Source: a phage
Length of the DNA stretch: 64,000 nt
Strand: one strand, 5' to 3'
Assembly: GCA_021081985.1 (NCBI GenBank)
Contig: GCA_021081985.1_3639.1
Shown here: positions 1 through 64,000 of the stretch, one piece after another
How the letters are laid out: every line of letters starts with the position of its first letter
Position numbering within the stretch: position 1 is the stretch's first letter
Made by a program: the position numbers and the translations under genes
The notes under the pieces: model-generated
Databases searched by the model: none
What the model was told of the DNA's origin: nothing
The model's input: the letters and a program-made list of their open reading frames with translations, nothing else

Positions 1-146
1 ATAATCTTGCGAATATTTGGTTTTACCCAATCAATAAAATCATCTAATTTATCCCGTCTGAACCTATATGCCAGATACACACATACAGAGAACAGTACAG
101 TAGTCAGTAGAACGAACACCCAATACCAAATCATAATTATTAACCT

Positions 147-1472
147 TTAATATATAGGATCCCACGTCAAAGAATCTACCTCACGAACACATTTGCCAAC
201 AGGAAATTGCGGAACACCGTCATCGGTCCTTGCTTGGTATGTAAAAGTTATATACTTGCCGATAAGTTTTTTCATATTCTCTTGTGAGCGTTCTTCGTGT
301 GTGCCTCTCATCTTACAGTTAAATTGTGTACCATCCTTCTCAGCACACAACAGGACACCTTCTCCATTCTTATCCTCAAAGGAATCAAGAACTCTGGCCT
401 CACCATCCTGAAACAATTTCCACTTTTGAAGATCAGACGATCTTTGTCCAAACTCATACTTTCCGTGAAAGTTCCTTATTACAACACCCTCATAACCTGC
501 TTCCATAAACTCCTTGATGAGCATTTTAACACGATCCTCATCAGACACTATTGCTCCGTGCACTACTTTAATCAGGTTATAAGGCCATGTATACTCAGAG
601 ACTTTCTGTAAATTATTAAACCTACACTTGTCTGTGTCAGAAGACATCCATGGTGTGTCATCTTCCGAAGGTATATCGAAAATATGATATTCTAAGTCTA
701 AACTTGAATAACCACAATACTTATTAATATTTTTCTCTGGTTTCTTTGTGATAGGATGTTCTAACCCTTCGGAGTCTTTCCAAAACTCATCACCATTGTT
801 AATTGCTTTTTCAAATCGCTTTATGTCTGATTGATAGTCTTTTTCTATCTCACATTCTATCTCTTCTGGTGTTCTCCATTTCTTAGCCAAAGAGACTATT
901 TTCTGGAGACTTAACCCATGAATATACAACTCTCCATCAAACATTTTCAATCCTGTCTTTTTGGCTAGTTTAGACATCTGATCAAGCAATTGGCCTTGTA
1001 CAGGATATGTTTTATTGCCACGACTATTAAACACAGGCACGCCATCATCACCAACCAGAACAAGTGCTCTAACACCATCAAGTTTTGGTTGAACATGCAA
1101 AGGATACACTAAAGAACTTTTCCTTTTGATGGCATCATGTGCCAGCATTGGTGAGAAATCTTGGGTTTTTGTAAGATCATCCTTAGATACGCGATACCCA
1201 AGGCGTACTTGTTTTTCCCACTTAGATTTTGCCTCCAAAACAGCTTGTTCTGTATCAGTTGTCTCATTTTTCTTACCGATGTTTTTGGCAAAGCATTTTG
1301 TGCGTTTATACTGCATTTTACCGTTTTCTTTACCAAACTCAACAACAGTTTCTGATCCATCTGCCCACACATTCCACACTTGATATGTACCATCCCTGTT
1401 TAGGGCGTATAGTGTTGGAAGGTTATTTTCAAGCATTAAATACCTCGCTTGTGACAACAGGTTTTCCTTCAA
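147..1472 (-). CDS. ATP-dependent ligase (nucleotidyltransferase superfamily)
   Basis: 441 aa; motif I KLDGVR (active-site Lys), motif IV EGVVIRN, motif V KWKLF. Confidence 0.75.
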   Translation of the reverse strand: MKENLLSQARYLMLENNLPTLYALNRDGTYQVWNVWADGSETVVEFGKENGKMQYKRTKCFAKNIGKKNETTDTEQAVLEAKSKWEKQVRLGYRVSKDDLTKTQDFSPMLAHDAIKRKSSLVYPLHVQPKLDGVRALVLVGDDGVPVFNSRGNKTYPVQGQLLDQMSKLAKKTGLKMFDGELYIHGLSLQKIVSLAKKWRTPEEIECEIEKDYQSDIKRFEKAINNGDEFWKDSEGLEHPITKKPEKNINKYCGYSSLDLEYHIFDIPSEDDTPWMSSDTDKCRFNNLQKVSEYTWPYNLIKVVHGAIVSDEDRVKMLIKEFMEAGYEGVVIRNFHGKYEFGQRSSDLQKWKLFQDGEARVLDSFEDKNGEGVLLCAEKDGTQFNCKMRGTHEERSQENMKKLIGKYITFTYQARTDDGVPQFPVGKCVREVDSLTWDPIY

Positions 1473-2214
1473 GGTGATTTTCTACCAACTCAATAAGTTT
1501 TTGGTTGCTGAATGCTTCAACTGCTCCACAGCGCATTTGGTACACACCATATTTATCATACTGCTCTTGTTCAAAGTAATTGATCGCTGGGTTTATTACA
1601 ACCAGTTTAATACCTCGTTTTGCGATTGCATGCAGCAATTCCCAGTTAAAGTCGATAACCTGATTAGAGCAGCCAACCAGAAGTACAAGATCTTGAGTAT
1701 TCAAGTCATCAAGCATGGTAAACATGTCCTGATAAAGTGGTGCATTCTCACCGAAAAATACCACATTTGGCTTGCACCACCAGTAATCATCAGGGTCAAC
1801 AACCGCATATCCGACATCAATCACACGTTTAGGAAACTCTTCACCATTCTGTACAACAAGCTCTTTGAGAAAACCATGTACATGGAGAATATCCTTCTTT
1901 TCAATGCCAGCACGTTCAAGCAGATCGTCAACGTTTGTTGTAAGATTACGTACTTGTCCAGGATAACGGTTATACCATTCTGCTACACGAAGATGTGCCA
2001 TGTTGGGGTGCACAGTCTTCAATTCTTCACGGCGTTTGTTATAAAATTCGTGTGTTTTGTGGTAAAAATTACCACGAAATGCATGAATATTACATACTTC
2101 TTCAAGATCATATTCATCCCAAAGAGCTTTACCTGACGAAGTATCTGTACGGAATGTGCGAATACCGCTTTCTGTTGACATACCTGCACCACTAATCACA
2201 AGTAATCGACGCAT
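1429..2214 (-). CDS. Sir2/sirtuin-family NAD-dependent protein
   Basis: 261 aa; N-terminal GAGMSTESGIRTFR matches the sirtuin NAD-binding signature. Confidence 0.75.
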   Translation of the reverse strand: MRRLLVISGAGMSTESGIRTFRTDTSSGKALWDEYDLEEVCNIHAFRGNFYHKTHEFYNKRREELKTVHPNMAHLRVAEWYNRYPGQVRNLTTNVDDLLERAGIEKKDILHVHGFLKELVVQNGEEFPKRVIDVGYAVVDPDDYWWCKPNVVFFGENAPLYQDMFTMLDDLNTQDLVLLVGCSNQVIDFNWELLHAIAKRGIKLVVINPAINYFEQEQYDKYGVYQMRCGAVEAFSNQKLIELVENHLEGKPVVTSEVFNA

Positions 2215-2222
2215 ATAACCAC

Positions 2223-2630
2223 CTATTGTAATTTTAAAGAGTTACGTAAACGTGCTTCTTGACGGTCACGAATAAACTGCGGGACATCATGAATGCTTTC
2301 GTTACCATGATAATTTTCCACAACTACAGATGTTACATCATAGCAGTAGTTTTCTGCTAAGTCAAGATAAGGTTTCAACTCTTTCGCAGAAGTTGTTGTG
2401 TTTGAAACAATAATCTTTTCAACTTCATTCTGCATGTGGAGTTCTACTTTGTCACGACACCATTGATGAGCTTTGTGGATATTTTCTTCTTTCCACTCAT
2501 ACACACCGTCTTCGGTGTAATGAAATTGGTCAGCTTCACACACAGGCCAACGACCATCATCAGACAACTCTTTAGCAAGAGTTGATTTTCCTGACCCAGA
2601 GACACCACGTAAAATAAATAACTTTTTCAT
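2223..2630 (-). CDS. small P-loop kinase, possibly polynucleotide 5'-kinase-like
   Basis: 135 aa; Walker A GVSGSGKST near N-terminus; sits between Sir2 and ligase-like genes. Confidence 0.55.
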   Translation of the reverse strand: MKKLFILRGVSGSGKSTLAKELSDDGRWPVCEADQFHYTEDGVYEWKEENIHKAHQWCRDKVELHMQNEVEKIIVSNTTTSAKELKPYLDLAENYCYDVTSVVVENYHGNESIHDVPQFIRDRQEARLRNSLKLQ

Positions 2631-2640
2631 TAGTTTTCCT

Positions 2641-2973
2641 TTAGTATTGGTGACGATAAAACTTTATACCTAAAGTGTTTTCGAAATATTCTCTCGCCAA
2701 CATAAACTTGTTCACGGCAGATGGGTTAGAGCTATGTACGTGAATCTCTTTAAGATTCGTAAACTTACCATCATGAAGCTCACGTTCAATATAGATGAAA
2801 GCATCGTAACCTTCCTCATCACCACCCAAATCATTATCAAAATGGATGGAATCAATGTCGCTATCACTCATAAATTTTAGTAATGAGTAGAAGCTAGAGA
2901 GATTCTTACACCATAAGGCATTAGGGTATCCATAATCTACTGGATTTCGCAGATCATCCAACCACAGTTTCAA
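2641..2973 (-). CDS. hypothetical protein in repair cluster
   Basis: 110 aa ORF tightly packed between kinase and ligase-like genes; no motif recognised. Confidence 0.45.
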   Translation of the reverse strand: MKLWLDDLRNPVDYGYPNALWCKNLSSFYSLLKFMSDSDIDSIHFDNDLGGDEEGYDAFIYIERELHDGKFTNLKEIHVHSSNPSAVNKFMLAREYFENTLGIKFYRHQY

Positions 2974-3902
2974 ATTGTACCTCCGAAAAAATCCTCAATA
3001 ATTTCACGACGGAATTGTTCATGCAAACATTCCCAATGTTCTTTAGAATAGTTATCACGCAAATAGTTTAAAAGGTTATAATACTCTTCGTCAACTTTCT
3101 TCTTAGCTTCTTCTGGGTTTCCCCAAATCATATCCCACTTGTTCTTACCGCCACGCATCAAAAATTTCTTCGCCAAATAGTGTGGTGATTTTATCTTCAA
3201 GAGAAGATCTTGCTGTCCTGTAGCAGCACGTACAACAAACCCTTCATGTTTGCATTCTTTAGACATTTTCAGGATGTCTGAAAAGTGCATATTTATGTAA
3301 GTCTCTGGTCGTTTAAAACCGAACTCTTTTGCGATAAGATCCAGAGCTTTTTCACTAAGCATAGAAGTTAATTTGTCTTTATGAAATCGAACACCAATCA
3401 AATACACACCTGCCTTTTCTGGTACAATGTGTGGGTCTGAAGGAGCGCAAATCTCAAAGATAAATGTTGTCTTTGGTTCTTCCACACATGATAACAACAT
3501 TGGCAAATTAGTACATTCTTCCATGATCATACCTTTTGCAAGTTTTGCAAAATCGGAATCTAGAGTTCCTGTTGTTGAAACAATTAGCTCACCATTGTAT
3601 GAGCTTACTGCTGCCATGAAGCCATTAACTTTACGTGCTGCATTCACAACCATATCTTTTGGAAGATCAGTACCGTTCTCTAAATGATTGAAAATCTTGG
3701 TAAAAGGCCACACAACGATGTTGTCATCACTGTCCACAACCATACCACGGCAATCAAGTAAGCGACTGTCTTGATCCCACAAGTTTTCCCAAAAAACTTT
3801 GTTACTGTATTTCAAAACAGACAAACCTTTAAACTCACCACTGGTATAAGTCTTCTTTTTGACAAGGCCTTTTGATACTAAATCTTCAACATTGAATTTC
3901 AT
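2970..3902 (-). CDS. ligase-family nucleotidyltransferase, likely RNA ligase
   Basis: 310 aa; motif I RKVNGF (KxNG), motif IV EGFVVR, motif V LLKIKSP. Confidence 0.6.
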   Translation of the reverse strand: MKFNVEDLVSKGLVKKKTYTSGEFKGLSVLKYSNKVFWENLWDQDSRLLDCRGMVVDSDDNIVVWPFTKIFNHLENGTDLPKDMVVNAARKVNGFMAAVSSYNGELIVSTTGTLDSDFAKLAKGMIMEECTNLPMLLSCVEEPKTTFIFEICAPSDPHIVPEKAGVYLIGVRFHKDKLTSMLSEKALDLIAKEFGFKRPETYINMHFSDILKMSKECKHEGFVVRAATGQQDLLLKIKSPHYLAKKFLMRGGKNKWDMIWGNPEEAKKKVDEEYYNLLNYLRDNYSKEHWECLHEQFRREIIEDFFGGTI

Positions 3903-4099
3903 TTGTCTTCACCGTCACTATTGTATGATTGTTTATTAAATGACTCAATTATACATGTTGATCGTCTTGCGTCAACAGATTGGCTTGTTAAATCTTTAGC
4001 AACAACTAGTTTTTCCACATCATCTTTTTTGATGGATCCGTAAGCACCAGAATCCATCATGAAGAATATTTTATCTTCTGTTATCTTGTGTATTTTCAT
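3899..4099 (-). CDS. hypothetical small protein
   Basis: 66 aa ORF, 4-nt overlap with upstream gene. Confidence 0.3.
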   Translation of the reverse strand: MKIHKITEDKIFFMMDSGAYGSIKKDDVEKLVVAKDLTSQSVDARRSTCIIESFNKQSYNSDGEDK

Positions 4100-4120
4100 T
4101 CATAAAATCTCAATAATTAT

Positions 4121-4699
4121 TCAATGGCCATCAGCAGTGAAAACGTCTTTTTCCATACACATTTGGTATGCTTCTGGCAGACCCAAAATTCTCCCATGTA
4201 CATCCCAACCAACATCAAGAATCCGTCCTTTCGCACTGTAAGATCCGTGACTGTGCCCATGCAAGAACACAGACCCATAGTGAGATTTATTCCACGCGGC
4301 AAACGGGTAATGACTCATACAAATTTTTTGTTCATAATCGTTAAATTCGTAATAATCGCACACATCATGACCACGTTTTTTGAATGTTTTAATCGCATCA
4401 AAATTGTCATGATTACCTTTGACAAGGACGATATGCCCAACAAGTTCATCAAGAATTTCTTCAAGTCTTTTAATAACTTGCTTGCCACGACCAAAACAAA
4501 AATCACCAAGCACAAAAGTCACAGTATCGGCATCTGCGCCGTGGTTAAATTTCACTGTGAGGTCTTGGTTCATTTGTTCAACGGTTTTGTACAAATCACC
4601 ACGAAAACGTTTTGAACTCTCAAAGTTCAGGATGTTTTTATGCCAGTAATGTAAATCAGATGTTACACGGTATTTGGTTCCCATTTCTCTCTCCCTCAC
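4121..4699 (-). CDS. calcineurin-like metallophosphoesterase
   Basis: 192 aa; GDxxxGR, GNHD and GHSH metal-binding motifs. Confidence 0.75.
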   Translation of the reverse strand: MREREMGTKYRVTSDLHYWHKNILNFESSKRFRGDLYKTVEQMNQDLTVKFNHGADADTVTFVLGDFCFGRGKQVIKRLEEILDELVGHIVLVKGNHDNFDAIKTFKKRGHDVCDYYEFNDYEQKICMSHYPFAAWNKSHYGSVFLHGHSHGSYSAKGRILDVGWDVHGRILGLPEAYQMCMEKDVFTADGH

Positions 4700-4709
4700 A
4701 CAACAAAAA

Positions 4710-5147
4710 TCACTGTCGCTCTAACAAATCTTCTGCTGGATAAGCATACAGCATGTATTCCCAACCACGATGGTAATGTCTGTGTTGCCAGTTGATTAAT
4801 TTTAGACACACAATGTTCACCACGTTCCTGTCCCCATGGATAAAAACACAAGTCTCAAGGATTGACTTTCCAAACTCAACATGACTGTCAAGATACAGTT
4901 TTGTGTTGTATCTTTTTTCAGCATCCAGCATGATCTGTTTCAAGGCCAGAAATGCCTCGCAACACACAGATTTTTCATCAGAAATCATTTTGATATTCAA
5001 GCATTCACCCCCACACAGGCAACCACGCAAATCGTGTCTGATCACCACAACACAATCGGTTTGAAACAAACCTGTTTGACACACAACAGGCATCGTCGTA
5101 GTGTCATGCCTAAACACAGACAGATATGATACGACGAAGATCCCCAC
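4710..5147 (-). CDS. hypothetical Cys-rich protein
   Basis: 145 aa ORF, several Cys pairs; first gene downstream of the AT-rich control region on the minus strand. Confidence 0.4.
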   Translation of the reverse strand: MGIFVVSYLSVFRHDTTTMPVVCQTGLFQTDCVVVIRHDLRGCLCGGECLNIKMISDEKSVCCEAFLALKQIMLDAEKRYNTKLYLDSHVEFGKSILETCVFIHGDRNVVNIVCLKLINWQHRHYHRGWEYMLYAYPAEDLLERQ

Positions 5148-5362
5148 ACAGAGTCACATAGTGACTTGTGACAACCCGAATCCATGATTGAGATAAACAC
5201 ACAGAGACAAACCTGTAGGGTTTGTTGATGTGGGTTTATCTCAGAATGGCTCATGAGGGTTAGATGATCACAAGCTATCAGCGCAGTGAGCATCTTACAC
5301 ACTCACGTATTGCCTGAAGAGTCTCATCGACTCATGCTTTCAGGCAAAACACTATGAACTCT

Positions 5363-5406
5363 ATGATTCGAAATCATCGAACCATACGATTCGACTCAAT
5401 CGAATC
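5363..5406. repeat. palindromes ATGATTcgaAATCAT and GATTCGA-n5-TCGAATC
   Basis: Perfect inverted repeats read directly in the divergent intergenic region. Confidence 0.6.
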
Positions 5407-5493
5407 ATATCAACAAAAATATTTAAAATCAAGTCTTGACATTCTTCAAGACTTAATGTATTTTAAATAAATTTTATATAATATATTATTATA

Positions 5494-5596
5494 TATAATA
5501 CGTAGTATTATATTATATTAAATTATATTATATAATTTATATTATATTAGATCATATTAAATAGATCATAGTATTATAATACGTAGTATTATATTT
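5494..5596. repeat. AT-rich direct repeats (aatacgtagtattatat x2, tagatcat x2)
   Basis: Two copies of a 17-19 nt unit about 80 bp apart in an almost pure AT stretch. Confidence 0.6.
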
Positions 5597-5644
5597 AATA
5601 GATCTTATAAGTTAGTTTAATTTGATCAGTTAGTATTGTGTCCC

Positions 5645-5689
5645 CAAAACGGGGACATACCCATGTCCCTGAAATGGGGACATATGGGA
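5645..5689. promoter_or_regulatory. paired hairpin/operator-like sites GTCCCC-n-GGGGAC
   Basis: gtccccaaaacggggaca and gtccctgaaatggggaca in tandem just upstream of a TTGACA box. Confidence 0.4.
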
Positions 5690-5693
5690 GGGG

Positions 5694-5722
5694 TTGACAT
5701 TGTGTGGGGTTATGGGTAGCAT
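5694..5722 (+). promoter_or_regulatory. sigma70-like promoter candidate
   Basis: TTGACA, 17-nt spacer, TAGCAT. Confidence 0.35.
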
Positions 5723-6129
5723 TCTCGGTGTTGGATTACACACCGGAGTTTGCCTTGAAATCTAATGTTGGGGGTTTCCATGTAAATCCGAAAGCTGGGT
5801 CATACATCGCTGTCCCGACAGAGTGGGTTTTTGATGAACGGTTATCACCAAGCGATCTGCAAAGATTGATACGCTTGTTGTGGAGATACGAGTATTTCAA
5901 GAATCTGAACCCTCTGGGTGGGGAACTGGTATTCTTTCCGTCACAACAATCCTTGTGTGGCCTGTTGGGGTGGAATGAAAACTCACGAACCAAAGTGTCT
6001 GAATTTCTGTCTCGGATGGAGAGCTTTGGTTATATCAGGCGTGTTAGATCAGGATTTCAGGATTCTGATGGTAACGTGAAACCAAGAAATTATATTATCG
6101 TCAATCGTATCAGAGGGGATAAATCATGA
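5704..6129 (+). CDS. hypothetical protein
   Basis: 141 aa ORF, 4-nt overlap with the downstream Prs-like gene; start uncertain because it overlaps the promoter-like site. Confidence 0.4.
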   Translation: MGLWVAFSVLDYTPEFALKSNVGGFHVNPKAGSYIAVPTEWVFDERLSPSDLQRLIRLLWRYEYFKNLNPLGGELVFFPSQQSLCGLLGWNENSRTKVSEFLSRMESFGYIRRVRSGFQDSDGNVKPRNYIIVNRIRGDKS

Positions 6130-6935
6130 ATATTCGTTTGAGTTTGAACAAGCTACATGTGCCAGTTGACCATTTCACATTTAGTGGTGGTGAGGAGCAG
6201 ATTAAGATCGATATGCGTCATGTTCCGCATGGTTCGATAGGTTTTGTTGATATCTTCGCTAGACTCAAGAACTCACAGGATGTGATGTGTTTGGCACTGC
6301 TTGTTGATGCAGTTAATCGTCTTGGCAATTTGGATGTTGGTGTGGAAAAGGTTTTACACCTGCCGTACATTCCGTATGCTCGACAAGACCGAGTTATGAA
6401 CCCTGGAGAATCTCTGTCGGTGAAAGTCTTTGCCACAATGATTAACTCGCTTGGTTTCCACAAAGTCATCGTCGATGATCCACACAGTGACGTATCCGCA
6501 GCACTGATTGATAACGTGAAAATTCGTTCTCAGACTGATTTGTTCTTGAACATGAATTTTGATTTTGATCTGCTTACGGACGAATCGCTTGTGTTGGTTG
6601 CTCCAGATGCAGGTGCACGCAAGAAGACCCAGAAGGTTGCTGATACCTTGGAACTATCTGTGGTTGAAGCAGGTAAAATCCGTGATGTGGGAACAGGGGC
6701 AATCACAGGCACAACAGTGTTTGGTGATGTTGGTGGGAAGACATGCCTGATTGTCGATGATATCTGCGATGGTGGGTTTACGTTTACAAACTTAGCTCAA
6801 GCCTTGAAAGCTGCTGGTGCAAAACGTGTTATTTTGTATGTTACGCATGGAATTTTCTCTCGTGGGAAAGAATTTATTCTCGACGGTGGTGTTGACGAAA
6901 TTTATGCATACTACGACTGGACAGAAAATTTTTAA
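6126..6935 (+). CDS. PRPP-synthetase-like phosphoribosyl pyrophosphokinase
   Basis: 269 aa; PRPP-binding signature LVAPDAGA and IVDDICDGG. Confidence 0.7.
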   Translation: MNIRLSLNKLHVPVDHFTFSGGEEQIKIDMRHVPHGSIGFVDIFARLKNSQDVMCLALLVDAVNRLGNLDVGVEKVLHLPYIPYARQDRVMNPGESLSVKVFATMINSLGFHKVIVDDPHSDVSAALIDNVKIRSQTDLFLNMNFDFDLLTDESLVLVAPDAGARKKTQKVADTLELSVVEAGKIRDVGTGAITGTTVFGDVGGKTCLIVDDICDGGFTFTNLAQALKAAGAKRVILYVTHGIFSRGKEFILDGGVDEIYAYYDWTENF

Positions 6936-6999
6936 GTTGGTATTGACAAAGATACGTTTTAGTGAAAAAATACGTTTTTAGGATTGGAGGGTTGAGATC

Positions 7000-8715
7000 A
7001 TGCTTCACAAAGAAAGTCCATTGCTGTTTGCAGATTTTTATAAACCAAGTCACATCTCGATGTACGACAAACGTTCACAGTTTGTTCAAGACAACATGAC
7101 ACCACGCAATGCGAAACACTTTGTACACTTTGCAGATGATGACCATCGTGTAATGTTTGCTGGTCTTCAGGGATTTATCAAGTGGTTCCTGATTGACATG
7201 TTTAATAATAATTTCTTTGCTTTACCGAAAGAAAAGGCGATTCAGGATTACAAAGAGATTTGTGATTTGAGCATTGGGAAGGATGCTGTTGAAACTTGGG
7301 GTTTTGAGAGATTGCATGATCTTGGATATCTCCCAATTGAAATTAGAGCTTTGCCTGAAGGAACTCTTGTTCCTGTTCAGGTTCCTATGTTCACGATTCA
7401 GAACACGCACCCTGATTTTTACTGGCTGCCAAACTTCCTTGAGAGCGTGATCTCCTCGGAGACTTGGAAGACAATTACCACGGCAACGACTTTCTGGCAA
7501 TATCGTAAACTATCAGAACTGTGGGCAAAGAAAACATGTGATAACAACGATCACGTTCCTTTCCAGAACCATTGTTTTGCATACCGTGGTGAAGCTGGAA
7601 CACATGACGCAGCACAGAGCGAATTTGGGCAACTGATTAGCTCAATGGGCACAGATACAATTCCAGCGATTGTTTACGCAAATCGCTATTACAACATGAA
7701 AGGTCGCTTTGTTGCTGGGTCTATTCCCGCATCTGAGCATAGCGTAGCGACAACGAACATTGGTTTTATTGTTGAGCGTATCCAGCAGGAAAATCCTGAC
7801 ATGTCGCTTGCTGAAGCACGTTTTCGTGCTGAAGTTGAGTTCTTAAAGCGTTATGCAACAGAGATTTTTCCGTCAGGCTATGCTTCATACGTCGCAGACA
7901 GCTATGATTTTTGGGCAATCATTACACAAGCAGCCAAAATCCTGAAAGATGAGATTATGTCTCGTGATGGCAAGCTGGTCTTCCGACCGGACAGTGGGAT
8001 CCCAGAGCACATCATTGCTGGCTATCGTGTGTGCTCTCAGGAAGAATGGGCAACGGGACAGTGCTGTGATATGGATGCTGTGCTGTTTAAAAATGGCAAA
8101 TATGTCACTCTGTACGAGATGTCCAGAGACACTTCTTGGATGCGAGATTCGGAAGGCAACCTCGTAGATTGGAAATCTTTGACAGGTGATGAATTTACAA
8201 ATTATCTTACCAAAGAGGAGGTTAAGGGTGCTGTACAATGCTTGTGGGAAATCTTTGGTGGTAGTGTAAACTCTTTGGGTTACAAAGTTCTTGATAGCCA
8301 TGTTGGTTTAATCTACGGAGACTCTATCACAATCTCTCGTGCTAAAGAGATCTTTGAGCGCCTTGAAGAACGAGGCTTTGCTTCCAGCAACATTGTGTTT
8401 GGTGTAGGATCTTATACAACGCAATATACAACCCGTGATTCTCTTGGGATGGCTGTAAAAGCTACTGGTGCTGTGATTGATGGCAGACAAGTAATGGTTG
8501 TAAAAGAGCCTAAGACTGATCTTGGGAAGAAATCTGCGAAAGGTTTTGTTAAAGTTATTCGTGGTGATGATGGTGAGTTGAAGCTGGTAGATAATCTTGG
8601 TATTAATCAGGTATCTGACCCTGACAACGAGCTTAGAACAGTTTTTGTTAATGGTAAGCTGCTTGTGGATGAGGATCTTGAAGAAATTCGTCAAAGAGCT
8701 TTGTCACAGCTTTAG
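7000..8715 (+). CDS. nicotinamide phosphoribosyltransferase family protein
   Basis: 571 aa; N-terminus LFADFYKPSH and overall length typical of NAMPT/NadV. Confidence 0.75.
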   Translation: MLHKESPLLFADFYKPSHISMYDKRSQFVQDNMTPRNAKHFVHFADDDHRVMFAGLQGFIKWFLIDMFNNNFFALPKEKAIQDYKEICDLSIGKDAVETWGFERLHDLGYLPIEIRALPEGTLVPVQVPMFTIQNTHPDFYWLPNFLESVISSETWKTITTATTFWQYRKLSELWAKKTCDNNDHVPFQNHCFAYRGEAGTHDAAQSEFGQLISSMGTDTIPAIVYANRYYNMKGRFVAGSIPASEHSVATTNIGFIVERIQQENPDMSLAEARFRAEVEFLKRYATEIFPSGYASYVADSYDFWAIITQAAKILKDEIMSRDGKLVFRPDSGIPEHIIAGYRVCSQEEWATGQCCDMDAVLFKNGKYVTLYEMSRDTSWMRDSEGNLVDWKSLTGDEFTNYLTKEEVKGAVQCLWEIFGGSVNSLGYKVLDSHVGLIYGDSITISRAKEIFERLEERGFASSNIVFGVGSYTTQYTTRDSLGMAVKATGAVIDGRQVMVVKEPKTDLGKKSAKGFVKVIRGDDGELKLVDNLGINQVSDPDNELRTVFVNGKLLVDEDLEEIRQRALSQL

Positions 8716-8728
8716 CAGCATAATCATT

Positions 8729-8751
8729 CCCCTCCGCACGGAGGGGTTTTT
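8729..8751 (+). terminator. rho-independent terminator
   Basis: CCCCTCCG-cac-GGAGGGG followed by TTTTT. Confidence 0.7.
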
Positions 8752-8769
8752 CATTCCTAGGAGAGCGTT

Positions 8770-8976
8770 TTGAGAAATTTCGTAGTCAAGCACGACAGAA
8801 ACCGTGCATCAGTCCACACAGACATGAAAAAAGCGTGGGAGCCAGATATCCTTGACGGACTAGAAGAACATTACATCGAAGTCGGTCTTTGCAAGGATGC
8901 CTCATGTGACCTTTCCCCTCATGAGATTGCAGTAGCAGAATACGAACGTGGTGTCAAGGCTTCTGGAATAGTTTAA
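8770..8976 (+). CDS. hypothetical small protein
   Basis: 68 aa ORF. Confidence 0.3.
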   Translation: MRNFVVKHDRNRASVHTDMKKAWEPDILDGLEEHYIEVGLCKDASCDLSPHEIAVAEYERGVKASGIV

Positions 8977-9044
8977 TTGACAAAAATAAACACCACTGAT
9001 AAGATCTAATAACAAGATAAAAATAAAGTTAGTGGTGATTTGTT

Positions 9045-9293
9045 ATGTTTAAATTAAAAATGGTTCTTAAGTCTGATAACGGGGAGTACGTAGAACATGA
9101 GTCTTTTCATAAAACACATGATGATGCGCTTGAAGAAGCGGATGATGTCGCTTTTTCTACAACTGGTTTTGGAATTGAATCCTGGAAATATATTGCATCG
9201 TTCGGTGAAGAAGGCGGGTTATATTATTTCTACCCCATCGAAGGGATTAGTACAACAAAGTACGTTATCAGGATCCTTAGAACAACCGTATAA
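9045..9293 (+). CDS. hypothetical small acidic protein
   Basis: 82 aa ORF. Confidence 0.3.
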   Translation: MFKLKMVLKSDNGEYVEHESFHKTHDDALEEADDVAFSTTGFGIESWKYIASFGEEGGLYYFYPIEGISTTKYVIRILRTTV

Positions 9294-9575
9294 AAATCGT
9301 AAACAAAGACGTGCAGAAGCTGCAATGAAAAGATCACGGAGAAAAGTAAGATGACCAAAACGTATACTGAAGAGACGCATAAACAAGTTGAGTTGTTGCT
9401 TTGTAGGTTACAACAGTGTATTGACAGAGTTCGTATTTTACGTTTTGAGTTTGAAAATAATATCTCTTAATGTGAGGAATGTATGAGAAAAGGTATTGAT
9501 TTTGAAAAAGAAGTTGGTTTCGGGGAAGGGTGTCATCAAGAAGAAAATTGGGATGTTTAAAATTTTAAAATATCT

Positions 9576-9604
9576 CTTGACAATGTAGATCATACAGGAT
9601 AACA
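9576..9604 (+). promoter_or_regulatory. sigma70-like promoter upstream of tRNA-Met
   Basis: TTGACA, 17 nt, TAACAT, about 22 nt before the tRNA 5' end. Confidence 0.5.
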
Positions 9605-9626
9605 TCATCTCATACCAAAGAGATAC

Positions 9627-9702
9627 GGCCCCTTAGCTCAGTGGTTAGAGCAGGTGACTCATAATCGCTTGGTCGCTGGTTAAAGTCCAGCAGGGGCCAC
9701 CA
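9627..9702 (+). tRNA. tRNA-Met (CAU)
   Basis: Acceptor GGCCCCT/AGGGGCC, anticodon loop CTCATAA, T-arm GGTTAAAGTCC, encoded CCA. Confidence 0.8.
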
Positions 9703-9754
9703 AATGTGGCACACGAAATAAACTAGGTTTATTGTTTTCGGAGGAGAAAACTTA

Positions 9755-10078
9755 ATGGCTAAGAAACAGTCTGCTAAAAAGGTATCAGCTATCGAGGCGA
9801 TCAAGCAACCTTTTCAGTTTGAATCAAAATCCACGCAGACACATTCTGCACCGCACGATGTGCGTCTTGGTGGCAAAACGCAAACTGTAGCAGTTCTGAA
9901 AAAACGCAAAGATGAAGACGGTAATACTGAAATGTATTATGAATCTGTGTCTCGTGTCATTGGTGGTGAAGTGATTTCTGCTTCCTATCGTATCCGTACT
10001 GGGAAAACAAAGCGTGAACGAGAAGTGAAACAGAAAACAAGCACTCCTGTAGGAAACGTTAAGAAAACTAAAAAATAA
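9755..10078 (+). CDS. hypothetical Lys-rich basic protein
   Basis: 107 aa ORF directly after tRNA-Met. Confidence 0.4.
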   Translation: MAKKQSAKKVSAIEAIKQPFQFESKSTQTHSAPHDVRLGGKTQTVAVLKKRKDEDGNTEMYYESVSRVIGGEVISASYRIRTGKTKREREVKQKTSTPVGNVKKTKK

Positions 10079-10154
10079 TTTACTGACGAGAGTGCCACCG
10101 TGAGCCAGCGTCATTAAACAAAGGGAATCACGGACATTCAGGAGGGTTGAGATT

Positions 10155-10346
10155 ATGATAGGATCTTTGCTTAAGATTGCAAGCGATGTAACAACAACGG
10201 CTGTTGAAGTGACTGCTGCGGTAACAACTCCGTTTGTTGATTTAGCATCAGATGCTATAGCAGCAGCAGACGAGATGATTTTGTCACCGACATCTGATCT
10301 TGTCCAAGATCTTTGTGATTCTATAAAAGATGCTGTAAAAGATTAA
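10155..10346 (+). CDS. hypothetical small acidic protein
   Basis: 63 aa, rich in Asp/Glu/Ala/Thr. Confidence 0.35.
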   Translation: MIGSLLKIASDVTTTAVEVTAAVTTPFVDLASDAIAAADEMILSPTSDLVQDLCDSIKDAVKD

Positions 10347-10354
10347 AATTTTTC

Positions 10355-10383
10355 TTGACATAGTTTTTGTTTTTCTGTATAGT
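10355..10383 (+). promoter_or_regulatory. sigma70-like promoter
   Basis: TTGACA, 17 nt, TATAGT. Confidence 0.55.
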
Positions 10384-10419
10384 TACTTTATCAAAGCTAA
10401 TTTACATAGGAGAGATTGA

Positions 10420-11067
10420 ATGTCTACTAAGATTTCCGTAACTCGTGCACTTGCTTCTATCTCTAAGATTGAAGATAAGATCAATAAGCGCATTTATAAC
10501 CTTGAATGTATTAAGATTGCAAAAGGAACTGAGAATAATTGTAAGATTCCTGGTTATATCGGCTCTGTTGATGATTTTAAGAAATCTGCGATCAACGACT
10601 ATCAAAGTCTGCAAGACCTCTTGGCAGTTCGCGATGAACTGAAGGCAAAAATTGTCAAGTCTAATGCTGAGACAATTGTCAAAATTGGTAAGGTGTCTAT
10701 GACAGTTGCTGAGGCAATCGAACGCAAACGGACGATTTGCTTTAAACAAGAGTTGTTAAACAAACTTTGTGCACAGCGTGCTTCTGCACAGCTTCTTCTG
10801 GCAAAAGAAGAAAAATCTCTGGAAGATAAACTTGAAAATGCCAGAGCGCCATATATCCAACGTGATAAAGCGCCAGATGCAGAGCAGATTAAGACTGTGG
10901 AAGCTCCCATTCGAATGATGAACACACCATCGGTTGTGGATCCTCTTGAACTGGCTTCTAAGATTCGTTCTCTTGAAGAAGAGATTGAAGATTTCTTGTC
11001 TAACGTTGATTTTGCGTTGTCTGAGTCAAACGCTAAGACAGAAATTGAGATTGAGCACTCTCTCTAA
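10420..11067 (+). CDS. hypothetical coiled-coil protein
   Basis: 215 aa, charged and helix-rich. Confidence 0.5.
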   Translation: MSTKISVTRALASISKIEDKINKRIYNLECIKIAKGTENNCKIPGYIGSVDDFKKSAINDYQSLQDLLAVRDELKAKIVKSNAETIVKIGKVSMTVAEAIERKRTICFKQELLNKLCAQRASAQLLLAKEEKSLEDKLENARAPYIQRDKAPDAEQIKTVEAPIRMMNTPSVVDPLELASKIRSLEEEIEDFLSNVDFALSESNAKTEIEIEHSL

Positions 11068-11432
11068 AAGGCTCTGATAATATCATTATCGTTCCTTTGT
11101 TTTGAAATTTAAAACATTGCTTTTGATTAACGAAGTTTACATCATCTTGCCTCCTGGGGATTGGAGGTTAAATATTCCCCACCATGTATCGTATATGTAT
11201 GAGGATAATACAGAACATAGATGCAGCGAGGCACACGAAGATGCTTTGTTGTTTCCACTAAGTAAAAGTTCATACAATAAAGGTCAATGGTTAAATGTGA
11301 AAGATGAAACTTGAAAGTTGACTCTTGAAAGATAAAATTTCGTTTATCATCTGAAATCCTTGACACAGGTTATGGCTCACAAGATATGGTCTGTAAAGCC
11401 TCAAGGCTGTTAATCGGAAGCAATGTCTTATT

Positions 11433-11507
11433 GCTCGTATAGCTCAACGGTAGAGCACCTGCCTTGTAAGCAGGGGGTTGCAGGTTCGAAACCTGCTGCG
11501 AGCACCA
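11433..11507 (+). tRNA. tRNA-Thr (UGU)
   Basis: Acceptor GCTCGTA/TGCGAGC, D-arm GCTC..GAGC, anticodon loop CTTGTAA, T-arm GCAGGTTCGAAACCTGC, CCA. Confidence 0.8.
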
Positions 11508-11509
11508 AT

Positions 11510-11606
11510 GCTGGGTAAGCCCTTTGGCAAGGGCGAGGATTTATAATCCTGAAAATAGACGGGCTAGCCGTTGAATACATAGGTGGTTCGATTCCATCAC
11601 CCAGCC
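11510..11606 (+). ncRNA. non-canonical tRNA-like RNA
   Basis: tRNA-type acceptor (GCTGGGT/ACCCAGC), D-arm and T-arm (GGTGGTTCGATTCCATC), but the anticodon position is a closed hairpin AGGATT-tat-AATCCT followed by a second tight hairpin; about 97 nt, no CCA. Confidence 0.4.
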
Positions 11607-11807
11607 ACAAGTTTGTTTTATAGTGTATTAGCTTATATTATTCGATATAAATGCCTGATCAGCATTTGTTGTGAATGAGGCATACAATGCGTGAGAAAGC
11701 TATCGGTGCGCAACGTTGATTTCAAACGTAGTCATGCTCGTAGAGCACCAACTGTGGAAGTTGGAGGGTGGTTGAGTAACCATACACTATAAAGCATTCT
11801 TTAAAAT

Positions 11808-11892
11808 GGGCGGTGTCCCCACACAAGTCTTCTAAACTTGTACTTAAAAAGTGGGAAGGAAGTGAGAGGTTCGATTCCTCCACCGTCTACCA
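11808..11892 (+). ncRNA. non-canonical tRNA-like RNA
   Basis: 3' end TTCGATTCC...ACCGTCTACCA with a pairing 5' segment GGGCGGT, no D-arm, internal hairpin ACAAGT-cttctaa-ACTTGT. Confidence 0.3.
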
Positions 11893-11968
11893 GATTAACC
11901 CCAACTTGAGAATCGTCAGCGCGGCTCGTAAGACCCACTCTATAGGTTCTCTACCTGGGGTGCTTATT

Positions 11969-12045
11969 GCACGGTTGCCGGAATTTGGTTACGGGTCTGT
12001 CTGCAAAACGGATATATGTCGGTTCAAGTCCGACACCGTGCTCCA
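11969..12045 (+). tRNA. tRNA-Cys (GCA)
   Basis: Acceptor GCACGGT/ACCGTGC, anticodon arm TCTGT-CTGCAAA-ACGGA, T-arm GTCGGTTCAAGTCCGAC, CCA; D-stem imperfect. Confidence 0.65.
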
Positions 12046-12082
12046 AACTTTCAATTTCTTGGCAAATATGTTAAAATACCAC

Positions 12083-12111
12083 TTGACAGATATGTTTTTA
12101 TTTGATAATAT
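12083..12111 (+). promoter_or_regulatory. sigma70-like promoter
   Basis: TTGACA, 17 nt, TAATAT, followed by RBS and ATG at 12132. Confidence 0.6.
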
Positions 12112-12131
12112 CATTAAGTGGGGTTTTTAAA

Positions 12132-12479
12132 ATGGCTACTAAGCAGCTTACAAAACGTAGAAGAGGAAAAGGTCGTCCTCTGAAAGAGGAATCTAATGCA
12201 ATTCAGTTAGAGAAAAATATCCTAGATTTGAAAACGAATCTGATTGCAATGATTCCTGAAGCTCATCAGGTTCTTAGGGATTTGATGAAGAATGTGAATA
12301 CAAAAGACAATATCAGAGAAAATATCGCTCGTTATGTTATTGAGAAAGGTGAGCAGATGCTTTCTGATTACTTTGATGAGGAAAACGAAGAGTTACTCGA
12401 AAAAGATAACTCAGAAAAAGCGCCTATTAAGGCAGCCAAACCATTCTCGACGGATATTGTTCAATTCAAACAAGGTTAA
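12132..12479 (+). CDS. hypothetical protein with basic N-terminus
   Basis: ORF track 12102..12479; start moved to the ATG after the promoter and RBS (MATKQLTKRRRGKGRP...). Confidence 0.45.
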   Translation: MATKQLTKRRRGKGRPLKEESNAIQLEKNILDLKTNLIAMIPEAHQVLRDLMKNVNTKDNIRENIARYVIEKGEQMLSDYFDEENEELLEKDNSEKAPIKAAKPFSTDIVQFKQG

Positions 12480-12480
12480 T

Positions 12481-12570
12481 GTGTCGTTAGACCGTAGGGG
12501 TAGCGGGGGAGACTGTAAATCTCCTGTCTCGAAAGGGACTCGGGTAGTTCGACTCTATCACGGCACACCA
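12481..12570 (+). tRNA. tRNA-Tyr (GUA), type II
   Basis: Acceptor GTGTCGT/ACGGCAC, anticodon arm GGAGA-CTGTAAA-TCTCC, long variable arm, T-arm GGTAGTTCGACTCTATC, CCA. Confidence 0.75.
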
Positions 12571-12638
12571 ACTAAATCTGTACTGGCTTTGATGTGTGAC
12601 GATACCCTCCAATCGTGGTTGTTGGGTCAGTACAGTTT

Positions 12639-12714
12639 GGGAGTGTAGATCAGTTAGTAGATCGCTCGACCGATAATCGAGAGGACGTAGGGGCAGAGCC
12701 TACCACTCCCACCA
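12639..12714 (+). tRNA. tRNA-Ile (GAU)
   Basis: Acceptor GGGAGTG/CACTCCC, D-arm GATC..GATC, anticodon arm CTCGA-CCGATAA-TCGAG, CCA; position 33 is C and the T-loop is atypical. Confidence 0.6.
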
Positions 12715-12719
12715 AATAT

Positions 12720-12794
12720 GCATCCATAGTTTAATTGGGAAAACTACAGCCTTCCAAGCTGAAGTCGAGGGTTCGATGCCCTCTGGATGCTCCA
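12720..12794 (+). tRNA. tRNA-Gly (UCC)
   Basis: Acceptor GCATCCA/TGGATGC, anticodon loop CTTCCAA, T-arm GAGGGTTCGATGCCCTC, CCA. Confidence 0.75.
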
Positions 12795-12919
12795 GTTAAA
12801 AGATGTCAATGAAATCCGCTTGGGTCAACTGAAGACCGTAACAAATTCCATGGGGTTGTGTTTGCGGTCCAACCCTAGACATCTTCTATCTTTAGTAGAA
12901 GGCTTTAATACGGACGAGT

Positions 12920-13150
12920 ATGATGGTTTCTAAATTAATCATAACAAGGCATCATAATGCTAAAGAAATAGAGATTGTGAATGCTGCTGGCACTCTTGTG
13001 CTAAAAGTTGGTAAAGACTGTCCTTTTGAATTGTGCCAGAAGGAACTTTTAAGTTTGTGCGGTTTCAGGTTTAAACAGATTATCTTTGAAAATGCTTTTC
13101 AATATTCAGACTTAAACCAGTACATTATATCTAGGCTTGATCCTGCATGA
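12920..13150 (+). CDS. hypothetical small protein
   Basis: 76 aa ORF, 4-nt overlap with the next gene. Confidence 0.35.
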   Translation: MMVSKLIITRHHNAKEIEIVNAAGTLVLKVGKDCPFELCQKELLSLCGFRFKQIIFENAFQYSDLNQYIISRLDPA

Positions 13151-13704
13151 GATACTTGAAATATTTATCTTGGATCCTGTTAGCACCTCTTGATCCAATT
13201 ATGTCGGCTCTCTGTGTTATTCTGGCTCCTTTTGTTGTTCCGTTCTATAATGAGAAGACAGGGCATCTACCCTATATTTTCAGGTGGATGGAAACATATG
13301 ATAATCCTATAGACGGTGACAGAGGACACATAGAGAGATGGGAAGAAGTCCGTAAAATAGGAAGTTTTGGTGTTTACCTACAACGAGTTGCTTGGTTGTG
13401 GAGAAATAAAGCCTACAATTTTTCCTATCACGTACTTGGACGTGAAATCGCATCTGTGACAAAGTGGAAAGGAAACATCCATGTAAGCTCTGATGTGGAG
13501 GATAATCAACAAGGCTATTTGTTGATGTGGAATGACAATGCGTGGGGTGTATTCGCGTTTGTCCCGTCTTTTAGATTGTTTGGAAAACAATTTTACTGGC
13601 GAATTTATGTCGGTTGGAAACTGAAGAGTGTGGTTCCTGAAGACAGAGCTTTTTCAAGAGAGAGGGTGATGTTGGCATTTTTCATAAGTCCTTTCCGAAA
13701 ATAG
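13147..13704 (+). CDS. hypothetical membrane protein
   Basis: 185 aa, hydrophobic N-terminal segment LSWILLAPLDPIMSALCVILAPFVVPF. Confidence 0.45.
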   Translation: MRYLKYLSWILLAPLDPIMSALCVILAPFVVPFYNEKTGHLPYIFRWMETYDNPIDGDRGHIERWEEVRKIGSFGVYLQRVAWLWRNKAYNFSYHVLGREIASVTKWKGNIHVSSDVEDNQQGYLLMWNDNAWGVFAFVPSFRLFGKQFYWRIYVGWKLKSVVPEDRAFSRERVMLAFFISPFRK

Positions 13705-13710
13705 TTTTTA

Positions 13711-13792
13711 ATGAGAGTAGCGTAACTTCACTGGGTGAAGGCTGGCCTCCAAAACCAGTGACTAAGAGGTTCGATTCCTCACTCTCGTGCCA
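13711..13792 (+). tRNA. tRNA-like, possibly tRNA-Trp (CCA)
   Basis: Acceptor ATGAGAG/CTCTCGT, loop CTCCAAA, T-arm GAGGTTCGATTCCTC, CCA; D-region is over-long and non-canonical. Confidence 0.4.
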
Positions 13793-13793
13793 A

Positions 13794-13869
13794 AGGGGAT
13801 TAGCATAGTGGCCTAATGCAACGGGCTTTGACCCCGTGATCGGTTGTTCGAATCAACCATCCCCTGCCA
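13794..13869 (+). tRNA. tRNA-Gln (UUG)
   Basis: Acceptor AGGGGAT/ATCCCCT, D-arm GCAT..ATGC, anticodon arm ACGGG-CTTTGAC-CCCGT, T-arm GGTTGTTCGAATCAACC, CCA. Confidence 0.8.
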
Positions 13870-13878
13870 AGTTAAAAC

Positions 13879-13968
13879 GGAGAAGCAAATCGATTGGCGA
13901 CGAAACCACATTGGAAATGTGCTGACTGGTAAAACGGCTTGAGAGTTCGATTCTCTCCTTCTCCACCA
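13879..13968 (+). tRNA. tRNA-Ser (GGA), type II
   Basis: Acceptor GGAGAAG/CTTCTCC, anticodon loop TTGGAAA, long variable arm, T-arm GAGAGTTCGATTCTCTC, CCA. Confidence 0.7.
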
Positions 13969-13982
13969 GTTTTTAAGGATTT

Positions 13983-14726
13983 ATGTATGCACTCTCCCCA
14001 AGAAAAAAAAATGGAAAACAGATATTTAATTTGTTGAAAAGCGGAAAAGGCTTCTCAAACCCGCTTCAATCAGGTCTTTCTCTGGTTGGTGGTAAAGTAA
14101 GTAGTCTATCTTCTTTATCTTCCTCTATTTCTTCGGTAACTAACCCAGCTATAAAGGCTCAATTAGCTGCCGCAGGTTTGACAACTGGCGTTTTATCAAA
14201 TTTTACTTCGTCTCTTGGTTCTGTTACAAGCACGACAAAAACGCTTGTTGATTATGGTCAGAAATCTGTTGAAGAGTTCTCCCAAAGAATGCACGCAGCG
14301 AGTAATTATATGAGTACTCTGAGCAGAATGGGAGAAAAGACAAGTTGTTCAATATTTAGTGACGTTATGTCTGTAGCCACTGATTTAGGTAAGAAAGCTA
14401 TGGATGCCGTTAATTCCGCGATGGATGCGGTGAACGATGTTATGTCTCAATTGCAAGATGCAATAAATAAGGGTTTGAATACAATATCTAGTTTGGCGAG
14501 TAAAGCTGTCTCAGCGATAAACAAAGGGATCCAGAAAATGTCTGAGTATGCTAGCCAAGTGACAAAGATGATTGAAGATGAAGCAAAGAAGTTGGCAGAC
14601 TACTTAAAGACAAGTGCTGAAGGATTTCTCGCAGATATCCTACCTGATTGGTTTAACGATTCTTGTAAATCTGGTATAGTTGACCAGATTGCTACACCAG
14701 AGATGAAAGAAGTTCTTAAAAAGTAA
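13983..14726 (+). CDS. hypothetical protein with Ser/Thr-rich N-terminus and amphipathic helical repeats
   Basis: 247 aa; repeated AMDAVN/SAINKG-type helices. Confidence 0.5.
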   Translation: MYALSPRKKNGKQIFNLLKSGKGFSNPLQSGLSLVGGKVSSLSSLSSSISSVTNPAIKAQLAAAGLTTGVLSNFTSSLGSVTSTTKTLVDYGQKSVEEFSQRMHAASNYMSTLSRMGEKTSCSIFSDVMSVATDLGKKAMDAVNSAMDAVNDVMSQLQDAINKGLNTISSLASKAVSAINKGIQKMSEYASQVTKMIEDEAKKLADYLKTSAEGFLADILPDWFNDSCKSGIVDQIATPEMKEVLKK

Positions 14727-14728
14727 TT

Positions 14729-14822
14729 GGAAGATTAACCCTAATTTGGTAAGGGGTCTCCCTGCTAAGGAGATAGTAACCCAGAAATGGGTGTGCCAGT
14801 TCAAGTCTGGCATCTTCCTCCA
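14729..14822 (+). tRNA. tRNA-Ser (GCU), type II
   Basis: Acceptor GGAAGAT/ATCTTCC, anticodon arm TCTCC-CTGCTAA-GGAGA, long variable arm, T-arm GCCAGTTCAAGTCTGGC, CCA. Confidence 0.75.
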
Positions 14823-14901
14823 CTGTATGTCAAGGCTCAGATTTCTTCGGACCTGGGCGTTCGCCTTTGTTGGGTGTATATTCTCGGCAGAGGCTATCTT
14901 T

Positions 14902-14990
14902 GGAGGCTGGGGTGCATGGTGCACAAGCTGGTTTGAACCCAGTCCCGCTGTAGAGATATGGTGACAGTTCGATTCTGTCAGCCTCCTCCA
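14902..14990 (+). tRNA. tRNA-Ser (UGA), type II
   Basis: Acceptor GGAGGCT/AGCCTCC, anticodon arm GCTGG-TTTGAAC-CCAGT, long variable arm, T-arm GACAGTTCGATTCTGTC, CCA. Confidence 0.7.
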
Positions 14991-15213
14991 AGTTATCTTT
15001 AATGTAGCTTGTTTAGTTGCTTGGTGTGATTTTTCGGTGGATGGCTGCAACCATCTTATCGATACCCCAGAGCAGTCCGCTCTTTACTGGCGTAAGCCAA
15101 ACACTTATGATGGTCATGTAATCGTAATCTATCATTAGTGTGCTCTCCCTGGAGAGCTGTTGCGTATAGCTAATTATTGTGTGAGTAATTAGCTATTTTA
15201 AAGATAATTTGAC

Positions 15214-15290
15214 GGATCTGTAGCCAAATGGTTTAAGGCACTCGACTTTTAATCGAGAGATTGTTGGTTCGAATCCAACCAGATCCACCA
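15214..15290 (+). tRNA. tRNA-Lys (UUU)
   Basis: Acceptor GGATCTG/CAGATCC, anticodon arm CTCGA-CTTTTAA-TCGAG, T-arm GTTGGTTCGAATCCAAC, CCA. Confidence 0.85.
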
Positions 15291-15299
15291 AAATATTCA

Positions 15300-15390
15300 G
15301 GTTCTTTGACCGAGTGGTCGATGGTGACGGCCTGTTAAGCCGTTGGGAGGAATCTCCCCACCGAAGGTTCGAATCCTTCAGGAACCGCCA
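15300..15390 (+). tRNA. type II tRNA with GUU anticodon (nominally Asn)
   Basis: Acceptor GGTTCTT/AGGAACC, anticodon arm ACGGC-CTGTTAA-GCCGT, 19-nt variable arm with hairpin GGGAG/CTCCC, T-arm GAAGGTTCGAATCCTTC, CCA. Confidence 0.55.
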
Positions 15391-15474
15391 ATTCTTGACT
15401 TAATCAAGTCACAGATATCACCTAGCCAGCGATACCAGTTAGTAGATTCTGGGACAATTAAAATCTACATTTCT

Positions 15475-15552
15475 CTGTCCGTAGCGCAGCTTGGGTAGCG
15501 CGGGTCACTTGGGATGATCAGGTCGTTGGTTCAAATCCAACCGGACAGACCA
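15475..15552 (+). tRNA. tRNA-Pro (UGG)
   Basis: Acceptor CTGTCCG/CGGACAG, D-arm GCGC..GCGC, anticodon arm GGTCA-CTTGGGA-TGATC, T-arm GTTGGTTCAAATCCAAC, CCA. Confidence 0.8.
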
Positions 15553-15594
15553 ATAAACATATACATATCAAAGCAGAAATGTACAGAGGATACC

Positions 15595-15786
15595 ATGTTA
15601 ACAGTTAAAGTCGTATCTCCAAATGATGAACAAATTTTTTGTGGGAAAATTGTTGGGTATTGTGCTCATCAAAAGTCTATAGCTATTTCAGGTATTGACC
15701 AAAAAGTGTTTTTGTCTGAGGATCAGACCGCTTATGTGATCAATGCCAATGGAAAAACTATTTCTGTGTATCGTGGAAAACCGTAA
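15595..15786 (+). CDS. hypothetical small protein
   Basis: ORF track 15514..15786 begins inside tRNA-Pro; internal Met (MLTVKVV...) taken as start. Confidence 0.3.
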   Translation: MLTVKVVSPNDEQIFCGKIVGYCAHQKSIAISGIDQKVFLSEDQTAYVINANGKTISVYRGKP

Positions 15787-15800
15787 CTCTTAATATAAAT

Positions 15801-15877
15801 GGGCGATTGATGGAATTGGTATACATGTCAGGCTTAGAACCTGAATTTTGGGGGTTCGAGTCCCTCATCGCCTACCA
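15801..15877 (+). tRNA. type I tRNA with UAG anticodon (nominally Leu)
   Basis: Acceptor GGGCGAT/ATCGCCT, anticodon arm TCAGG-CTTAGAA-CCTGA, 5-nt variable loop, T-arm GGGGGTTCGAGTCCCTC, CCA. Confidence 0.55.
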
Positions 15878-15882
15878 ATTAT

Positions 15883-15958
15883 GTGACGGTAACTCAGTTG
15901 GTAGAGTGCCTTGCTGAAGACTAGGTGGTCACAGGTTCGAATCCTGTCCGTCACACCA
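15883..15958 (+). tRNA. tRNA-Phe (GAA)
   Basis: Acceptor GTGACGG/CCGTCAC, D-arm ACTC..GAGT, anticodon loop CTGAAGA, T-arm ACAGGTTCGAATCCTGT, CCA. Confidence 0.75.
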
Positions 15959-15973
15959 AACAGGAAATAGATT

Positions 15974-16204
15974 ATGCGAAGAAAATTGAAGAGTGCATAT
16001 ATCCAAAAAATAGAGACAGTTAGAAAATTTTGTGCTGGGTGGCCTCTTATTCTACTTATTGCCGATTCTAGGTATACTACTCAAGATGTGAAGAACTACA
16101 AGAAAGTAGATAAGTATTGTCGGACAAAGAAAGGAAGACTTGATGGTACTTATGAGATCCATTTTGGTCATCCACCTAGAAGGATTTCTCTTGGTAATAA
16201 ATGA
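15974..16204 (+). CDS. hypothetical small protein
   Basis: 76 aa ORF between tRNAs. Confidence 0.3.
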   Translation: MRRKLKSAYIQKIETVRKFCAGWPLILLIADSRYTTQDVKNYKKVDKYCRTKKGRLDGTYEIHFGHPPRRISLGNK

Positions 16205-16208
16205 ACAT

Positions 16209-16284
16209 TGCGAGTTTGAAGTCTGGTGACTTCGCTGGTCTCATAAGCCAGTCCAGATTGGTTCGATCCCAATACTCGCAACCA
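16209..16284 (+). tRNA. tRNA-Met (CAU), second copy
   Basis: Acceptor TGCGAGT/ACTCGCA, D-arm GAAG..CTTC, anticodon arm CTGGT-CTCATAA-GCCAG, T-arm ATTGGTTCGATCCCAAT, CCA. Confidence 0.75.
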
Positions 16285-16416
16285 GAATTAAAGTGGACAC
16301 TAAGGAAGGTCGTGGCTGAGTAAACGGTAAGACACTCTCGACATGTAAAGGTTCCTTCGCCACTTTTCTCAAATAACTATAATAATAATCCAATCAATCT
16401 CCTCTCCTATGCCTAA

Positions 16417-16440
16417 CCCCGCCTCTTGCGGGGTTTTTCT
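16417..16440 (+). terminator. rho-independent terminator at end of tRNA island
   Basis: CCCCGC-ctctt-GCGGGG followed by TTTTTCTTT. Confidence 0.7.
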
Positions 16441-16486
16441 TTATGTGCTAGTCTTTACGCATCTTGTTTTGTACTTAAGGATAGCT

Positions 16487-17848
16487 AAGATGTTGCATGT
16501 TTTCAAAAAAGAAGATTTTCAAAGAGAGTATGACATTTTGTGCTCTTTTATACCAAAAGGTGTTTATGATTTATTGTCAAAGCTGGATGTTAAGATAGCT
16601 GGCGGTGCAATAACCTCTTTGTTCTCTAATAGTAAAGTCAACGATCTTGATTTGTATTTCCCATCTTGGGAAAGCCTTGAGATATTCATTGCGTACATGA
16701 TGGATAAAAGACTCTTGTCAGGGAAATATGATTTGTCTAAGAAAACAAATGGCTGGGCGTCAGATCAAAAAATAGCATTTAGGCATTTCTATAAACTTGA
16801 TCACGGTGATCCAGCATTTTCAAATTTTACAGATCCTCTTTCTATAGGTAGAGAATATGACAATGAATACGATTATTTATGTGATGAAGATGATAATTTG
16901 CCAACCATGAAAAAGGTTGGTGTGACAGATAAGAGTGTGATGTTTTACTTTGGACAAGAGCCTGTCTTTCAATGTGTGGCTGTGGATGTGTTCAAAACAA
17001 CAGAAGACATCTTTAGCAAATTTGATTTTACAATAAATATGGGTGCTTTTAACTTCAAAGATGGTGTGTGGGAATTTAATAGCAATTTCTTAAAACATAT
17101 TGCTCAAAGAGTTTTGGTTGTAAATCATAAAACTGAATACCCGATTATGTCACTTTTGAGATCTGAAAAATACAAATCTCGTGGCTATACAATTTCGAAA
17201 AAAGAGACAATGAAACTGGCTATGACCATTGCTAACCTTCAGATAGAAGGTTGGGAATCGGCAAAGTCACATCTTAGCGGGATGTACGGAATGAAACTGT
17301 CAGATATTTTTGATGAGACAAAACAGTTTTCACTTGATTCTTTGGTTGAGTGCCTAGACAGATTAGAATCTTGTTGCCAGCAGGTAGACAAAAATGTTAC
17401 CCCTGTGCAACCGTTGCCGTTTAATGATGTATCTAAAGTTAATATGTTTAATATTTTTCAAAGATTAAGAAAAGCAACAGGCAGGAAATACTTTACAAAA
17501 CTATATGGGGTTTGTCCTGCTGAAGTTTTCTATCTTATGATGCCAACAAAAGATACACATTATGTTGGGCTTTACAAAGAAGATATAGCAAATAATTTTC
17601 CCACTCTCAGACTTTATGTTGATGAGAAGAAGGCAAGAGAATATTACGAATACCTGTGTGAGTGTGGTAAGACAGATGGTTATGGATGCCTAATGTATAA
17701 ACCTGGGGCAGTTCTCTTAGATGTCTCAATAAGTGATCCATCTAAGATGCAATACGATATCATAACTGATGAGATTAATATTTATGAAAACAGAAAAACA
17801 ACATTGAAAATTGAAAACATTATTGTGTGTGATGGGGATATATCATGA
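16487..17848 (+). CDS. hypothetical protein, possible Pol-beta-type nucleotidyltransferase fold
   Basis: ORF track 16409..17848 starts inside the terminator; likely start is ATG at 16487 with RBS AAGGAT. N-terminal GGAITSLFSNSKVNDLDLYF fits the G[GS]-x9-13-DxD signature. Confidence 0.45.
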   Translation, partial: KMLHVFKKEDFQREYDILCSFIPKGVYDLLSKLDVKIAGGAITSLFSNSKVNDLDLYFPSWESLEIFIAYMMDKRLLSGKYDLSKKTNGWASDQKIAFRHFYKLDHGDPAFSNFTDPLSIGREYDNEYDYLCDEDDNLPTMKKVGVTDKSVMFYFGQEPVFQCVAVDVFKTTEDIFSKFDFTINMGAFNFKDGVWEFNSNFLKHIAQRVLVVNHKTEYPIMSLLRSEKYKSRGYTISKKETMKLAMTIANLQIEGWESAKSHLSGMYGMKLSDIFDETKQFSLDSLVECLDRLESCCQQVDKNVTPVQPLPFNDVSKVNMFNIFQRLRKATGRKYFTKLYGVCPAEVFYLMMPTKDTHYVGLYKEDIANNFPTLRLYVDEKKAREYYEYLCECGKTDGYGCLMYKPGAVLLDVSISDPSKMQYDIITDEINIYENRKTTLKIENIIVCDGDIS

Positions 17849-18246
17849 TATGGTTTAAAACGCTGTTAACTTTCTTTTCTAGGAACATAAAACAGATAGG
17901 TGTTGTTTTGTGTTGTGTGGTTCTCGTCTGTGGTATCTTGGGGATAAAACATTGGTATAATGACCAGTTAACATCGTCCTACAACGCAGGTGTCAGCGAC
18001 ACGGATCTTAAATGGGAGAGGATTAACCAGCAAGTTAGAGATCACAACAACGCTTTTAAAAAACAACAGCAGGATAAGATCGATGAGTTGTCAACCATGT
18101 TGGTGAAAGAGAGAGAAATTAATAACCAACTGAAAGAAGACCTTGATAAAAAGGTTAAAAGTTATAGCAAAACACAAGCAGGAAAACAGGTTTGCCTCGA
18201 TAACCAGTTTGTTGATATCTATAACGACAGTTTGGGGTCTAAATGA
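17845..18246 (+). CDS. i-spanin-like protein
   Basis: 133 aa; N-terminal transmembrane helix then charged coiled-coil; 4-nt overlap with a lipoprotein gene. Confidence 0.5.
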   Translation: MIWFKTLLTFFSRNIKQIGVVLCCVVLVCGILGIKHWYNDQLTSSYNAGVSDTDLKWERINQQVRDHNNAFKKQQQDKIDELSTMLVKEREINNQLKEDLDKKVKSYSKTQAGKQVCLDNQFVDIYNDSLGSK

Positions 18247-18536
18247 AAAAGTATGTTATCATGGTTCCTTTTCTATTGTTTATGTTAACAGGGTGCACTT
18301 CACCACCTGAGAGAGTTGTTCCTGTTGCAAAAGAGATCATAATAAGCGATATCCTAGCAAGACCACCCGCTGAAGCTATGATACCACCGAAAGAACCTGA
18401 AAAATTGCCAGGTGGTCTTAGTAATGCAGATGCTATCGAGGTGATTAAGAAAAACAACATTAAGGCTGCTGAAGATCGTATGAAATTAAGAACGTTACAG
18501 CAGTATGTAAAGACAATATTTTCTTCAGACAAATAG
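18243..18536 (+). CDS. o-spanin-like outer-membrane lipoprotein
   Basis: 97 aa; signal peptide with lipobox LTGC, Pro-rich mature region. Confidence 0.55.
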   Translation: MKKYVIMVPFLLFMLTGCTSPPERVVPVAKEIIISDILARPPAEAMIPPKEPEKLPGGLSNADAIEVIKKNNIKAAEDRMKLRTLQQYVKTIFSSDK

Positions 18537-18544
18537 TTGACAAT

Positions 18545-18577
18545 GCCCTTATTTAATGATAAGGGCTTTATTTTTAT
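18545..18577 (+). terminator. rho-independent terminator
   Basis: GCCCTTAT-ttaatg-ATAAGGGC followed by TTTATTTTTAT. Confidence 0.6.
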
Positions 18578-18631
18578 CGTGATTCGTGGTAAACTACCTC
18601 CTATGGTAGGAATAGAAAATATGGAGGTCTT

Positions 18632-19978
18632 TTGAGTAAAGTATTTGGACCTGCCAGTCCTAAACAAAAAATGATTTTGGAGAGTAAAGCCCAAATTCTA
18701 ATAATTGGCGGGGCCGCCGGGTGTTTGTCTAAAGACCACGAGGTGTTGACACCATCTGGCTGGATTAAGATATCAGAATGGTCAGGACAGGACATTCTGC
18801 AATATGATAAAGCCACTGGGGAGGCTAAATTTATCCCTCCTTTAGAGTTTGTTAAACTCCCTTGTGAAAAACTTACAAGAATAGAAGGTAATGGTATTTG
18901 TCAAGAGCTATCTGACGAACATACTGTGATTTATAAACCAGACTATAAATCACAGCCAAGAACACTTTCTTTTTCTGAAGTGGCAGAAAGACATAACAAC
19001 TCTGTTAAAAAAGGTTGGACAGGTAAGTTCATAACTACATTTAACTATGATGGGCCTGGGATAGACATGACAGAAGGGGAATTAAGGCTTCAGGTTGCTG
19101 TCATGGCTGATGGGAGAGTTGTTAAAGAAGGGAAAGATAATTATACACAGATGCGCTTTGCTAAAAAGCGTAAATATGACCGCTTAATCGAACTTTGTAA
19201 AAAGTTTGGATTAAGATATGAAGATAGAGGATCAAAACCCAGTGAAAGATATACCACTGGGGAACAGTACGAGGTCATTGTATGGCCTAAATATCCTGAT
19301 AAAAAATTTACAGAGAAATACTATCAGTGTTCAAATGAACAACTGGAGATAATACTTGATGAGATTTTTCATTGGGATGGTTCTTTTTGTAAGCCATATG
19401 GCGGTAAAACACATAATAGCTTTACAGGTAGATATTTTACTGCTCATAAGACGAACGCTGATTTTGTTCAGTTTATAGGATCTTCTCTTGGTTATAATAC
19501 CACCATAAGCCATGATACAAGAAGTGGAAAGGACAGTTATACTGTTAATATTATGGCTAGAGGAAAAGGATTAAGGTCACTGGCTAATAAAGACAGAAAA
19601 GCTGAGTTTAAAGAGTTTATACCTACGGATGGGTTTAAATACTGCTTTGTAACACAAACAGGTTTCTTTGTTACCAGACTAGAAGATTGTGTGGTTGTCA
19701 CTGGGAATAGTGGAAAATCATATCTCCTACAATTGATGCCGCTTGCTTATGTCGATGACCCGCAGACAGCATGTATAATGTTTCGTAGGACAACACCTCA
19801 ATTGACAGGTGCAGGTGGACTTTTTGATACAGCGAAAAGTATTTATTTGCAACTCGATAAGGAATGGAAGCCGAAGTTCAGGGAGAAAGCTCTGGAAGCA
19901 ATTTTCCCATCTGGGGCAAAGGTGTTGTGGAGACACATGGAGTATGAGAATAACAAATTAGATCATCAGGGTGAATAG
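18632..19978 (+). CDS. terL: terminase large subunit, 5' part (N-extein, intein, C-extein segment)
   Basis: TTG start with RBS GGAGG; Walker A split as IIGGAAG | intein | SGKSYLL; translation stops at 19978 where the putative intron begins. Confidence 0.75.
   Translation: MSKVFGPASPKQKMILESKAQILIIGGAAGCLSKDHEVLTPSGWIKISEWSGQDILQYDKATGEAKFIPPLEFVKLPCEKLTRIEGNGICQELSDEHTVIYKPDYKSQPRTLSFSEVAERHNNSVKKGWTGKFITTFNYDGPGIDMTEGELRLQVAVMADGRVVKEGKDNYTQMRFAKKRKYDRLIELCKKFGLRYEDRGSKPSERYTTGEQYEVIVWPKYPDKKFTEKYYQCSNEQLEIILDEIFHWDGSFCKPYGGKTHNSFTGRYFTAHKTNADFVQFIGSSLGYNTTISHDTRSGKDSYTVNIMARGKGLRSLANKDRKAEFKEFIPTDGFKYCFVTQTGFFVTRLEDCVVVTGNSGKSYLLQLMPLAYVDDPQTACIMFRRTTPQLTGAGGLFDTAKSIYLQLDKEWKPKFREKALEAIFPSGAKVLWRHMEYENNKLDHQGE
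18722..19708 (+). mobile_element. intein in terminase P-loop (329 aa), with LAGLIDADG-like endonuclease motifs
   Basis: Begins CLSKDHEVLT (block A-like Cys1), ends VVVTGN followed by Ser+1; internal LQVAVMADGRV and LDEIFHWDGS; flanking residues reconstitute GGAAGSGKS. Confidence 0.7.
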
Positions 19979-21162
19979 CTTGCCCTTCGTGCCTATAACG
20001 GTGGAACTCCCTATGGGAAAATACCGTGCCACAGAATATGGAAATATAAAATCTGGGTGTAACGACTATCTCCGATGAGTGTAGGAGAGTAGAATCACAA
20101 GCGATTGGTGATCCAAACGGCACGCCAAGGATGGAAGATATAGTCTGTTCCACATGGAAACATGTGGCGGGTGTTTTAGCACACCGCCTCAGTGTAGCGA
20201 ACTGAGGGGACAATAAGTTGCAGTATACCTTTATAGGTTTTGATGAGGGTTGGTATTAGCTCTCTTTAAACCTCCCTAATTGTCGGGGAAACCTTTATTG
20301 TTTACATAACCAAGCAAATGTGGTAACATGTTTGTGGCCTACACTAACTATGTAGGGTATGGTAATATCATGTAAAATTAGGTAATCCGCAGCGAAGCAT
20401 CCCTATGGGATGAACGTTCAACGACTATCGCTTACGGGCGTTAGGGCCAAGCGGTGAGGGAAACCTCCAGTCTTTCAGACTGCCGAAATGGGAGGATATT
20501 TGCGTAATAATATTAAAAAATGTGTTGACTGCCATAGAGAACTTCCTCTTGATAAATTTTTTCTTTCATCAAAAAGTAGTGATGGATATTCTGGAGCTTG
20601 TAAAGAATGCTACATGTATTATAGACTTAACAACTCCAGAAAGAATAAGGATATGATTAAGAAAGAGGATGCTGCCATGTTTATACAAGATTTGGTATCA
20701 TCTGGTGAACTTTTCGAATGCAAAACTTGCCGTAAGAAGTTTTTAGCTGATAATTTTTATACTAAGAGAGATTATGGTAAAGTGTATCTTGCAACAAATA
20801 GATGTAAAAGATGTGAAAAGTTTTACCAAATAGAGAGAAAGTTTGGCATCTCTGAGGAATATTACTTTTCAATGTTGGAAAGGCAGGGGTTTAAGTGCGA
20901 GATATGTAAAATACCTTTGGAAGATTATAAAAATCAAGGGTATAGAGATTTTTTCTCCGTAGATCATGACCATAAGACAGGGAAGATTAGAGGTTTGTTA
21001 TGCGATAAGTGTAACAGGGCTTTGGGATTTTTCGGAGAAAATGAGGAAACACTTTTAAATGCCGCAGAATATATACGCAAATATAAGATATAGTCTGGTC
21101 TGCATGGTGACATGCAGCAGCACGTAGTGGTGCGGGATAAGAGTAGCGATCTTATCTGAACA
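19979..21162 (+). mobile_element. putative group I intron carrying an HNH homing endonuclease ORF
   Basis: Non-coding structured flanks around the HNH ORF; 38-nt core (20383-20420) and 3' segment (21114-21162) nearly identical to sequences in the DNA polymerase interruption; terminase frame reopens right after an in-frame TGA at about 21160. Boundaries approximate. Confidence 0.5.
20488..21093 (+). CDS. HNH homing endonuclease
   Basis: 201 aa; Cys-rich N-terminus and HNH motif SVDHDHKTGKIRGLLCDKCN. Confidence 0.8.
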   Translation: MGGYLRNNIKKCVDCHRELPLDKFFLSSKSSDGYSGACKECYMYYRLNNSRKNKDMIKKEDAAMFIQDLVSSGELFECKTCRKKFLADNFYTKRDYGKVYLATNRCKRCEKFYQIERKFGISEEYYFSMLERQGFKCEICKIPLEDYKNQGYRDFFSVDHDHKTGKIRGLLCDKCNRALGFFGENEETLLNAAEYIRKYKI

Positions 21163-21240
21163 AAAACGACACAATTCACATGGTCACAGATAGATTATCT
21201 GATATCTCGTCTACGTTCAAACTCTAAATATCCGAGCAGG

Positions 21241-22281
21241 ATGGTTATCTCTTGTAACCCTGATCCAGATCATAAGATTAAAGAGTTGATTTCTTGGTAT
21301 TTAGACGATGAGGGGTATCCTATACCTGAACGTGACGGGGTGATTAGATGGTTTATAAGACGTGACGGGGAGTTTATCTGGGGTGAATCAGAGCAAGAAT
21401 TAATTGAAAAGTATTGGGATGGCAAGGATGAGAAAAGAAAGCCTAAACCACTTTCATTTTCCTTCATTTCCGCAACAATATTCGATAATCCTCCCATGCT
21501 GGAGAATAACCCAGATTATCTAGCATTCCTTGAAGGTCTTCCAGAGGTAGAAAAAGCCCAGTTATTGCATGGAAACTGGAACGCAAGACCTGAAGGGGCA
21601 AACTATTTCCAGAGATCTTATTTAAAAGAGGTTCCCTGCTTACCTCTCGGTGTTGTATCTGTTCGTCCGTATGATAAAGCAGGTACAGAAAGAACATCTG
21701 GAAACAGATATCCTGACTTTACAGCATCTGTTAAGGTAAGTAAAGACAATGATGGTTTTTACTACTTGTCTGGTGATTATTGTCCTGAATTTTTTGATGA
21801 TGGTAGATATTCGACTCAAACGCAGGGAAGATTCTGTAAAAAAGCTGGGGAACGTGATGTTATCATTAAGAAACAGGCTTATTTTGATGGTGATGATGTC
21901 ACCATAATTTTCAGTGTTGACCCAGGACAAGCAGGAATAAGTGAATTTTTAACAAGCTCCCGTGAACTAATAGCGGAAGGGTTTACAGTAGAAAAAGATC
22001 CTACACCAAGCAATAAATCAAAATTAACACGATTCACACCGTTTGCAAAACTTGCTCAAGCAGGTATGGTGAGAATAGTTCGTGATAGTTTTGATCCTAA
22101 AACTTATGAAGCCCTTATGACAGAGCTTGAAAAGTTCAATGGGGAAAGGAGTACTACGACAAGAAAAGACGATTGGGTCGACGCCATTTCTTCTGGGATA
22201 AATTATCTTGAAAAAGAAGAAATAGTCAAACCTGTTGTTATTCCAAAAATTGTAGCTCCTACCTTGTATAAAAGAATATAA
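21241..22281 (+). CDS. terL: terminase large subunit, 3' part
   Basis: 346 aa from first ATG; reading frame is open upstream to about 21163, so the true exon probably starts there without its own start codon. Confidence 0.7.
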   Translation: MVISCNPDPDHKIKELISWYLDDEGYPIPERDGVIRWFIRRDGEFIWGESEQELIEKYWDGKDEKRKPKPLSFSFISATIFDNPPMLENNPDYLAFLEGLPEVEKAQLLHGNWNARPEGANYFQRSYLKEVPCLPLGVVSVRPYDKAGTERTSGNRYPDFTASVKVSKDNDGFYYLSGDYCPEFFDDGRYSTQTQGRFCKKAGERDVIIKKQAYFDGDDVTIIFSVDPGQAGISEFLTSSRELIAEGFTVEKDPTPSNKSKLTRFTPFAKLAQAGMVRIVRDSFDPKTYEALMTELEKFNGERSTTTRKDDWVDAISSGINYLEKEEIVKPVVIPKIVAPTLYKRI

Positions 22282-22296
22282 CAGAGGGGATAATTC

Positions 22297-23838
22297 GTGT
22301 CAACAAGATTTGCACAACAAGAAGAGATTTCTAAAGCAGGTAATGAGAGACTTGCTGTTAGTCGTCTTCGCACCGGAGAGTTAGGCTCTGGTGCTCTTTC
22401 TCAACTTAGGGCTGAATCAGAAATTATGAAAGTTAAGGAGTTGAGATGGCCTAATTTCATCGCCACTGTTGAAGCCATGAAGCAAGACCATACAGTTTCC
22501 ACAGCCCTTGATACAAAGTATGTCTTTGTAACCAAAGCATTCAATGACTTTAAAATCTTGTACAACAGAGATAGCAGAAAATCTAAGAAAGCTGCTGAGT
22601 TTGTGGAGTATGCACTGAAGAATCTTGCTAATCAACAAACTCTGCGTGATATAGCCCGAAGCGCAGCAACGTTCAATGAGTATGGGTTTTCGATATTTGA
22701 AAAAGTTTATCGTACTGAGCCAGAGACTTCAAGGTATGCTGGGTATATTACGATTGATAAAATTGCATTCAGGCCACAGTGCAGTCTTTCTAGATCAAAG
22801 CCTTGGGTATTTGATGCCGATGGCAAGACGCTGAAGGGCATTAACCAAAGCAGTTTGGCTTTCTCTAATTTACAAAACGGAATGCTAGGTGACACTTTAA
22901 GCATTATACGTAAATTAACTAATGGTGATGATGTTTTTATTCCAGTTAATAAGTTGATGATAATGAGTTTGGGAGGTACAGAATCAAACCCGGCTGGGGT
23001 ATCACCATTAGTGGGTTGTTATAGGGCATTCCGAGAGAAGATCCTTATAGAAAATTTGGAGACTATTGGGGCATCTAAAGACCTTGGTGGTATCATAGAA
23101 CTTAAAATACCTTCCCAGATCCTTAATAAAGCAGCAATAGACCCAACATCACCAGAAGCTGCTATGGTGCAAGGATTAATGGCAGATGCTGCTAACGCAC
23201 ATGCTGGAGAACAAGCCTACTTTATTTTACCATCTGATCTCAATAACCAAGGTGGTAAACAATATGAAATGTCTCTCAAAGGGATAGATGGGGCAGGTAA
23301 ACAATACAGCACTCAAGAGCTTGTTAATTCTCGCAAGAAGGCCATTCTTGATCGCTTTGGTGCTGGGTTTATTAACTTAGGTAACGACGGGCAGGGATCT
23401 TATAATCTTTCAGAATCAAAACAGACTATTCATGGTCATTTTGTCCAGAGAGATATTGATATTATTACCGAGGCGTTCAATAAGAACTTAATACCCCAAC
23501 TTCTTGCTTTGAATGATATAAGATTATCTGACGAAGATATGCCTAGATTAAAACCTGGACTTATTCAAGAAGTTGATATGGAAGGGTTCTCTAAATTTGT
23601 TCAGCGTATTGGTGCTGTTGGGTACTTGCCTAAGACACCTACAGTTATTAATAAAATTCTTGAGGTTGGTGGTTTTGACGAAGAAATCCCAGAAGATATG
23701 GACCTTGAAGAGTTGTTGCAAATTCTTGGTCAGGATGTAAGTCGTTCTGGTGATGGGATGACTCCAGGGTCAACAGGTAACGGAACATCAAAAATATCAA
23801 CAGTGAGGGATAATTCTGTTTCTAATTTAGAGAATTAA
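22297..23838 (+). CDS. portal protein
   Basis: 513 aa, immediately downstream of terminase. Confidence 0.65.
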   Translation: MSTRFAQQEEISKAGNERLAVSRLRTGELGSGALSQLRAESEIMKVKELRWPNFIATVEAMKQDHTVSTALDTKYVFVTKAFNDFKILYNRDSRKSKKAAEFVEYALKNLANQQTLRDIARSAATFNEYGFSIFEKVYRTEPETSRYAGYITIDKIAFRPQCSLSRSKPWVFDADGKTLKGINQSSLAFSNLQNGMLGDTLSIIRKLTNGDDVFIPVNKLMIMSLGGTESNPAGVSPLVGCYRAFREKILIENLETIGASKDLGGIIELKIPSQILNKAAIDPTSPEAAMVQGLMADAANAHAGEQAYFILPSDLNNQGGKQYEMSLKGIDGAGKQYSTQELVNSRKKAILDRFGAGFINLGNDGQGSYNLSESKQTIHGHFVQRDIDIITEAFNKNLIPQLLALNDIRLSDEDMPRLKPGLIQEVDMEGFSKFVQRIGAVGYLPKTPTVINKILEVGGFDEEIPEDMDLEELLQILGQDVSRSGDGMTPGSTGNGTSKISTVRDNSVSNLEN

Positions 23839-23859
23839 CACCCAACCTTCTGAAATAAC

Positions 23860-24549
23860 TTGCAAAAGAAAAAGAACGATGTTAAAATAACTGTTAATGG
23901 GGAAATAATGAAATTTAAAAGCATTAAAGACCTTCCTTCATCAGTATCTGATCTGTCTCTTGTTCAAAAGAGCAAGATACTGAATATCGCTAATGGCCTG
24001 ATTGCTTCAGGCCATTCTCCAGAAATTTCTGTAGAAAAGGCTTCCGAGAGAGTTTTATCTCTAAATCTTAAAAAGAGTCTTAATAAAGAAACATCTGTAG
24101 TTAATATTCAAAAAGATGCGGAACAAATGATCTCTTATGAGGTTATTTATGAGCCAAACACTAAGGATGCCCATGGAGAGTGGATGTCTCCTGAAACGAT
24201 AGTAAAGGCAAAAGAATCCTACGATAAGGCACTCGCTGCTGGTTTGGTGAAAGAAAATTTATTCCATCTTAGTGAGACTGATGCATTCACTATTGAAAAA
24301 ACTTGGATTCAAGAAGAACTGGATGTTGTGGTCATTGGGACGGAACAGATAATTAAAGCAGGAACATGGGTAGCCAAGGTTAAGTATAATGATCCTGATT
24401 TGTGGAATTTGAAAAAAGCAAATGTTGTTGGTGGTTTAAGCATCCAGTGCTCTGGGCGTGTGGACACAGCAACAGGAGAAATAACAGATGTTGATTTCGG
24501 TATCGAATGTCTGGGTTATCTAGATGAAACAGAGGAAGAGGACGAATGA
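23860..24549 (+). CDS. head morphogenesis protein, possible prohead protease
   Basis: 229 aa between portal and scaffold; acidic C-terminus; assigned by position only. Confidence 0.3.
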   Translation: MQKKKNDVKITVNGEIMKFKSIKDLPSSVSDLSLVQKSKILNIANGLIASGHSPEISVEKASERVLSLNLKKSLNKETSVVNIQKDAEQMISYEVIYEPNTKDAHGEWMSPETIVKAKESYDKALAAGLVKENLFHLSETDAFTIEKTWIQEELDVVVIGTEQIIKAGTWVAKVKYNDPDLWNLKKANVVGGLSIQCSGRVDTATGEITDVDFGIECLGYLDETEEEDE

Positions 24550-25547
24550 CAATTGTAAAGGCCAAAGCCATTAAGGAGAAGGGTATTGCACTGTGTCATG
24601 AGCTTCAAGGGTATTCTGCTAATTTAAGACCAGTATCACTTCTTATGAAGTCTGATCTTAAACCCGAGCAGCTTACTAAAGACGTTATCAAAGCCCTCCA
24701 GCAAGTAACTGTTACAATGAGCTTTGAAGAATTTCTGCGTAGATTCTTCTACATGTGGCATGATGATGCAGAACTGCTGGCAAAACTTCTTGGTTTTGAA
24801 ACTGAACTTGAATACGATGCGGCGCAAAACCCTGATGATGAATTTATTGTGGCGTGGAATGCACAACATCAAGAATTTCTTGAAGAACGCGTGCAAGCAA
24901 TAACAATTGCTAAAGCTGCTCACGAAGGTAAAGAATTAGATCTCACTAAACAATATGAGTTGTTAAAATTACAACAATTGTTTGAAAAAGGTGTTGCAGA
25001 ATTAGGAGTCACTTTCGTAGAGGGTGATGATAAAGATCTCCAGGTGACTGGGGTCGTCAAAGAAGCAGGTTCAAATCCTGTAGTTGATAAATCCAAGAAA
25101 AAAGAGGAGACCTCAGTGTCTAATAATGTTGATGTTACCAAATCTCAGGAATATCTGGATCTGGTTAAAAAATTAGAAGAAGCTGAAGCCAAAGCTGCTA
25201 AAGCTGATGAAATTATCAAAGCTGCTGTTGAAGTGGAAAAGAAAGAAGCTCTGAATAAAGCAAAAACTTTCACTTTCGCTGCTGACTCTGATCATGAAGC
25301 ACTGGCTAACTTTATTATCGAGAAAGCTAATGCTCCTGTGGTGGCTATTCTGGAAAAAGCACAGGCTCGTATTCAGGAGCTTGAAGAAGAAGTTAAGACT
25401 GTGAAAAAAGAATTTGCTACCGCTGAACATGGCTCCGGTGCTGAAGCTACTACAGACGACATTAATAAGTCTGCTGAAGATATTCTGAAAGCCAACGTAG
25501 AAAAAGCTCGCGCCCGTGCACGCGAAGCGGCTGCAATGAACGCGTAA
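24546..25547 (+). CDS. scaffolding protein
   Basis: 333 aa, Ala/Glu/Lys-rich coiled-coil (EEAEAKAAKADEIIKAAVEVEKK), directly upstream of capsid genes. Confidence 0.55.
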   Translation: MTIVKAKAIKEKGIALCHELQGYSANLRPVSLLMKSDLKPEQLTKDVIKALQQVTVTMSFEEFLRRFFYMWHDDAELLAKLLGFETELEYDAAQNPDDEFIVAWNAQHQEFLEERVQAITIAKAAHEGKELDLTKQYELLKLQQLFEKGVAELGVTFVEGDDKDLQVTGVVKEAGSNPVVDKSKKKEETSVSNNVDVTKSQEYLDLVKKLEEAEAKAAKADEIIKAAVEVEKKEALNKAKTFTFAADSDHEALANFIIEKANAPVVAILEKAQARIQELEEEVKTVKKEFATAEHGSGAEATTDDINKSAEDILKANVEKARARAREAAAMNA

Positions 25548-25565
25548 TTCGAGGAGATTAAATAA

Positions 25566-25988
25566 ATGGCTAATCCAATTCAAGGTTTCTACTCTGACAT
25601 TGTACTGGGTAAAGTTGATTCTTCTGACCAAGGCTATAGCTTCAAGGAAATGGAGATTCAGTACGCAGCAGGTATGAAAGCAGGTATGATCGTTAAAGAA
25701 GACGGTACTCTGGTCGCTTCTGGAAGTGGTACAGATGCTTATGGTGTTCTTGTTGACCATGATCTTGTGCCTGCTTACGAGCCAGTTACCCCGTACAAAG
25801 TAGGAACCAAATATAATTTTGTTGTTGCTGTTCGTGGCGTTACTCTGAATAAGTCCAAGATTGTGTTCTCCGACGGTTCCACTGGAATTGACGAGACTGC
25901 TATTAAAGCTCTTGAGGCAAGAGGTCTGAAAATCACCGATAAATATTACGATGGTTCTGAAGATATTAAAGTAACGGCTATCAGCTAA
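25566..25988 (+). CDS. head decoration-like protein
   Basis: 140 aa between scaffold and major capsid gene, lambda D-like position. Confidence 0.4.
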   Translation: MANPIQGFYSDIVLGKVDSSDQGYSFKEMEIQYAAGMKAGMIVKEDGTLVASGSGTDAYGVLVDHDLVPAYEPVTPYKVGTKYNFVVAVRGVTLNKSKIVFSDGSTGIDETAIKALEARGLKITDKYYDGSEDIKVTAIS

Positions 25989-26011
25989 TTTGCATCAAGG
26001 AGAATTTATAA

Positions 26012-27025
26012 ATGGCAGCAGTACAGACTAACGACTTTCAAATCGTAAACCTTGGCGCAGCACTGGAACTTGTTCCACGTCAGTATCGCCTGATTACCAA
26101 CATGGATCTGTTCACCGCTTACCATGGTGAAACCACAATTGCTCGTGTTGAGCGTGTTGACGAAATTGTTGCGGATATTCCTGCACGTCGTCGTGGTGGA
26201 GAACGTAACTATGTGGGTAGTGAAAAAGCTCAAATCAAGAACTTCAACATTCCGTTCTTCCCTCTGGATCGTCAGATCACTGCGGCAGATGTTCAGAACT
26301 TCCGTAAATATTTCACTACGGACGCTCCGAGAACTGTTGAAGACGTAGTTGCTCGCGTAGTTAAGCGTATTCGCGTTTCTCATGAACAACTGAAAGAAAA
26401 AGCAATGGTTCAGGCAATCATGGGTAAATCATGGTCTCCACAAGATCCGACCGCACAGTACAACTACTTTACCGAGTGGGGAGTTACCCAGCATACTGCC
26501 AATATCGACTTCACAGATGTCGCTGTTGACCCGTCTGATCTGATTGAAAAAGACGCTCGTGCATACATCATCGACAATGCAGGTGATAACGGCAATAACT
26601 ACAATATCATTGTTCTGGCTTCTCGTAAATGGTTCTCTGCTCTGATCGCCCATCCGCTGATCATGAATGCATACCAGTATTATTCTTCTACCCAAGAGCC
26701 GCTGCGTCGTCGTCTGGGTATGGGTTCTGAGAATGCCAACAACCGTATGTTTGTTCATAAGAACGTAACCTACATTGAAGACATCTCTGGATATATCCCA
26801 GATGGTGAAGCATACATCCTGCCGCAAGGTATTGATGATATGTTCCAGATCCACTATGCTCCGGCAGATGATGTTCGTGAAGCAAACACTGTAGCTGAAG
26901 AACTGTATCTGTGGTACAAATCTTCTGCATATCTGCGTGAAGAGAAAGTTGAATCTGAAACTTCCTTCTTGACGGTTAACACCCGTCCTGAACTGGTTGT
27001 GCGTTCTACTGGTACTTTCGCATAA
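26012..27025 (+). CDS. major capsid protein (lambda E-like)
   Basis: 337 aa, high codon-bias, strong RBS AAGGAGAA, followed by a strong terminator. Confidence 0.7.
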   Translation: MAAVQTNDFQIVNLGAALELVPRQYRLITNMDLFTAYHGETTIARVERVDEIVADIPARRRGGERNYVGSEKAQIKNFNIPFFPLDRQITAADVQNFRKYFTTDAPRTVEDVVARVVKRIRVSHEQLKEKAMVQAIMGKSWSPQDPTAQYNYFTEWGVTQHTANIDFTDVAVDPSDLIEKDARAYIIDNAGDNGNNYNIIVLASRKWFSALIAHPLIMNAYQYYSSTQEPLRRRLGMGSENANNRMFVHKNVTYIEDISGYIPDGEAYILPQGIDDMFQIHYAPADDVREANTVAEELYLWYKSSAYLREEKVESETSFLTVNTRPELVVRSTGTFA

Positions 27026-27051
27026 GATAGCTTAAATGCTACCTCTAATGA

Positions 27052-27082
27052 GGGGAGGTGAATTATCACCTCCCCTTTTTTC
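27052..27082 (+). terminator. rho-independent terminator after capsid gene
   Basis: GGGGAGGTG-aattat-CACCTCCCC followed by TTTTTTC. Confidence 0.8.
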
Positions 27083-27156
27083 ACATTCTGACCTTAATAA
27101 TAGCCACTTATCCTGTGTTGTCAAGTGGTTTTTACTAAGGAATAAAAGGAGATTTT

Positions 27157-27666
27157 ATGGCAAATCAAAATTATCGTATTTTCCCTAATAAAGTGGAACT
27201 GTTTAAGTTTTTCGGAGCATATGCACCACAATTGAATGCAGCGGTATCTGCAAGACTGCCTTTGAATGGTTTATGTGTGGGAACACAACACAAAGCATTC
27301 AGAAACACTGTTGAGTTTTTCACTGCTCTTGCTGAGATGTCTGGTCTTGATGTTGATGCACAGCACTCTACTATTCGTATGGGATCTTATATCGTGTTCT
27401 TCAACAAAGATATCCCTAGCCCAAATAGTATGGGTAAGGTAGTTGATGCCAAGATTGTAGAAGTGCAAGATAAAAAGGATGATAAAGAAAATCTATCTAT
27501 TGACCTGATTTTAGAGGAAGCAATGTCTCTGAATGATGAAGCTGATAAAAAAGGTAGTAAAGATAGATTAGTTGAGTTTGCACTTTCTAAAGGTGTTACA
27601 CTGACTAAGAACAAATCCTTTGAAAAGATGATTGCTGATCTTAAATCTGAATTAGAAGCATTTTAA
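27157..27666 (+). CDS. hypothetical structural protein
   Basis: 169 aa ORF with RBS AAAGGAG. Confidence 0.4.
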   Translation: MANQNYRIFPNKVELFKFFGAYAPQLNAAVSARLPLNGLCVGTQHKAFRNTVEFFTALAEMSGLDVDAQHSTIRMGSYIVFFNKDIPSPNSMGKVVDAKIVEVQDKKDDKENLSIDLILEEAMSLNDEADKKGSKDRLVEFALSKGVTLTKNKSFEKMIADLKSELEAF

Positions 27667-27693
27667 AATGTTTTTTTTTCAAGGAGTTAAGCA

Positions 27694-28947
27694 ATGACAG
27701 CAACAACAGGTGTTGGTGGTTTAATTTATGGTCGTGCATTGGTTGACCAGAAGACAGGAAAGAAAATAAATTTTGATGAACTGGGTGGCGGGAATATTCC
27801 AGAAGATATAACAGATCTTATTGCATCTAAAGCCCCAATAGAAAGCCCTTCATTTACAGGGAACCCTCAAGCACCAACACCGTTGGATGATGCTATTGGA
27901 AAGGAAATAGCTAATGTAGAATATGTGAGGGGTTTAATTGCAAAATTGGCTGACTCAGCGCCTGAAACATTGGATACTCTCAATGAATTAGCGAAGGCAT
28001 TAGGTGATGACCCTAACTTTGCGACAACCATAACTAACGCTCTTGCTGGTAAACAACCATTGAGTGAAATACTGACATCTTTGTCAGGATTGATTACTGC
28101 TGGAAATAAACTAGCTTATTTCAGTGATAAAAACGTAATGGCTTTGGCAAATCTCTCCGCTGTTGGTCGAGTTATCATAGGGCAAGACTCAAAAACTGGT
28201 GTTCTCGATTATCTGGGGATAAAAACCGCTGCCGCAAAAGATGTACAAAGGGATATCTACGATACCACAGAAGGGGTGGTATCTTTACCAGGGGCATTTG
28301 GTTTTGGTGCGTTTTTTCCTACGGAGAAAGAAGTTGTTTTTCAAGAGAAGAATGGGCCAGAGGAATGGGTTTCTTGGTTGAGAAGTGCACAACCTGGTCG
28401 CTACCTTGTTCGCCAAGATTTACCTTCAGGTGGCACACCTATTATTAAAGGGATTACTGCTTTCAAAGGTATGGTTGAGGTATTGTCACCATATCCAGCA
28501 GAGAATGCAGAGCAGGCAGCAAAAAATAGTAAACATGCCTATTTTTATGGCATAAATGGGGAGTTGTACCATTATCGCTTACTGACTATTTTTGCCAATG
28601 GTGACTGGGTGAATATAAAAGGGCAATTCTCTTCTTTGCAGTCTACGGTAGGCAATTCTTGGGGGAGTCCTGATGTTGGAGGAATAATGTTAGGAGTGTA
28701 TCTTGGCGCTTCAGACACTGATTCAAACAGAAAACTTGTTCGTGGTCAGACTATCCCAGGATCCCGCATAGGGTGTATAACTCTTTACAGCAAAGTTTCC
28801 GCAACAGGTGCATATCAAAGTACACCAGTTTCTGTTACACACAGTACTGAAACACAGAGAGGTACGTTTATAGCCTTATCCGGTTCACCAAGCAATAGTA
28901 ATGGTACTGATACAGGTTATATTGGCCTTTTTATGAGGATTGCATGA
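27694..28947 (+). CDS. tail fiber protein
   Basis: 417 aa; conserved fiber motif SPSFTGNPQAPTP...IANVEYV; N-terminus MTATTGVGGLIYGRALVD. Confidence 0.6.
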   Translation: MTATTGVGGLIYGRALVDQKTGKKINFDELGGGNIPEDITDLIASKAPIESPSFTGNPQAPTPLDDAIGKEIANVEYVRGLIAKLADSAPETLDTLNELAKALGDDPNFATTITNALAGKQPLSEILTSLSGLITAGNKLAYFSDKNVMALANLSAVGRVIIGQDSKTGVLDYLGIKTAAAKDVQRDIYDTTEGVVSLPGAFGFGAFFPTEKEVVFQEKNGPEEWVSWLRSAQPGRYLVRQDLPSGGTPIIKGITAFKGMVEVLSPYPAENAEQAAKNSKHAYFYGINGELYHYRLLTIFANGDWVNIKGQFSSLQSTVGNSWGSPDVGGIMLGVYLGASDTDSNRKLVRGQTIPGSRIGCITLYSKVSATGAYQSTPVSVTHSTETQRGTFIALSGSPSNSNGTDTGYIGLFMRIA

Positions 28948-29516
28948 TGCTAGATATTAAAGATATCAAGTCTCCACAGTATCTTCTTAATGGCGACGTT
29001 GATTGTCTGGTACTTTTTGATGGTTTTTCTGATTATCTTCCATACACCGCTTCCAGCAACGACTATAGTGAAACTGGGAAAGCAGTTTGGGATTCCTTAC
29101 AGTCTGGTAATTTTGGGGAGATTGCCCCGTATGTAGTAAACCCTCAATTTATCGAGGCATTAAAGCAACAGATGTTATCAGAAATAAAAGAGTGGAGAAA
29201 ACTGGAAGAAAGCTCTACAGCTATTGTTTCTTATAATGGTGCAAGGTATGATGTCAATAATGCAACCCTTGGTCGTATTTATCCAGTATTATTAGCACAA
29301 AAAGCATCCTCGGCTAGACAAGCTGTGGTTTGGAGAGATGTTGATAACAAACCTGTAGAGATGAGTAGCTCTGAATTTGAAAATCTTGTTGTAGCTATGT
29401 CTTCCGAGTTGGCAACTAAGAATGATTCAATATACATCAAGCAACGAGAAATGAAAGATCAAGTGCTTTCAGCCTCTACGGTTGAGGAATTACAAAGGAT
29501 AAAAATTGGGTGGTAG
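28944..29516 (+). CDS. hypothetical protein, fiber-associated
   Basis: 190 aa, overlapping start/stop with both neighbours. Confidence 0.4.
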   Translation: MMLDIKDIKSPQYLLNGDVDCLVLFDGFSDYLPYTASSNDYSETGKAVWDSLQSGNFGEIAPYVVNPQFIEALKQQMLSEIKEWRKLEESSTAIVSYNGARYDVNNATLGRIYPVLLAQKASSARQAVVWRDVDNKPVEMSSSEFENLVVAMSSELATKNDSIYIKQREMKDQVLSASTVEELQRIKIGW

Positions 29517-31297
29517 CTATGGATTATAAGGATAAAGTTGTCAATGCTGAAGTCATACTTCCAGATGGGCATAGTATTGGAGGATCAGGACTCCCAAGCC
29601 AATCTTTTAAATTATACACAGAAGACACCGCGACCATAAAACTTTCAGGTAATGGTGAAAAAGCAACACCACTTAAAGGTGTTGTTGTGGTGGCAGAAGA
29701 TGAAAATAATGCTCTCCAAGCTGGAGATAATGGGTTAGCTGTTAAGGTTAGCCCTGCTGCAAATAACCTGTTGGAGTTGAAACAAGGGGCATTATATGTA
29801 ACAGCGCCCGAAATAAATATCCCTATATCTCCTAAAGAAGGAAATGCTTTAACAAATCTGACTTCTGAAGGTGAAGAGGGGTTGTATGTTGCACCTACCA
29901 AAGTACAAGGATGGCTTTATGATCCTGCGCCTGGTGTTGCAGCTTTGCCTGGAGCTTTCGGCTACGGAATGACAAATCCTGGAGCAATTTCACTTATTGC
30001 TTACAGTCTTGGCGATGTTGCACGTTCTGCCCATAACCTACACCCAGGTAGGTATTATACTTTCACCACACGATCTGAGGAAATGACCGGAATAACAGAA
30101 ATTATCTGGCTGGATAATGGCTGGGGCGACAAAACCAGCCAGACAGCAACAAAGCTGGTTCTGTTTTTTGGAAAAGACGGTCGTATGAAGTATACAATCC
30201 GTGGCGACAATCCAAGGGAGCCAGCAGTGTGGTATGATTTGTTAACTGCCAAACAAGCGAATATTCATGATCGCACGGCTGGTGTTGCAGCCATACCGGG
30301 AAGTTTTGGGTACGGTATGGCAGCGAGCGATGGTGTCACCTTATCGTTGCTAAACATTGATGAGATCGCTTCTCTTGCTAATCAGACCATGCCGGGGAGG
30401 TATTATGCCCATATACAATTCCCAGCAAACTCTGGCGTATTTGAAATAATATGGCTAGATAATTGGCAAAATGATAAAACTTCAGCAACGGCAAGTAAAT
30501 TGATCTTGTTTTATGGCGCGGATGGTAGTGTTAAGTATACAATTAGAGGCTCAGACCCTAGTACCCCTGTTTCCTGGGTAGACCTTGGAGGAAGTTCTGC
30601 CACCTATTCACTATCTATCGGCACAGTTTCCTCTTTGGAAAGTGGGCAACAGGCAACCGCATCAATAACTGGTGATTCTCCTTCACAAGTTCTTAACTTA
30701 GGTATCCCTAAGGGTGCTGATGGACAAACAATAAAATCTGTTAATGCTGTTGTTAAAGAAATAGACAGTGCACAACAGGTAACACTGACTTTTACAATGA
30801 CAGATGATTTAAGTCAACAGGCGAGCTTTAATATCCCATTTTCTCCTCAGCCGACTATGAAGTTGTCAGCAACATCTGGGAATTTCTCTTTCAATTATAG
30901 CGATACACCTTCAGCGAAAAAAGCAGCGGGGAGATCTGGGTCTTCTATATATTTGAAAACAACAGTTGATCTGAACAGATCAACTGCTGGCAGTACAGAT
31001 GTTATGGTGGATGTTCGTTTGACAGAGATACCTTGTACGGAAGACGGTACGTATCTTGATTATGATATCTATGCAGAATACCCAAGTGTTGTCGGGTCAG
31101 GGCAACCCACAGTGGCTGTATGGCTTATTCTACCAACAGTTCCCACGCATACCATTGATCCCAAGACGAAGACAATAACTAAACTTCTTCGTGGTGATGG
31201 TTTATCAGGACTTAATGGAATCATTCCTATTGCAGGTGCAGACGAACAAGTCCACGAATTTAAATATTTCTTGCAATATTCTTATCTGAACAACTAA
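29510..31297 (+). CDS. tail fiber or structural protein with internal tandem domain duplication
   Basis: 595 aa; two ~100-aa repeats (ALPGAFGYGM...IIWLDNGWGDKTSQTATKL and AIPGSFGYGM...IIWLDNWQNDKTSATASKL). Confidence 0.5.
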   Translation: MVAMDYKDKVVNAEVILPDGHSIGGSGLPSQSFKLYTEDTATIKLSGNGEKATPLKGVVVVAEDENNALQAGDNGLAVKVSPAANNLLELKQGALYVTAPEINIPISPKEGNALTNLTSEGEEGLYVAPTKVQGWLYDPAPGVAALPGAFGYGMTNPGAISLIAYSLGDVARSAHNLHPGRYYTFTTRSEEMTGITEIIWLDNGWGDKTSQTATKLVLFFGKDGRMKYTIRGDNPREPAVWYDLLTAKQANIHDRTAGVAAIPGSFGYGMAASDGVTLSLLNIDEIASLANQTMPGRYYAHIQFPANSGVFEIIWLDNWQNDKTSATASKLILFYGADGSVKYTIRGSDPSTPVSWVDLGGSSATYSLSIGTVSSLESGQQATASITGDSPSQVLNLGIPKGADGQTIKSVNAVVKEIDSAQQVTLTFTMTDDLSQQASFNIPFSPQPTMKLSATSGNFSFNYSDTPSAKKAAGRSGSSIYLKTTVDLNRSTAGSTDVMVDVRLTEIPCTEDGTYLDYDIYAEYPSVVGSGQPTVAVWLILPTVPTHTIDPKTKTITKLLRGDGLSGLNGIIPIAGADEQVHEFKYFLQYSYLNN

Positions 31298-31307
31298 GGG
31301 GATAATT

Positions 31308-31565
31308 ATGGCAACAACAGGTGTGGCTGGTAAAGTATATGCATCAAGCCTTGTTGATATAAAAACTGGAAAATCTGTGAAAATCGAAGATATTATTGCT
31401 GGAGGCTCAGATAGCTATGTTCTTCCAGCGGCTACGGAATCAGTATTAGGAGGTGTTAAGAAAGCACAAACACAAGCAGATTCTGTGGCTTCAGATGTCT
31501 CTACGTTGGTCAACGATTTTAATGCTTTGCTTGCCAAGTTGAAAGCCGCTGGTATTATGTCGTGA
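31308..31565 (+). CDS. short fiber-like protein
   Basis: 85 aa; N-terminus MATTGVAGKVYASSLVDIKTGK parallels the N-terminus of the 27694 fiber. Confidence 0.4.
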   Translation: MATTGVAGKVYASSLVDIKTGKSVKIEDIIAGGSDSYVLPAATESVLGGVKKAQTQADSVASDVSTLVNDFNALLAKLKAAGIMS

Positions 31566-31570
31566 TAAAA

Positions 31571-31596
31571 AAGACCCTTCGGGGTCTTTTTATTTT
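31571..31596. terminator. bidirectional rho-independent terminator
   Basis: AAGACCC-ttcg-GGGTCTT with T-runs on both sides, between convergent genes. Confidence 0.75.
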
Positions 31597-31994
31597 AGGA
31601 GTTCCTGTACTCCTTTATTCAAATTTGCATTAATATACGGTTCACGCCCATTCTTATAGAAAGTACAGATGTATTTCCCAGTGTAAGATTTTTTTCCTGA
31701 GATAATTGCGACATCATCAAAATATTGATATGCTTCTGCTTGCTCTGCAATTCTGCCTTCAAAGCCTGATGACACAACAATCACGTCTGGTTTAAATGCT
31801 TCTCTGAATCTCTTATCGCAAGATAATTGTACAATACGGCTAATTGCCTCATCTTTTTCTTCTGGTGACAACCAACTTGCCTCGACAGATTTATAATCAT
31901 TAATGTCTGGGTTATTTTTCACATATTGGAGAGTCCCCGCTGCAATAACAGCACAGACGCACAGACCAATTGTAATTTTTAAAATATTTTTCAT
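31590..31994 (-). CDS. lipoprotein on opposite strand, candidate superinfection-exclusion protein
   Basis: 134 aa; signal peptide with Cys-containing lipobox region ITIGLCVCAVIAAG; only minus-strand gene inside the plus-strand tail module. Confidence 0.55.
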   Translation of the reverse strand: MKNILKITIGLCVCAVIAAGTLQYVKNNPDINDYKSVEASWLSPEEKDEAISRIVQLSCDKRFREAFKPDVIVVSSGFEGRIAEQAEAYQYFDDVAIISGKKSYTGKYICTFYKNGREPYINANLNKGVQELLK

Positions 31995-32121
31995 AAATCC
32001 TCCATAGCAGTTGTTGTGTTTATCTTACCTACGGAATTTTTCGTGTCAAGCGTTTTTAATGACAAAAATTGTATTTTGTGATAATATAGTTACTAACAAG
32101 TAACATAAAATGGAGAGTTAG

Positions 32122-32640
32122 ATGACAGACCAAGAAATTGTTGATTACATCAGGCTCCTGCTTGGGTCAATATCCCCAGAGGCACTACCTGATGAAGTTA
32201 TCATGGCATTCCTTGAGATGGAGAAAAAAAGAGCAAACTGGCCTAACCCATCATCCACGCCTTGCGACATGTGGAGAGTGGTCTATAACACAATGGTGGC
32301 TGTATTAAGATGGTTAATTCTTCAAGAGATAAATTCTGGCGAGGCATCCATCACAGAAAGATTGGAAAAGATAGGTGATGAGACAATACAGGTGAAAGGC
32401 GGATCGTCATACCAGAACTGGAAAGATTTTCTGGACTGGCTACTGCAAAACCCTGATTACGTCAATAGCTGCCTGAATGGTGTCTCTGGTTTGGTTATTG
32501 TGGGCGGTGTGCGACAGGATGAGTTTTGGCGTGTTAAGAGTAATCCTAACTCAAGAAGCCCGTTTGATGTTTCCGGTATAGTTCCTCAAACAGGAGTTCC
32601 CGGTATTCCTCGGAGATACCCAAAACACAGGTATTATTGA
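32122..32640 (+). CDS. hypothetical head-tail joining protein
   Basis: 172 aa, position between fiber genes and tail genes. Confidence 0.4.
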   Translation: MTDQEIVDYIRLLLGSISPEALPDEVIMAFLEMEKKRANWPNPSSTPCDMWRVVYNTMVAVLRWLILQEINSGEASITERLEKIGDETIQVKGGSSYQNWKDFLDWLLQNPDYVNSCLNGVSGLVIVGGVRQDEFWRVKSNPNSRSPFDVSGIVPQTGVPGIPRRYPKHRYY

Positions 32641-32705
32641 CAATCGTATTCCTAATTATTGATTTTGCTTGGATAATGTGGTAAAATACCTTAACGGGAG
32701 TTCTT

Positions 32706-33182
32706 ATGAGAACAAAATTTAAATCTCATCAAGATTTAAGTGCTTTGGAGAATTTTTATAACTCTGTACAGCAACTTGATAAAAAACAAGTCTCCTATGG
32801 TTATTATGATGACCCACACTATTCAGGACTAAATACTGCAACTCTGGCAGCTATCCATGAACAAGGCTGGAATAATCTTCCAGCCCGTACATTCATAACT
32901 AGCGCGGCTGTGTCCTTTCAAAAGGATTTGGAGAAATTACAGAAGGAGTTATTCGGCACGTTAGCATCTGGAAGTAATAATCCAACCCCAATGCTGAAAA
33001 AAATTGGTAAAGCAGGTGCTGAAAAAATTAAGTTTGTAATAGACTCTGGGCTTTTCCCTCATAATACTGTATCAGATGCATGGGCAGATGTCAAAGGTTT
33101 TAGTGCAGCTATGTATCATTATGGGGATTTAAGAGATTCCACAACTTATAAGATTTCGAACAGAAGAGGTTCAGGGGCGTAA
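32706..33182 (+). CDS. hypothetical head-tail joining protein
   Basis: 158 aa. Confidence 0.4.
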   Translation: MRTKFKSHQDLSALENFYNSVQQLDKKQVSYGYYDDPHYSGLNTATLAAIHEQGWNNLPARTFITSAAVSFQKDLEKLQKELFGTLASGSNNPTPMLKKIGKAGAEKIKFVIDSGLFPHNTVSDAWADVKGFSAAMYHYGDLRDSTTYKISNRRGSGA

Positions 33183-33185
33183 ATT

Positions 33186-33620
33186 ATGGCGGGATACAAA
33201 CTTATAGGCAAGAACAAATTGATACCCAGAGTTACCATGAAAGGTAGACACAGGCAGTTCAAAAAGACAGACTTAGATAATCCATTTGAAAATGGTGGGT
33301 TGGATATTGAGTATGTTGAATTTGATGTACCTGAATGTGTCGTTCAACCTATTAGTGGTAAAGCAGCTAGGGATTACACGTCCCAATTAGTTCCTGAAGG
33401 TGGTAGGCAGTATGATTCCTTTACTGTGTATTCATCTGTGATGTTAAAAGGCCCAGTTGAAGGATCTGATAACATGGCTGATCAGATTCTATTAATGAAC
33501 TCTCGTGGTGAGATGGAGTGGTTCACAGTTATTAAATCTGATTTGTATCAGACCACAGGTGTCTCTAGGTTCAGAGCTTATGTGGTGGCAATACCAGAAG
33601 GGACAAACGGAGGTATTTAA
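33186..33620 (+). CDS. hypothetical tail completion protein
   Basis: 144 aa. Confidence 0.4.
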   Translation: MAGYKLIGKNKLIPRVTMKGRHRQFKKTDLDNPFENGGLDIEYVEFDVPECVVQPISGKAARDYTSQLVPEGGRQYDSFTVYSSVMLKGPVEGSDNMADQILLMNSRGEMEWFTVIKSDLYQTTGVSRFRAYVVAIPEGTNGGI

Positions 33621-34150
33621 TGACTGATTTTATCAGTGCAGATGAAATCTTCGATGCTTTGACGAAAACAATAGGTTCTTTTTGTAAAGAAGTTACTGGT
33701 AGGAAAGTCGTGCTGGCAGGGGAAGATGAAATACCTAAAGTTGATGGTGAGTTTATTCTAGTGGATCTTACTGCTGTAGATCAGCTTGACTGGCAATCAG
33801 ACGATGGATTTACTGATGATGGTCGAGCGATGACAGTCCATAACTATGAAATTGTATATACATTGACTGCTTATCGTGGTAAAGCACCAAATGCCCTAAG
33901 TCGTATTTTACAAGCTATGAACTTACCTTTTATATACGATAAGTATTTCCCAACTAATTCACCTTTTGCATATTCCTCCTCTTCAACAATATCTCGGTTG
34001 AGAGTTCCTTTGAATGTCCAAAAATATGAAACTCGGGCTGTAGTGCTGATAACTTTTAATGTTTGCTTTGCAGAAACAGACACTGGAGTTTTCGAAGATT
34101 TGGAAACCCTCAATGCGCAACTTTCATATCATTTTCCGAAAGAGGATTAA
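33620..34150 (+). CDS. hypothetical tail completion protein
   Basis: 176 aa, start overlaps previous stop. Confidence 0.4.
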   Translation: MTDFISADEIFDALTKTIGSFCKEVTGRKVVLAGEDEIPKVDGEFILVDLTAVDQLDWQSDDGFTDDGRAMTVHNYEIVYTLTAYRGKAPNALSRILQAMNLPFIYDKYFPTNSPFAYSSSSTISRLRVPLNVQKYETRAVVLITFNVCFAETDTGVFEDLETLNAQLSYHFPKED

Positions 34151-34276
34151 AAGAAATATTTTGGTTATTGATAAGCACTGGCTTATTGGTGATCACGATG
34201 TGGAGAAATAACCCACAACACAGCACAAATAAGTGCTGGTCAATAACTGTACGTACAGAAATAAAAGAGGAAATCG

Positions 34277-35689
34277 ATGGCTTATAATGACAAGGTGGTT
34301 GATGTAACAGTCACACTTGGTACTCAACCAATCGACACAAAAGGGTTTGAAACCCCACTGTTCCTTGCGATCCATAATGTCTTCCCAGAAAGAGTTCGTG
34401 CTTATACCGAACTTAGTCAATTAGTTGATGATGGATTTGCTGTTGGAACACCTGCATATAATTATGCATCTAAGGCATTTTCTGGAACATTCCGTCCACA
34501 ATATCTGATGATTGGTCGCCAAGGCTTCACCAATACGGTTGTGGATTTTACAGACCAGACAAACACAGACCCAGAAACACCTGTAGCTCTAAACTTTGTG
34601 ACAGGGGCTTATCAAAAGAGCATACTTGTCAATGTAAATGCATCTTCAGAGCCTTCTACAATTGCTACATCTCTGGCTGACGCTATTAATGCGGATACAA
34701 CGCTGAAGACTGTACTTACGGCAACAGCAAGCGAGGCTAAAGTAACAATTGCCCCAAAAGATAGTGGCAAGTTTAGTGTTGGTAAAGACAGCGGAAATAT
34801 GGTCATCACCAATACCTCCGATGAGACAGTTTCTTCTGTTCTTCCGCAGGTTATGACCGCAAATGAGAACTGGTATTTTGTCAGCACTGAGTCACACACA
34901 AAAACATCTATCTTAAGTGCCGCCGCATTCGCCGCTGCAAATTACAAGATGCATGTCTACTCAACTGCGGATGAAAAATCTAAAACTGCTGATAGTGATT
35001 CCATCGCAGATGAACTGAAAGCTCTGCAATACGACACCTCTATTGGTATGTACGATCCGCTGGCAGACAGTGCCTATCCAGAAGGAGGAATTATCGGGGC
35101 GATGGCCTCAAATGATCCTTCCTATGGGGATTCTATCCACCTGAAGACTATGGACGGGGTTGTTGCTCCAACCTTGAGTGCAACGGAACGTATGACTATC
35201 TGGGGTAAGAATCTGAACTTCTACCGCATGATTAATGGTGTAGGATCCTTCTATGAAGGCAAATGCGCTTCCGGCAATTATGTAGATGTTGTGAGATTTG
35301 GTCACTGGCTTAAGTTCCGCACCGAAGAAAGTGTTTTCGGATATATGTCCCGCAGATCCAACATGGGCCTGTCTGTTAAAATGAGTGATGATGACCTCCC
35401 TAACCTGAAGTCTGTCATCATGAATAACCCTATCAACGTAGGTATTTCTAACGGAGCTATTTTAACAGGTTATGATGAGGTTAACAAGGTCTTCTTCGAC
35501 CCTGTAATCACAATCCCTCTGCGTGGAAGCATACCTACTAACGATCTGGCAGCACGTACACTTAACAACGTGAAAGTGGAACTGGTATACAACACACCAC
35601 TACATTTTGTCAAGATCCGTATGACTGTCATGCTGGACAAAACAGGTTCAAATTCTGGTAACGCACAGACAGTAACAGCAGGAGTGTAA
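34277..35689 (+). CDS. tail sheath protein
   Basis: 470 aa, followed by a ~150-aa tube-sized gene, chaperones and tape measure (PBSX/Mu-like order); by position and size. Confidence 0.5.
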   Translation: MAYNDKVVDVTVTLGTQPIDTKGFETPLFLAIHNVFPERVRAYTELSQLVDDGFAVGTPAYNYASKAFSGTFRPQYLMIGRQGFTNTVVDFTDQTNTDPETPVALNFVTGAYQKSILVNVNASSEPSTIATSLADAINADTTLKTVLTATASEAKVTIAPKDSGKFSVGKDSGNMVITNTSDETVSSVLPQVMTANENWYFVSTESHTKTSILSAAAFAAANYKMHVYSTADEKSKTADSDSIADELKALQYDTSIGMYDPLADSAYPEGGIIGAMASNDPSYGDSIHLKTMDGVVAPTLSATERMTIWGKNLNFYRMINGVGSFYEGKCASGNYVDVVRFGHWLKFRTEESVFGYMSRRSNMGLSVKMSDDDLPNLKSVIMNNPINVGISNGAILTGYDEVNKVFFDPVITIPLRGSIPTNDLAARTLNNVKVELVYNTPLHFVKIRMTVMLDKTGSNSGNAQTVTAGV

Positions 35690-35692
35690 TAA

Positions 35693-36166
35693 ATGAATAC
35701 AGCTATTCTAACGCCGTATGCATATGACCCTAAAAAAGTAAAACTGTATCTGATGACTCAAAGAGTAACAGGATTCGCAGCGGACACGAAAATTGTTGTG
35801 TCCCGTAATGAAGACAATATCATCCCCCACATGGGGGTTGATGGTGAGCTATCTGCTGCACTGTCCCGTAACCAATCTGGTGTTATGACGGTTTCTCTTC
35901 AGAATACAGCATCATGGAATGGTAATTTAGCAAACTGGCAAAAACAAGCATCCGTAACTGGCCTTATTTTCTTCCCTGTTCTTCTGGAAGGTTCTCAAGG
36001 TATGGGCTTGAGTACAATTGGATGGATTCAGAAACAGCCTGACCTTACTTACGGAACGGAAGTTGGTCAGATGGACTGGGAAATTGGTATTCTGGATGCT
36101 TGGTTGAGTCCTGATACTCTGTCCTCTGTTGGCTTCGGCCTCGCTGGACTTTCCGGTATTATTTAA
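35693..36166 (+). CDS. tail tube protein
   Basis: 157 aa immediately after the sheath candidate. Confidence 0.5.
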   Translation: MNTAILTPYAYDPKKVKLYLMTQRVTGFAADTKIVVSRNEDNIIPHMGVDGELSAALSRNQSGVMTVSLQNTASWNGNLANWQKQASVTGLIFFPVLLEGSQGMGLSTIGWIQKQPDLTYGTEVGQMDWEIGILDAWLSPDTLSSVGFGLAGLSGII

Positions 36167-36241
36167 TAATTTCGTGTGCCACATGGATGTGGCCTTTATA
36201 CACGTAAGGATAGTTCAACTTCTAAAGACGCAGGAGCGTGC

Positions 36242-36709
36242 ATGAAAATCAGACAAACAACTGAAATTGACCTAGCGGGTCACAACTTTGTTATTACACA
36301 TTGGTCCCCAACAAAAGCATTTAAAAATATTCCTAAGATAGGACGTTATATTGCTGTTCCAATGGCATCCATTTCTGGAGCACTTATGTCTGGTGGGCAG
36401 AATCTTTCTGATGCTATTCCAACAGCAGTATTATACCTATTTGACCAGATGGAGCAAGATAATATTGAAGAACTTTTTGCCTTAATTCTGGACGATGTAT
36501 CTGTTGATGGTATGGCAGGTAAGGTAGACATTGATGATATTTTCCAAGGGAAGATGATGGACCTTATCAAACTCGTGGCGAAAGTGCTGGAGGTTAACTA
36601 CGGCTGTTTTTTCACGAAAGACGGTTTCGCAAGCCTTCAGGATCTTCTGGGACGCCTGGGTCAGACCCATCAACTGAACACGATGGATCAGGCAGAGGAA
36701 GCGGAGTAA
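36242..36709 (+). CDS. tail assembly chaperone
   Basis: ORF track 36176..36709; start moved to ATG after RBS AGGAGC because the 5' end overlaps a hairpin. Confidence 0.4.
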   Translation: MKIRQTTEIDLAGHNFVITHWSPTKAFKNIPKIGRYIAVPMASISGALMSGGQNLSDAIPTAVLYLFDQMEQDNIEELFALILDDVSVDGMAGKVDIDDIFQGKMMDLIKLVAKVLEVNYGCFFTKDGFASLQDLLGRLGQTHQLNTMDQAEEAE

Positions 36710-36744
36710 CACCGTCTAATATTTCGAAAGTTGTCCTGAGAGCT

Positions 36745-36987
36745 ATGAACTATGCAAGAAAAAATAGCTCATTGACTTGGTTCGATTATTTGTGGTGTCG
36801 TGCTCTGAAGAGTTTTAAAGGTGAGTCTTATTCCTCACTTGAGTCTGCTGACATGGCCTACCTGCTTAAACTGAACGAATATCTTGATATCGAAGAGTTT
36901 ATCCAAGACGTACAGGAGAGAGAGGAACAAAGTGCAGCCAATGCTGCCGCCGCTGCAAATAGGTCGCGCCGAGGTAGAAGAGGTTAA
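36745..36987 (+). CDS. hypothetical protein, possible second tail chaperone
   Basis: 80 aa, Ala-rich basic C-terminus, just upstream of tape measure. Confidence 0.35.
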   Translation: MNYARKNSSLTWFDYLWCRALKSFKGESYSSLESADMAYLLKLNEYLDIEEFIQDVQEREEQSAANAAAAANRSRRGRRG

Positions 36988-37038
36988 TCTCAAGCCAGGT
37001 TCCTTCTCGGAACCTGGCTTTTTTATTGAGGAAAATCT

Positions 37039-39411
37039 ATGGCGAATATCATAGTAACTAAAACCGTAAATGCTGTCGAGTGGTCTGTAGATCGCACCAG
37101 TTACGGTCGTGCAATGAAAGCTATAAAATCCCTGAAGAAGGAATGGGAAAAGACTAACAGAGCTTTCACTTCTAATAAAAGTAATCCGGCAGCAATTTAT
37201 AAACGTTCTGCGCAAGAGGCTCGTCTTGTAGCTAAAAGATTACACCAAACTGAACGTGCAGAGCAAGCAAAATCTACGGCACATGCTATTGCAATGGCAA
37301 AAAAGGAAGCTCGTGCTCGTGAACAAATAGCCAAAGTTGAGAGCGCGAGAAGAAAGCAAGCAGTAGCCAGACTAACAAACAGAAGAACACCTGAAGAACA
37401 AAAAGAATATAATGCATTAAAATCAAAGTTGAAGCAGATGGAAAAAACAGGTTCTGGATATGTAACAAATCCAGAAATATCTGCTGCCCGTCAAGCAAGA
37501 TTGCAGCAAGAACTTGCAGCAAGAAAGTCTTCAGGGTCTGCCTCTGGTATTGTTGGGGATCCTAATAGTCGTCACGATCCAAGTCTTGTGGCTGCCCAGA
37601 ACTCTGCTATGGAACGCTATCATAAATCTATTCCGAAAGAAAAAACAGCGGATGAGATTAAGGCAGAAAAAGATGCTAATAAGAAGAAAGAAAGAGAAGC
37701 GTTAAGAGCAGAAAGGATAAAGGCTGCAAAACAATCAACAATTGCTAATGCTGCTGTAAGACTTCGTGCTAAGTATGGTGATGATTTCAGGTCTAAAATT
37801 AAAGGTTATGATGATCTGGAAAAGAGATTTATGCAAAGCCAGACTATGAGAGCTTCTAATTTCCGTGCTGAATTGGCAGCAATGGAAACAGGACTCCGCA
37901 AAGCTAAGGCAAATACACTATCTCTTGATCAAGGATTGAAAAACCTTCGTAGCACATTAATTAGTGTTTCTGCTGCATACGGAGCTTTTAATGCTGCCGC
38001 AAGTGTTGTGAAAACAGGACAATTCTTTCAAGGCATGGAAGCTACCATGTTAATGGTTTCTGATGACTCAGAAGAAGCAGCGAAAAGAATACAGTTTGTT
38101 CGGGAGCAATCTTACAGATTGGGTTTGAATTTAAAAACCGCCGCCCAAGGTTATACCCAAATGTCCATATCTGCCAAAGGTGTTTTGAGCAAGGCGCAAA
38201 ATGACGAACTGTTCAAAGGTTTCTCAGAATATGCTACTGCACTTCAGGTTGATCCTGTAAAATACCAGCGTGGTATTACCGCTATCCAACAAATGATGGG
38301 TAAAGGTCAGATCATGGCTGAAGAATTAAAACAGCAGTTAGCCGAGGGTATTCCTGGTTCTCTTGATGTATTCCTTAAAGCCACACAAGAAGCATTCAAT
38401 GATTCATCTATAGACATTGCAAAATTAATGGATATGATGAAGAATGGAGAGCTAAAGGCTTCAAAAATTCTTCCTTTGGTCGCTAAGTATTATGCCGAGG
38501 CTGCAAGAAAAGGTGGTGCACTTACCAAGGCACAACAAAGCAACCGTGTTGCTATGCAGCGTTTACAACAAACATGGATGAACTTTCAAAATAAGATATT
38601 TGAAAGTGGATTTGGGGATGAATTAACTAAAACGTTTAATGATTTGTCTCACATGTTGGATGCTAAAGGACCGTTAGCTGAGAAAGTTGGACAATTTACT
38701 TCTGGATTCATAAAGGGCTTTATGGATATCGCACATACGATATCTAATGTCTGCATTTTTATAAATGCAGAATTAAACATGTATATCCCACAATGGATAA
38801 AGAAAAGTGAGACATTCCAAAAAGCGACTAACTGGGTAGGTTGGGGTCTCGGTGCTCTATTCTTCGCGACTTCCTTGGTTAGAGTATTCAGAATCTTGGC
38901 TAAAATTGCTGGAATAACGGGAACATTGAAAGTATTGAAGGATATCTTTGGTGATGGTGACGATAAACCTAAAAATCCAAGAAAACCAAGAATACCAAAA
39001 TTCCTGAGACGCGGTAAAGGTTGGCTCGGTTTAATAGCAACAGCCGCTATAGCAGCAACAGGTTTGGATGTTGATGACTCCGAAGAACCAAGTTCTGACC
39101 AAATACCTACAAAATCAATGCAGGAAGATTTTGTTAAGAACAGGAGTATTTCAGGCGGCCTTTCTCAATGGTGGGATAGTTTATGGGCTGGGCATATGCA
39201 GGATAAAGCCAACTATCTTCAATCCCATAATCTAATGCCTGGCGGATCTGCTACAGGTCAAACTGTAGCTCCTATGGTTATTCCTACCGAGCCTGTCAGT
39301 GGTGAAATAACAATTAAAATAGATGCTGGAGAATTACGGAATATGATTGACCAGCAAATAGAGACAGCTAATATGGATAACATTAATCTTATTCTTGCTG
39401 TCCCTCAATAA
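37039..39411 (+). CDS. tail tape measure protein
   Basis: 790 aa; long Ala/Lys/Glu-rich helical N-terminus, internal hydrophobic segment, located between chaperones and baseplate genes. Confidence 0.8.
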   Translation: MANIIVTKTVNAVEWSVDRTSYGRAMKAIKSLKKEWEKTNRAFTSNKSNPAAIYKRSAQEARLVAKRLHQTERAEQAKSTAHAIAMAKKEARAREQIAKVESARRKQAVARLTNRRTPEEQKEYNALKSKLKQMEKTGSGYVTNPEISAARQARLQQELAARKSSGSASGIVGDPNSRHDPSLVAAQNSAMERYHKSIPKEKTADEIKAEKDANKKKEREALRAERIKAAKQSTIANAAVRLRAKYGDDFRSKIKGYDDLEKRFMQSQTMRASNFRAELAAMETGLRKAKANTLSLDQGLKNLRSTLISVSAAYGAFNAAASVVKTGQFFQGMEATMLMVSDDSEEAAKRIQFVREQSYRLGLNLKTAAQGYTQMSISAKGVLSKAQNDELFKGFSEYATALQVDPVKYQRGITAIQQMMGKGQIMAEELKQQLAEGIPGSLDVFLKATQEAFNDSSIDIAKLMDMMKNGELKASKILPLVAKYYAEAARKGGALTKAQQSNRVAMQRLQQTWMNFQNKIFESGFGDELTKTFNDLSHMLDAKGPLAEKVGQFTSGFIKGFMDIAHTISNVCIFINAELNMYIPQWIKKSETFQKATNWVGWGLGALFFATSLVRVFRILAKIAGITGTLKVLKDIFGDGDDKPKNPRKPRIPKFLRRGKGWLGLIATAAIAATGLDVDDSEEPSSDQIPTKSMQEDFVKNRSISGGLSQWWDSLWAGHMQDKANYLQSHNLMPGGSATGQTVAPMVIPTEPVSGEITIKIDAGELRNMIDQQIETANMDNINLILAVPQ

Positions 39412-39413
39412 TT

Positions 39414-39444
39414 TGAAGGGGCTTTTGCCCCTTTTTGTTGTTTT
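39414..39444 (+). terminator. rho-independent terminator
   Basis: GAAGGGGC-tttt-GCCCCTT followed by TTTGTTGTTTT. Confidence 0.7.
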
Positions 39445-39490
39445 AATAAAAGATTTATGATAAAATCATACAATAACAAGTGAGGTTCTT

Positions 39491-40357
39491 ATGGCTTCAG
39501 TTTCCAATAACCAGTCAAAACCGCAGCAAGGTAAAGCTACAGCAAATGTCGAAAGAAAGGTAAGTAATGCACAAGAAACAAGCTCTGGTGTTAAGTATAC
39601 ACTTTTTGCCAGCGGTTTGAATTATGGTGGTCGTAATATTGAACTGAAAGATAAAAATTATACAGACGATTTAGCTATAATTTTTGATGTTGTTGAAGAA
39701 CACTCCTATACGAGAACTGTGGATAAGACTTCTTATGCAGTTGAAGATAGGGTTAAGTTTAGTGATCACGGTGTAATAGAAGATGGGAAATTCTCTTTTA
39801 GTGCAAGGGTTAGCTCATCACCACTTTCAATTATTCAGTTTAATTACATAGATAAAGATACCGATAATCAGAACCCCGCTGCTTCAAAAAGACCAGAAAA
39901 AGCTCTGGAAGTGCTTGAGCGCCTCATAGACCAAAGACAAATTGTAACTCTTGTGACAGAGGATAGAATCTTAGATAATTATATCCTTACTTCAATGGAG
40001 GCATCTCGTAGCAATTCAGATGGTGCGGCATTAGTTTTTCAATTAGAGTTTACAGAGTTCCGTACATTCACATTAGGAAAGACTGTTTTAGCCACCATCT
40101 ACACAGATCCTAAGAAGTCAGGGAAAACAAAACAGAAAGGTTCTGTTCAATCATCCGCTACCCAACAAGAAGTTGATATTATGGCTAGAAAAACATTATA
40201 CTCTGGAGACCAAGCTGATTTCTGGAAAAACTGGTCAGAGAGCAGACACCATAATTTAGATGATGTTACTTCTCTACAGAAAGTTGGGTCATATACACTT
40301 ACTCCGTCTGGGGAATTTAAAGATCTGGATGGGAACCCTATGAAGTTTGGTAAGTAA
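39491..40357 (+). CDS. baseplate/tail protein
   Basis: 288 aa, first gene after tape measure. Confidence 0.45.
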   Translation: MASVSNNQSKPQQGKATANVERKVSNAQETSSGVKYTLFASGLNYGGRNIELKDKNYTDDLAIIFDVVEEHSYTRTVDKTSYAVEDRVKFSDHGVIEDGKFSFSARVSSSPLSIIQFNYIDKDTDNQNPAASKRPEKALEVLERLIDQRQIVTLVTEDRILDNYILTSMEASRSNSDGAALVFQLEFTEFRTFTLGKTVLATIYTDPKKSGKTKQKGSVQSSATQQEVDIMARKTLYSGDQADFWKNWSESRHHNLDDVTSLQKVGSYTLTPSGEFKDLDGNPMKFGK

Positions 40358-40367
40358 GGAACTATAG

Positions 40368-40718
40368 ATGTCTAAAATAACTTTTGTCTGGGATATAGAT
40401 GGGTTTGCTGATCAAACAATGAGAGTTGTCTTGGACAGTAAAACATACGAGATGAGATTTCAATGGAATGAAAGGGATGAATCTTGGCTTGTGTATTTTG
40501 GGGATGTTGGCTCCACACCCACGATATCTTTTAAATTAACAACAATATTTGATATCTTTGAGCCGTTCAAATACCTTGAGAATATACCATCTGGTCAATT
40601 GTCTGTTTTTTCTTTTAAACAGTCTACAAAACGTGTCGGAAGATACAATATCGGATTTCTTGCAGATCTCCAACTTCTTTATTCATCTCCTGACGAGGAG
40701 TTAACAGGTGAGGAGTAA
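40368..40718 (+). CDS. hypothetical baseplate protein
   Basis: 116 aa. Confidence 0.4.
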   Translation: MSKITFVWDIDGFADQTMRVVLDSKTYEMRFQWNERDESWLVYFGDVGSTPTISFKLTTIFDIFEPFKYLENIPSGQLSVFSFKQSTKRVGRYNIGFLADLQLLYSSPDEELTGEE

Positions 40719-40723
40719 TAATT

Positions 40724-41722
40724 ATGCCATCTTACAGAACAAGAACATATAAACTAACAATAGGTAAACCAGTATACATTGGAGAGAAGCCAACGAATAT
40801 TTCAGATTATACAAATCAGAATAATAAGGATGCTTATGTTGTAAGTAACGAGTACGGTTCTGCAAATATAGAATTTGAAGTTAAAAAAGACAACTCAAAA
40901 GACCCTAACAAAGGTTACGTAACAATTTACAATTTAAGTGATGAGACCGTTAGCTATCTAGATGCTAATCAGAGAGAATCTCTAGCCATAGTGTTGGAGG
41001 CTGGGTTTGATGGTGAAAACCAAATGTTATTCTCTGGGACAGTAGAGTTTGTTCAGGATAAATGGGATGGAAATACTCGCCAAACAAAAATGATCCTTGG
41101 TGATGCAACCACAAATATTATGACTGCTAAAACAGCAAGATCATATAAAAAAGGAACACCTTTAGATACTGTTCTTAATGATTTAATTTCTGATTTAAAA
41201 TTACCTATCGGAAAAGTTGTTAAATTCGGGAATAAGACTCTTCAACAATCAATGGCATTCACAGGGAATGCTGCTAATAATCTTGAGAGGTTAGCTAGAA
41301 ATACAGGTTCCACATTTAGTGTCCAAGACGGTGCTGTGTACTGGACAACCCAAGGTAAAAGATTTAAGAACGCTGTTTTTGAAATAAGCGCAGAATCTGG
41401 GATGCATGATTCTCCAACCCCACAGAATCCAGAACCTGCTAAAAGAAGACTTGAGAAAGAAAGCAAAAAGAAAAAAAGGAAACCTAAACCCGGTACGGAT
41501 ACAAGACCAAGTAGAGCAAGAATAAAAGAAGACGCTGGGTTGGTTGTAACCACAGAGCTTAATGGGGCAATTATTCCTGAGAGCACAATTTATTTGAAGA
41601 GTCATAAATATACAGGTTTTTATAAAGTAGTATATTTGACACACAAAGGGCAACTTGAAGGTGGAGATTGGATTTCCGAAATTGGCCTTGCTGAAGCCCG
41701 TGGTGGTGTTGTGGAGGAATAA
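40724..41722 (+). CDS. baseplate hub-like protein
   Basis: 332 aa with Lys-rich internal linker; upstream of V-like spike. Confidence 0.45.
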   Translation: MPSYRTRTYKLTIGKPVYIGEKPTNISDYTNQNNKDAYVVSNEYGSANIEFEVKKDNSKDPNKGYVTIYNLSDETVSYLDANQRESLAIVLEAGFDGENQMLFSGTVEFVQDKWDGNTRQTKMILGDATTNIMTAKTARSYKKGTPLDTVLNDLISDLKLPIGKVVKFGNKTLQQSMAFTGNAANNLERLARNTGSTFSVQDGAVYWTTQGKRFKNAVFEISAESGMHDSPTPQNPEPAKRRLEKESKKKKRKPKPGTDTRPSRARIKEDAGLVVTTELNGAIIPESTIYLKSHKYTGFYKVVYLTHKGQLEGGDWISEIGLAEARGGVVEE

Positions 41723-42423
41723 TGGCAGCAATTCAAAGAATGGACGCAGCATTGAATCAGTGGTTTGCGAGACAAGCCAGAGACATCCATACAGGATTAA
41801 GGGCGAAGGTTGTTGAGGTTGATTATAGCATACCCTCAGCAACTGTACAACCTTTGGCATCCACCAATTTCGACGACGGAACAGTAGATGCATATCCTGC
41901 TGTTTTCGACGTGCCACTTTCGATGCCAAGCGCAAACGGCGGTAAGGCAAGACTTACATTGCCTGTTAAACCAGGTGATATTGTCGGGTTATCTTTTTCA
42001 GAGAGAAATGAGTCAGATGCTAATGACTTAACGACACACGGTTTATTTCCTGGGTGGTCAATCATTGGTGTTCACAGTGATGGGAATGCAATGGTTATCG
42101 ACCCAAACAATGTGGAATTATGGAACGACCAAGTTCATTTCTCTCTTGCCCCTGAAGGAGATTTTGTATTAAAAGGCCCAGTGGGAACATTTACTGTTGA
42201 TAAAGATGGCAAAATGTCTTTTACCAACGGGTCTGCGACATTGACAGCGAAGCCTGATGGGAATATAGAGATGAATGGGGCGAAGGTGACACCAGATGGG
42301 AATATTGTGACAGCTAGAGGTGTAAGTCTAAATGATTTCTACGACTGGTTTACAAGACACACACATCACTATATTTGGACAGACCCATCTGGTGAAAGTG
42401 ACACAAATGTCCCTAACAAATAA
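41722..42423 (+). CDS. baseplate spike (gpV-like)
   Basis: 233 aa; C-terminal His cluster TRHTHHYIW resembling spike-apex metal-binding motifs. Confidence 0.5.
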   Translation: MAAIQRMDAALNQWFARQARDIHTGLRAKVVEVDYSIPSATVQPLASTNFDDGTVDAYPAVFDVPLSMPSANGGKARLTLPVKPGDIVGLSFSERNESDANDLTTHGLFPGWSIIGVHSDGNAMVIDPNNVELWNDQVHFSLAPEGDFVLKGPVGTFTVDKDGKMSFTNGSATLTAKPDGNIEMNGAKVTPDGNIVTARGVSLNDFYDWFTRHTHHYIWTDPSGESDTNVPNK

Positions 42424-42432
42424 GGAGTGTAA

Positions 42433-42960
42433 ATGGCAACTCTCTATTCTGATTTATTAATGGATCCTGTTACTGGGGATCTCGATGTCTCAGAAGGTCT
42501 TAAACTGATAGAATCAAACCAAGTTAGTCTTCGTCAACGTTTGTGGCTAAGGTTTAATGTCTGGCAAGGAGACTGGTATTTCGATGAGACATTCGGATTT
42601 CCATATCGAACATATATTAGCAAGAAGGTTATGAAGACTGTACTTGATAATAAGATAAAAGAGGTAACAAGGCAGGAACCGGACGTTTTGGAAATAACTT
42701 ATTTTCATTCCACAATGGATTCAGGGACAAGAAGCTATCAAGCATATTTTGAAGTGACAACCAAAGAACAAGAGGTTGTTAGGATTGCCTTTATAGGGCA
42801 GGATGAGTATTATTATCCAGAAGCTGATGCAGGGACAACAATCCTTTGCGATGATGATGGCTGGATACTTTGGGCTAACAAACTCTATTACCTCATCAAT
42901 TTCCGTTTACCTCGTACAGGTGACGCAACTTGGTGGAATAAGTGGGCAACTAATGAATAA
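42433..42960 (+). CDS. baseplate wedge protein
   Basis: 175 aa, position between spike and J-like gene. Confidence 0.45.
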   Translation: MATLYSDLLMDPVTGDLDVSEGLKLIESNQVSLRQRLWLRFNVWQGDWYFDETFGFPYRTYISKKVMKTVLDNKIKEVTRQEPDVLEITYFHSTMDSGTRSYQAYFEVTTKEQEVVRIAFIGQDEYYYPEADAGTTILCDDDGWILWANKLYYLINFRLPRTGDATWWNKWATNE

Positions 42961-42964
42961 TGGA

Positions 42965-42995
42965 AAGGGGCTTATGCCCCTTTATTTGTGTTTAC
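42965..42995 (+). terminator. rho-independent terminator
   Basis: AAAGGGGC-ttat-GCCCCTTT followed by a T-rich run. Confidence 0.65.
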
Positions 42996-43065
42996 TATTT
43001 ATAATTAAGACATATTGTGGTAAAATAACCACATCTTATAATAATTTACAAGAGGAGGCATAATC

Positions 43066-44559
43066 GTGGCTGCTCAATTTGGATTAAATGACTACGGTTT
43101 TTCAATTCCGTCCCTTGATGACTTGATAACAGACACTAAGCAATCCCTTATTAGAGCTTTTGGTGAAAACTTTAACACCCAAACTAACTCTGTTGTTGAT
43201 AAGATCACTACTATTTTCAACGAAAGGGAATATCAATTAATTCTTTTGGCTGCATCTATTTATGCAGCACAAACGCTAGCAGGGGCAGAAGGTATATATC
43301 TTGACGAGATTCTTGGTCGTCGTGGCATATTCCGTAGAGGAAAAACCAAAGGGTCCGGTACTGTTCAAATGGTAATTAATAACACAGTGCCGTATAACAT
43401 GATTTATGATGCCGCAACATACAGTATTGACGGTGGAAATTTTGTGTTAACAGAAGATACCGCCGTTGCTGGCAATATCATAGCGCAGCAAATAACCAAT
43501 CAAGATTGGGTTCTTGGTAACTACACCATCCAGATAGTTAACCAGAATGATGGGACAACAAAGACACTGAACCTATCTCTGAAAAACAAAACTCCAAACA
43601 GTACCGAATTAAACTCTTTTATGATGGCTATGAAAGAGTTTATAGTCGATAATACAACTTATCTGAATGAAGATAAGATCTTTATCGAATCTTCTTCAGG
43701 AAGTATGTTTATAGGTTATGATCAAAATAAGAAAATGATTGGTCTGAATGCCCCTGTGGACTTTAGAACATCACCCCTACTTGGTCAAAGAACAATAACC
43801 ATGGATGTTATTGCTGTTGAAGCAGGAGAAATATCTAGAGAAGCAGAGACAGTTACTAACATAAGCCCAACACCAAGTGGTTTTGTTAGCTTGACGAACA
43901 GGGAAGCATTCAGTGATGGTACAGATGTCGAGACAGATACAGAATATAAGCTGAGAGCCTCAAATACAACATCCGCAGGTGCAGCCGCAACACGACCTGC
44001 TATTGTTTCTGCTGTTTTAAATGTGCCTGGTGTAAGTAAGGTTAAAATTTTCTCCAACAATACTGGTGTGACAAACGAGTACGGTGTTCCAGCGTATAAG
44101 TTTGAGACAGTAGTCTATGGTGGGGCCACAGAAGATATCAGTAAGGCACTTTATAATACTATAGCACTCTCTAATGCTACTTATGGTGATGTATTCTATG
44201 ATGTGACTACAGAAGATGACCAAGTAGAAAGAATTTATCATAGCAAGGCAAAAGTAAGGCAACTTGAAATTCGTGTCAGATATAAAGGTAAATTACTATC
44301 CCTTACAGAACAGAACACGATCAGGGATTCCCTTAAAGCTGTTGTTGATCCTCTTAACATTGCAGATACGTTGTACAATATTCAACTTGTTTCTGCTGTG
44401 GGGTCATCCATCTCATCAGGCAGATTTACTCAACTTTTAGTAGATGTCAAAAACAAAGGTGAGCCAGACAGTACGTACACTAATGATGATATTGTTGCTA
44501 CTATGACAGAAGTTTTCGCTGTAGAGTTAAATGACATAACTTTCCAGCAAGTTCTTTAA
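43066..44559 (+). CDS. baseplate J-like protein
   Basis: 497 aa, size and order match J-like baseplate subunits. Confidence 0.5.
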   Translation: MAAQFGLNDYGFSIPSLDDLITDTKQSLIRAFGENFNTQTNSVVDKITTIFNEREYQLILLAASIYAAQTLAGAEGIYLDEILGRRGIFRRGKTKGSGTVQMVINNTVPYNMIYDAATYSIDGGNFVLTEDTAVAGNIIAQQITNQDWVLGNYTIQIVNQNDGTTKTLNLSLKNKTPNSTELNSFMMAMKEFIVDNTTYLNEDKIFIESSSGSMFIGYDQNKKMIGLNAPVDFRTSPLLGQRTITMDVIAVEAGEISREAETVTNISPTPSGFVSLTNREAFSDGTDVETDTEYKLRASNTTSAGAAATRPAIVSAVLNVPGVSKVKIFSNNTGVTNEYGVPAYKFETVVYGGATEDISKALYNTIALSNATYGDVFYDVTTEDDQVERIYHSKAKVRQLEIRVRYKGKLLSLTEQNTIRDSLKAVVDPLNIADTLYNIQLVSAVGSSISSGRFTQLLVDVKNKGEPDSTYTNDDIVATMTEVFAVELNDITFQQVL

Positions 44560-44569
44560 GGATGTTATT

Positions 44570-45247
44570 ATGGCAGACTATTTAAAAGATGTAAATCATA
44601 TACACACACTGCCAGATTTCGTTGAGGGAGGTATTGATTATCTCCCTGGTGATTTTCTGAAAGAGAAAAAGAATCTTGTAAAATTTCTGACAATATACCT
44701 TGAAAGATTGAAAGCTATTGATGAGATGCTTGTAAAGCTATCAGAAGGTAGATTATTAAGGAATGCCGCAGGGCTGAATCTTGATGAGATAGGTAATCAG
44801 GTTGGTATTGAGAGGAACGGGCTTGATGATGCCACCTATAGGGCAATAATAATGATCTTGGCTGCTGGATCTGCAAGACACGGTACAAGACCAGAGTTTA
44901 TTGAAACATTAGATCAACTGTTTGGTGTTGGAAATTTTACAACTTACAAAGGGGATAATTACCGTTTTGACGTAAACGTATCGAAAAGCTGTTTCGACTT
45001 AGCAGCAGCGATAGATGAGATACTTGACCTATTACCGTTACCAACTCACCTTAGACTAACAGAGTCTGTGGGTTTGGCGTTTGGCTTTAAGAATGACAAA
45101 CATGCACTTGGATTCGGATCTGTGGCAGAGAAATCAAGAACTGGGGATGGCGGTTTAGCCCATCTAGTTTACGTACCGGATCCACCAAGAACATCGGATG
45201 ACATCCTTATTTATGTTGACAATATCTCTGTAGATGCAACAGAGTAG
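44570..45247 (+). CDS. baseplate/tail protein (I-like)
   Basis: 225 aa following the J-like gene. Confidence 0.4.
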   Translation: MADYLKDVNHIHTLPDFVEGGIDYLPGDFLKEKKNLVKFLTIYLERLKAIDEMLVKLSEGRLLRNAAGLNLDEIGNQVGIERNGLDDATYRAIIMILAAGSARHGTRPEFIETLDQLFGVGNFTTYKGDNYRFDVNVSKSCFDLAAAIDEILDLLPLPTHLRLTESVGLAFGFKNDKHALGFGSVAEKSRTGDGGLAHLVYVPDPPRTSDDILIYVDNISVDATE

Positions 45248-45259
45248 AGGAGACCACAT

Positions 45260-47323
45260 ATGGCAGAGGCTATTTTCACAGCCAGAAGAGAAGATGACTC
45301 TGTAGCTGTCAGCTTTGACTATGAAACAATACCAAACACAGCTATTGCTGGAAGAGATTATACACCCAAGGTAGGTACGGCAACAATTCCTAAAGGGGAA
45401 AAGTCTGTACAGATACCTGTGGAGATAAAACAACATCCTAAAAACTCATTACCAAGAGAATTTACCTTAAAAATGAGTAATCCGTCTTTTGGTGCAAGGC
45501 TAGACAGGCTGGCTTCCAGATGTGTTATTAGCACCAAGGAGGATATGTCTGAGTTGGGGTGGGGAACAAAAGAAGAGAAAATGTTTCTACCTAAATATTG
45601 GACAATTGATTCTCAACCCACAGAAAGTTGCTCTATAATATCTAATGGTAATATACTTACAGCTTATATGACTAATAGAACTGTAAGCGGTTTAGCAGGG
45701 GTTATTTGGAGCACAAAAGATAAGTATGATCATAAAGGGATCTCTTTTCAAGATCACACAGATCTTCGAAACGCTAAGCTGTGGTTCGATATAGAGTTGG
45801 GCGACGGAATGCCTGATTTCAATAATGAGAAATTGACCCCGACATTAACCCTTAAACTTTTAGATGGGGCGACCCATTATATCCCTCTGTACGCTTATGC
45901 TGAAAATATCAGCGAGGATTATAAAAGAGCCACAATCAAACTTGATTTTTCAAATTTAAAATCTGGCCCTGATGTGAACGTGCCAGTGGATACCTCTCAA
46001 GTGGATCAGTTTTTCTTTTCTATGATATCTGAGAAGTATGCAGAAGGAGAAGATGTTGTCCCTAAAGAAAATCAGAACCTTATGTTGAAAATAACTCTTA
46101 AAGAGCCTGATACAGGCTATACAATGATGAGAGTTAATAATTTGACAATTCCTGCACATGATGTGCGTATGTGTACATCCTATGATGACATGTATAACCT
46201 GACACCTGAACGAGTGGTGGACAACTGCTTGAAACTTGGGTACAGGGATATGATAAACCACTATAATGGTATGTCGCATTATTACGAGTTCTCTTGGGAA
46301 AGCTCCGCATGGAAACTGAACAAAGATGTCCCTGTCAATAATGCAACCCTACAATGGATGAATAACTATTTCGCACTGACACGAGCAAATGGTTATAAGG
46401 TTATCAATTCTATTAGTTTTGAGTTGATGAGCACTGTATGTCCGGCAGAATGGGTGCAGCATGATTGGAATGATGCATTGGCTGAAACAGGCTATACACC
46501 TCCTAGTTGGGTATTATCACCTAATATTAATGAGGGTATGCAATATATCCAAAGTGTGATAAATAAAATAGCAGCTACGTGCGAACAAGTTAACCAAGTT
46601 GTTATCATTCAGATAGGAGAACCTTGGTGGTGGTATAATACAGCTACTAACTTACCTTGTGTCTATGATTATACTACAAAAGTTCGTTTTAATGAAGAGA
46701 CTGGATTGTATGCTCAAGACATGGGAACAATTTATGACTTTAAGACCGGAACACCCTATGATGAGTATGTAGATTTTCTAAGACAGTGCTTAGGGGAGCG
46801 AGTGGTAAAATTCGGTGCTGATCTTAAAAAATCTTATCCTAATGCAAAAATAACACTTTTACCGTTTTTACCATCCATTATTGGTAATGGTATTATGGAA
46901 AAGATAAATTTCCCTAGTGGTAGTTATACACCTGAGAATTTTGATTTCTATTGCTCCGAGTGCTATGACTGGTTACTTCAAGGAAAAATGGAAAAATCAT
47001 TTCAGGCTATCACCATTCCGCGAGATGTCTTAAAATTTGAAGAAGATAAGATACATTATCTGGCAGGATTTGTTCCAGATGAAGGGCTAGCACCATTATA
47101 CGGATTTGACCCTAATTCTAATTATAGAGAATATCTTTGGAAAATGATTATAGGGAACATCGTTCTTAATGAGTTTAAGTTTCCAGGTATTTATCAATAC
47201 ATATGGGCGTATCCACAAGTAATGCATGATTCTATAACAGTGCACAACTCTCAATCCGCAGTCTTTCATATGGGGCATACAGCATTGAAAGGGTATTTAA
47301 AAGATACCCCACCAGAAGTTTAA
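45260..47323 (+). CDS. large tail/receptor-binding protein, possibly with an enzymatic domain
   Basis: 687 aa, Trp/Tyr-rich central region (IGEPWWWYNT); function not recognised. Confidence 0.45.
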   Translation: MAEAIFTARREDDSVAVSFDYETIPNTAIAGRDYTPKVGTATIPKGEKSVQIPVEIKQHPKNSLPREFTLKMSNPSFGARLDRLASRCVISTKEDMSELGWGTKEEKMFLPKYWTIDSQPTESCSIISNGNILTAYMTNRTVSGLAGVIWSTKDKYDHKGISFQDHTDLRNAKLWFDIELGDGMPDFNNEKLTPTLTLKLLDGATHYIPLYAYAENISEDYKRATIKLDFSNLKSGPDVNVPVDTSQVDQFFFSMISEKYAEGEDVVPKENQNLMLKITLKEPDTGYTMMRVNNLTIPAHDVRMCTSYDDMYNLTPERVVDNCLKLGYRDMINHYNGMSHYYEFSWESSAWKLNKDVPVNNATLQWMNNYFALTRANGYKVINSISFELMSTVCPAEWVQHDWNDALAETGYTPPSWVLSPNINEGMQYIQSVINKIAATCEQVNQVVIIQIGEPWWWYNTATNLPCVYDYTTKVRFNEETGLYAQDMGTIYDFKTGTPYDEYVDFLRQCLGERVVKFGADLKKSYPNAKITLLPFLPSIIGNGIMEKINFPSGSYTPENFDFYCSECYDWLLQGKMEKSFQAITIPRDVLKFEEDKIHYLAGFVPDEGLAPLYGFDPNSNYREYLWKMIIGNIVLNEFKFPGIYQYIWAYPQVMHDSITVHNSQSAVFHMGHTALKGYLKDTPPEV

Positions 47324-47338
47324 GAAGGAGATACTTTT

Positions 47339-48409
47339 ATGGCTACACCAAGTATACCAATCGAGATTTGGGCAGCGGGGGATGTAATTCTCCCTAATAC
47401 TCACGGGGAGAATAAAATAAGACCTATTGACGACCTTTGGTTAAAAGGTTGGGATATGGGAGAAAAACCAGCTTGTGAAGAATTTAACTATGTTCTTCAT
47501 ATGATGACAAGTTGGATAAAATATGTTACAGGGGATCAAATTCCTGAATTAGATACAAGATTTTTAAGAAGAAGTGAAAATCTGTCTGATTTAGCTGACA
47601 AGGAAACATCCAGAGTCAACCTTGATGTGTGGAGCAGATCAGAGGCCGATAACCGTTACGTGAATGTAACGGGAGATACAATGACAGGAGCTTTGTCATT
47701 GCCGAGGTTGAATTTTCAACCTTCTGAAACAGATACTGCGTATATCACAACTACAAATCCGGCTTCTGACTGGACGTACTGGGATTTTGTTCTTGGAGAT
47801 AATCCAGGAACAGCAGGGACAAACGGTGTAGATTCTATACGTTTCCGATTCTCTCCTTCAGGTAACTCTGGGATGTTCACTATGATGGAGCTTAATGCTA
47901 TTAGCTCCTCAGCGGCTTTGTGTAAAGTAACAGGAAATGTTGTTGCCACAGGCACTGTACAAGGAACTAATGTTAATGGCACAAATGCAACATTCACCAC
48001 AACAAGAACATCCTCTTTGACGGCTACAGGACAAATTCAAGGCCAAACTATTGTAGCAACAAGCTCATTAACAACACCATCTGCAAGAGTTAATGGAACA
48101 GCAAACGTAAATGCACTAATTGTAAATAATAACTCTGCTACGGTTGCCGGGAGAAATATCGTAAGATCTGTTAATGGTGTAGGTGCGGATGGTAACGGAA
48201 ATGTTAACTTACCAACAGGAAGTGTTCAGCAAATAAGACTTGGTAATCGTTTCTCTGCTGGGGTTGTTGAGTCTACGTTTTATCCTGGACATGTAATGAC
48301 TGGCTGGGCATTTGGTAATAAAAAGGAATTGAGAGGTGGTTCGTATTACACTGCTCCTTTGCAATATCTTGTGAATGGTCAATGGGTAACAGTGACAAAT
48401 TTAAACTAA
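47339..48409 (+). CDS. tail fiber protein
   Basis: 356 aa, Thr/Asn/Gly-rich repetitive C-terminal half. Confidence 0.5.
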   Translation: MATPSIPIEIWAAGDVILPNTHGENKIRPIDDLWLKGWDMGEKPACEEFNYVLHMMTSWIKYVTGDQIPELDTRFLRRSENLSDLADKETSRVNLDVWSRSEADNRYVNVTGDTMTGALSLPRLNFQPSETDTAYITTTNPASDWTYWDFVLGDNPGTAGTNGVDSIRFRFSPSGNSGMFTMMELNAISSSAALCKVTGNVVATGTVQGTNVNGTNATFTTTRTSSLTATGQIQGQTIVATSSLTTPSARVNGTANVNALIVNNNSATVAGRNIVRSVNGVGADGNGNVNLPTGSVQQIRLGNRFSAGVVESTFYPGHVMTGWAFGNKKELRGGSYYTAPLQYLVNGQWVTVTNLN

Positions 48410-48412
48410 GGG

Positions 48413-48964
48413 GTGCATATGTACAAGATCTATGGTAATTTTCAGCCTTACACACCTGAAAGAACAGAGTATAATTCGGCCTTCATAGATACAGGGGCAG
48501 GTTTCCTTAAAGATAGTGATGGCAGAGATTGGTATGAATTATCAAAAGAACTAGCTGATAACAAAGCGGAAAATCAAAAATTTTTGCTTCTGACTTCGGA
48601 TGATATAGTCCTCTGTGTCTCACAAGACCCGACCGCTTATTTTCCTTATGGAATGAAAATAGTAGTTATTGAGAATCTTACTGTAAACTTAGACCCTAAA
48701 CTCGGGCATATAAAATTTACAGATGGAGAATTTGTTGATTATAACAAAGAAGCGGTAGAACAAGCTCAATCAATTATAGAAACAGAAATGATGTGGGCTT
48801 CTAATCAAATCTCTACCTTGGAGGATATGATCTCTATGGGATTGGGAACAGAGAGTAGAAAAAAATATCTGGAAAAATTAAAAGAGTATCGCATAAAACT
48901 GTTTTCGTTAGACCCTGAAGAAGATATGGATATTTCTTTACCAGACAGACCTTCTAAAAAATAA
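48413..48964 (+). CDS. tail fiber assembly-like protein
   Basis: 183 aa directly after a fiber gene. Confidence 0.4.
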   Translation: MHMYKIYGNFQPYTPERTEYNSAFIDTGAGFLKDSDGRDWYELSKELADNKAENQKFLLLTSDDIVLCVSQDPTAYFPYGMKIVVIENLTVNLDPKLGHIKFTDGEFVDYNKEAVEQAQSIIETEMMWASNQISTLEDMISMGLGTESRKKYLEKLKEYRIKLFSLDPEEDMDISLPDRPSKK

Positions 48965-48975
48965 GGAGACAAGGA

Positions 48976-49290
48976 ATGTCTATTGACCTATTTGCTATCT
49001 TAAAAGCCGTATGGGGCGTTTTGACGTTTTTCTTAGTTGGTGTTCTGAAGTTAACATACTCAGACTATAAAAAGACACAGCAACGTCTTGATGAACTTGA
49101 TAGGGACATCATAAGAATTAAGGCAGAGATGGTCACTAAAGAGAAACTTGATGAGATTCTTGATAAAAAACTGAAAGCTGTCCGCGATGATGTTTCAGAT
49201 TTTAGAAAAGACTTAAAAGAGGATGTGAGCAGTTTGAGAGTTGATCTTATAGACCAGCTTAAAATTCTTATAGAGAGTCAAATGAAATGA
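48976..49290 (+). CDS. small membrane protein with coiled-coil
   Basis: 104 aa; N-terminal TM helix LFAILKAVWGVLTFFLVGVL then charged helix. Confidence 0.4.
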   Translation: MSIDLFAILKAVWGVLTFFLVGVLKLTYSDYKKTQQRLDELDRDIIRIKAEMVTKEKLDEILDKKLKAVRDDVSDFRKDLKEDVSSLRVDLIDQLKILIESQMK

Positions 49291-49760
49291 TAAGTTCTGC
49301 ACTGTACTTTATATGCTTTGCAGTGCTACTTCTCGATAATGATAAAGGGATCCGAGCCATGTCAGTATTTGGCATGGTTCATATCGTGGCAGAGAATATA
49401 TTATACTGGTGGTTCTGTTCCCATATCTACGCATTTGACTTGTCACTCTACCTAACCTTTTGTTGGTTCTTGGATATATCTCTGATTTTCTTTACTGCAT
49501 GTGCTTTGACAGGATGGAGAAAAAAGCTAATGCTTGCATTATCTCTTCCTGTTCTGTTTTGCCAAATTTTAGTTATGCAGTTCCCATTTATTTTACCAAG
49601 CGCATTAGGCTTCACGATAAATTCATCATATCCGACATTTATGGAAGCTCTTTTATTATGCGCCGCATACAAAAGCGGTACAATAAAAGAATTGCTTGAG
49701 ACTTCTGTTGTTGTTGGTTTCATAATTATAGCCAGAATTGTTCCTGGAGTAAATTATTGA
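49287..49760 (+). CDS. polytopic membrane protein
   Basis: 157 aa with about four hydrophobic segments. Confidence 0.45.
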   Translation: MISSALYFICFAVLLLDNDKGIRAMSVFGMVHIVAENILYWWFCSHIYAFDLSLYLTFCWFLDISLIFFTACALTGWRKKLMLALSLPVLFCQILVMQFPFILPSALGFTINSSYPTFMEALLLCAAYKSGTIKELLETSVVVGFIIIARIVPGVNY

Positions 49761-49775
49761 GGATTCTAATGTATT

Positions 49776-50039
49776 ATGCTAAAATCAATATTGAAATTTT
49801 TAAAAGATCTTGTCAGATCCCCAGTAAATCCAGAGAAGGCATCTCACACAAAATTTTGGAGTAATATCGGATTAGCTGCAATGACAGCAGTTTTTTTAGA
49901 TTGGGGTTTCAAAGGCACATTAACGGAGTGGTATATGTGGGTGTATGCCCCCACAGTAGCTGCCCCGCAGTTAATAAGTAAGTTAATATCTCTACGTTGG
50001 GGTGTAGAAGCACAACGTAGGGAAGAGTCAGACCAATAA
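49776..50039 (+). CDS. small membrane protein
   Basis: 87 aa with one hydrophobic segment. Confidence 0.35.
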   Translation: MLKSILKFLKDLVRSPVNPEKASHTKFWSNIGLAAMTAVFLDWGFKGTLTEWYMWVYAPTVAAPQLISKLISLRWGVEAQRREESDQ

Positions 50040-50049
50040 GGAGATTCTT

Positions 50050-51804
50050 GTGGCAGACATGACTAAATTTGAACAGGCGGTCGATCAGGTTGTAGAAGAT
50101 TCTGAACGCCTTCATAAAGTTGTCAATGGAGCAGCTACTGAAACTGTAGTTACAGAGGATGGCAGTCTGATACCTACAGTCAGAAAAGCATTTCTTGACA
50201 ATTTATTCTTTAAAACACCTCCACTGCCGTGGGTTGCTGGACAACAGACGACGGTATTTAATCAGTTGTATGCCTATACAGGGGAAAGAGGTGTCCAATG
50301 GTGGTATGCACCCGGTGCGACAGAGAGTTCGCCTGTAACACTACCTCCTAATCCAGTCAATAATGTTAACTGGAGATTATACAACGATTTAGAATCTATG
50401 TCTCAGCTATTTGCGCCTATTGACAGCCCTATTTTTACAGGGAACCCTCAAGCACCAACACCATCAGCGGATAGTAACAGTACAACTCTGGCAACAACAC
50501 AATTCGTTACTAGAGCTATTGCTACTGCTTTGGCTGGAATTGCGGGTGGCAACGGTACATTCGCGGATCTTACTGTAACAGGTTTAGCGAGTCTTAATAC
50601 GCTTTCTGTTGGCGGTGTGTCAACATTTAATGGGCCTGTTAATGCTGAAAATCAAACAGGAAAATTCCAGAATCTTATCTTAACAAAAGATAATTCAAGT
50701 CTATCTTTTGCCTACAGTGATGATTCTAACCCGACGTTTATAAAAACAAGGCTTGAAGCATACTCAGCGCAGACACATCAGTTACATACAGACATCATCA
50801 TAAACGGTGTGCCAGTAGCAGACAATACAACAATGTCTTTCACAGGTCTTGGTAATAATACCTTCGACTATGTTTACATTACAGGTAACTCTAAAAAAGA
50901 CCCTTCTGAAGCTCGTCTTAAAGTCTTTGGGATGACAGAACTTGAAAACTTAAAGATCACAGGTACTGTAACAGGACTTTCTTTTTCTGTCAATGGGGAA
51001 GATATCTCGCCTAATTCTGTAACAACGGCACAAGGGGTTACTGTAGGTGGTGATTTACAAGTCAATGGTAACACCAATCTCAACAGTACAACATGTGAGA
51101 GCTTAGAAGTTACTAACAACCTTGTTGTTAATGGACAAGCCAGCCTCAAAGATTTCTCCTCTACAACTGGTAATGTCACAGGGCTATTAACTTTGGGGGA
51201 GGGATTTACTGCTACTGGCGACGGGTCTGTAGGCGGTGATCTAACTGTCAACGGAACTTCAACCCTTGGTAAGATAATATCTGATGGCGATGTGACTTTA
51301 AATAGATCTTCTGGCACAACAACAGTAAACAATTTGGTTGTTAAGGGGACTGTATCTGGTATTACGTTTGATTTGACAGGACAAAACGTAAACGTAGCAT
51401 CTCTTTCTGCTCAAAGCAGTGTAACAACAAATCAGTTATTTGTTAACGGCCAGGCACAACTTTCTTCCACCAATGTAAGTTTTCTAACTTTACAATCGGA
51501 AGAGGTTGACGATCCAACAGCAACATGGACACCAAGCGGCACATCCAACATTTATAATATCACAGTGAATAAAAATCTGACAATCGGAGCATGGCCTGAT
51601 CCACAGCAACCTTTCTCCGCTATGATTTATCTGACGCAGGATGCCACAGGTGGACACAGTGTGATTCTGGATCCTAATTATGTTGTCCTTAACAGCGAAA
51701 CTGTTAATACAGCAGCAAATTCAGTTACCATCCTTCAATTAACCTTTAACGGTGTTGAAGATGGGGTTGTTGACACCATTATTGTCCGTAGACCACAACC
51801 ATAA
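50050..51804 (+). CDS. tail fiber protein
   Basis: 584 aa; fiber motif SPIFTGNPQAPTP...LATTQFV; Thr/Gly/Asn-rich beta-repeat C-terminal half. Confidence 0.6.
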   Translation: MADMTKFEQAVDQVVEDSERLHKVVNGAATETVVTEDGSLIPTVRKAFLDNLFFKTPPLPWVAGQQTTVFNQLYAYTGERGVQWWYAPGATESSPVTLPPNPVNNVNWRLYNDLESMSQLFAPIDSPIFTGNPQAPTPSADSNSTTLATTQFVTRAIATALAGIAGGNGTFADLTVTGLASLNTLSVGGVSTFNGPVNAENQTGKFQNLILTKDNSSLSFAYSDDSNPTFIKTRLEAYSAQTHQLHTDIIINGVPVADNTTMSFTGLGNNTFDYVYITGNSKKDPSEARLKVFGMTELENLKITGTVTGLSFSVNGEDISPNSVTTAQGVTVGGDLQVNGNTNLNSTTCESLEVTNNLVVNGQASLKDFSSTTGNVTGLLTLGEGFTATGDGSVGGDLTVNGTSTLGKIISDGDVTLNRSSGTTTVNNLVVKGTVSGITFDLTGQNVNVASLSAQSSVTTNQLFVNGQAQLSSTNVSFLTLQSEEVDDPTATWTPSGTSNIYNITVNKNLTIGAWPDPQQPFSAMIYLTQDATGGHSVILDPNYVVLNSETVNTAANSVTILQLTFNGVEDGVVDTIIVRRPQP

Positions 51805-51808
51805 TATA

Positions 51809-51835
51809 AAAGGCCACAGCAGTGGCCTTTGTTTT
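51809..51835 (+). terminator. rho-independent terminator
   Basis: AGGCCAC-agca-GTGGCCT followed by TTGTTTT. Confidence 0.65.
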
Positions 51836-51845
51836 AGGAGGATTA

Positions 51846-53789
51846 ATGTATCCAATTCCTTGTTTTTATATCATAATTTCCAATAACCCTCTAGCCAACT
51901 CCATTTCCTTAACCTCCCTCGGTACGTGTCTTAAAGGAGGCAAAGCACAATTAATATGGTCTGTTGTGCCGGAAGGTGCAGACTTGCATGATATAACATT
52001 TACACCAGACAAACCGACGATTGTATCTGTTGATCCTACGGGGCTAGTATCTTTTCTTGAAGATGGTGATTTTATCATTACAATGTCTGCAAAGACTGGC
52101 AAAGGAGACGAAGAAAAGACCTTAACAGCGCAAATCAATGGTCATATCGATACACTACGCATTGATGTTGATCCTATAGGCAGCAGAAGCATTAATGATA
52201 GATTCTGGTTTGTCTACAAAGGCGACCCGTCTTTTGACCCAAGCAATCCGAATCCGAATATGATTGGCTTTAACATCTCTCCAGCAGAAGTTATGGAGGA
52301 GGATGACTTTTATGTCACCGCAGTTTCTGAAACACCTGATATATTAAGTCTGGCTCCTAGTGGTATCATCACATGTGTTAGTAAAGGTGTTGGGCATTGT
52401 GGTATGAAAGGAACCTATAAGGATGTGACAGTAACGACACTTACCGATGTATATGTAGATATAGCACCACAACTTATAAATCCGACTGCTGTAGCCAACA
52501 GTTATGGTGACGTTAAGATAGCGTGGGATGTTCAATTTCCCTCCTTGGATGATATTTATACCGTAGAGGTTTATGATTCTGAAGGGATGGAGGTTGTGTG
52601 GAGTAAGAAAACCAAAGACACATTCGTATTCTTTGATGTTACAGAATCAGTGCCTATCTTTGGATTTGCCCCTACATATCTTAAAGTGGTCATCAAAGGA
52701 TCAGATCCAGAAACACAACCTATATCTTTTAATAATAATGTAACTGTTGACGACTCTTTTGTTAAAGAGGTGCTTGTTTTTGCTGGCGGTGATAACGCAG
52801 CAGCACATTTTAACTCTTTTTCTGGTAGGGATAAAACAAGCCAAAGTGCAACCGTAGCACGTAATGAGTATGCTCTTAGCAAAGGGTTTTACCCAGCAGA
52901 AGTATTACCAATCAATGCCGCATTCATTACATCTTGTGCAGAAGCACAGGCAAACTCCTCTACAGGGTTAGCCACAAATTACTGGTATGACGTTAGTTCC
53001 TCCACAGCAGGTCCGTGTCTAACACAATTCCTTGCGAAGGTTAAACCTTATAAGGATAAAATTAAGGCTGTTTTCTGGTCGTTAGGGGAACAAGATGCCA
53101 TGGTAGCAGCAGCAAAACAGGAGGGGAAACATAGCGATGATGCTCGTTTTCAGACTGCTATGACCGCCATCTTTGAAAATATCCGATCTGTTATCACAAA
53201 TCCTGAAGCTAAGATTGTATTGCAGACACTTGGTAGATGCTTTGATGATAGTGTGGAAGTAGGTGGTGTTGAGTGGTATCGTTATAGAAGTATTCAACAA
53301 CAGTTAGTGGTAGATTCCGGGGGTGAGGTTATAATTGGCTCTTGGGTTGATGGTGCTGAACACTATGGCAATTATGTTGTTTCAGGGGCAGGTGATGGTT
53401 TAAGAATACAGTACCGACCAACAATTTATAAGAATGCCGCAGTATCCTTGGCTAACATGGAGGACTTGTCGAACACACCTCCTGTTTGGGTGGATATGAA
53501 AGTTCCCATGGGAGGAAAGGCAGTAAGGCAAGCAAACCAGGATATTCTTTTATCATGGGATACCAGAGGCTACAACAAGTTCTTTCTTGTTAACTTTGAT
53601 GTCCTGACAGGGGCTGTTATATCCCAACAAACATTGACCACCAATAGTTACACATTTACCTACGCAGATCAAGTAAAACAATACGGGTATGCTGCGGGTA
53701 CAGTTTTGTTTGGTGTTGCATATGTTCAAACAACCAGTAAAGGTGATATTACATCTCCGTTGGCGAAATTCAGTATCAATGTAGCGTGA
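51846..53789 (+). CDS. tail-associated protein, possible C-terminal esterase-like domain
   Basis: ORF track 51822..53789; start moved to ATG after RBS AGGAGG. C-terminal half has VFAGGDN...DGAEHY, loosely SGNH-esterase-like. Confidence 0.45.
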   Translation: MYPIPCFYIIISNNPLANSISLTSLGTCLKGGKAQLIWSVVPEGADLHDITFTPDKPTIVSVDPTGLVSFLEDGDFIITMSAKTGKGDEEKTLTAQINGHIDTLRIDVDPIGSRSINDRFWFVYKGDPSFDPSNPNPNMIGFNISPAEVMEEDDFYVTAVSETPDILSLAPSGIITCVSKGVGHCGMKGTYKDVTVTTLTDVYVDIAPQLINPTAVANSYGDVKIAWDVQFPSLDDIYTVEVYDSEGMEVVWSKKTKDTFVFFDVTESVPIFGFAPTYLKVVIKGSDPETQPISFNNNVTVDDSFVKEVLVFAGGDNAAAHFNSFSGRDKTSQSATVARNEYALSKGFYPAEVLPINAAFITSCAEAQANSSTGLATNYWYDVSSSTAGPCLTQFLAKVKPYKDKIKAVFWSLGEQDAMVAAAKQEGKHSDDARFQTAMTAIFENIRSVITNPEAKIVLQTLGRCFDDSVEVGGVEWYRYRSIQQQLVVDSGGEVIIGSWVDGAEHYGNYVVSGAGDGLRIQYRPTIYKNAAVSLANMEDLSNTPPVWVDMKVPMGGKAVRQANQDILLSWDTRGYNKFFLVNFDVLTGAVISQQTLTTNSYTFTYADQVKQYGYAAGTVLFGVAYVQTTSKGDITSPLAKFSINVA

Positions 53790-53796
53790 TAGCAAA

Positions 53797-53828
53797 ATAA
53801 AAGGGAGCTAAAAGCTCCCTTTTATTCT
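53797..53828. terminator. bidirectional terminator between convergent genes
   Basis: AAGGGAGC-taaa-GCTCCCTT with T/A runs on both sides. Confidence 0.7.
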
Positions 53829-54214
53829 AACTCACCTTTATAGGTGTATGGAATGTTATAATGGCTACATATTTGGTCAAGGATTTTTATAAGCAAATAC
53901 CTGTGGCAAAAGCCTCCTCCTTTACAATAACATGCAATTGCAAGAGGATCTTTAGTATTACAGAAATCAACAAACCACTGCTTATCTCTAATATATCTTT
54001 CCCTCATAATAGAGAGATACTCTTTTTCATATTGTTCTTTACCGATTGTCCCCTCTTTGTATGCCCACAAAAGATTTTTTGTTGGTGCTAACCATCTTTC
54101 ACCACAATGGTGTACTCCACTTTTTAATGTACAGTCAATAATCTGAATGTCTTGTTTCTTTGCAAGCCTCCATTTAGAGAGTTGCATTGTGTATATTTCC
54201 ATTAGAATACTCAC
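53822..54214 (-). CDS. DUF488 (YeaO)-like protein
   Basis: 130 aa; recalled resemblance to YeaO-family small proteins. Confidence 0.4.
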   Translation of the reverse strand: MSILMEIYTMQLSKWRLAKKQDIQIIDCTLKSGVHHCGERWLAPTKNLLWAYKEGTIGKEQYEKEYLSIMRERYIRDKQWFVDFCNTKDPLAIACYCKGGGFCHRYLLIKILDQICSHYNIPYTYKGELE

Positions 54215-54221
54215 TTTAACA

Positions 54222-54255
54222 GCAAATAAAAATGGAGGGTTCCACCCTCCATTTT
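54222..54255 (-). terminator. rho-independent terminator (minus strand)
   Basis: AATGGAGGGT-gga-ACCCTCCATT followed by TTTTATTT on the minus strand. Confidence 0.65.
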
Positions 54256-54264
54256 GTGTATTAA

Positions 54265-55482
54265 TTAAAGAATGTATACCCGATGTTTACCGTACTGTAG
54301 ACCTACAGGACTGAAAGGGATATCTTCATCATAGTCAAATTCAGGTGCTGGCGATTCCATATTCGGAATATCGCTATTGGAACTGTTCAAAGGTTCCTTA
54401 GCATGCTGTTTGTTCTTTTGTTGTGTCTTCCCATCACCTTTAGATAAGAACTCGTAAAACGGCTCTGATAGTGTTAGGTAAACATCTTTGGCGGCATTCA
54501 GAATACTATCTTCTGTTAGTTTATCGGTTTGATGATACAAAGCACAAGCCACTAAGATAGCATTACCCGCACTAGCGCCCACCGCATTAGATTCCACATC
54601 TTTTCCTGTTTTCTCTGCCACAAAAGCCTTCATAGCTACTGTAGCGTTGTGAACCATTTTCGCAGCAGAGAGACGATCCTCAATCTTAAAACCAGCTTTA
54701 ATGAGTTCCTTCACACCGTTGATGCCGTGCCCACAAGCAACACCTAAAGCATCATAACCACCAGATGACTTCTTAGTCTGCCCAGCAGGACCGTAGGCTT
54801 TAAACCCACCTAAGACCGTACCATCACTTAGGTTAACAATCGCAGTGACACGACCACCTACTACAACTTGCGACAATTGCTCATCTGTGAGGACAAGGTT
54901 TCCTTGACCATTCTTCTCATCATTAACTGTCACCACATTGCCAACGATTGCAGCAATCTCACCATAAATTTTAGTGCCTTTAACTTGGGCATTTGCAGGT
55001 GATTGGGTCGAAGATTGCTGGCGAGGAGCACTTTGACCAACTTTACTTTCATCGAGAATGCTGAAGGTCTTTCCGTTTAAAGTGCCGTTTGTATACGTTT
55101 TATCCCCACTCTTAGTAATTTTGAGAGGGAAAGAAACAACCATCCCCGCCACAATATCTTTGTATCCAGAATCAAATTTCACCTGAATTTTGTCTGCATG
55201 GCTTGGGTGAAGTTTTTTCTCACCCATAGAAATCCACTCACCTTGGCTCTGTGGGTCAATAACGTTGTTATTATCGTCAACCTCTTGCATCAGGAAACTG
55301 ATTGAGTGCGTAGCCTCAATAACTTTAGCTGGTTGCCCTTTGCGAGCAGGGATATGGGTACGCCGGATACCATCTGCGTCAGCGTTTTTCACTGGACGAA
55401 TATTAACATACTTGATAAAACCTTTCGCAAAATAATCAACTTTTCCGTTGATTGGATTCTTAAATTCATTGATTACGCTCAT
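54265..55482 (-). CDS. hypothetical protein
   Basis: 405 aa; Gly/Val-rich core; acidic EFDYDEDIPF motif close to, but not at, the C-terminus. Confidence 0.5.
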   Translation of the reverse strand: MSVINEFKNPINGKVDYFAKGFIKYVNIRPVKNADADGIRRTHIPARKGQPAKVIEATHSISFLMQEVDDNNNVIDPQSQGEWISMGEKKLHPSHADKIQVKFDSGYKDIVAGMVVSFPLKITKSGDKTYTNGTLNGKTFSILDESKVGQSAPRQQSSTQSPANAQVKGTKIYGEIAAIVGNVVTVNDEKNGQGNLVLTDEQLSQVVVGGRVTAIVNLSDGTVLGGFKAYGPAGQTKKSSGGYDALGVACGHGINGVKELIKAGFKIEDRLSAAKMVHNATVAMKAFVAEKTGKDVESNAVGASAGNAILVACALYHQTDKLTEDSILNAAKDVYLTLSEPFYEFLSKGDGKTQQKNKQHAKEPLNSSNSDIPNMESPAPEFDYDEDIPFSPVGLQYGKHRVYIL

Positions 55483-55496
55483 TCTCTCTCCTTTTA

Positions 55497-55838
55497 TTAC
55501 TTAACGCCTTCAGCAGTTTCGTTTCCAACGCTCAACATTTTATCTACCACTAAATCTTCAACTTGATTTAGCAGGTTCAATGCAAAAGTGGAAGCAGTAT
55601 TTAATTTCAACAAATTGTTGCGGTGTCCTCGGATCCATGAAATTGCATCCTCTACCGTTTTATAGTTACCACTTTGGATGAGCTTCAGCATCTCTTCTCG
55701 AATTTCTTTCGACCCGATTACTGTTCCCATCTGGTGACTGGCGCTGGACAAGTATACGATTGTTCCAAACTGCCCTTCATCAAGATCAAGAAAACGGATA
55801 TCCTCTTTATTTTCAGGTGTTTGTTTTTCTTTAGGCAT
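55497..55838 (-). CDS. hypothetical protein
   Basis: 113 aa. Confidence 0.4.
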   Translation of the reverse strand: MPKEKQTPENKEDIRFLDLDEGQFGTIVYLSSASHQMGTVIGSKEIREEMLKLIQSGNYKTVEDAISWIRGHRNNLLKLNTASTFALNLLNQVEDLVVDKMLSVGNETAEGVK

Positions 55839-55894
55839 GTCTATTCCTTACAAGGTTGTTGAGTATCACATCTTACACTATGCATGCATGTATG

Positions 55895-56086
55895 TCAAGA
55901 TGATTTTTTGTCTTTTTCTTGGAGAAAAGACAGGACAAATGCTGTAACCGCTATAATCAAAGGGGGCATGACAACAATTGCCCATGGTAGGTATAGAGGG
56001 GCAAGAACTAACCACCAAGACCAGTCTATAATCTCACACAACTTCAACGCTATGAAGAGAATGCTTAACGCAGATAAAAATCTCAT
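55895..56086 (-). CDS. hypothetical small membrane protein
   Basis: 63 aa with two hydrophobic segments. Confidence 0.3.
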   Translation of the reverse strand: MRFLSALSILFIALKLCEIIDWSWWLVLAPLYLPWAIVVMPPLIIAVTAFVLSFLQEKDKKSS

Positions 56087-56093
56087 AAAAACC

Positions 56094-56375
56094 TCAAGAG
56101 AAAAACTCTTCTATAACTTCCCAAATCCTTTCCGAATCCCCTCCTGAAAGGATACTCCAAATAACCATATCTTGATAGCCTTTCTTACACACATCCACTT
56201 GTCGAAATGCTTTGTGGAAACCCTCTGGACAACCATATTCCACAGGGAGCATATCCACATTATCTTCGAAATATTTAAGTAGCAATTCCTCTTCCAAAGA
56301 GGGATTGTTGCGAAGTTTCTCTTTGAGATTCTCAACAAGTTGTGCACCTGTTAACTTTTTGTTTGTCATGTCCAA
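56094..56375 (-). CDS. hypothetical protein
   Basis: 93 aa. Confidence 0.4.
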   Translation of the reverse strand: MDMTNKKLTGAQLVENLKEKLRNNPSLEEELLLKYFEDNVDMLPVEYGCPEGFHKAFRQVDVCKKGYQDMVIWSILSGGDSERIWEVIEEFFS

Positions 56376-56722
56376 TCTCCATTTTTAATTTCCAGTATAT
56401 CTACGCTCTCTGTTGGTACAAAACCAACAACAGGCTTCATACATTTCTCTTTTACATTGTCGAAAACATACATTTCATCCAATGCTTTTTGTGTTGTGCA
56501 CGATTCCCAGTTTTTTGTGTACTCTTTGTAACCATCCTCGTAAAGGAGAAAGTAGTTAATAGTTGTTGCCCCAAGAATAACGAATATAACAAAAGAGACA
56601 ACAACGTGTTTCCATGTTCCTTTATACGATAAAATGAAAGCCCAAATAGAACACAACACATAAAACGATAAAGCAGGGAACCAGTTATTATGCACTTGGA
56701 CCCACTCTAAAAAAGACATCAT
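56366..56722 (-). CDS. hypothetical membrane protein
   Basis: 118 aa with hydrophobic N-terminal half. Confidence 0.4.
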   Translation of the reverse strand: MMSFLEWVQVHNNWFPALSFYVLCSIWAFILSYKGTWKHVVVSFVIFVILGATTINYFLLYEDGYKEYTKNWESCTTQKALDEMYVFDNVKEKCMKPVVGFVPTESVDILEIKNGDWT

Positions 56723-56726
56723 GTCT

Positions 56727-57020
56727 CTATCCTTTATTCATATATCTCTTCCAGTCAGAAACAATGTTAGATGCAAGCTGATAAATTCCGTTGGCATGTC
56801 CATCAGTTTTTGCTGCCGCTTTTACATACGGTAGGGATTGTTCGAGAGCATCCACAATCAAGGGACACATTGCAATAGCCAAAGCTAGATTCCCGTTTTC
56901 AGCGGTACAGATTGGGGAGTAGCTCTCCATTCCGTTTCCGTATTTCTCAAGACTACCTTTAACAATAACTTGGTTTTCACCAAACAAATCCTCGTGATGT
57001 TCCCACATTTCTTTGGTCAT
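56727..57020 (-). CDS. hypothetical protein
   Basis: 97 aa. Confidence 0.4.
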   Translation of the reverse strand: MTKEMWEHHEDLFGENQVIVKGSLEKYGNGMESYSPICTAENGNLALAIAMCPLIVDALEQSLPYVKAAAKTDGHANGIYQLASNIVSDWKRYMNKG

Positions 57021-57242
57021 CTAGTTATTCCTCAATTTTGCCATTGCATTATTAAATATTTTTTCGAGTTTCCTGTATTTAATCTTTTGTTTTATGCTTA
57101 ACTTTTGTCGGACTCCACCAACCATTGCGCCATAATACTTAAATAAAACAACACGTCTATTGCTTACTTTTAATACTTGGGATTCCCTTTTCCTTGGCAG
57201 GAGAAGGATTTTAGCTTTGCGATTTTTCATCTTTATCTCCAA
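57021..57242 (-). CDS. hypothetical small basic protein
   Basis: 73 aa. Confidence 0.35.
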   Translation of the reverse strand: MEIKMKNRKAKILLLPRKRESQVLKVSNRRVVLFKYYGAMVGGVRQKLSIKQKIKYRKLEKIFNNAMAKLRNN

Positions 57243-57741
57243 TCATCTTATCCAGTTTTCGCCACATATCCCACACACCACCATTACCTATTGTGTTTTT
57301 CGATGGAGTCACACAGGCGATAAATTCCAGATCAGTACCTTTATTCATGAGATATTCAGAGAGCAGACCAGAAGCAACAAGTTTTATATTTCCAAGATCT
57401 TCTTCAAGCTCTTTAATACGAGCCTGTGCTTTTTCAATTTCTTCCTTATGTCTTTTGTATTCTTGAAAAGCGTGCCAAGATTGTCCTTTATGAACACTTT
57501 CACAAATGGCCTCTACTTGCTCTTTTGAGAGCACAGTGAGTGGTTGAGATGGGAAAATCATTATTTGTCCACTATCCCAATCGAATCCTGCATGTATAGA
57601 TTGAACATCAACCGAAGGTGTTGCTCCAACAGTACCTGGGGAATGAATAACAATTGTTACTTTAGTGTCTGGATCCTGATATTGTTTCCCACGTAAAGAG
57701 GCTATATGGTTAACCAAGTCTGCGAATTTAGAAAGTTCCAT
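57211..57741 (-). CDS. hypothetical protein
   Basis: 176 aa. Confidence 0.45.
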   Translation of the reverse strand: MELSKFADLVNHIASLRGKQYQDPDTKVTIVIHSPGTVGATPSVDVQSIHAGFDWDSGQIMIFPSQPLTVLSKEQVEAICESVHKGQSWHAFQEYKRHKEEIEKAQARIKELEEDLGNIKLVASGLLSEYLMNKGTDLEFIACVTPSKNTIGNGGVWDMWRKLDKMIGDKDEKSQS

Positions 57742-57995
57742 TATTCTACCTCCCCAACATAGATAAAGTCTTCTTTGAACTGTTTGTATGTTAAACAGTG
57801 CTCTAAATAACCCTCGTTAATTTTAATCAAAGGGTAGTCAGTAATCAAGACATGATTTAAACCAACGGCAGTAACAAGGTATTTCTGCTCTGGATCCCAA
57901 GACAATTTAGACTTGTACAAACAACCTTGTCTAATTTTAAAATCTTCCACACACCCACCCTTCACAGTTGTGATCACGACATCCTTCAAAATCAT
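57741..57995 (-). CDS. hypothetical protein
   Basis: 84 aa. Confidence 0.35.
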   Translation of the reverse strand: MILKDVVITTVKGGCVEDFKIRQGCLYKSKLSWDPEQKYLVTAVGLNHVLITDYPLIKINEGYLEHCLTYKQFKEDFIYVGEVE

Positions 57996-58623
57996 ATGGG
58001 CTGTACTGCCAGGTTATTTTTCCGCAGTGCGGACAATTCCAGCGCACCTTCCCGCTTCGTGACTTCTTCCTTCTGTTTTGCTTTTTCAACCAGTCTGGCA
58101 TGATCAAACCTGCGCCCTGAACCATTGTTCTGCGGTTAAAGTTATTGATATTGAACGTCCGGCGCTTTGCTGCATCAGCAATGGAAAATGGCAACCAAAC
58201 TATTCCTGGTTCGTTTTTGTTGGCGACGCTAAAGATGGTTGCTTTACTGAAGTCATCGGTTGGCAATCCACCGTGTTGAAGCCAGTAAACATCGTTGCCG
58301 TTCCAGCTACCTTTTTTGTAGGCCACATACGCAGTGCAATCTGGCTCAATCAGGCTTTCTGTAGGGATGTACTGGCAATCAACGTGCCACACAGCCATTG
58401 CATCCACGCTATCGGCGCAAACAGGCTGATCGATATCTCGACCACAATTCCAGGCTTTTTGGGCTTCTTCCAGCGTGTAAACATGAGCGCGATCGATATC
58501 AGAACTGTAACCATTGCCGTTATGGCAATGTAATGAGGCGTTATTACCCACAGTTTCACGCAAGCACATCATGTAAAAACGGTTGCTCACTGGTTGCCTC
58601 CGTTGCGAAGCTGTTCCGCACAA
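57937..58623 (-). CDS. hypothetical protein with C-terminal zinc ribbon
   Basis: 228 aa; CPHCG...CRDHNCEGWVC; noticeably higher GC than surrounding genes. Confidence 0.45.
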   Translation of the reverse strand: MCGTASQRRQPVSNRFYMMCLRETVGNNASLHCHNGNGYSSDIDRAHVYTLEEAQKAWNCGRDIDQPVCADSVDAMAVWHVDCQYIPTESLIEPDCTAYVAYKKGSWNGNDVYWLQHGGLPTDDFSKATIFSVANKNEPGIVWLPFSIADAAKRRTFNINNFNRRTMVQGAGLIMPDWLKKQNRRKKSRSGKVRWNCPHCGKITWQYSPYDFEGCRDHNCEGWVCGRF

Positions 58624-59036
58624 TGCCGCAGGGCATCCGTAGCATCTTTAAGCGTAACCATCTCGTCATCATCCAGTCCTGCTCCCCTCGCATTCATGAC
58701 AAACGCTGCGCAAAGGTCGTTAAACACTTCAGCCCGTATTTCAGCCAGAAAAGCATCGGTGGCTGGGGTTTTGATATCATAAATTTCAGGAAGAATCTCT
58801 TCCCATGCAGAGATATCGCCATTCAAATGCCAATCGGCAACCCCACTGGAGTTATCAGCAACATTGTGGACAGCTTTAATTGCCCTGTGCAGCACTATAT
58901 TTTCAGCGACTAGCTCTGCACAACGAGTCGCAAGTTCGGAGATTTTCTTTTTATCATGGTATTTCTCTTCTAAAAGAGTTGCACATTTAGCACCAAGACG
59001 TTTGATTTCATCAATGTGCACCGATTTCTTAGTCAT
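58587..59036 (-). CDS. hypothetical protein
   Basis: 149 aa, higher-GC segment. Confidence 0.45.
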   Translation of the reverse strand: MTKKSVHIDEIKRLGAKCATLLEEKYHDKKKISELATRCAELVAENIVLHRAIKAVHNVADNSSGVADWHLNGDISAWEEILPEIYDIKTPATDAFLAEIRAEVFNDLCAAFVMNARGAGLDDDEMVTLKDATDALRHCAEQLRNGGNQ

Positions 59037-59256
59037 GGCTAATTACCCCTTCCTTCAATAACTCGACATTAGTTTTGAGTTCTGCAATTTGACACATGGC
59101 GTCAATATTTGTGTCTTCTAACTTCTTAATTTCATCAAGAAGTGCCAGCACAAGCTGAGGCGTGACCATAGCACGGTAGTCAGTTATTTCTTGATGAGTA
59201 CCACCATCTCTTGCTATCTCTGCTAACTTACGTAATTCTTGGTAGTCAATTTTCAT
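59029..59256 (-). CDS. hypothetical small protein
   Basis: ORF track 59029..59376 overlaps the upstream gene; internal Met (MKIDYQEL...) taken as start. Confidence 0.3.
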   Translation of the reverse strand: MKIDYQELRKLAEIARDGGTHQEITDYRAMVTPQLVLALLDEIKKLEDTNIDAMCQIAELKTNVELLKEGVISHD

Positions 59257-59632
59257 AACTTGATAAGTCCTGTGTTGTTTTATTGACTGCATTATATGCC
59301 TCTTTGAGCACCCAGTCAACAGCATCTTTCCATGCTCCGGTTTCGACTGGTGGATTCTCACGCTTAACCTGTTCATAGAAGCGCACTGCTTTAATCAATC
59401 CTTCTAAGGTTACAGGTGTGGTGTATAACGCCTGAATTTCGTAGTTTGGTCTGTCGTTACAATCTTCTTTTGTTGGGACATATTTCCAGTCACCAGTCCA
59501 CAGATTTCCCTGTTTTACATAACGATAGCGCCAAGCAACTGGTTGTTGGGTTGCTGCTTTAAGGCTTGGTGACGAAGGTGGAAGCGCAACATTAGTCATT
59601 ACCGAGATGACAGGTTGATAACCATTGCTCAT
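59246..59632 (-). CDS. hypothetical protein
   Basis: 128 aa. Confidence 0.4.
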   Translation of the reverse strand: MSNGYQPVISVMTNVALPPSSPSLKAATQQPVAWRYRYVKQGNLWTGDWKYVPTKEDCNDRPNYEIQALYTTPVTLEGLIKAVRFYEQVKRENPPVETGAWKDAVDWVLKEAYNAVNKTTQDLSSYEN

Positions 59633-59807
59633 TTAAATCTCCTCCTGCCTCATATGCCACTTGTAACCAATACATAAATGTTTCAATAGAAACACAACCA
59701 CAATCCACATCAATCTGGTCATGTTGTTGTTCCAACCACTGCTGAAAACGTGATTTTTGAGTATCAGTCTCTGGTTGTTCTTTTATCATTATCACCCCCA
59801 TCGGCAA
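59592..59807 (-). CDS. hypothetical small protein
   Basis: 71 aa. Confidence 0.3.
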   Translation of the reverse strand: MPMGVIMIKEQPETDTQKSRFQQWLEQQHDQIDVDCGCVSIETFMYWLQVAYEAGGDLNEQWLSTCHLGND

Positions 59808-59871
59808 ACTGAGTACACTGCAAAGGCTACAGCCATTACAACCCCTACCGTTGTGAATGCTTCAGGCCAAG

Positions 59872-60534
59872 TCATTGATTCATCCCCTTCTTTTTGAGCA
59901 TAGCGGCACGACAGGCATTCCAGCCATCAACATAATCAAACGTATTGCTATCGTCTGGCTCGATTTCATCCGGTACTGCCAATGTCGCCTGGGCGGCAAC
60001 ATTGGCAAAGGCTGCACGCAACCCTGTCTTAATCTCCTCTACCTCATCAGCGCCTAGCGATGAATCTGATAGTGCATGATGGAATGCGTATGCCATGTCG
60101 TCGTTTACTGTTATCGGTTCCACTTTCTTTACTGTAAGTGTTGGCGGTACATGATACAACGGGATTACACGACGCGGGTCTGTACCTTTACTTGGTGGGT
60201 ACGGCATTATCCAGCCTAAACCAATCTGATCAACATCCCGCAACTCCTCTTCGTCCGTCCATCCCACCGGTTCTGCTCTCAACTCCACCTGCGCATTAGG
60301 GGAGGTGTAGAGTGGGATTCCTTTCCTCCCACCAGAAAATTCATTGCGAGCGTTATACTCACGACCATCTGCGTCCTCACACATCCATGCTACAGGCTCT
60401 GTTTCCAGCACTGCCAGAGCAATTCGAGCCAGTTCTTGCGCTTCTTCTGCTGGCAGTACAACGTTGCCACCAAGTCCGTATGTTTCACGCCACTGCTTGA
60501 TTGTCAGCAGACGTTCTTTGGTAATAGTGATCAT
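59872..60534 (-). CDS. hypothetical protein
   Basis: 220 aa, higher-GC segment. Confidence 0.45.
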   Translation of the reverse strand: MITITKERLLTIKQWRETYGLGGNVVLPAEEAQELARIALAVLETEPVAWMCEDADGREYNARNEFSGGRKGIPLYTSPNAQVELRAEPVGWTDEEELRDVDQIGLGWIMPYPPSKGTDPRRVIPLYHVPPTLTVKKVEPITVNDDMAYAFHHALSDSSLGADEVEEIKTGLRAAFANVAAQATLAVPDEIEPDDSNTFDYVDGWNACRAAMLKKKGMNQ

Positions 60535-60536
60535 AC

Positions 60537-60797
60537 CTATTTCACCTTAATCTCAACATTTCTCATATCTAGCTCTACGGGGAGTTCTGACTTTCCGGTC
60601 AGTGCTAATGCAAGATTTTCTGGGGTAACAAGGACAGTTATTGTTTTTCCTCTCTCCAGACGAATAGCCATTCTTATCTTGTCATCATCACCTGTGTTAG
60701 GTCGAGTAATTGATATTTGTCCGTTCATATATTTATCCTCTGTTATTAACATGCCAATCCTTAATAAATAGTTATGTGAATGAAAGAAAGCAACCAA
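60537..60797 (-). CDS. hypothetical protein
   Basis: 86 aa. Confidence 0.35.
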   Translation of the reverse strand: MVAFFHSHNYLLRIGMLITEDKYMNGQISITRPNTGDDDKIRMAIRLERGKTITVLVTPENLALALTGKSELPVELDMRNVEIKVK

Positions 60798-60904
60798 AGA
60801 ATTGACTCAATAGCTGCCCAACCAATAACTGCACAAACAACACCAAGAAACAAGAAAAAACCAGTACCGGGCAAATTATTGAACATCCTCACTCCCCCTT
60901 GTTA

Positions 60905-61210
60905 TTAACACACTGTAAAAGCAAGTGGTGAAGTGTACACTTCAATTTTTCCGTTATCAATAGGCCATTCTCCATCTTTGATATAGTCGCTTGTACCATC
61001 GACTCGCTGCTCTGCGATATGGAAAGCACCAATCGGTTTTGCTTCTAATGCATTTAATGCGATCTTGGCAATCTCCAAATCAAGAGATACCGTATCAAAA
61101 ATCTTCTTATACTCATCTCCAGCCTCACCAACACGCTGTTGGAGGTCTTTCAGATGGTCGACATTAGAACGAACATGCTTAAGTAGCTGCTCTTTTGTAA
61201 ATTTTTTCAT
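60905..61210 (-). CDS. hypothetical protein
   Basis: 101 aa. Confidence 0.4.
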   Translation of the reverse strand: MKKFTKEQLLKHVRSNVDHLKDLQQRVGEAGDEYKKIFDTVSLDLEIAKIALNALEAKPIGAFHIAEQRVDGTSDYIKDGEWPIDNGKIEVYTSPLAFTVC

Positions 61211-61218
61211 AAGTCACC

Positions 61219-61482
61219 TTATCCTGCTGTACTTGCCACTACCGAGGGAAATGTAATACTCTCTTCAAACAAAGCGTCAAGGTTTTCAACAGCCATGCAA
61301 AAATCAAATGCCGTCCCAGAGTCAAGCGCCTTAAAAATTTTATCTTCACGGCGTAAATCGTACAGATAAATATGCCTATCCCCTATGGTATAAAAACCTA
61401 TCTTTTTTGGGGATGGGCAACGATCAATGATGCTTTGAAGGTCTTTTAACCACTTCTTTTCTTCTTTTGTCAGTTTTGGCAT
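61219..61482 (-). CDS. hypothetical protein
   Basis: 87 aa. Confidence 0.35.
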   Translation of the reverse strand: MPKLTKEEKKWLKDLQSIIDRCPSPKKIGFYTIGDRHIYLYDLRREDKIFKALDSGTAFDFCMAVENLDALFEESITFPSVVASTAG

Positions 61483-61484
61483 AA

Positions 61485-61976
61485 TTACTCTTCCCTTTTG
61501 AATAATACATCCCGTAATACAGGAACGCTTTTATCCATACTTGCTTTAAATTGTCCACTGTCCGCACTTGCCCATGTATACACAACCATTTTAGCAGCGT
61601 CGCTCAAAGTTTCATACTTATTTCTTAAAGCTCCTTGCTCCTTCTTGAACAAATCTATATTGTCTTGTACCCATTGCAAGCGTTCTTTGTTCTCATGGCA
61701 AGTATTTTTAAACATTTCTCTACTATAAGGACTTGTCTGGTTGAAAGGCAATCTTTTATCTAGCCCCGCCTTTTCGAAATCATCATGCAGCATGTCTAGT
61801 AGGTCATCCATGTAGCCGGACAAATGATTCACATTACACCAATCATATAAATTAGCACACAAACCGCAGTTACGAGAGAAAATATCAGAGTCTGGTGCTC
61901 CTCTTTTTACCCAAGCATCGTAAGAAAGGTAAAAACTTTGTAGTAAGACATGTAGCTTTGTAATATCAAAATTCAT
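61485..61976 (-). CDS. hypothetical protein
   Basis: 163 aa. Confidence 0.45.
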   Translation of the reverse strand: MNFDITKLHVLLQSFYLSYDAWVKRGAPDSDIFSRNCGLCANLYDWCNVNHLSGYMDDLLDMLHDDFEKAGLDKRLPFNQTSPYSREMFKNTCHENKERLQWVQDNIDLFKKEQGALRNKYETLSDAAKMVVYTWASADSGQFKASMDKSVPVLRDVLFKREE

Positions 61977-62434
61977 CGTTCGAAATCTCCATTACGAAGT
62001 TGTTCTGCATAAAGAAGGGCTTGCTTTCCCGCATAGATGATGCTTTCTTCTTGCTCCTGCTCTCCGATACTGATTGTGAGCATACCGTACATATGAACAC
62101 CTTGAGCCATCATCTCTGTGGAGAACTTCTTTGTGGCTTCCAAACCAGGCATCAAAGGTGATTGATCTGCTGGGGTATATGCATCAGAGATATCAGATTG
62201 TTCCCCATCAAAAACATAACAACTCTCACGAATGAACTTCTTTAGGAGTGCATTTTCTGATGCTACGTCAATGAACATACCCTCCAGTTTCTTGTAGTCA
62301 TCGTAAGAAACCATGTCTGTACAGAAGGAACTCCCTTGTACAGGGGGTGATAAATAGTCACTTGGTATTGCATGTATCTTTACATTTCTCATAGAAATTC
62401 TCCACAAAGTGTCAGGTAGTGAAATGATACACAA
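61973..62434 (-). CDS. hypothetical protein
   Basis: 153 aa. Confidence 0.45.
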   Translation of the reverse strand: MCIISLPDTLWRISMRNVKIHAIPSDYLSPPVQGSSFCTDMVSYDDYKKLEGMFIDVASENALLKKFIRESCYVFDGEQSDISDAYTPADQSPLMPGLEATKKFSTEMMAQGVHMYGMLTISIGEQEQEESIIYAGKQALLYAEQLRNGDFER

Positions 62435-62458
62435 ACAGATTGCCTATAGCATGTGTTC

Positions 62459-62830
62459 TTAATTAGCCAATTCAGCATCCAACGACATTATATACTCAGG
62501 TAGCTTTCGGATGTTCTCATACAGCACAATCTCTCCGTGTGTCAATGGCCTGATTTCTTTATCCACACCAACATTATTATGGTAATCCCAATCTGCATCA
62601 ACATGGACGAAGACCTGTGTTCCTCTATTGCCAGCCTTAGCGTCCTTTCTTACGATAATCTCTCCGTCTATTGAAGGTAGGCATCTTTTAAAGAATTTGT
62701 TTAAAAGTTCTTGTTGAATTGCTTCTGCCAAGATCATTTTGTCTTGGCTATCTACGATTCTTTTGATTTCAGAGTCGTTTACTTCAACATCAATAAGTTG
62801 TGTTGTTGTCTGTGTTCCTTTTACTTTCAT
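62459..62830 (-). CDS. hypothetical protein
   Basis: 123 aa. Confidence 0.4.
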   Translation of the reverse strand: MKVKGTQTTTQLIDVEVNDSEIKRIVDSQDKMILAEAIQQELLNKFFKRCLPSIDGEIIVRKDAKAGNRGTQVFVHVDADWDYHNNVGVDKEIRPLTHGEIVLYENIRKLPEYIMSLDAELAN

Positions 62831-62875
62831 GCCACCTCTTCTTTTAAAAAGGTGCTTTTCAGCACCTTACCATTT

Positions 62876-63178
62876 TTAGTGGGAATCTGCCCATGTGTAT
62901 CCACAAAGATATTCTCCTGTAATTAAAACGGGAAGCCCCATTATCTTAGATGCTTTTTCTACACATTTTGTTGCAAGCTCTCCTACTGGGCAATGCAGTA
63001 TCCTGTATTTCCCATACACATCAGGTTCAACAATAACTTTACCTGCTTTCACATAATGCCCGTCGAAACGATGACCTTTTTCAAGCATCATGTCTACATA
63101 GCTTTGTGCAGCCTCTAAGTTAGAATGCTCCGTTATTGATTTAAATCTTTCCGGTACTTGTACCTGTATCTCATCCAT
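62876..63178 (-). CDS. family A DNA polymerase, C-terminal part (motif C to C-terminus)
   Basis: Begins MDEIQV (HDE-like motif C region) and ends GYTWADSH, matching the Pol I C-terminal WxxAH pattern; frame is open upstream of the first ATG. Confidence 0.7.
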   Translation of the reverse strand: MDEIQVQVPERFKSITEHSNLEAAQSYVDMMLEKGHRFDGHYVKAGKVIVEPDVYGKYRILHCPVGELATKCVEKASKIMGLPVLITGEYLCGYTWADSH

Positions 63179-63184
63179 CAGTTC

Positions 63185-63444
63185 AGAGAGTTCGTTACGC
63201 TCTCCCGCACCATTACGTGCATAGCCACAAGATTTCTCCTGTGGGTCGGACTATTTCATCCTCCTAATGTTAAGGAGGCCTCCCGTTTCGACCGCACTTG
63301 CTGGCCTACTCTACTCGCTTTCACATTACTAGTGTGCTTTCGATAGTCTCTGAACGTTCATCCCGTAGGGATGCTTCGCTGCGGATTAGCATATTGAACT
63401 TTTACCACTTTTACGTATAAAAGTCAACTTAGCCTTCCCGTCAA
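63185..63444 (-). mobile_element. putative ORF-less group I intron in DNA polymerase gene
   Basis: About 260 nt non-coding insert between the motif B and motif C exons; contains a 38-nt core (63351-63388) nearly identical to the terminase intron. Boundaries approximate. Confidence 0.5.
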
Positions 63445-63978
63445 TTAAAGAGGTTTTCGACATGCATTACTGCATGAAGCCACAATTTGTTTATGGTAGT
63501 AGATAACCCTCCTGACACCTTGGTCGTACCATCCCCGTTTTACCAATTCCCAATGGAACAGGACTCCCATGAGGTCAAACAATGAAGCACCACCGTTTTG
63601 TTGGTAAGCATTCAGCAGAGAATGTTTAGAACGAGTCCAAATTTTACGCCCGTCCATGCCTGGAATATAGCGTCTGCCATTTGCCTCCCAGAATTTTTCC
63701 AACCACTCTCTACGCATTTTCAACCCGAAGTTACTATCCCAGAATGCGTCTATTACAGCCTGTGCTCTATTAAGGGGGATACCCAGCATTGCGGCTATCT
63801 TAGGAGCTTGTGCTCCATACATAATTCCATACGTAACCCCCTTTCCTCCAGAGCGTGTTACCTCCTTTCCTGCTGCTATTGTGTATGCTCTTGCGTTTCG
63901 TTCATGGGCATCCTCTTCCATCATGATACGTAAATACTCACCACCGTCAAACTCAAAAGCCCCTGCCGCTGCAATCAT
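63445..63978 (-). CDS. family A DNA polymerase, upstream part containing motif B (ORF-track fragment; N-terminal region beyond first ATG and window edge not assessed)
   Basis: TRSGGKGVTYGIMYGAQAPK matches Pol A motif B (R..K..YG..YG). Confidence 0.7.
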   Translation of the reverse strand: MIAAAGAFEFDGGEYLRIMMEEDAHERNARAYTIAAGKEVTRSGGKGVTYGIMYGAQAPKIAAMLGIPLNRAQAVIDAFWDSNFGLKMRREWLEKFWEANGRRYIPGMDGRKIWTRSKHSLLNAYQQNGGASLFDLMGVLFHWELVKRGWYDQGVRRVIYYHKQIVASCSNACRKPL

Positions 63979-64000
63979 ACCTTCTAAGTTAGATCCATCA

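Follow-up and report, generated by a model that had tools for sequence, protein, structure and literature searches.

A conserved divergent early-promoter region of a Vequintavirinae phage with features of an iteron-type replication-origin cassette

Overview of the region

Analysis of a 64,000-nucleotide stretch of phage DNA (the window) showed an intergenic region that is, on balance, best read as an iteron-type replication-origin cassette inside a divergent early-promoter hub. The window belongs to a Vequintavirinae phage and showed about 95% identity with phages Av-05 and TH18. The layout of the region is kept in more than 12 genera, the small protein encoded beside it has a predicted initiator-type fold, and the start of its recognition helix varies together with the DNA repeats. 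No origin has been defined for the V5-like subfamily, and skew analysis of rV5 failed to locate one (PMC3606486). Phages of this V5-like type are widely used as therapeutic or biocontrol candidates against E. coli, Salmonella, Klebsiella, Cronobacter, and Pectobacterium, and the locus offers a candidate origin and a candidate initiator for them.

Gene order and extent of the intergenic region

The common gene order consisted of ligase, RNA-ligase and phosphoesterase genes on the minus strand, the intergenic region, and the winged-helix gene, Prs and NadV on the plus strand. This order was found in PVP-SE1, KB57, phiTE, W70, CR3, Hena1, Ro1, KNP2, Kashira, KP13-16, SSBI34, F1M1E, and FENT2, and also in an independent 137.9-kb metagenome scaffold; the phage family with the conserved hub has E. 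coli, Salmonella and Klebsiella as hosts. The intergenic DNA could be aligned across genera at 68-88% identity, and within the lineage it was more conserved than the flanking genes. The shared layout runs from GATC boxes in AT-rich DNA through two AGTTAGT repeats and tandem dyads to a TTGACA-17-TAnnnT promoter and the winged-helix gene; it is the dyads, the AGTTAGT repeats and the GATC boxes that are kept as units from genus to genus.

The earlier note had placed about 550 bp of non-coding DNA (5148-5703) between the divergent clusters. The DNA is indeed non-coding, and the start positions of homologues extend it to about 4989-5754. On the left, homology of the ORF at 4710-5147 to a real gene was confined to its C-terminal 92 codons, and the start of the left gene was therefore set at ATG 4988. 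On the right, homologues begin at the position of TTG 5755 (GGAG 7 nt upstream) and not at GTG 5704, and the right-hand gene is probably 5755-6129 (124 aa) rather than the 141-aa frame from 5704. The elements that had been listed (palindromes, an AT tract, repeats about 80 bp apart, and hairpins beside a TTGACA box) were all found at their places and exceeded chance in shuffles. The features of the region are as follows.

5137 to 5690, unstranded: 554-bp module, of which Av-05/TH18-lineage genomes have two copies in inverted orientation (homology boundaries)
5137 to 5400, minus strand: highly structured leader or non-coding RNA region downstream of P_L (RNA folding)
5363 to 5377 and 5388 to 5406, unstranded: two GATTCGA-type palindromes 23 bp apart, candidate operators (period 23, two copies)
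5404 to 5432, minus strand: predicted leftward promoter P_L (TTGATT, 17 nt, TATGAT, upstream TG; predicted start about 5397; promoter scan)
5431 to 5454, unstranded: palindrome with 9-bp arms, AAGTCTTGA-cattct-TCAAGACTT, overlapping the P_R1 -35 box and spacer
5436 to 5464, plus strand: predicted rightward promoter P_R1 (TTGACA, 17 nt, TATTTT; predicted start about 5471), reading into the AT core
5455 to 5635, unstranded: AT-rich core, candidate DNA-unwinding element (GC 5-11%; exact 21-mer repeat; four GATC boxes)
5607 to 5634, plus strand: two direct repeats, ATAAGTTAGT (5607-5616) and ATCAGTTAGT (5625-5634), 18 bp apart and followed by ATTGT (repeat search)
5639 to 5657 and 5663 to 5683, unstranded: two tandem 25-bp semi-palindromic units with arms converging on an A/T-rich centre, predicted iterons or operators
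5694 to 5722, plus strand: predicted rightward promoter P_R2 (TTGACA, 17 nt, TAGCAT; predicted start about 5729), just outside the duplicated module
5726 to 5747, plus strand: stem-loop CGGTGT-tggattac-ACACCG, placed at the predicted mRNA's 5' end and extending into the Shine-Dalgarno GGAG (5744-5747)
5755 to 6129, plus strand: gene for the 124-aa winged-helix protein (phrog_8453), with a predicted initiator-type fold like the N-terminal domains of RepA_N and DnaD

No further copies of the 5000-5800 region were found elsewhere in the window, and IMG/VR scans returned known isolates only. A permissive Rfam 15 scan of 4500-6500 yielded nothing beyond two microRNA-model hits at chance level (21 bits, where the gathering scores are 76 and 100; E = 0.29 and 0.88). 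Homologues of the winged-helix gene, the intergenic DNA and the first leftward gene were not detectable in V5-genus phages, and the local gene order of rV5 differs. On these grounds, a link with the transposon-free intergenic region of phage Bas54, which is about 2 kb long (bioRxiv 10.1101/2025.11.20.689424), was not established.

Promoters, palindromes and leader

Sigma-70 type -35 and -10 hexamers with 16-18 bp spacing were found in both directions, at positions conserved across genera, and P_L, P_R1 and P_R2 are likely to be active promoters. The number of promoter-like sites in the region (7 found, 6.3 expected) was not above chance, and promoter support therefore rests on conservation. 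P_L stands back-to-back with a rightward -35 box, as do the strong leftward promoters of PVP-SE1, KB57, W70, CR3, and Hena1. An equivalent of P_R1 was present in PVP-SE1, FENT2, KB57, Ro1, and KNP2 but was not evident in every genus (e.g. Hena1), and the TTGACA of P_R2 was invariant in an alignment of eight phages. Both rightward promoters belong to a series of perfect TTGACA-17 promoters at 5436-12083.

The two GATTCGA-type palindromes overlap P_L at its -10 box and predicted start site and in the DNA that is transcribed first. Both had been described as perfect palindromes. One is GATTCGA-ctcaa-TCGAATC (5388-5406); the other, ATGATT-cga-AATCAT (5363-5377), is a 6-bp inverted repeat with a 3-nt spacer and not a strict palindrome. 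With consensus promoters at conserved positions, palindromes over their cores and intergenic DNA better conserved than the genes on either side, the suggestion of a multi-operator divergent promoter region holds well.

Downstream of P_L, the sequence of 5137-5400 contains a hairpin with 25-bp arms (5189-5243) and another at 5311-5346. RNA folding gave z = -8.9 for the minus strand (-107.1 vs -69.3 kcal/mol) and z = -7.2 for the plus strand. Identity between strains, counted from the alignment, was about 97-98% here and about 95-96% in the flanking DNA. The segment stands where other genera carry a gene of the PVP-SE1 gp100 family; a tblastn search for a remnant of this missing first leftward gene found none, and inspection by eye together with the ORF list showed only short or implausible frames with no ribosome-binding site in 5137-5400. 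Of perfect stems 6 bp or longer, 5137-5454 holds 9 (shuffle mean 0.71) and 5636-5754 holds 6 (shuffle mean 0.43), and neither count was reached in any of 500 shuffles. Other genera have a third operator-like dyad at the position of the 5726-5747 stem-loop.

AT-rich core and direct repeats

The GC content of the AT core drops to 5-6% in 100-nt windows and is about 10% over the whole 180-bp tract. Its 100-bp segment at 5463-5562 has the lowest duplex stability anywhere in the 64 kb (z = +6.8; the segment ranked second has +3.1). Two copies of aatacgtagtattatat (5497 and 5578, 81 bp apart) lie inside an exact 21-mer (5494-5514 and 5575-5595), a repeat length that none of 1000 dinucleotide-preserving shuffles of the AT core attained (mean 11.1, maximum 19). 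The proposal that these copies are iterons did not survive comparison: the central AT core varies between strains, and the copies fall in a part that differs even between closely related strains and is the least conserved of the region.

Four GATC boxes (5550, 5564, 5601, and 5624) are clustered within 5550-5627, where the GC content is about 10%. In every genus examined, the intergenic region again has boxes of the form AAGATCTT or TAGATCAT, and the homologous AT tracts of other genera hold two to five GATC boxes. The AGTTAGT repeats were nearly invariant in eight aligned phages of at least five genera and were also present in L035, L037, and L038. A role for AGTTAGT as a general promoter motif was rejected, as a genome-wide 7-mer count gave chance frequency.

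The minimum of the cumulative GC skew lies at 5447, which coincides with the switch in transcription direction and so carries no independent information. DnaA boxes (TTATNCACA) with at most one mismatch were absent from the intergenic region of the window. One-mismatch hits occurred sporadically in four of seven other intergenic regions scanned, those of PVP-SE1 and Hena1 lying inside the dyads; no position of a DnaA box was shared across genera, and the IHF consensus was likewise not conserved.

Tandem dyads and the winged-helix protein

Dyad 1 is TGTCCCC-aaaac-GGGGACA (5639-5657) and dyad 2 is ATGTCCC-tgaaatg-GGGACAT (5663-5683), followed by TTGACA at 5694; the two semi-palindromic units have a period of 25 bp, which is the shape of RepA_N iterons. 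The position of the dyads is the same in every genus while their sequence differs, and the centres (AAAAC, TTTTTG, AAAAAA and similar) have the same shape in all genera examined. The distance from dyad to -35 box varies from 6 to 11 bp across phages, and PVP-SE1, KB57, Hena1, and FENT2 have a third dyad downstream of the start site, within the 5' untranslated region. No other dyads of this type were found in the 64 kb, including at other early promoters, which argues against a global regulator, for which sites elsewhere would be expected. The hairpins (flanked by ATACCCAT and ATATGGGAGG on the plus strand and by ACAATACT and ATGGGTAT on the minus strand) were rejected as intrinsic (rho-independent) terminators, as they have no T run and were not called by a terminator scan.

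The structure model of the 124-aa protein (pLDDT 87) has the fold of the RepA_N N-terminal DNA-binding domain. The closest solved folds to the predicted structure were the DNA-binding domains of two RepA_N initiators, PDB 4pta, of the staphylococcal plasmid systems pSK41 and pTZ2162, and PDB 4ro3. The latter comes from the V. cholerae phage satellite PLE, being the N-terminal domain of its RepA initiator, whose iterons lie in a non-coding region (PMC7145576). A Foldseek search of the model against the PDB gave no match at E <= 0.001, RepA_N (PF06970) was absent from Pfam scans of the protein and seven homologues at E <= 1, and profile sequence searches of the PDB did not recover 4pta or 4ro3. 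Weak Pfam matches were to the TrmB, ArsR, MarR, and Crp helix-turn-helix families, and distant family members were assigned to PHROG replication-initiator and DnaD-like families. The protein and nearly all of its relatives have 112-156 aa in a single domain, without a C-terminal domain; a few distant relatives (220-273 aa) have extra domains.

Across 16 lineages, the presence of Arg or Gln at the start of the recognition helix tracked ACA or ATA half-sites in the dyads. An S-R-x motif occurred with TGTnCC...GGnACA half-sites in the window, KP13-16, P0023, F1M1E, phiTE, CR3, and Kashira, and an S-Q-x motif with TATnCC...GGnATA in PVP-SE1, FENT2, KB57, Ro1, KNP2, Hena1, W70, P0041, P0003, and P0031, the last having this pattern in three of four half-sites. 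The half-sites were tabulated by hand, since the eight-phage DNA alignment shifts the second dyad by one column. The protein tree places the rise of Gln in about three separate clades, and in each of them the DNA has the corresponding C-to-T change; pairing of Arg with guanine and of Gln with adenine is an established recognition pattern. Given this covariation and its roughly three independent switches, the protein very probably binds the units at 5639-5683, and of the adjacent small proteins that the earlier note had offered as binders it is the best candidate. Changing Arg78 to Gln should then shift its preference from ...ACA to ...ATA half-sites.

Duplicated module

The second copy that the Av-05/TH18 lineage carries is flanked by the 3' end of TH18 peg1 on one side and by the start of the peg110 gene cluster on the other. 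Homology ends at 5133-5137 against two left flanks and at 5690 against two right flanks; one ENA contig ends exactly at 5137, and six Logan contigs with a peg110 homologue end about 60 nt into the module. A direct terminal repeat was ruled out, as it could not give the two different neighbours that the module has at each end, left and right. What the module retains is the AT core, the AGTTAGT repeats and the dyads; P_R2 is left out, so the second copy keeps its dyads where there is no winged-helix promoter to regulate.

Owing to this 554-bp inverted duplication and the extreme AT core, public assemblies of this lineage break or are mis-joined here (e.g. Av-05, TH18, and 18-1-2). The Av-05 record is rearranged at other places too and was probably mis-joined through the repeat; for this reason its peg110-module-NAD arrangement was set aside as evidence of genome flipping.

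Proposed function and alternative explanations

In the reading preferred here, host RNA polymerase would fire leftward from P_L (about 5397), through the structured leader, into the ligase and RNA-repair genes, while rightward starts at P_R1 (about 5471) and P_R2 (about 5729) would lead into the 124-aa winged-helix gene and then the NAD-salvage genes. The winged-helix protein, probably as a dimer, would occupy each of the two 25-bp units at 5639-5683, which abut the two invariant AGTTAGT repeats and the 180-bp GATC-studded AT tract. Its binding, combined with P_R1 transcription through the tract, may open the AT tract and allow the phage replisome to load, and the same binding would feed back on P_R2.

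Judged from the sequence, the balance tips modestly towards origin function at this locus. An initiator-type fold, repeats shaped like RepA_N iterons and an extreme AT tract alongside make it plausible. Against it, the 124-aa protein is a DNA-binding domain alone, without the C-terminal domain of RepA_N initiators, which is thought to serve host-specific functions, and the third dyad in the 5' untranslated region of PVP-SE1-like phages suits plain autorepression. There is also no sequence-level RepA_N match and no conserved DnaA or IHF site, P_R1 is not apparent in every genus, and the central AT core is variable.

Purely transcriptional control is the strongest competitor and a real, if lesser, possibility. 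The winged-helix protein would then autoregulate the rightward early operon at operators flanking P_R2, and replication would start elsewhere or by recombination; the GATTCGA and AAGTCTTGA palindromes would be the operators at which other regulators control P_L and P_R1, the AT tract would act as an upstream promoter element, bent DNA, silencer or insulator, and GATC methylation would tune the promoters. Consensus promoters at conserved positions, palindromes over the P_L core and the P_R1 -35 box, and a protein with a single DNA-binding domain and weak TrmB/ArsR/MarR/Crp matches all agree with this, as do dyads placed directly upstream of a -35 box, with a third copy past the start site in four phages; the covariation points to binding and is silent on what binding does. 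However, the best structural matches were initiator DNA-binding domains and not repressors, and the dyads have the shape of RepA_N iterons (PMC7145576). The varying 6-11 bp between dyad and -35 box means that there is no fixed promoter phasing, the dyads and AT core persist in the module's second copy, which lacks P_R2, and 180 bp at 5-10% GC far exceeds the needs of an upstream promoter element.

A role chiefly in recombination, in which the two inverted 554-bp copies invert a 54-79-kb segment, or in packaging, with methylation-sensitive GATC boxes at a recognition site like phage P1 pac, is improbable. The TH18 lineage does have two inverted copies, both flank combinations are on record (ligase-module-NAD in the window and ENA scaffold L025, peg110-module-NAD in Av-05), and the GATC boxes are clustered. 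The Av-05 record, however, is the one that is otherwise rearranged and probably mis-joined, and the four distinct arrangements shown for the 11 contigs with the winged-helix gene were ligase-module-NAD or broken at or inside the module, with none reading peg110-module-NAD. Other genera share the architecture with a single copy, so two copies cannot be needed for the conserved function. A packaging site was judged unlikely: the terminase genes are at a distance of about 13 kb, and contigs end at scattered points over 5186-5663 instead of at one cut site. That the region is a non-functional AT-rich spacer, with repeats arising by chance from low complexity or from assembly, is hardly credible. 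Low-complexity DNA readily yields repeats, and the central AT core is variable among strains and a point at which many assemblies break; the comparative data contradict this explanation all the same, since neither the repeat length nor the hairpin counts were matched in any shuffle, the same architecture is kept from genus to genus, the non-coding DNA is better conserved than neighbouring genes, and the protein-DNA covariation argues for function. The earlier view of the region as more than a simple spacer thus stands.

A broader form of the origin reading is speculative and rather unlikely. Under it, the 124-aa protein would represent a new minimal class of phage initiator, with a RepA_N-like DNA-binding domain only, that marks the Vequintavirinae origin and acts jointly with transcription of the AT tract by host polymerase in loading a T7-like replisome, the origin module being duplicated in inverted orientation in the Av-05 lineage. 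If true, phages of that lineage would have two origins, and their 554-bp inverted repeat could flip a segment of at least 54 kb. The RepA_N family has been called rare among Gram-negative systems (PMC7145576), and a domain-minimal RepA_N-like protein across a subfamily of enterobacterial lytic phages would widen this picture.

Comparison with known systems

Iterons of the RepA_N type are direct repeats that are semi-palindromic and whose inverted arms converge on a poly-A tract (PMC7145576), and here too tandem semi-palindromic repeats have arms that converge on an A/T tract. The PLE RepA does not resemble the RepA_N family in sequence (PMC7145576), and the likeness of the 124-aa protein to RepA_N is similarly structural only. 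Unlike RepA_N origins, the present element has a DNA-binding domain alone (124 aa) with no Pfam RepA_N match, has two units (three in some genera) that lie upstream of the gene's promoter and not inside the rep gene, and occurs in a large lytic enterobacterial phage.

In pSC101, pPS10, and P1 oriR, an AT-rich tract with GATC repeats is followed by iterons, a rep promoter with inverted-repeat operators and the rep gene. The same order of parts (AT tract with clustered GATC, direct repeats, dyads at the promoter, gene) was found here. In contrast to these cassettes, the region has no conserved DnaA boxes or IHF sites, its protein is much smaller and unrelated in sequence, and it belongs to a lytic phage.

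The primary origin of T7 consists of tandem promoters followed by an AT-rich tract, and T4 oriF and oriG consist of a promoter and a downstream unwinding element. The region resembles these transcription-activated origins in that P_R1, predicted to be strong, fires straight into its least stable DNA. Relatives of the phage have genes for a T7-like family-A DNA polymerase and for a gp4-like primase-helicase (PMC3606486). It differs from the T7 and T4 origins in having a promoter for host sigma-70 RNA polymerase, in the additional presence of a candidate sequence-specific binder with repeats, and in that P_R1 is not apparent in all genera.

Back-to-back promoters, overlapping palindromic operators and a small regulator beside its own sites are generally known from divergent control of the lambda OL/OR type, and the region shares this arrangement. 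The phage is virulent, so the region is not a lysogeny switch, unlike lambda OL/OR; it differs further in its initiator-type winged helix and in the 180-bp AT tract with GATC boxes that lies between the promoters.

Gene layout around the intergenic region

The window phage belongs to the Vequintavirinae, and its DNA is about 95% identical to Escherichia phages Av-05 and vB_EcoM_TH18. Its genes point leftward as far as about 5000; a rightward block then extends from about 5750 to 53.8 kb, beyond which they point leftward again. The right-hand block starts with a small gene for a 124-aa winged-helix protein (probably 5755-6129, plus strand), followed by ribose-phosphate pyrophosphokinase, nicotinamide phosphoribosyltransferase and 14 tRNA genes (clustered at 9627-15958, plus strand). 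Genes for lysis, the terminase and structural proteins come after these. The left-hand cluster (147-4699, minus strand) encodes DNA ligase, a Sir2-family protein, an AAA_33 kinase-like protein, a cREC_REC-domain protein, T4-type RNA ligase 1 and a metallophosphoesterase. Lying opposite the NAD-salvage genes, it has the look of a set for RNA/DNA repair or for counter-defence. At the second coding-strand switch (plus to minus, 53789-53893), the cumulative GC-skew reaches its maximum (53893), mirroring the minimum at 5447.

The sequence elements listed in the earlier note, which took the region for an origin or a multi-operator divergent promoter, were all found at their positions. The non-coding span it placed at 5148-5703 is present and is wider than proposed, with gene starts at TTG 5755 and ATG 4988. 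Homologues of the right-hand gene start at the position of TTG 5755, with GGAG 7 nt upstream, while the left start was set at ATG 4988 because only the last 92 codons of ORF 4710-5147 show homology to a real gene (PVP-SE1 gp101). Among 1000 dinucleotide-preserving shuffles of the AT core, none produced a repeat as long as its exact 21-nt one. On each side of the core, perfect stems of 6 bp or more were about 13 times commoner than in shuffles, and none of 500 shuffles reached the counts. The least stable 100-bp duplex in the 64 kb was 5463-5562 (z = +6.8 vs +3.1 for the next).

Parts of the intergenic region

Features of the intergenic region (window coordinates; promoters are predicted)
5137-5400, structured leader downstream of P_L, folding z = -8.9 (minus strand) and -7.2 (plus strand) vs shuffles
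5363-5377 and 5388-5406, two GATTCGA palindromes, 23 bp apart, spanning the P_L -10 box, predicted start site and early transcribed region
5432-5404, leftward, promoter P_L, TTGATT-17-TATGAT with upstream TG, back-to-back with P_R1
5431-5454, palindrome with 9-bp arms, overlapping the P_R1 -35 box
5436-5464, plus, first rightward promoter P_R1, TTGACA-17-TATTTT
About 5455-5635, AT core, into which predicted P_R1 transcription runs
5639-5657 and 5663-5683, dyads in two 25-bp tandem units right of the AT core, TGTCCCC-aaaac-GGGGACA and ATGTCCC-tgaaatg-GGGACAT
5694-5722, plus, second rightward promoter P_R2, TTGACA-17-TAGCAT
Stem-loop at the predicted mRNA 5' end, reaching into the ribosome-binding site, with the winged-helix gene next

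Nearly all G+C of the AT core lies within four GATC boxes, two ACGTAG words and two AGTTAGT repeats. P_R1 and P_R2 are among seven perfect TTGACA-17 promoters within 5.4-12.1 kb (plus strand; 5436, 5694, 6943, 8977, 9577, 10355 and 12083), and this set, covering the NAD-salvage and tRNA region (5436-12112), looks like an early-promoter series.

The leader matched no Rfam family. It occupies the site of a PVP-SE1 gp100 family gene in other genera, and no remnant of that gene was found at 5137-5400. The 264-nt stretch (minus strand) is duplicated upstream of two different early gene clusters, and possible roles of its minus-strand RNA are those of a processed leader, of an element for antitermination or of a discrete non-coding RNA. 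Just to its left (5058-5091, minus strand) are hairpins that resemble terminators, with a U-rich run after them; P_L transcripts might end there, giving an RNA of about 330 nt that stops short of the first leftward gene.

Comparison across genera

The same gene order was found in 13 other phages (spanning Seunavirus, Mydovirus, Certrevirus, Henunavirus, the W70 group and others) and in one independent 137.9-kb metagenome scaffold: leftward DNA ligase, RNA ligase and phosphoesterase genes, the intergenic region, and the rightward winged-helix gene, in most followed by Prs and NadV. The intergenic regions of other genera are shorter than that of the window (270-370 bp), alignable across genera at 68-88% identity, single-copy in nearly all those records, and share one plan.

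Common plan of the intergenic region in other genera
Strong leftward promoter
GATC boxes (AAGATCTT or TAGATCAT) within AT-rich DNA
Two ATAAGTTAGT repeats, nearly invariant, in one clade
One or two dyads, with ...TATTGT ahead of them
TTGACA-17-TAnnnT
Third dyad within the 5' untranslated region, in several genera

In the Av-05 lineage, DNA flanking the AT core is more conserved than neighbouring genes, and the centre of the core is variable. The intergenic-region query matched two places in all six Septuagintavirus (W70-group) records, so partial duplication of the region may reach beyond the Av-05 lineage. Local order differs in the type phage rV5 (DQ832317, 62706-76909): downstream of the phosphoesterase gene comes a small 'GntR-like' regulator (ORF79), and the divergent point, at about 66.7 kb, separates ORF81 from the RNA ligase gene.

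Duplicated module and public assemblies

A 554-bp module of the region occurs twice in the Av-05/TH18 lineage, as inverted copies about 54 kb apart. Its homology ends at 5133-5137 on the left and 5690 on the right, with two alternative flanks per side: the ligase cluster or the peg110 cluster on the left, and P_R2 with the winged-helix gene or the 3' end of peg1 on the right. Breaks in independent assemblies fall precisely on these boundaries; one ENA contig of 82.6 kb has its end at 5137, six Logan contigs with a peg110 homologue end about 60 nt into the module, and others begin at about 5632 and 5646. The copies are identical across the comparable 120 bp in TH18, which could partly be an assembly effect. 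The second copy retains P_L, the leader, P_R1, the AT core, the AGTTAGT repeats and the dyads but lacks P_R2, so its dyads persist where there is no winged-helix promoter for them to regulate.

The ENA scaffold and every other genus share the window arrangement. The TH18 record ON075799 (133,882 bp) is an end-to-end join of OK136180 (79,447 bp) and OK136181 (54,435 bp), which leaves the AT core short of 106 bp and orients the two parts differently from all other genera. The Av-05 'complete genome' (KM190144 / NC_025830) is rearranged relative to the window (5137-19972 reverse, 27671-35749 forward); the start of the record cuts through its terminase gene, it lacks the ligase cluster, and only one module hairpin is left beside the peg1 homologue. 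Because this record is otherwise rearranged and was probably mis-joined through the 554-bp repeat, its arrangement was set aside as evidence of genome flipping.

The winged-helix protein and its predicted sites

Pfam gave only sub-threshold helix-turn-helix matches for the winged-helix protein. PHROGs placed it in phrog_8453 (unknown function), with a weak match to a family named 'replication initiation protein'. The family is small (44 clusters in a word-indexed search; 22 representative clusters among 1.84 billion proteins), and its most distant members belong to PHROG replication-initiator and DnaD-like loader families. For an AlphaFold2 model from 45 sequences (pLDDT 87), the nearest solved folds were initiator DNA-binding domains, with generic winged-helix regulators ranking below (Crp-family about 7.7). 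Foldseek returned no significant match with the model, and the best full-length TM-score was still 4pta, a RepA_N initiator domain. A second such structure, 4ro3, is the N-terminal domain of RepA from the V. cholerae phage satellite PLE, a RepA_N initiator by experiment that was likewise recognisable only via structure (PMC7145576).

The predicted recognition helix opens with S-R-x or S-Q-x. Half-sites are TGTnCC...GGnACA in Arg lineages (window, KP13-16, P0023, F1M1E, phiTE, CR3, Kashira) and TATnCC...GGnATA in Gln lineages (PVP-SE1, FENT2, KB57, Ro1, KNP2, Hena1, W70, P0041, P0003, P0031), the sole exception to the Gln pairing being one of four half-sites in P0031; SSBI34 was ambiguous. Gln occurs in about three separate clades of the protein tree, and P0023, an Arg member adjoining the PVP-SE1 Gln clade, has TGTTCC/GGAACA sites. 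Classically, Arg contacts guanine and Gln contacts adenine. No other single result is as strong as this covariation; it speaks for the winged-helix protein binding the dyads directly and sequence-specifically, and yields a sharp, testable prediction of specificity. No further dyad-type sites were found elsewhere in the 64 kb, other early promoters included, and the protein therefore appears to act locally.

Origin or transcriptional control

Conservation across genera lends good support to the locus being a promoter hub. The order of its parts (AT tract with GATC, direct repeats, initiator-type units, promoter, binding-protein gene) is also that of an iteron-type origin cassette. RepA_N iterons are described as direct repeats in tandem, each of them semi-palindromic, whose arms converge on an A/T tract (PMC7145576); the 25-bp units of the window have this form. 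Origin function is judged slightly more probable than not. The main rival is a role in transcription alone, considered possible and rather less probable. Several points limit confidence in an origin: in some genera the third dyad lies beyond the start site, as would suit plain autorepression; the winged-helix protein is a lone DNA-binding domain, and no RepA_N match was found for it at sequence level; the GC-skew minimum (5447) coincides with the switch in transcription direction; and the intergenic regions contain no conserved DnaA or IHF sites.

No origin has been defined in the Vequintavirinae, and skew analysis was unsuccessful in the rV5 paper (PMC3606486). A recent preprint on the V5-like phage Bas54 described a divergent, transposon-free intergenic region about 2 kb long (bioRxiv 10.1101/2025.11.20.689424); its homology to the window locus was looked for and not established. 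The finding is best filed as a cassette of iteron/initiator-like type that has a minimal RepA_N-like protein and is carried by lytic phages infecting Gram-negative hosts. The predicted firing of P_R1 into the least stable DNA would recall the T7 and T4 origins. Relatives of the window phage encode a T7-like polymerase and primase-helicase (PMC3606486).

Follow-up and report, generated by a model that had tools for sequence, protein, structure and literature searches.

The window, i.e., the whole stretch of 64,000 nucleotides analyzed here, belongs to an Avunavirus-like E. coli myophage, its DNA being 95-96% identical to that of its nearest relative, phage Av-05. An adjacent pair of PRPP-synthetase-like and NAMPT-like genes had been predicted at 6126-8715, and was recovered at exactly these coordinates with matches in Pfam, NCBIfam, and PHROG. 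The two genes, here called adps and namat after their predicted products, are intact, share one orientation, and are separated by 64 bp. The plus-strand unit and its flanks comprise the following features:

5639-5684, no strand assigned: tandem near-palindromic sites TGTCCCCAAAACGGGGACA and TGTCCCTGAAATGGGGACA, 19-21 bp each, 25 bp apart
5694-5722, plus strand: sigma-70-like promoter candidate (TTGACA, 17 nt, TAGCAT) before the first plus-strand gene; consensus match only
5704-6129, plus strand: small winged-HTH-like (wHTH) ORF, 141 aa from GTG at 5704
6126-6935, plus strand: adps, 269 aa, ATG start, Prs family, phage branch
6943-6971, plus strand: promoter-like site (TTGACA, 17 nt, TG-AAAAAT) in the adps-namat spacer; consensus match only
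7000-8715, plus strand: namat, 571 aa, ATG start, Nampt family, long Bas63 type
8729-8756, plus strand: intrinsic terminator CCCCTCC-GCAC-GGAGGGG followed by TTTTTCATTC, 14 bp past the namat stop

The apparent unit runs from the small wHTH gene through adps to namat; promoter-like sites lie at 5694 and 6943, and a terminator lies at 8729. Across the region, shuffled sequence is expected to give at least as many promoter-like matches as were counted. The strong terminator at 8729-8756 appears to close the adps-namat transcription unit. The near-palindrome pattern occurs in the 64-kb window only at 5639-5684 (four strand-matches compared with 0.84 expected), and its position just upstream of the promoter-like site of the operon makes the tandem sites a candidate operator. 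Two copies of ATACGTTTT(T)AG are found in the 64-bp spacer between adps and namat. The stop codon of the wHTH ORF overlaps the adps start (ATGA), and an alternative start of this ORF at TTG 5755, preceded by a GGAG Shine-Dalgarno motif, is plausible. Its product matches phrog_8453 (E 6e-53) and, weakly, HTH_Crp_2. A tblastn search returned 74 phage records only, all of them rV5-like; among these phages the ORF is conserved upstream of adps, lying beside it wherever the annotation shows.

Phage Av-05 (gp017/gp016, KM190144_00031 and KM190144_00030; Avunavirus, Vequintavirinae) carries the same three-gene order of wHTH, Adps, and Namat, and its proteins have lengths equal to those of the window (141, 269, and 571 aa) with identities of 99.3%, 92.6%, and 98.2%, respectively. 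For the Adps and Namat proteins, these alignments are full length with 100% coverage. The dN/dS values against Av-05 are 0.17 for adps and 0.04 for namat; purifying selection acts on both genes. Decay into non-functional remnants within a variable region could be considered, as truncated or fused versions exist elsewhere (an Adps-Namat fusion ORF in Shigella phage Ag3; phrog_12872) and adps, which has diverged more than the other two genes, is more distant from Av-05 (91.7% nucleotide identity; 20 amino acid changes, mostly at residues 125-189) than its flanks. Full-length ORFs with all catalytic residues intact, the low dN/dS values, and the accompanying ribosome-binding and terminator signals leave this reading with next to no probability.

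Specificity features of the two proteins

The 269-aa ORF contains three Prs-type Pfam domains (Pribosyltran_N, Pribosyltran, and Pribosyl_synth) and matches TIGR01251 (143 bits, cutoff 113) as well as phrog_619 (E 2e-92), while the 571-aa ORF matches PF04095 (E 2e-28), PRK09198 of NCBIfam (475 bits, cutoff 405), and phrog_448 (E 1e-194). These scores are far above chance. The names given to the pair by Pfam, NCBIfam, PHROG, and GenBank are Prs and Nampt, and together with the PRK09198 equivalog cutoff passed by the 571-aa protein they speak for a conventional salvage route. In this route a true Prs would deliver PRPP to a true Nampt forming NMN, with completion by host NadR/PncC or by a phage NMN adenylyltransferase in a NARP2-like manner. 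The residues and the phylogeny of the two proteins point elsewhere.

None of the NCBIfam Prs equivalog cutoffs is reached by the 269-aa protein (119 bits for PRK01259, whose cutoff is 297; 85-102 bits for the other Prs equivalog models, with cutoffs of 296-536); the only model it passes is the broad TIGR01251 subfamily. In a neighbor-joining tree of 18 phage proteins and four bacterial Prs (500 bootstraps; a small, distance-based sample), phage proteins and Prs are split with 100% bootstrap. The window protein is located on the phage side, pairing with those of phages 4MG and PVP-SE1 (100%) inside the phage clade that also holds the Adps of Bas63 and SPbetaL1. We defined as discriminating those alignment columns in which all four Prs are identical and the residue is absent from every phage protein. 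In all 21 such columns the window protein shows the phage state, with 0/21 Prs-specific residues. The loop binding the phosphate of ribose 5-phosphate is altered (T225 to G; DDICDGGFT compared with DDMIDTGGT in Prs), DGGFT standing in place of the canonical DT(A/G)GT, and the terminal segments of Prs are missing (about 15-25 N-terminal and 40 C-terminal residues). Conserved, in turn, are the catalytic lysine K184, aligned with K162 of SPbetaL1, K190 of Bas63, and K194 of E. coli Prs, and the further catalytic residues R186, R86/D88, H120, and D211/D212; the K162 to Ala mutant of SPbetaL1 Adps is inactive. Pairwise scores to E. coli Prs (phmmer, 80.6 bits) and SPbetaL1 Adps (BLAST, 94 bits) are nearly equal; hence, the Adps membership rests on the small-tree phylogeny (22 sequences, neighbor joining) and the signature columns. 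On this basis, the 269-aa protein is predicted to be an ADP-ribose pyrophosphate synthetase of the phage clade. Phage-clade membership, the lack of Prs-specific residues and Prs termini, and the altered 5-phosphate loop all argue against a true Prs, as does the reported control reaction for PRPP-synthetase activity, in which SPbetaL1 Adps gave no product.

Regarding the 571-aa protein, the closest solved structure in a PDB search is SPbetaL1 Namat (9W5X/9W5W, E 2e-124), followed at a distance by Xcc Nampt (2.5e-52) and human Nampt (about 2e-48). The NadV-type chain 9KE8, devoid of the Namat aromatics in the SCH motif, still matches at E 4e-107, which favors the salvage reading. The SCH motif itself, part of the selectivity clamp, reads GSYTTQYTTRD at residues 470-480, i.e., the Namat signature with the aromatics Y472 and Y476. 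The equivalent segments of Xcc Nampt (GGALLQKVDRD) and 9KE8 (GAQTYQRNTRD) lack these aromatics, so that the clamp motif is present in the window protein but not in the latter two. Across 29 close homologues, K39, H40, G470, S471, T473, T474, Q475, T478, R479, and D480 are invariant, Y476 and T477 are conserved in at least 90%, and position 472, Tyr in the window, is Phe in the majority consensus. In the selectivity-clamp loop (SCL) of Namat, the third residue is expected to be Arg, Lys, or Tyr, with this or the next residue stacking on adenine; the window SCL (TPR-N-A-K39-H40) with Lys followed by His falls into the Bas63-type class. The presumed stacking residue is His40, compared with Arg or Trp in the studied proteins, and an AF2 model of the protein reached a mean pLDDT of 46.6, too low to inform on the clamp geometry.

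The Namat core, defined by SPbetaL1 F189, R192, D215, R306, D308, and the catalytic His, is kept as F193, R196, D219, R329, D331, and H247 (EHS motif). All 20 NAD+-contacting positions of SPbetaL1 Namat are either identical in the window or carry the substitution seen in Bas63 Namat. We predict that the 571-aa protein is a nicotinamide ADP-ribose transferase (Namat). Two insertions, near residues 254-274 and 343-408, set it apart from the SPbetaL1 enzyme. Namat and Nampt are not told apart by standard family models, as illustrated by the Nampt-type equivalog cutoff that was passed. A comparison with characterized Adps/Namat and canonical Prs/NadV had been proposed as a check; at sequence level, both window proteins show the features by which Adps differs from Prs and Namat differs from Nampt.

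Predicted NAD+ reconstitution and related systems

The adps-namat pair very probably constitutes NAD+ reconstitution pathway 1 (NARP1), rebuilding NAD+ from ADP-ribose and nicotinamide against NAD+-depleting immunity. Adps would transfer pyrophosphate from ATP to the ribose C1'' of free ADP-ribose, yielding ADPR-PP, on which Namat would exchange the pyrophosphate for nicotinamide to form NAD+ directly. The products of SIR2, TIR, and SEFIR NADases would be exactly the substrates of this pathway; consequently, NAD+ would be restored only after its depletion by host defence, and phage replication would then become possible. Defences countered in this way would include Thoeris I, DSR1/2, SIR2-HerA, SEFIR, Kongming, and SPARSA; if the assignment is right, the window phage is predicted to escape each of them (in the case of Thoeris, type I). 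For the chemistry and the anti-defence phenotype, we infer from experiments on Bas63 and SPbetaL1; the window proteins are only 36-42% identical to those experimentally tested, and the pathway assignment rests on homology. The match to NARP1 put forward in the original prediction holds at sequence level, as seen from the Adps clade, the Namat clamp motif, and the Av-05 pair in the published NARP1 tables.

In vitro, Namat enzymes can still make NMN from PRPP, a point in favor of salvage, and some NMN production by the window Namat is therefore possible. The route through ribose 5-phosphate and PRPP is nevertheless highly unlikely given the Adps and clamp features described above. Moreover, the Av-05 Namat is labelled "Adps-associated" rather than "Nmnat-associated" in Table S2 of Osterman et al., the study that defined NARP1, and loss of both host genes (ΔpncC ΔnadR) did not stop Bas63 from overcoming defence. 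Table S1 of the same study lists the Av-05 Adps homologue with "Namat within 10 genes = Yes"; in the window, the Namat homologue is the very next gene after adps.

In Bas63 (JohannRWettstein; bas63_0079 Adps and bas63_0080 Namat), validated in vivo, the pair is adjacent and co-oriented as in the window, with identities of 38.9% (Adps) and 41.6% (Namat). Its Namat is likewise of the long type with both insertions and shares K, A, S, and Y at the four positions differing from SPbetaL1. It deviates by GSYTYQYMTRD as SCH motif and by Trp, compared with His in the window, as SCL stacking residue. The genomic context of the Bas63 pair, with Nrd and rII genes and without wHTH or RNA-repair cluster, is also unlike that of the window. 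The proteins of the Bacillus phage SPbetaL1, known from biochemistry and structures (9W5X, 9W5W), show 35.8% (Adps, over 63% of the query) and 40.1% (Namat) identity. In addition to the matched catalytic lysine (K162/K184), all Namat residues touching nicotinamide, NMN, and AMP are either retained in the window or exchanged for similar ones. With 491 aa, SPbetaL1 Namat has neither the 21-aa nor the roughly 57-aa insertion of the window protein, and its SCL uses Arg40 directly.

NARP1-AP of Vibrio phage Gary (Adps, the Macro-domain phosphatase Adpp, and Namat) has the two core enzymes in common with the window. No Macro-domain gene was found by Pfam in or beside the window operon, including the flanking ORFs (NARP1-AP is defined by a distance of within two genes), and neither Av-05 nor 4MG appears in the published NARP1-AP table. 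Lack of the Macro phosphatase leads to a predicted sensitivity to aRES- or Metis-type depletion, the former yielding ADPR-1''P, unless for aRES another phosphatase substitutes. NARP2 of Vibrio phage KVP40 (Nampt/NadV with a bifunctional NMNAT-Nudix) and bacterial NadV-Prs contain an Nampt with the fold, catalytic core, and catalytic His of Namat, and Adps and Prs have the PRPP-synthetase fold with its catalytic Lys and Arg in common. The substrates differ, being ADPR and ADPR-PP in NARP1 but ribose 5-phosphate and PRPP in NARP2 and NadV-Prs. Among the window ORFs scanned, covering part of the window, no NMN adenylyltransferase was found as a partner of namat, its partner being adps.

The window pair appears to be a typical copy of the published NARP1, carried by about 4% of sequenced phages. 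The lineage is already catalogued through Av-05 and the pair adds nothing conceptual to the pathway. A practical use would lie in host-range prediction within this O157-infecting phage group, which is considered for biocontrol.

The adjoining Sir2 and RNA-repair genes

Upstream of the operon, the minus strand carries a series of further genes:

147-1472, minus strand: ATP-dependent DNA ligase, 441 aa (PF01068, PF14743, phrog_114 E 2e-83)
1429-2214, minus strand: sirtuin (Sir2 family), 261 aa (PF02146 E 6e-26; top PDB match E. coli CobB 1S5P, E 3e-19)
2223-2630, minus strand: P-loop kinase (AAA_33, polynucleotide-kinase-like), 135 aa (PF13671 E 9e-10, phrog_2071, phrog_505)
2641-2973, minus strand: cREC (cyclic-phosphate processing receiver) domain protein, 110 aa (PF20274 E 8e-16)
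2970-3902, minus strand: T4 Rnl1-like RNA ligase, 310 aa (PF09511 E 4e-18, phrog_562)
4121-4699, minus strand: calcineurin-like metallophosphoesterase, 192 aa (PF00149 E 6e-8, phrog_547 E 9e-45); divergent neighbour unit

The sirtuin has the GAGxSxxSGIxxFR and HG motifs but only a single Cys in the place where a Cys4 zinc module is usual for sirtuins. For the phage V5 neighbourhood, the account of Iyer, Burroughs, Anantharaman and Aravind (2022; PMC9503650) names a sirtuin, a T4-like RNA ligase, cREC, a nucleotide kinase, and MazG, sometimes joined by a calcineurin-like phosphoesterase. The window region 1429-4699 shares sirtuin, Rnl1-like ligase, cREC, AAA_33 kinase, and Metallophos with this rV5-type arrangement. 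MazG was not found at window positions 1-5300, and 4MG-like loci carry it further upstream. In its passages on phage NadV-like genes, the same account treats these as NMN-forming salvage and draws no link to the sirtuin neighbourhood. NARP1 adjoins the Sir2/RNA-repair cluster in conserved synteny in Vequintavirinae and phi92, and also in 4MG; Av-05 as deposited has a different region ahead of the operon, the cluster being a feature of the window and 4MG. We regard the genes at 1429-4699 as an rV5-type RNA-repair neighbourhood that is probably a neighbour of NARP1 rather than part of it. The combination with Sir2 and RNA repair noted in the original prediction is present (genes at 147-4699); its novelty did not hold in view of Iyer et al. 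(2022) and the synteny in Vequintavirinae and phi92.

The adjacency would gain a function if NARP1 served also, or mainly, as the NAD+-recycling arm of the sirtuin-centred tRNA-repair module in rV5-like phages. Rnl1, kinase, and cREC would heal and seal cleaved tRNA in a manner resembling yeast Trl1, and the sirtuin would strip the 2'-phosphate with NAD+, as Tpt1/KptA do, releasing nicotinamide and ADPR 1''-2'' cyclic phosphate. The latter would be turned into ADPR by cREC and the metallophosphoesterase, from which Adps and Namat would remake NAD+; the phosphoesterase, as a non-Macro analogue of Adpp, could also confer aRES resistance. A candidate gene for every step lies within 147-8715, and the roles of sirtuin, cREC, and phosphoesterase were predicted independently in the account of Iyer et al. 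(2022; PMC9503650). In addition, the divergent NARP1/RNA-repair adjacency is kept in 4MG, PVP-SE1-like phages, and phi92, and Adpp, the Macro protein of NARP1-AP, is homologous to Poa1p, a yeast tRNA-splicing enzyme. We still consider this recycling function unlikely. The calcineurin-type phosphoesterase and the kinase equally resemble a T4/Clostridium Pnkp-like healing pair, which leaves no 2'-phosphate, and clustering of anti-defence genes into islands would account for the adjacency without any shared chemistry.

In a wider form, NARP1 and RNA-repair genes would make up a recurrent functional unit over several phage lineages. Among 80 IMG/VR loci with an Adps homologue, 79 of which also have a Namat homologue, an RNA ligase or cREC gene is found within 10 kb of Adps in 16, a raw count without chance baseline. 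Counted by Adps cluster, this applies to 10 of 60 at 60% identity and 7 of 34 at 50%, again without chance baseline. The RNA ligases come from two unrelated families and often lie directly alongside in the same orientation. Against a shared NAD+ cycle stands the restriction of Sir2 to Vequintavirinae-like loci (5/80), with neither KptA/Tpt1 nor another NAD+ consumer found beside NARP1 in the other ligase-positive lineages surveyed. RtcB ligation does not need NAD+, and the NARP1 loci of Bas63, SPbetaL1, and Taipeivirus have no annotated RNA-repair genes nearby. The recurrence of NARP1 near RNA-repair genes across Adps lineages is suggestive and represents the only thread of some discovery value in this locus; if the proximity is statistically and biochemically real, NAD+ reconstitution would be tied to tRNA repair.

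Upstream of Adps, an Rnl1 gene ends 29 bp away in one locus (L032) and an RtcB gene 159 bp away in another (L041), and Proteus phage 3H10_20 has the order kinase-MazG-Adps-Namat with RtcB and cREC nearby. A Macro gene is present in 11 of the 80 loci, in one case (L067) within the order Adps-Namat-Macro-MPE-Rnl1-kinase.

Family assignment of the Prs-like and NAMPT-like genes

The original prediction of neighboring Prs-like and NAMPT-like genes at 6126-8715 was borne out, both open reading frames being found at exactly these coordinates with matching domains. They are co-stranded, spaced by 64 bp, and surrounded by the following features.

Features of the adps-namat region
5639-5684: two tandem palindromes, TGTCCC-N6-GGGGACA, 5' of the winged-HTH-like ORF
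5694: promoter-like site, 5' of the same ORF
5704-6129: winged-HTH-like (wHTH) ORF, 141 aa, phrog_8453, overlapping the adps start by ATGA
6126-6935, plus strand: adps, 269 aa, three Prs-type domains (Pfam)
7000-8715, plus strand: namat, 571 aa, PF04095 match
8729-8756: G+C-rich hairpin with T-run, 3' of namat

The adps product matched TIGR01251 (143 bits, cutoff 113) and phrog_619 (E 2e-92), the namat product NCBIfam PRK09198 (475 bits, cutoff 405) and phrog_448 (E 1e-194). NAD+ reconstitution pathway 1 (NARP1) was defined by Osterman et al. (bioRxiv 10.1101/2024.02.11.579819): Adps converts ADP-ribose by pyrophosphorylation to ADPR-PP, from which Namat forms NAD+ with nicotinamide. Their supplementary tables list KM190144_00031 of phage Av-05 as a Prs/Adps homologue with “Namat within 10 genes = Yes” and KM190144_00030 as an “Adps-associated” Namat; thus, the 859 published NARP1 phages already include the nearest relative of the window. 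The window locus is an ordinary member of this published, already catalogued system. The proposed pathway 1 pairing is supported on sequence level by the Adps tree and signature columns, the Namat clamp motif, and the Av-05 listing, and the chemistry would follow that of 36-42% identical proteins.

An alignment against characterized Adps and Namat as well as Prs and NadV had been proposed together with the prediction. For Adps, the window protein was aligned with 17 phage proteins, including those of Bas63 (validated in vivo) and SPbetaL1 (validated in vitro), and four bacterial Prs (E. coli, Terriglobus, Cutibacterium, and Microbacterium). Plain similarity did not separate the families, the window Adps scoring 80.6 bits with E. 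coli Prs and 94 bits with SPbetaL1 Adps; consequently, the assignment is based on the tree and signature columns. Neighbor joining on Poisson distances (Kimura distances were saturated) split phage proteins and Prs with 100% bootstrap. At each of the 21 alignment positions with a residue common to the four Prs and found in none of the phage proteins, the window Adps is in the phage state, e.g., DPHS for DLHA and DGGFT for DT(G/A)GT in the ribose-5-phosphate phosphate loop. The catalytic residues R86/D88, H120, K184, R186, and D211/D212 are retained in the alignment, with K184 corresponding to K162 of SPbetaL1 Adps, whose exchange to Ala gives an inactive enzyme (Osterman et al.). The terminal segments of cellular Prs, N- as well as C-terminal, are absent from the window Adps, and it stays below every NCBIfam Prs equivalog cutoff.

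For Namat, the closest solved relative is PDB 9W5X/9W5W (E 2e-124), the SPbetaL1 protein with nicotinamide and with NAD+ (PMC12774641), compared with E 2.5e-52 for Xcc Nampt and ~2e-48 for mammalian Nampt. A “selectivity clamp”, whose loop has Arg, Lys, or Tyr as third residue, is specific to Namat (PMC12774641). The window protein has the clamp motif GSYTTQYTTRD (residues 470-480) and, in the loop, TPR-N-A-K39-H40, a sequence fitting the Lys class; most of these residues are invariant among 29 close homologues. Each of the 20 residues by which SPbetaL1 Namat contacts NAD+ is conserved when Bas63-type substitutions are counted, the four differences (R40K, S190A, A362S, and F392Y) being Bas63 Namat states. 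PDB 9KE8 comes close in score (E 4e-107), yet has GAQTYQRNTRD at the clamp-motif position, showing that the motif and not overall similarity discriminates Namat. The 9KE8/9KEO peptide was not found in the phage tables, a full-text search returning noise only, and it was treated as a NadV-type chain.

Relative to SPbetaL1, the window Namat carries one insertion of ~21 residues after the catalytic His (~254-274; window 7762-7824) and a second one of 66 residues instead of 9 after the RPDSG motif (~343-408; window 8026-8223). Both are common to Bas63 in position; therefore, 571 aa, compared with 491 aa in SPbetaL1, is normal for coliphage Namats. Their sequences vary strongly between close relatives. 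The larger insertion was predicted as a small beta-rich element; the AlphaFold2 model (29 close homologues aligned) reached a mean pLDDT of 46.6, too low to be relied on.

Relatives and control signals

The window derives from a Vequintavirinae myophage, with Escherichia phages Av-05 (Avunavirus), TH18, 24-2-1, and 18-1-2 as close relatives at 95-96% nucleotide identity. Compared with Av-05, the wHTH, Adps, and Namat proteins share 99.3%, 92.6%, and 98.2% identity at full-length coverage. The dN/dS values toward this phage are 0.17 for adps and 0.04 for namat, and, as judged from their sequences, both appear to be working genes rather than remnants.

On nucleotide level, adps is 91.7% identical to its Av-05 counterpart (L001:12527-13336), next to 99.3% for the wHTH gene just upstream and 95.7% for namat. 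Among the 20 amino-acid changes in Adps, 13 fall within residues 125-189. This uneven divergence is a mosaic pattern, suggesting recombination or faster Adps evolution.

Tandem sites of the type TGTCCC-N6-GGGGACATA lie directly upstream of wHTH-adps-namat and are unique to 5639-5684 within the window. Phage 4MG has two copies of another repeat, TCAATTTGAG-N-TAGGCT, in the equivalent place (L006:7230-7290). The tandem sites would fit candidate lineage-specific operators for the wHTH protein, i.e., an autoregulation of NARP1. A riboswitch or other RNA family was not detected above noise (Rfam, 5000-9300).

Further upstream, an extremely AT-rich spacer (5440-5620) with many AT palindromes separates the divergent units and holds the 21-nt direct repeat TATAATACGTAGTATTATATT at 5494 and 5575. 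For phages 18-1-2, 24-2-1, and 19-1-2, the contigs on deposit all break in or beside this spacer (~window 5186-5663), suggesting an assembly-breaking repeat or a physical feature of the genome.

RNA-repair neighborhood and survey of NARP1 loci

Sir2 and RNA-repair genes, predicted to share the locus, are present on the minus strand at 147-4699, in a cluster diverging from the NARP1 operon across the AT-rich spacer.

Minus-strand cluster
4121-4699, minus strand: metallophosphoesterase
2970-3902, minus strand: Rnl1-like RNA ligase
2641-2973, minus strand: cREC protein
2223-2630, minus strand: P-loop kinase
1429-2214, minus strand: sirtuin
147-1472, minus strand: ATP-dependent DNA ligase

Iyer et al. 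2022 (PMC9503650) describe a “type 2” sirtuin-centered, predicted NAD+-utilizing RNA-repair neighborhood for phage V5. The window cluster is this neighborhood, with Sir2 as one of its members and not standing alone. Phage 4MG (Seunavirus) shows the divergent arrangement with NARP1 as well, and so does phi92 except for an annotated Sir2; the adjacency is a conserved synteny of the rV5-like group.

The sirtuin keeps the NAD+-binding GAGxSxxSGIxxFR and catalytic HG motifs and has a single cysteine in the segment of the usual four-Cys zinc module, consistent with the “distinct clade of sirtuins” tied to RNA repair by Iyer et al. Av-05 (L011) shows no Sir2/RNA-repair cluster upstream of NARP1 like that of window 1-5137, while the cluster is also seen in 4MG and at the contig ends of 18-1-2, 24-2-1, and 19-1-2. 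The deposited Av-05 genome measures 120.9 kb versus 133-148 kb in relatives; the difference is either a true rearrangement or deletion, or one of assembly. Just downstream of NARP1, ARAGORN located 14 plus-strand tRNA genes at 9627-15958 (Met, Thr, Cys, Tyr, Gly, Gln, three Ser, Lys-UUU, Asn, Pro, Leu, and Phe). Along with the upstream tRNA-repair genes, they make the region a tRNA-centered accessory zone.

In order to view the adjacency more broadly, 80 IMG/VR loci with Adps homologues and 10 kb flanks were surveyed, using window, 4MG, and Proteus-phage proteins as queries. Namat was present in 79 of the 80 loci and Macro in 11, in agreement with the published 15%. In 16 of the 80 loci, an RNA ligase (Rnl1-like or RtcB) or cREC occurred within 10 kb, corresponding to 10 of the 60 Adps clusters formed at 60% identity and 7 of the 34 at 50%, all as raw counts. 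Several lineages other than the rV5 group have the ligase directly adjoining adps and in the same orientation.

RNA-repair genes near adps in surveyed loci
L032: Rnl1 end 29 bp 5' of adps
L041: RtcB end 159 bp 5' of adps
L084: Rnl1, kinase, adps
L067: adps, namat, Macro, phosphoesterase, Rnl1, kinase, DNA ligase
L045: two RNA ligases upstream of adps
L007 (Proteus phage 3H10_20, Grimontviridae): kinase, MazG, adps, namat consecutive; RtcB and cREC nearby

This recurrence of RNA-repair genes beside NARP1 is suggestive and fits two readings. Counter-defense genes may simply be gathered in one early-expressed accessory region. Alternatively, the genes could form a biochemical loop, in which a Tpt1-like sirtuin spends NAD+, cREC and a phosphatase yield ADPR, and NARP1 rebuilds NAD+. 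We consider such a loop improbable, since Sir2 is confined to Vequintavirinae-like loci in the survey, RtcB is independent of NAD+, and neither KptA/Tpt1 nor another NAD+ consumer was found beside NARP1 in the other ligase-positive lineages surveyed. Neighbors there were TerB/C/D, a SpoU methylase, homing endonucleases, a dCMP deaminase, an intein-split Rnl2-type ligase, and an exoribonuclease.

Tellurite-resistance-type Ter genes accompany RtcB beside NARP1 in two loci: TerD follows namat in L007, and in L041 TerD, TerB, and TerC precede RtcB-adps-namat, with the SpoU methylase after it.

Accessory genes and variants of the operon

Neither a Macro phosphatase (Adpp) nor a RyR accessory gene was found in or beside the window operon. 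Unlike the NARP1-AP variant, it has no Macro gene, and Av-05 and 4MG are missing from the NARP1-AP table; the window locus is plain NARP1. Following the logic of the aRES paper, it should, by analogy, fail against defenses producing ADPR-1''P, because the Macro phosphatase is missing, unless the metallophosphoesterase at 4121-4699 takes over the role of Adpp.

The slot between adps and namat is occupied in 4MG-like phages by a 177-aa gene, 4MG gp257 (L006:8415-8948), which matches no Pfam family, is neither a Macro domain nor part of the NARP1-AP list, and is missing from the window as well as from Av-05. Elsewhere, this slot hosts homing endonucleases of the GIY-YIG (L052) and HNH (L084) types. 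In Shigella phage Ag3 (FJ373894_00125; Osterman et al. Table S1), one ORF joins the N-terminal ~220 residues of Adps directly after DDICDGGRTF to the C-terminal half of Namat, the Namat N-domain being missing. PHROG 12872 (phrog_12872) is built on this type of fusion ORF, which probably arose by deletion and would wrongly be annotated as a complete Nampt.

Follow-up and report, generated by a model that had tools for sequence, protein, structure and literature searches.

The window, a 64,000-nucleotide stretch of phage DNA, contains a region of about 7 kb in which tRNA-type sequences alternate with small open reading frames. The phage is ~96% identical to Escherichia phage Av-05 and to TH18, and the region is very probably the tRNA island of a virulent Av-05-like coliphage (Avunavirus, Vequintavirinae), served by host sigma-70 promoters and closed by a conserved terminator. 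Clusters of this type are already known from related phages; the unexpected part is a set of seven structurally atypical yet conserved elements.

Composition of the island

The features are listed in Table 1, and all lie on the + strand. There are 19 tRNA-type elements between 9627 and 16284, seven of them atypical. ARAGORN at default settings reports 14 tRNAs, 11 of which also score above the Rfam tRNA gathering score, the others being the Tyr, Ser-GGA and Ser-UGA tRNAs. Rfam supplies two more (12639–12711, 53 bits; 11510–11606, 33 bits), and three elements (11808–11892, 13711–13792 and 16209–16284) are below the default thresholds of both finders, their sole support being covariation among relatives. 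The original prediction of at least 17 canonical tRNAs is not reproduced. Because all 14 default calls are on one strand within 6.3 kb, with none in the remaining 57 kb of the window, the clustering is not due to chance.

A 3′ CCA is encoded by 18 of the 19 elements. The close packing noted previously is exact for the Trp-like element and tRNA-Gln (13792/13794), and there are further short gaps of 2 nt (Thr to the 97-nt element), 5 nt (Ile-Gly and Leu-Phe) and 9 nt (Gln-Ser and Lys-Asn). The first tRNA had been called tRNA-Met, a mislabel: it is 97.4% identical to a gene for which 5416 of the 5426 E. coli genomes give the annotation tRNA-Ile (CAU), and the SalP219 orthologue is also annotated as tRNA-Ile. 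As a tRNA-Ile2, it would decode AUA after lysidine modification.

Table 1. Features of the tRNA island and its borders (window coordinates).
Feature	Coordinates	Strand	Details
Intrinsic terminator after NAMPT gene (7000–8715)	8729–8746	+	7-bp stem, 6 GC pairs, then TTTTTCATTC
Sigma-70-type promoter	8977–9005	+	TTGACA-N17-TAAGAT, extended -10 TG
Promoter	9577–9605	+	TTGACA-N17-TAACAT; ~50 nt 5′ of first tRNA
tRNA-Ile2 (CAU), ileX type	9627–9702	+	ARAGORN (label 'Met'), Rfam 66.8 bits
ORF, 107 aa	9755–10078	+	phrog_6662, E 5e-46; CDS in Av-05, TH18
ORF, 63 aa	10155–10346	+	phrog_9123, E 5.5e-27
Promoter	10355–10383	+	TTGACA-N17-TATAGT; 11/12 consensus positions; also in Av-05
ORF, 215 aa	10420–11067	+	phrog_1491, E 5e-76
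Promoter of Thr block	11311–11338	+	TTGAAA-N16-TAAAAT; cross-genus conservation (alignment A9)
Conserved leader, ~95 nt	11336–11432	+	5′ of tRNA-Thr
tRNA-Thr (UGU)	11433–11507	+	ARAGORN, Rfam 73.6 bits
tRNA-like element, 97 nt	11510–11606	+	Rfam 33.1 bits (gathering score 29)
tRNA-Arg(UCU)-like RNA	11808–11892	+	Covariation
tRNA-Cys (GCA)	11969–12045	+	ARAGORN, Rfam 52.3 bits
Promoter	12083–12111	+	TTGACA-N17-TAATAT, extended -10 TG; kept in 10/10 relatives
ORF, 115 aa	12132–12479	+	phrog_3330
tRNA-Tyr (GUA), type II	12481–12570	+	ARAGORN; Rfam only sub-threshold tRNA-Sec-model match
tRNA-Ile (GAU)	12639–12714	+	Rfam 53.4 bits; missed by ARAGORN
tRNA-Gly (UCC)	12720–12794	+	ARAGORN, Rfam 61.5 bits
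Two overlapping ORFs	12920–13704	+	12920–13150, phrog_14202; 13147–13704, DUF7338, phrog_2143
tRNA-Trp (CCA)-like	13711–13792	+	ARAGORN only at -ps80; Rfam tRNA-Sec model 34.4 bits, sub-threshold
tRNA-Gln (UUG)	13794–13869	+	ARAGORN, Rfam 61.2 bits
tRNA-Ser (GGA), type II	13879–13968	+	ARAGORN only; orthologues annotated tRNA-Ser
ORF, 247 aa	13983–14726	+	DUF7217, phrog_2114
tRNA-Ser (GCU), type II	14729–14822	+	ARAGORN, Rfam 40.8 bits
tRNA-Ser (UGA), type II	14902–14990	+	ARAGORN only; orthologues in relatives
tRNA-Lys (UUU)	15214–15290	+	ARAGORN, Rfam 77.3 bits
tRNA-Asn (GUU), type II, 91 nt	15300–15390	+	ARAGORN, Rfam 57 bits
tRNA-Pro (UGG)	15475–15552	+	ARAGORN, Rfam 60.5 bits
ORF, 63 aa	15595–15786	+	phrog_3909; Av-05 CDS same length
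tRNA-Leu (UAG), type I, 77 nt	15801–15877	+	ARAGORN, Rfam 60.7 bits
tRNA-Phe (GAA)	15883–15958	+	ARAGORN, Rfam 68.4 bits
ORF, 76 aa	15974–16204	+	phrog_7065, E 5e-35
CAU-anticodon tRNA	16209–16284	+	Rfam tRNA-Sec model 37.4 bits, sub-threshold
Island-closing intrinsic terminator	16415–16444	+	AACCCCGC-CTCTT-GCGGGGTT hairpin, then TTTCTTTAT
CCA-adding-enzyme-like gene, 452 aa	16490–17848	+	Just past terminator

Relationship to other phages

PVP-SE1 and GAP31 carry annotated arrays of 24–26 tRNAs whose gene order is common with that of the island, and we have considerable confidence that the island is a trimmed version of this array. The order is also shared with 4MG, Mydo, KB57, FENT2, SalP219 and LNA4, whereas in rV5 the cluster, though of this type, is smaller and its tRNAs are arranged differently. 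None of these tRNAs is annotated in the Av-05 records; the Av-05 paper gives a tRNA count of nine.

Promoters and terminators

The perfect TTGACA boxes with 17-nt spacers reported earlier are present at 9577 (given there as 9576), 10355 and 12083, each with a TAnnnT -10 box. The window contains 11 matches to the pattern TTGACA-N17-TAnnnT where 1.19 would be expected, and in none of 100 shuffles was 11 attained. Ten relatives (Av-05, TH18, GAP31, PVP-SE1, 4MG, Mydo, KB57, FENT2, SalP219 and LNA4) were compared, and the hexamers and their spacing are constant among their promoters while the spacer sequences have diverged. First, the promoter at 8977 is kept as TTGACAAAAAT...CTGATAAGAT in all relatives. 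Secondly, in all ten the first tRNA is preceded, at a distance of 42–50 nt, by a promoter TTGACA-N17-TAnnAT. Thirdly, the promoter ahead of the 115-aa gene is likewise found in each, and the PVP-SE1 record annotates a promoter there. The sigma-70 promoters and tRNA clusters of rV5 and PVP-SE1 have been published (PMC3606486), with promoter annotations at equivalent sites. As a correction to the original prediction, the Thr block has its own putative promoter (11311–11338), which is conserved but departs from consensus; the leader that follows has a mean column identity of 84% across eight phages, with scant covariation.

On its upstream side, the transcription block is bounded by the terminator at 8729–8746. 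At the other end, the GC-rich terminator proposed at 16417 is confirmed as a hairpin and T-run beginning at 16415, and all ten array-bearing relatives have the form (G/A)CCCCGC-loop-GCGGGG(C/T) plus T-run downstream of their last tRNA. No further strong terminator was found on the + strand within the island.

Comparison with relatives therefore supports the predicted co-oriented, sigma-70-fed island with probable polycistronic precursors and an intrinsic terminator. We propose that host sigma-70 RNA polymerase would initiate at the same-strand promoters at 8977, 9577, 10355, 11311 and 12083, transcribe both the small phage genes and the tRNAs, and halt at the conserved hairpin at 16415. Because the 10355 and 12083 promoters are immediately 5′ of protein genes, the precursors are expected to be mixed mRNA-tRNA transcripts, and the main role of these two promoters may be in serving the genes downstream. 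Host RNase P, RNase E and 3′ exonucleases would then process the mixed precursors into tRNAs.

Structurally atypical tRNAs

Among the seven is the rearranged Arg-like RNA, which lacks a D hairpin and has an 8/4 acceptor/T branch. Its acceptor of 8 bp (11808–15 with 11881–88) and T stem of 4 bp (11866–69 with 11877–80) are accompanied by a helix H2 (11818–22 with 11851–55) around a 6-bp anticodon stem (11823–28 with 11836–41), an anticodon loop CTTCTAA (11829–35), a covarying pseudoknot helix H4 (11842–45 with 11860–63), and a 3′ end of A-CCA. In the alignment, 97.2% of cells are paired and 17 of 27 pairs are compensatory, a level reached by 0 of 500 shuffles. Model R1 gives it 105.6 bits, with the window sequence inside the training alignment, and canonical tRNAs no more than 32 bits. 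Matches occur in 340 phage records, and in none of the 30 listed is it annotated as a tRNA; with 25 IMG/VR contigs and only 2 of 185,579 species genomes, the family is largely phage-restricted. The element occupies the exact site of a canonical tRNA-Arg(UCU) in TH18 and the Seunaviruses. Neither positions 12,000–111,999 of Av-05 nor the rest of the window yielded a further tRNA with ARAGORN, and a canonical tRNA-Arg(UCU) is therefore undetected in this lineage. We infer that the Arg-like element is probably the AGA decoder of the phage, although any charging would have to proceed without the D loop, whose A20 is used by E. coli ArgRS.

The 97-nt element combines a 7/5 acceptor/T branch with a long variable arm and a 6-bp D stem bearing a 4-nt loop, and is the only atypical member without an encoded CCA. 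Its fold z-score is -3.35, and compensatory changes among six phages affect 9 of 28 pairs. In 160 phage records it is labelled tRNA-OTHER, Lys or TERM, or is not annotated. The anticodon loop (TTTATAA, read as UAU) differs between close relatives, being UUU in rV5 and UCA-like in an Erwinia phage, which argues against a fixed decoding role.

The CAU element at 16209–16284 has a 6-bp D stem, a 4-nt D loop, a first pair U1-A72 and an acceptor end GCG...CGCA-A-CCA. The Glu label given by ARAGORN at -ps90 is a mislabel, and candidate identities are Met, initiator-like and Ile2. The form is common to FENT2, SalP219 and LNA4, with compensatory changes in the D, anticodon and T stems (8 of 16 pairs; fold z-score -3.44). 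The Trp-like element has acceptor and T stems of 8 and 4 bp, respectively, a connector of 7 nt, a 6-bp D stem, a 3-nt D loop and a G73-CCA end; it is also found in PVP-SE1, SalP219 and Mydo, and four of six D-stem pairs are compensatory.

The other three are assigned to Ile, Asn and Leu. tRNA-Ile (GAU) has C33, shared by 7/7 orthologues, and a T loop GGCAGAG in place of the usual TTCRANY, with a compensated T stem (fold z-score -2.6). tRNA-Asn has G73 and a long variable arm, with 14 of 22 pairs compensatory among nine phages, whereas that of Proteus phage Mydo is an ordinary 75-nt tRNA. Conversely, tRNA-Leu, with A73 and an anticodon stem compensated among relatives, is without the long variable arm, and is homologous to an 85-nt type II form in Mydo. 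Judged from these comparisons, the seven architectures appear to be maintained by selection, and the seven elements most likely remain active as tRNAs, since in every one the anticodon loop is intact and the acceptor end is paired. Orthologues of the type II tRNA-Tyr are annotated as tRNA-Tyr.

Codon usage

The anticodon set fits the codons that this AT-rich phage (40% GC) over-uses relative to E. coli. Phage/E. coli ratios have a median of 1.54x for island-cognate codons versus 0.83x (Mann-Whitney p = 4.8e-4), the baseline being a 42-gene K-12 sample rather than the expressed genes of the real host. Enrichment is highest for AGA (12.4x), AGG (6.8x), AUA (6.8x) and ACA (6.2x); anticodons cognate to AGA, AUA and ACA are present, and AGG would be decoded only through wobble reading by UCU. 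The island tRNAs would thus decode over-used A/U-ending codons, e.g. AGA, AUA, ACA, GGA, UCU, UCA and AAU.

Interleaved and adjacent genes

The interleaved small ORFs are borne out as genes, with 9 of 9 matching PHROGs phage families. The 215-aa ORF, described previously as a coiled-coil gene, has no Pfam match and is related to T5.085, its 'tail fiber' label being putative; its homologues have co-oriented tRNAs downstream in 55 of 79 IMG/VR loci. The 115-aa ORF, described as AT-hook-like, ends with its stop codon 1 nt 5′ of tRNA-Tyr and is orthologous to PVP-SE1 gp081, for which the PVP-SE1 record notes similarity to rV5 gp070. The product of the 115-aa ORF contains TK(R/K)RR(G/R)(K/R)GRPLKEESNAIQLEKN, identical in seven non-rV5 phages; from GRPLKEE on it is invariant in 8/8 phages, with between-genus identity of 75–81%. 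Compared with Av-05 and TH18, the 247-aa ORF has been inserted: in those two phages, 21 nt separate the Ser tRNAs that flank it here. The start of the second 63-aa ORF was reset to the ATG at 15595, clear of tRNA-Pro and with an AGAGGA ribosome-binding site upstream; the phrog_3909 match begins at residue 28 of the longer version.

The 452-aa protein encoded beyond the terminator resembles class II tRNA nucleotidyltransferases (CCA-adding enzymes). GG-x12-DxD is invariant, as is D179 within a near-invariant FDFTINMGAF, and each of the best 22 PDB matches of its predicted structure (pLDDT 87.9) is a CCA-adding enzyme or a tRNA nucleotidyltransferase (E 2.6e-6 to 3e-4; TM ~0.3).

tRNA gene content and codon use

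At its default settings ARAGORN identifies 14 tRNA genes in the island, all on the plus strand between positions 9627 and 15958 (CAU, Thr-UGU, Cys-GCA, Tyr-GUA, Gly-UCC, Gln-UUG, Ser-GGA, Ser-GCU, Ser-UGA, Lys-UUU, Asn-GUU, Pro-UGG, Leu-UAG and Phe-GAA), and none in the remainder of the 64-kb window. Eleven of the 14 also pass the Rfam tRNA model, and the three called by ARAGORN only (Tyr, Ser-GGA and Ser-UGA) have orthologues annotated as tRNAs in related phages. Rfam contributes two further genes, at 12639–12711 (53.4 bits) and 11510–11606 (33.1 bits; gathering score 29), and three segments (11807–11889, 13715–13786 and 16210–16279) match its tRNA-Sec model only, below threshold. Comparison among relatives brings the total to 19 elements, the 14 default calls plus five more, all on the plus strand within 9627–16284; 16 of them pass ARAGORN defaults, the RF00005 gathering score, or both, the exceptions being the Arg-like, Trp-like and last CAU elements. 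Since software yields 14 to 16, the original prediction of at least 17 canonical tRNAs cannot be reproduced, and 19 is reached only with the aid of that comparison. A 3′ CCA is encoded in 18 of the 19. The first gene, which had been taken for a tRNA-Met, is closest to an E. coli gene annotated as tRNA-Ile (CAU), with 97.4% identity over 76 nt, and this points to an Ile2-type tRNA of the lysidine-dependent ileX/ileY kind, which would read AUA, and not to a tRNA-Met. Minus-strand open reading frames across the tRNAs (e.g. 14640–15050) overlap conserved tRNA genes and were for that reason set aside as spurious.

The anticodon set tracks codon demand well. When 65 long open reading frames of the window are compared with 42 annotated E. 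coli K-12 genes, the codons cognate to the array are enriched in the phage, with a median of 1.54-fold against 0.83-fold for the rest (Mann-Whitney p = 4.8e-4). The most over-used codon is AGA (12.4-fold), followed by AGG and AUA (6.8-fold each), ACA (6.2-fold), GGA, CCU and UCU (about 2.8-fold), UCA (2.4-fold), and AAU and AGU (2.3-fold).

Coordinates of the tRNA island, its unusual members, and associated genes and signals
Feature	Position	Strand	Remarks
Ribose-phosphate pyrophosphokinase gene	6126–6935	+	from Av-05 annotation
Nicotinamide phosphoribosyltransferase (NAMPT) gene	7000–8715	+	just 5′ of island
Upstream terminator	8729		3′ of NAMPT gene
TTGACA-N17 site	8977
tRNA island	9627–16284	+	19 tRNA-type elements
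TTGACA-N17 promoter	9577		precedes first tRNA
First tRNA (CAU)	9627–9702	+	originally predicted as Met
TTGACA-N17 promoter	10355
215-aa gene	10420–11067	+	phrog_1491
Thr-block promoter	11311		TTGAAA-N16/17-TAAAAT
Thr leader	11336–11432	+	about 95 nt
97-nt element	11510–11606	+	anticodon UAU
Arg-like element	11808–11892	+	anticodon UCU
Arg-like helix H2	11818–11822 with 11851–11855	+	5 bp
Arg-like crossing helix H4	11842–11845 with 11860–11863	+
TTGACA-N17 promoter	12083		precedes 115-aa gene
115-aa gene	12132–12479		AT-hook-like
tRNA-Ile(GAU)	12639–12714	+
Two overlapping ORFs	12920–13704
Trp-like element	13711–13792	+	anticodon CCA
247-aa gene	13983–14726	+	DUF7217
tRNA-Asn(GUU)	15300–15390	+
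tRNA-Leu(UAG)	15801–15877	+
Protein gene	15974–16204
CAU element	16209–16284	+	last element
Terminator hairpin	16415–16435
452-aa gene	16490–17848	+	phrog_16176
Group I catalytic intron	63228–63502	-	RF00028

Relationship to other phage tRNA arrays

In a DNA search, window positions 9500–16500 are 96.4% identical to Escherichia phage Av-05 (Avunavirus, Vequintavirinae) over 89% of the length, and 95.9% identical to vB_EcoM_TH18 and its siblings. The Av-05 and TH18 records show only hypothetical coding sequences across the island with no tRNAs annotated, and the Av-05 genome note counted nine (PMC4463512). A more sensitive search links the island to arrays in Seunavirus (PVP-SE1, GAP31, 4MG, FENT2, SalP219 and LNA4) and Mydovirus (Proteus phage Mydo and Klebsiella phage KB57), with 71–79% similarity across 23–40% of the query. 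Block order and flanking genes are common to ten relatives; the Seunavirus and Mydovirus records annotate 24–26 tRNAs, and we obtain 25–29 per locus with ARAGORN.

The Seunavirus arrays of PVP-SE1, GAP31 and 4MG are flanked as in the window by NAMPT-side small genes and, on the opposite side, by a large phrog_16176 gene, Rz spanins and terminase. Their block order is also that of the window (CAU / 215-aa gene / Thr... Cys / 115-aa gene / Tyr Ile Gly... Trp Gln / Ser Ser Ser Lys Asn / Pro / Leu Phe CAU), and they share its promoters and terminator as well as three odd members: a type II tRNA-Asn, a type I tRNA-Leu and a C33 tRNA-Ile. However, the window has 19 elements as opposed to 24–29, being without the Seunavirus Lys-CUU, Leu-UAA, Glu, His, Asp, Arg-ACG, Ala and Val tRNAs, and it carries extra protein genes (12920–13704, the 247-aa gene and 15974–16204). 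Judged by sequence comparison, it is a reduced version of a Seunavirus-type array. The tRNA-Lys(UUU) genes of the Seunaviruses (6444–6530 in comparison locus L003, 7066–7151 in L004, and orthologues) contain a D-loop insertion of 9–10 nt, giving a length of 86–87 nt, and are mislabelled by ARAGORN as Glu(ctc) or Phe(gaa) or left unassigned; the tRNA-Lys(UUU) of the window is of the ordinary 77-nt form.

Phage rV5, of the same subfamily, also has a cluster of this kind, but it is smaller, its tRNAs follow another order, and only six are annotated, all in a single tight block. As in the window, an orthologue of the 115-aa gene (55% identity) lies directly 5′ of the tRNAs, and the consensus TTGACA promoters are alike; the deposited sequence includes a sigma-70 "P(tRNA)" promoter, and 33 consensus promoters were described for rV5 together with a discussion of codon supply (PMC3606486). 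A Sec-like element 94% identical to the 97-nt element of the window, with a UUU-type loop, is present in rV5 but has no annotation there. Parallels are also found in T4 and T5, which belong to different phage families and have no gene order in common with the island. Their clusters consist of co-oriented tRNA genes, with small ORFs and stable non-tRNA RNAs interspersed, expressed as polycistronic precursors that are processed by host RNase P and exonucleases. Putatively T5-like genomes resemble the window in having a phrog_1491 gene adjoining the tRNAs. Transcription in T4 depends on middle and late promoter classes peculiar to that phage; the island appears to rely on plain sigma-70 consensus sites.

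A tRNA island as such is ordinary, as large virulent phages of this subfamily carry arrays behind host-type promoters. The island is real, the model originally put forward for it appears sound, and it is an under-annotated member of a well-known kind. The value of the present analysis is here corrective, in that Av-05-type records annotate none of the 19 elements and the published count covers nine, and that the supposed tRNA-Met becomes Ile2.

Promoters, terminator and Thr leader

The three perfect TTGACA-N17 promoters of the original prediction are all present, and there is a fourth such site. The window contains 11 instances of the pattern TTGACA-N17-TAnnnT, where 1.19 would be expected, and 11 was reached in none of 100 shuffles. 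All ten relatives with the array have TTGACA-N17-TAnnAT 42–50 nt 5′ of the first tRNA, and in all ten a second conserved site precedes the 115-aa gene abutting tRNA-Tyr; hexamers and spacing are kept, and the spacers differ among relatives. The PVP-SE1 and rV5 records carry annotated promoters. A separate conserved promoter (TTGAAA-N16/17-TAAAAT) serves the Thr block, with the conserved leader 3′ of it. A TTGACA at 11361 was discarded as the Thr promoter, because it is TTGGCA in TH18 and missing in the other genera, in favor of the conserved TTGAAA-N16-TAAAAT; it would also require a 19-nt spacer. The leader, which extends from that promoter to tRNA-Thr, is 84% conserved across genera, more so than the surrounding intergenic DNA, and includes an invariant GCTCACAAGATATGG. 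It was considered as a structured RNA, and this was rejected, as there is almost no covariation and no Rfam match.

The predicted terminator after the last tRNA was likewise found, as a hairpin with a T-run. In all ten relatives a GCCCCGC-loop-GCGGGGC hairpin followed by TTTTCTTTT, or its AACCCCGC variant, lies 43–193 nt 3′ of the last tRNA. There is no further strong plus-strand terminator within the island, and another is positioned just upstream of it. The close spacing of the tRNA genes is confirmed, with gaps of 1–9 nt. Conservation is the best available evidence that the promoters and terminator would function, and it lends support to the model of mixed polycistronic precursors bounded by the terminator.

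Structurally atypical tRNAs

Seven of the 19 elements are unusual in shape and each is conserved; that a third of the members are atypical yet conserved is potentially the weightier point. Three of the seven depart from the usual form of their isoacceptor. First, tRNA-Ile(GAU) has C33 in every orthologue, and in the window and PVP-SE1 its T loop lacks the TTC motif, the T stem being compensated. Secondly, tRNA-Asn(GUU) has a long variable arm and G73, with 14 of 22 pairs showing compensatory changes across nine phages; that of Proteus phage Mydo is of the ordinary 75-nt form. An origin of this type II tRNA-Asn from a host tRNA was rejected, there being no BLAST match in any E. coli genome at E ≤ 1, and we accordingly draw no claim from its T arm, which we take to resemble that of tRNA-Tyr. 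Thirdly, tRNA-Leu(UAG) is without a long arm, keeps A73 and is homologous to an 85-nt type II form in Mydo; E. coli LeuRS is not known to need the variable arm.

Of the remaining four, the three other than the Arg-like element described below resemble tRNA-Sec in the form of the D arm. In the Trp-like element the acceptor is 8 bp long, the T stem 4 bp and the connector 7 nt, and a 3-nt loop closes the 6-bp D stem; the element keeps A1-U72, G73 and a CUCCAAA loop, which we take to be the TrpRS identity set. This form is common to PVP-SE1, SalP219 and Mydo, with four of the six D-stem pairs compensated, and GAP31-type phages have a normal tRNA-Trp at the site. The CAU element is a 7/5 structure with a 6-bp D stem and 4-nt loop, U1-A72 and a GCG...CGCA-A-CCA end, shared with FENT2, SalP219 and LNA4 and compensated in the D, anticodon and T stems. 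Its acceptor end resembles that of initiator tRNA, but the initiator's three anticodon-stem G-C pairs are absent. The 97-nt element, also 7/5, combines a Sec-like D arm with a long variable arm and has no encoded CCA. It turns up in 160 phage records, where it is called tRNA-OTHER, Lys or TERM or has no annotation, and covariation is seen in each of its stems (acceptor, D, anticodon, variable-arm and T). Its anticodon loop varies, however, being TTTATAA in the window, TTTTTAA in rV5 and TCA-containing in an Erwinia phage, and a fixed decoding role for this element is to be doubted.

The scores of these elements and the Arg-like element with the tRNA-Sec model RF01852 are 28.5–37.4 bits against a gathering score of 47, and their anticodons are UCU, CCA, CAU and UAU. 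Among the features of tRNA-Sec (8/5, a 6-bp D stem with 4-nt loop, a long variable arm and UCA) only the D-arm form is shared by elements of the window, the 97-nt, Trp-like and CAU elements having the typical 6-bp stem with a 3–4-nt loop. The 8/4 branch of allo-tRNAs is present in the Arg-like and Trp-like elements, although these lack the long variable arm that, together with serine identity, characterizes allo-tRNAs (Mukai et al. 2017, PMC5389517); among the elements compared a long variable arm is seen in the 97-nt element only, which, unlike allo-tRNAs, is 7/5. The same study reported 8/4 Ser and His tRNAs in phage tRNA clusters (PMC5389517).

An Arg-like element without a D hairpin

The Arg-like element has the exact anticodon loop of tRNA-Arg(UCU), CTTCTAA, together with a T arm and A-CCA. 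A D hairpin is absent and cannot form; instead, the pairing partner of the 5′ strand lies 3′ of the anticodon arm. ARAGORN reports nothing here, even at -ps70 or in mitochondrial mode, and its call on another family member (comparison locus L098) is a forced, mis-registered fit. BLAST recovers relatives with 75–88% identity in 340 phage records. Most are Vibrio phages (301, those listed having genomes of about 114 kb), and others include Acinetobacter phages KARL-1 and ME3, Aeromonas phages and the Salicola jumbo phage SCTP-2; none of the 30 listed among the 340 matches is annotated as a tRNA. A pattern scan found the element in 25 IMG/VR contigs and in two of 185,579 species-representative bacterial genomes, and the family thus appears to reside almost only in phages, of E. 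coli, Vibrio, Acinetobacter, Aeromonas and Salicola.

The fold is supported by covariation. In an alignment of 16 distinct sequences, pairing holds in 97.2% of cells and two-sided changes are seen at 17 of 27 pairs; none of 500 shuffles does as well, and pairing falls to about 40% when the partners are slid. The acceptor has 8 bp, all of which covary, the eighth pair being GC, AU or UA. H2 joins the strand just 5′ of the anticodon stem to a GYNGG segment 3′ of it, around a 6-bp anticodon stem; the 4-bp T stem is invariant, as are the anticodon and T loops across Vibrio, Acinetobacter, Salicola and E. coli phages. H4 pairs ACNU with ANGU, in four covarying combinations, and crosses H2 to form a pseudoknot. 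H2 on the anticodon stem would give 11 continuous pairs, close to the combined length of the two stems (D and anticodon) in a normal tRNA, which makes an L shape plausible. A covariance model of the family (R1) scores the window copy, itself part of the training alignment, at 105.6 bits; in 584 kb of sequence from phages and E. coli, no ordinary tRNA scores above 32 bits. The next-best match of the model, in Mydo and KB57, is another UCU element without a D hairpin, situated at the corresponding place in the array. That element (comparison loci L006 and L089, 4705–4786) is 7/5 and lies where Seunaviruses carry a canonical tRNA-Arg; Mydo annotates the stretch as a small hypothetical coding sequence, and KB57 annotates nothing.

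In TH18, which is 96% identical overall, and in the Seunaviruses, a canonical tRNA-Arg(UCU) occupies exactly the position of the rearranged element. Because of this, because ARAGORN finds no other tRNA in Av-05 positions 12,000–111,999, and because AGA is the most over-used codon, we read the Arg-like element as the putative AGA decoder of the phage.

Mitochondrial tRNAs such as metazoan tRNA-Ser(AGY) also lack a D hairpin, and keep the L shape through a longer anticodon-side helix. Unlike these, the Arg-like element has a full T arm, a D-stem-like helix that joins its 5′ strand to a segment on the 3′ side of the anticodon arm, and a second, crossing helix, and as the product of a bacterial virus it must suit the standard bacterial ribosome and EF-Tu. 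In the searchable literature, whose coverage is incomplete, we found no description of D-arm-lacking or "armless" phage tRNAs. Closest among described forms come the 8/4 and 9/3 tRNAs reported by Mukai et al. (PMC5389517), but those possess both a D arm and a long variable arm; a D-hairpin-less, pseudoknotted Arg(UCU) form is absent from that paper, in which neither "UCU" nor "pseudoknot" occurs.

Possible roles of the atypical elements

One reading, to which we give somewhat less than even odds, is that the Arg-like element functions as a tRNA-Arg(UCU) and decodes AGA in spite of its rewired fold, representing a phage family, and that together with the 8/4 Trp, type II Asn, type I Leu, C33 Ile and Sec-like-D-arm CAU elements it reflects the keeping of decoding while the tRNA body is remodelled. 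Escape from host enzymes that recognize tRNA shape is a possible reason for the remodelling. The RNA is present in hundreds of phage genomes and has been missed by ARAGORN, Rfam and the annotation in the records examined. If it decodes AGA, it would be a natural tRNA of a bacterial system without a D arm, with a bearing on the requirements of the ribosome, EF-Tu and ArgRS and on tRNA engineering, and phage tRNA censuses would be undercounts; if it does not, it would be a widespread phage tRNA mimic of unknown purpose.

A second account, about which we are somewhat more doubtful, is that the main value of the island is counter-defence, the phage tRNAs replacing host tRNAs cut or depleted by immune nucleases and the odd shapes, among them C33 in tRNA-Ile, altered D arms, gained or lost variable arms and the rearranged Arg-like fold, being poor substrates; this is compatible with codon supply. 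There are precedents in anticodon-loop changes that protect phage tRNAs (PMC10264068), the neutralization of PARIS by T5 tRNA-Lys (PMC11464382) and the rescue of infection from retron effectors by a phage tRNA-Tyr (PMC11555353), and host systems that cut tRNA 3′ tails exist (PMC12851939). The departure of seven of the 19 members from host architecture, with anticodon and acceptor ends retained and the changes conserved, fits this account, as do C33 in all tRNA-Ile(GAU) orthologues and the CCA-adding-like enzyme adjoining the island. However, the Lys, Tyr and Asn anticodon loops look ordinary by eye, and codon supply alone explains an anticodon set that tracks codon demand. We also know of no E. 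coli nuclease directed against most of these isoacceptors.

It is unlikely that some atypical elements, chiefly the 97-nt element and perhaps the Arg-like one, are tRNA mimics that do not decode, which could divert nucleases or modification enzymes, have a regulatory role or mark the polycistronic precursor for processing. The T4 tRNA cluster likewise includes two stable non-tRNA species. The 97-nt element, which has no encoded CCA, differs in its anticodon loop among close relatives, and allo-tRNAs with a UAU anticodon were found to be mostly inactive in translation (Mukai et al., PMC5389517). The Arg-like family, in contrast, has retained its CUUCUAA loop unaltered, together with N73-CCA and an acceptor/T branch of 12 bp, the length recognized by EF-Tu, and replaces a canonical tRNA-Arg(UCU) position for position in a phage whose AGA use is 12-fold that of its host.

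That the 97-nt, Arg-like, Trp-like and CAU elements are functionless pseudogenes of a shrinking ancestral array is very improbable: some 8–10 Seunavirus tRNAs are missing from the window and so were lost, three of the four elements are rejected by both ARAGORN and Rfam at default, and some neighbouring elements are marked pseudo in GenBank, but each of the four has relatives in other genera or unrelated phage families with helix-preserving compensatory changes, the Arg-like loops are invariant, and three of the folds beat shuffled controls (z = -2.1 Arg-like, -3.35 97-nt and -3.44 CAU), and covariation disfavors decay. The Trp-like fold, which started 2 nt inside the acceptor stem, is weak (z = -1.2).

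Interleaved and neighbouring genes

Each of the nine interleaved ORFs has a match in PHROGs, always to a family without a known function, and two match Pfam DUFs; the 215-aa and 115-aa proteins have no Pfam hits. Homologues of the 215-aa gene, the coiled-coil gene of the original prediction, have co-oriented tRNAs downstream in 55 of 79 IMG/VR loci (comparison loci L009–L088), and all 483 tRNAs in these loci are on the strand of the gene, the first often 315–620 nt downstream. The phrog_1491 gene may be linked to tRNA regions, and its "tail fiber" label is probably wrong. These loci include contigs of 108–122 kb, putatively T5-like.

The 115-aa basic protein is unusually conserved, with 75–81% identity between genera (flanking DNA about 71–79%) and 55% with rV5. 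The motif TK(R/K)RR(G/R)(K/R)GRPLKEESNAIQLEKN does not differ among the seven phages other than rV5, and from GRPLKEE on it shows no variation at all. Its original description as AT-hook-like seems apt, since a GRP core with basic flanks is present and KRRRGKGRP is kept across eight phages, rV5 alone deviating by K/R swaps and one G-to-R change. The gene ends 1 nt before the next tRNA in the window and abuts a tRNA in GAP31, Mydo, FENT2 and rV5; a gap or small ORF intervenes in PVP-SE1, SalP219 and 4MG.

The 452-aa gene, the first after the terminator, is annotated as hypothetical everywhere, and PF26128 is found in all 90 homologues. Among 65 homologues GG-x12-DxD is invariant, as is D179 within a near-invariant DFTINMGAF; class II CCA-adding enzymes have a pol-beta head with motif A (GG...DxD) and a motif-B-like RRDFTINA. 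No sequence match was found in the PDB (phmmer and profile searches) or in the local Pfam copy. In a Foldseek search with the AlphaFold model (pLDDT 87.9), the 22 best PDB matches are all CCA-adding enzymes or tRNA nucleotidyltransferases, at TM scores of only about 0.3 (top match 5hc9, E 2.6e-6), and by this fold comparison the protein may resemble class II CCA-adding enzymes. Its position beside the island hints at a possible phage-side tRNA maintenance module. Av-05 has a separate annotated tRNA nucleotidyltransferase, located outside the window.

The 247-aa gene lies between tRNA-Ser(GGA) and tRNA-Ser(GCU), which are only 21 nt apart in Av-05 and TH18, and is thus a recent insertion. To the left of the island, the ribose-phosphate pyrophosphokinase and NAMPT genes would constitute an NAD-salvage pair. 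Near the right end of the window is a group I catalytic intron (78.7 bits; gathering score 50), probably in the region of the split DNA polymerase gene and HNH endonucleases of Av-05.
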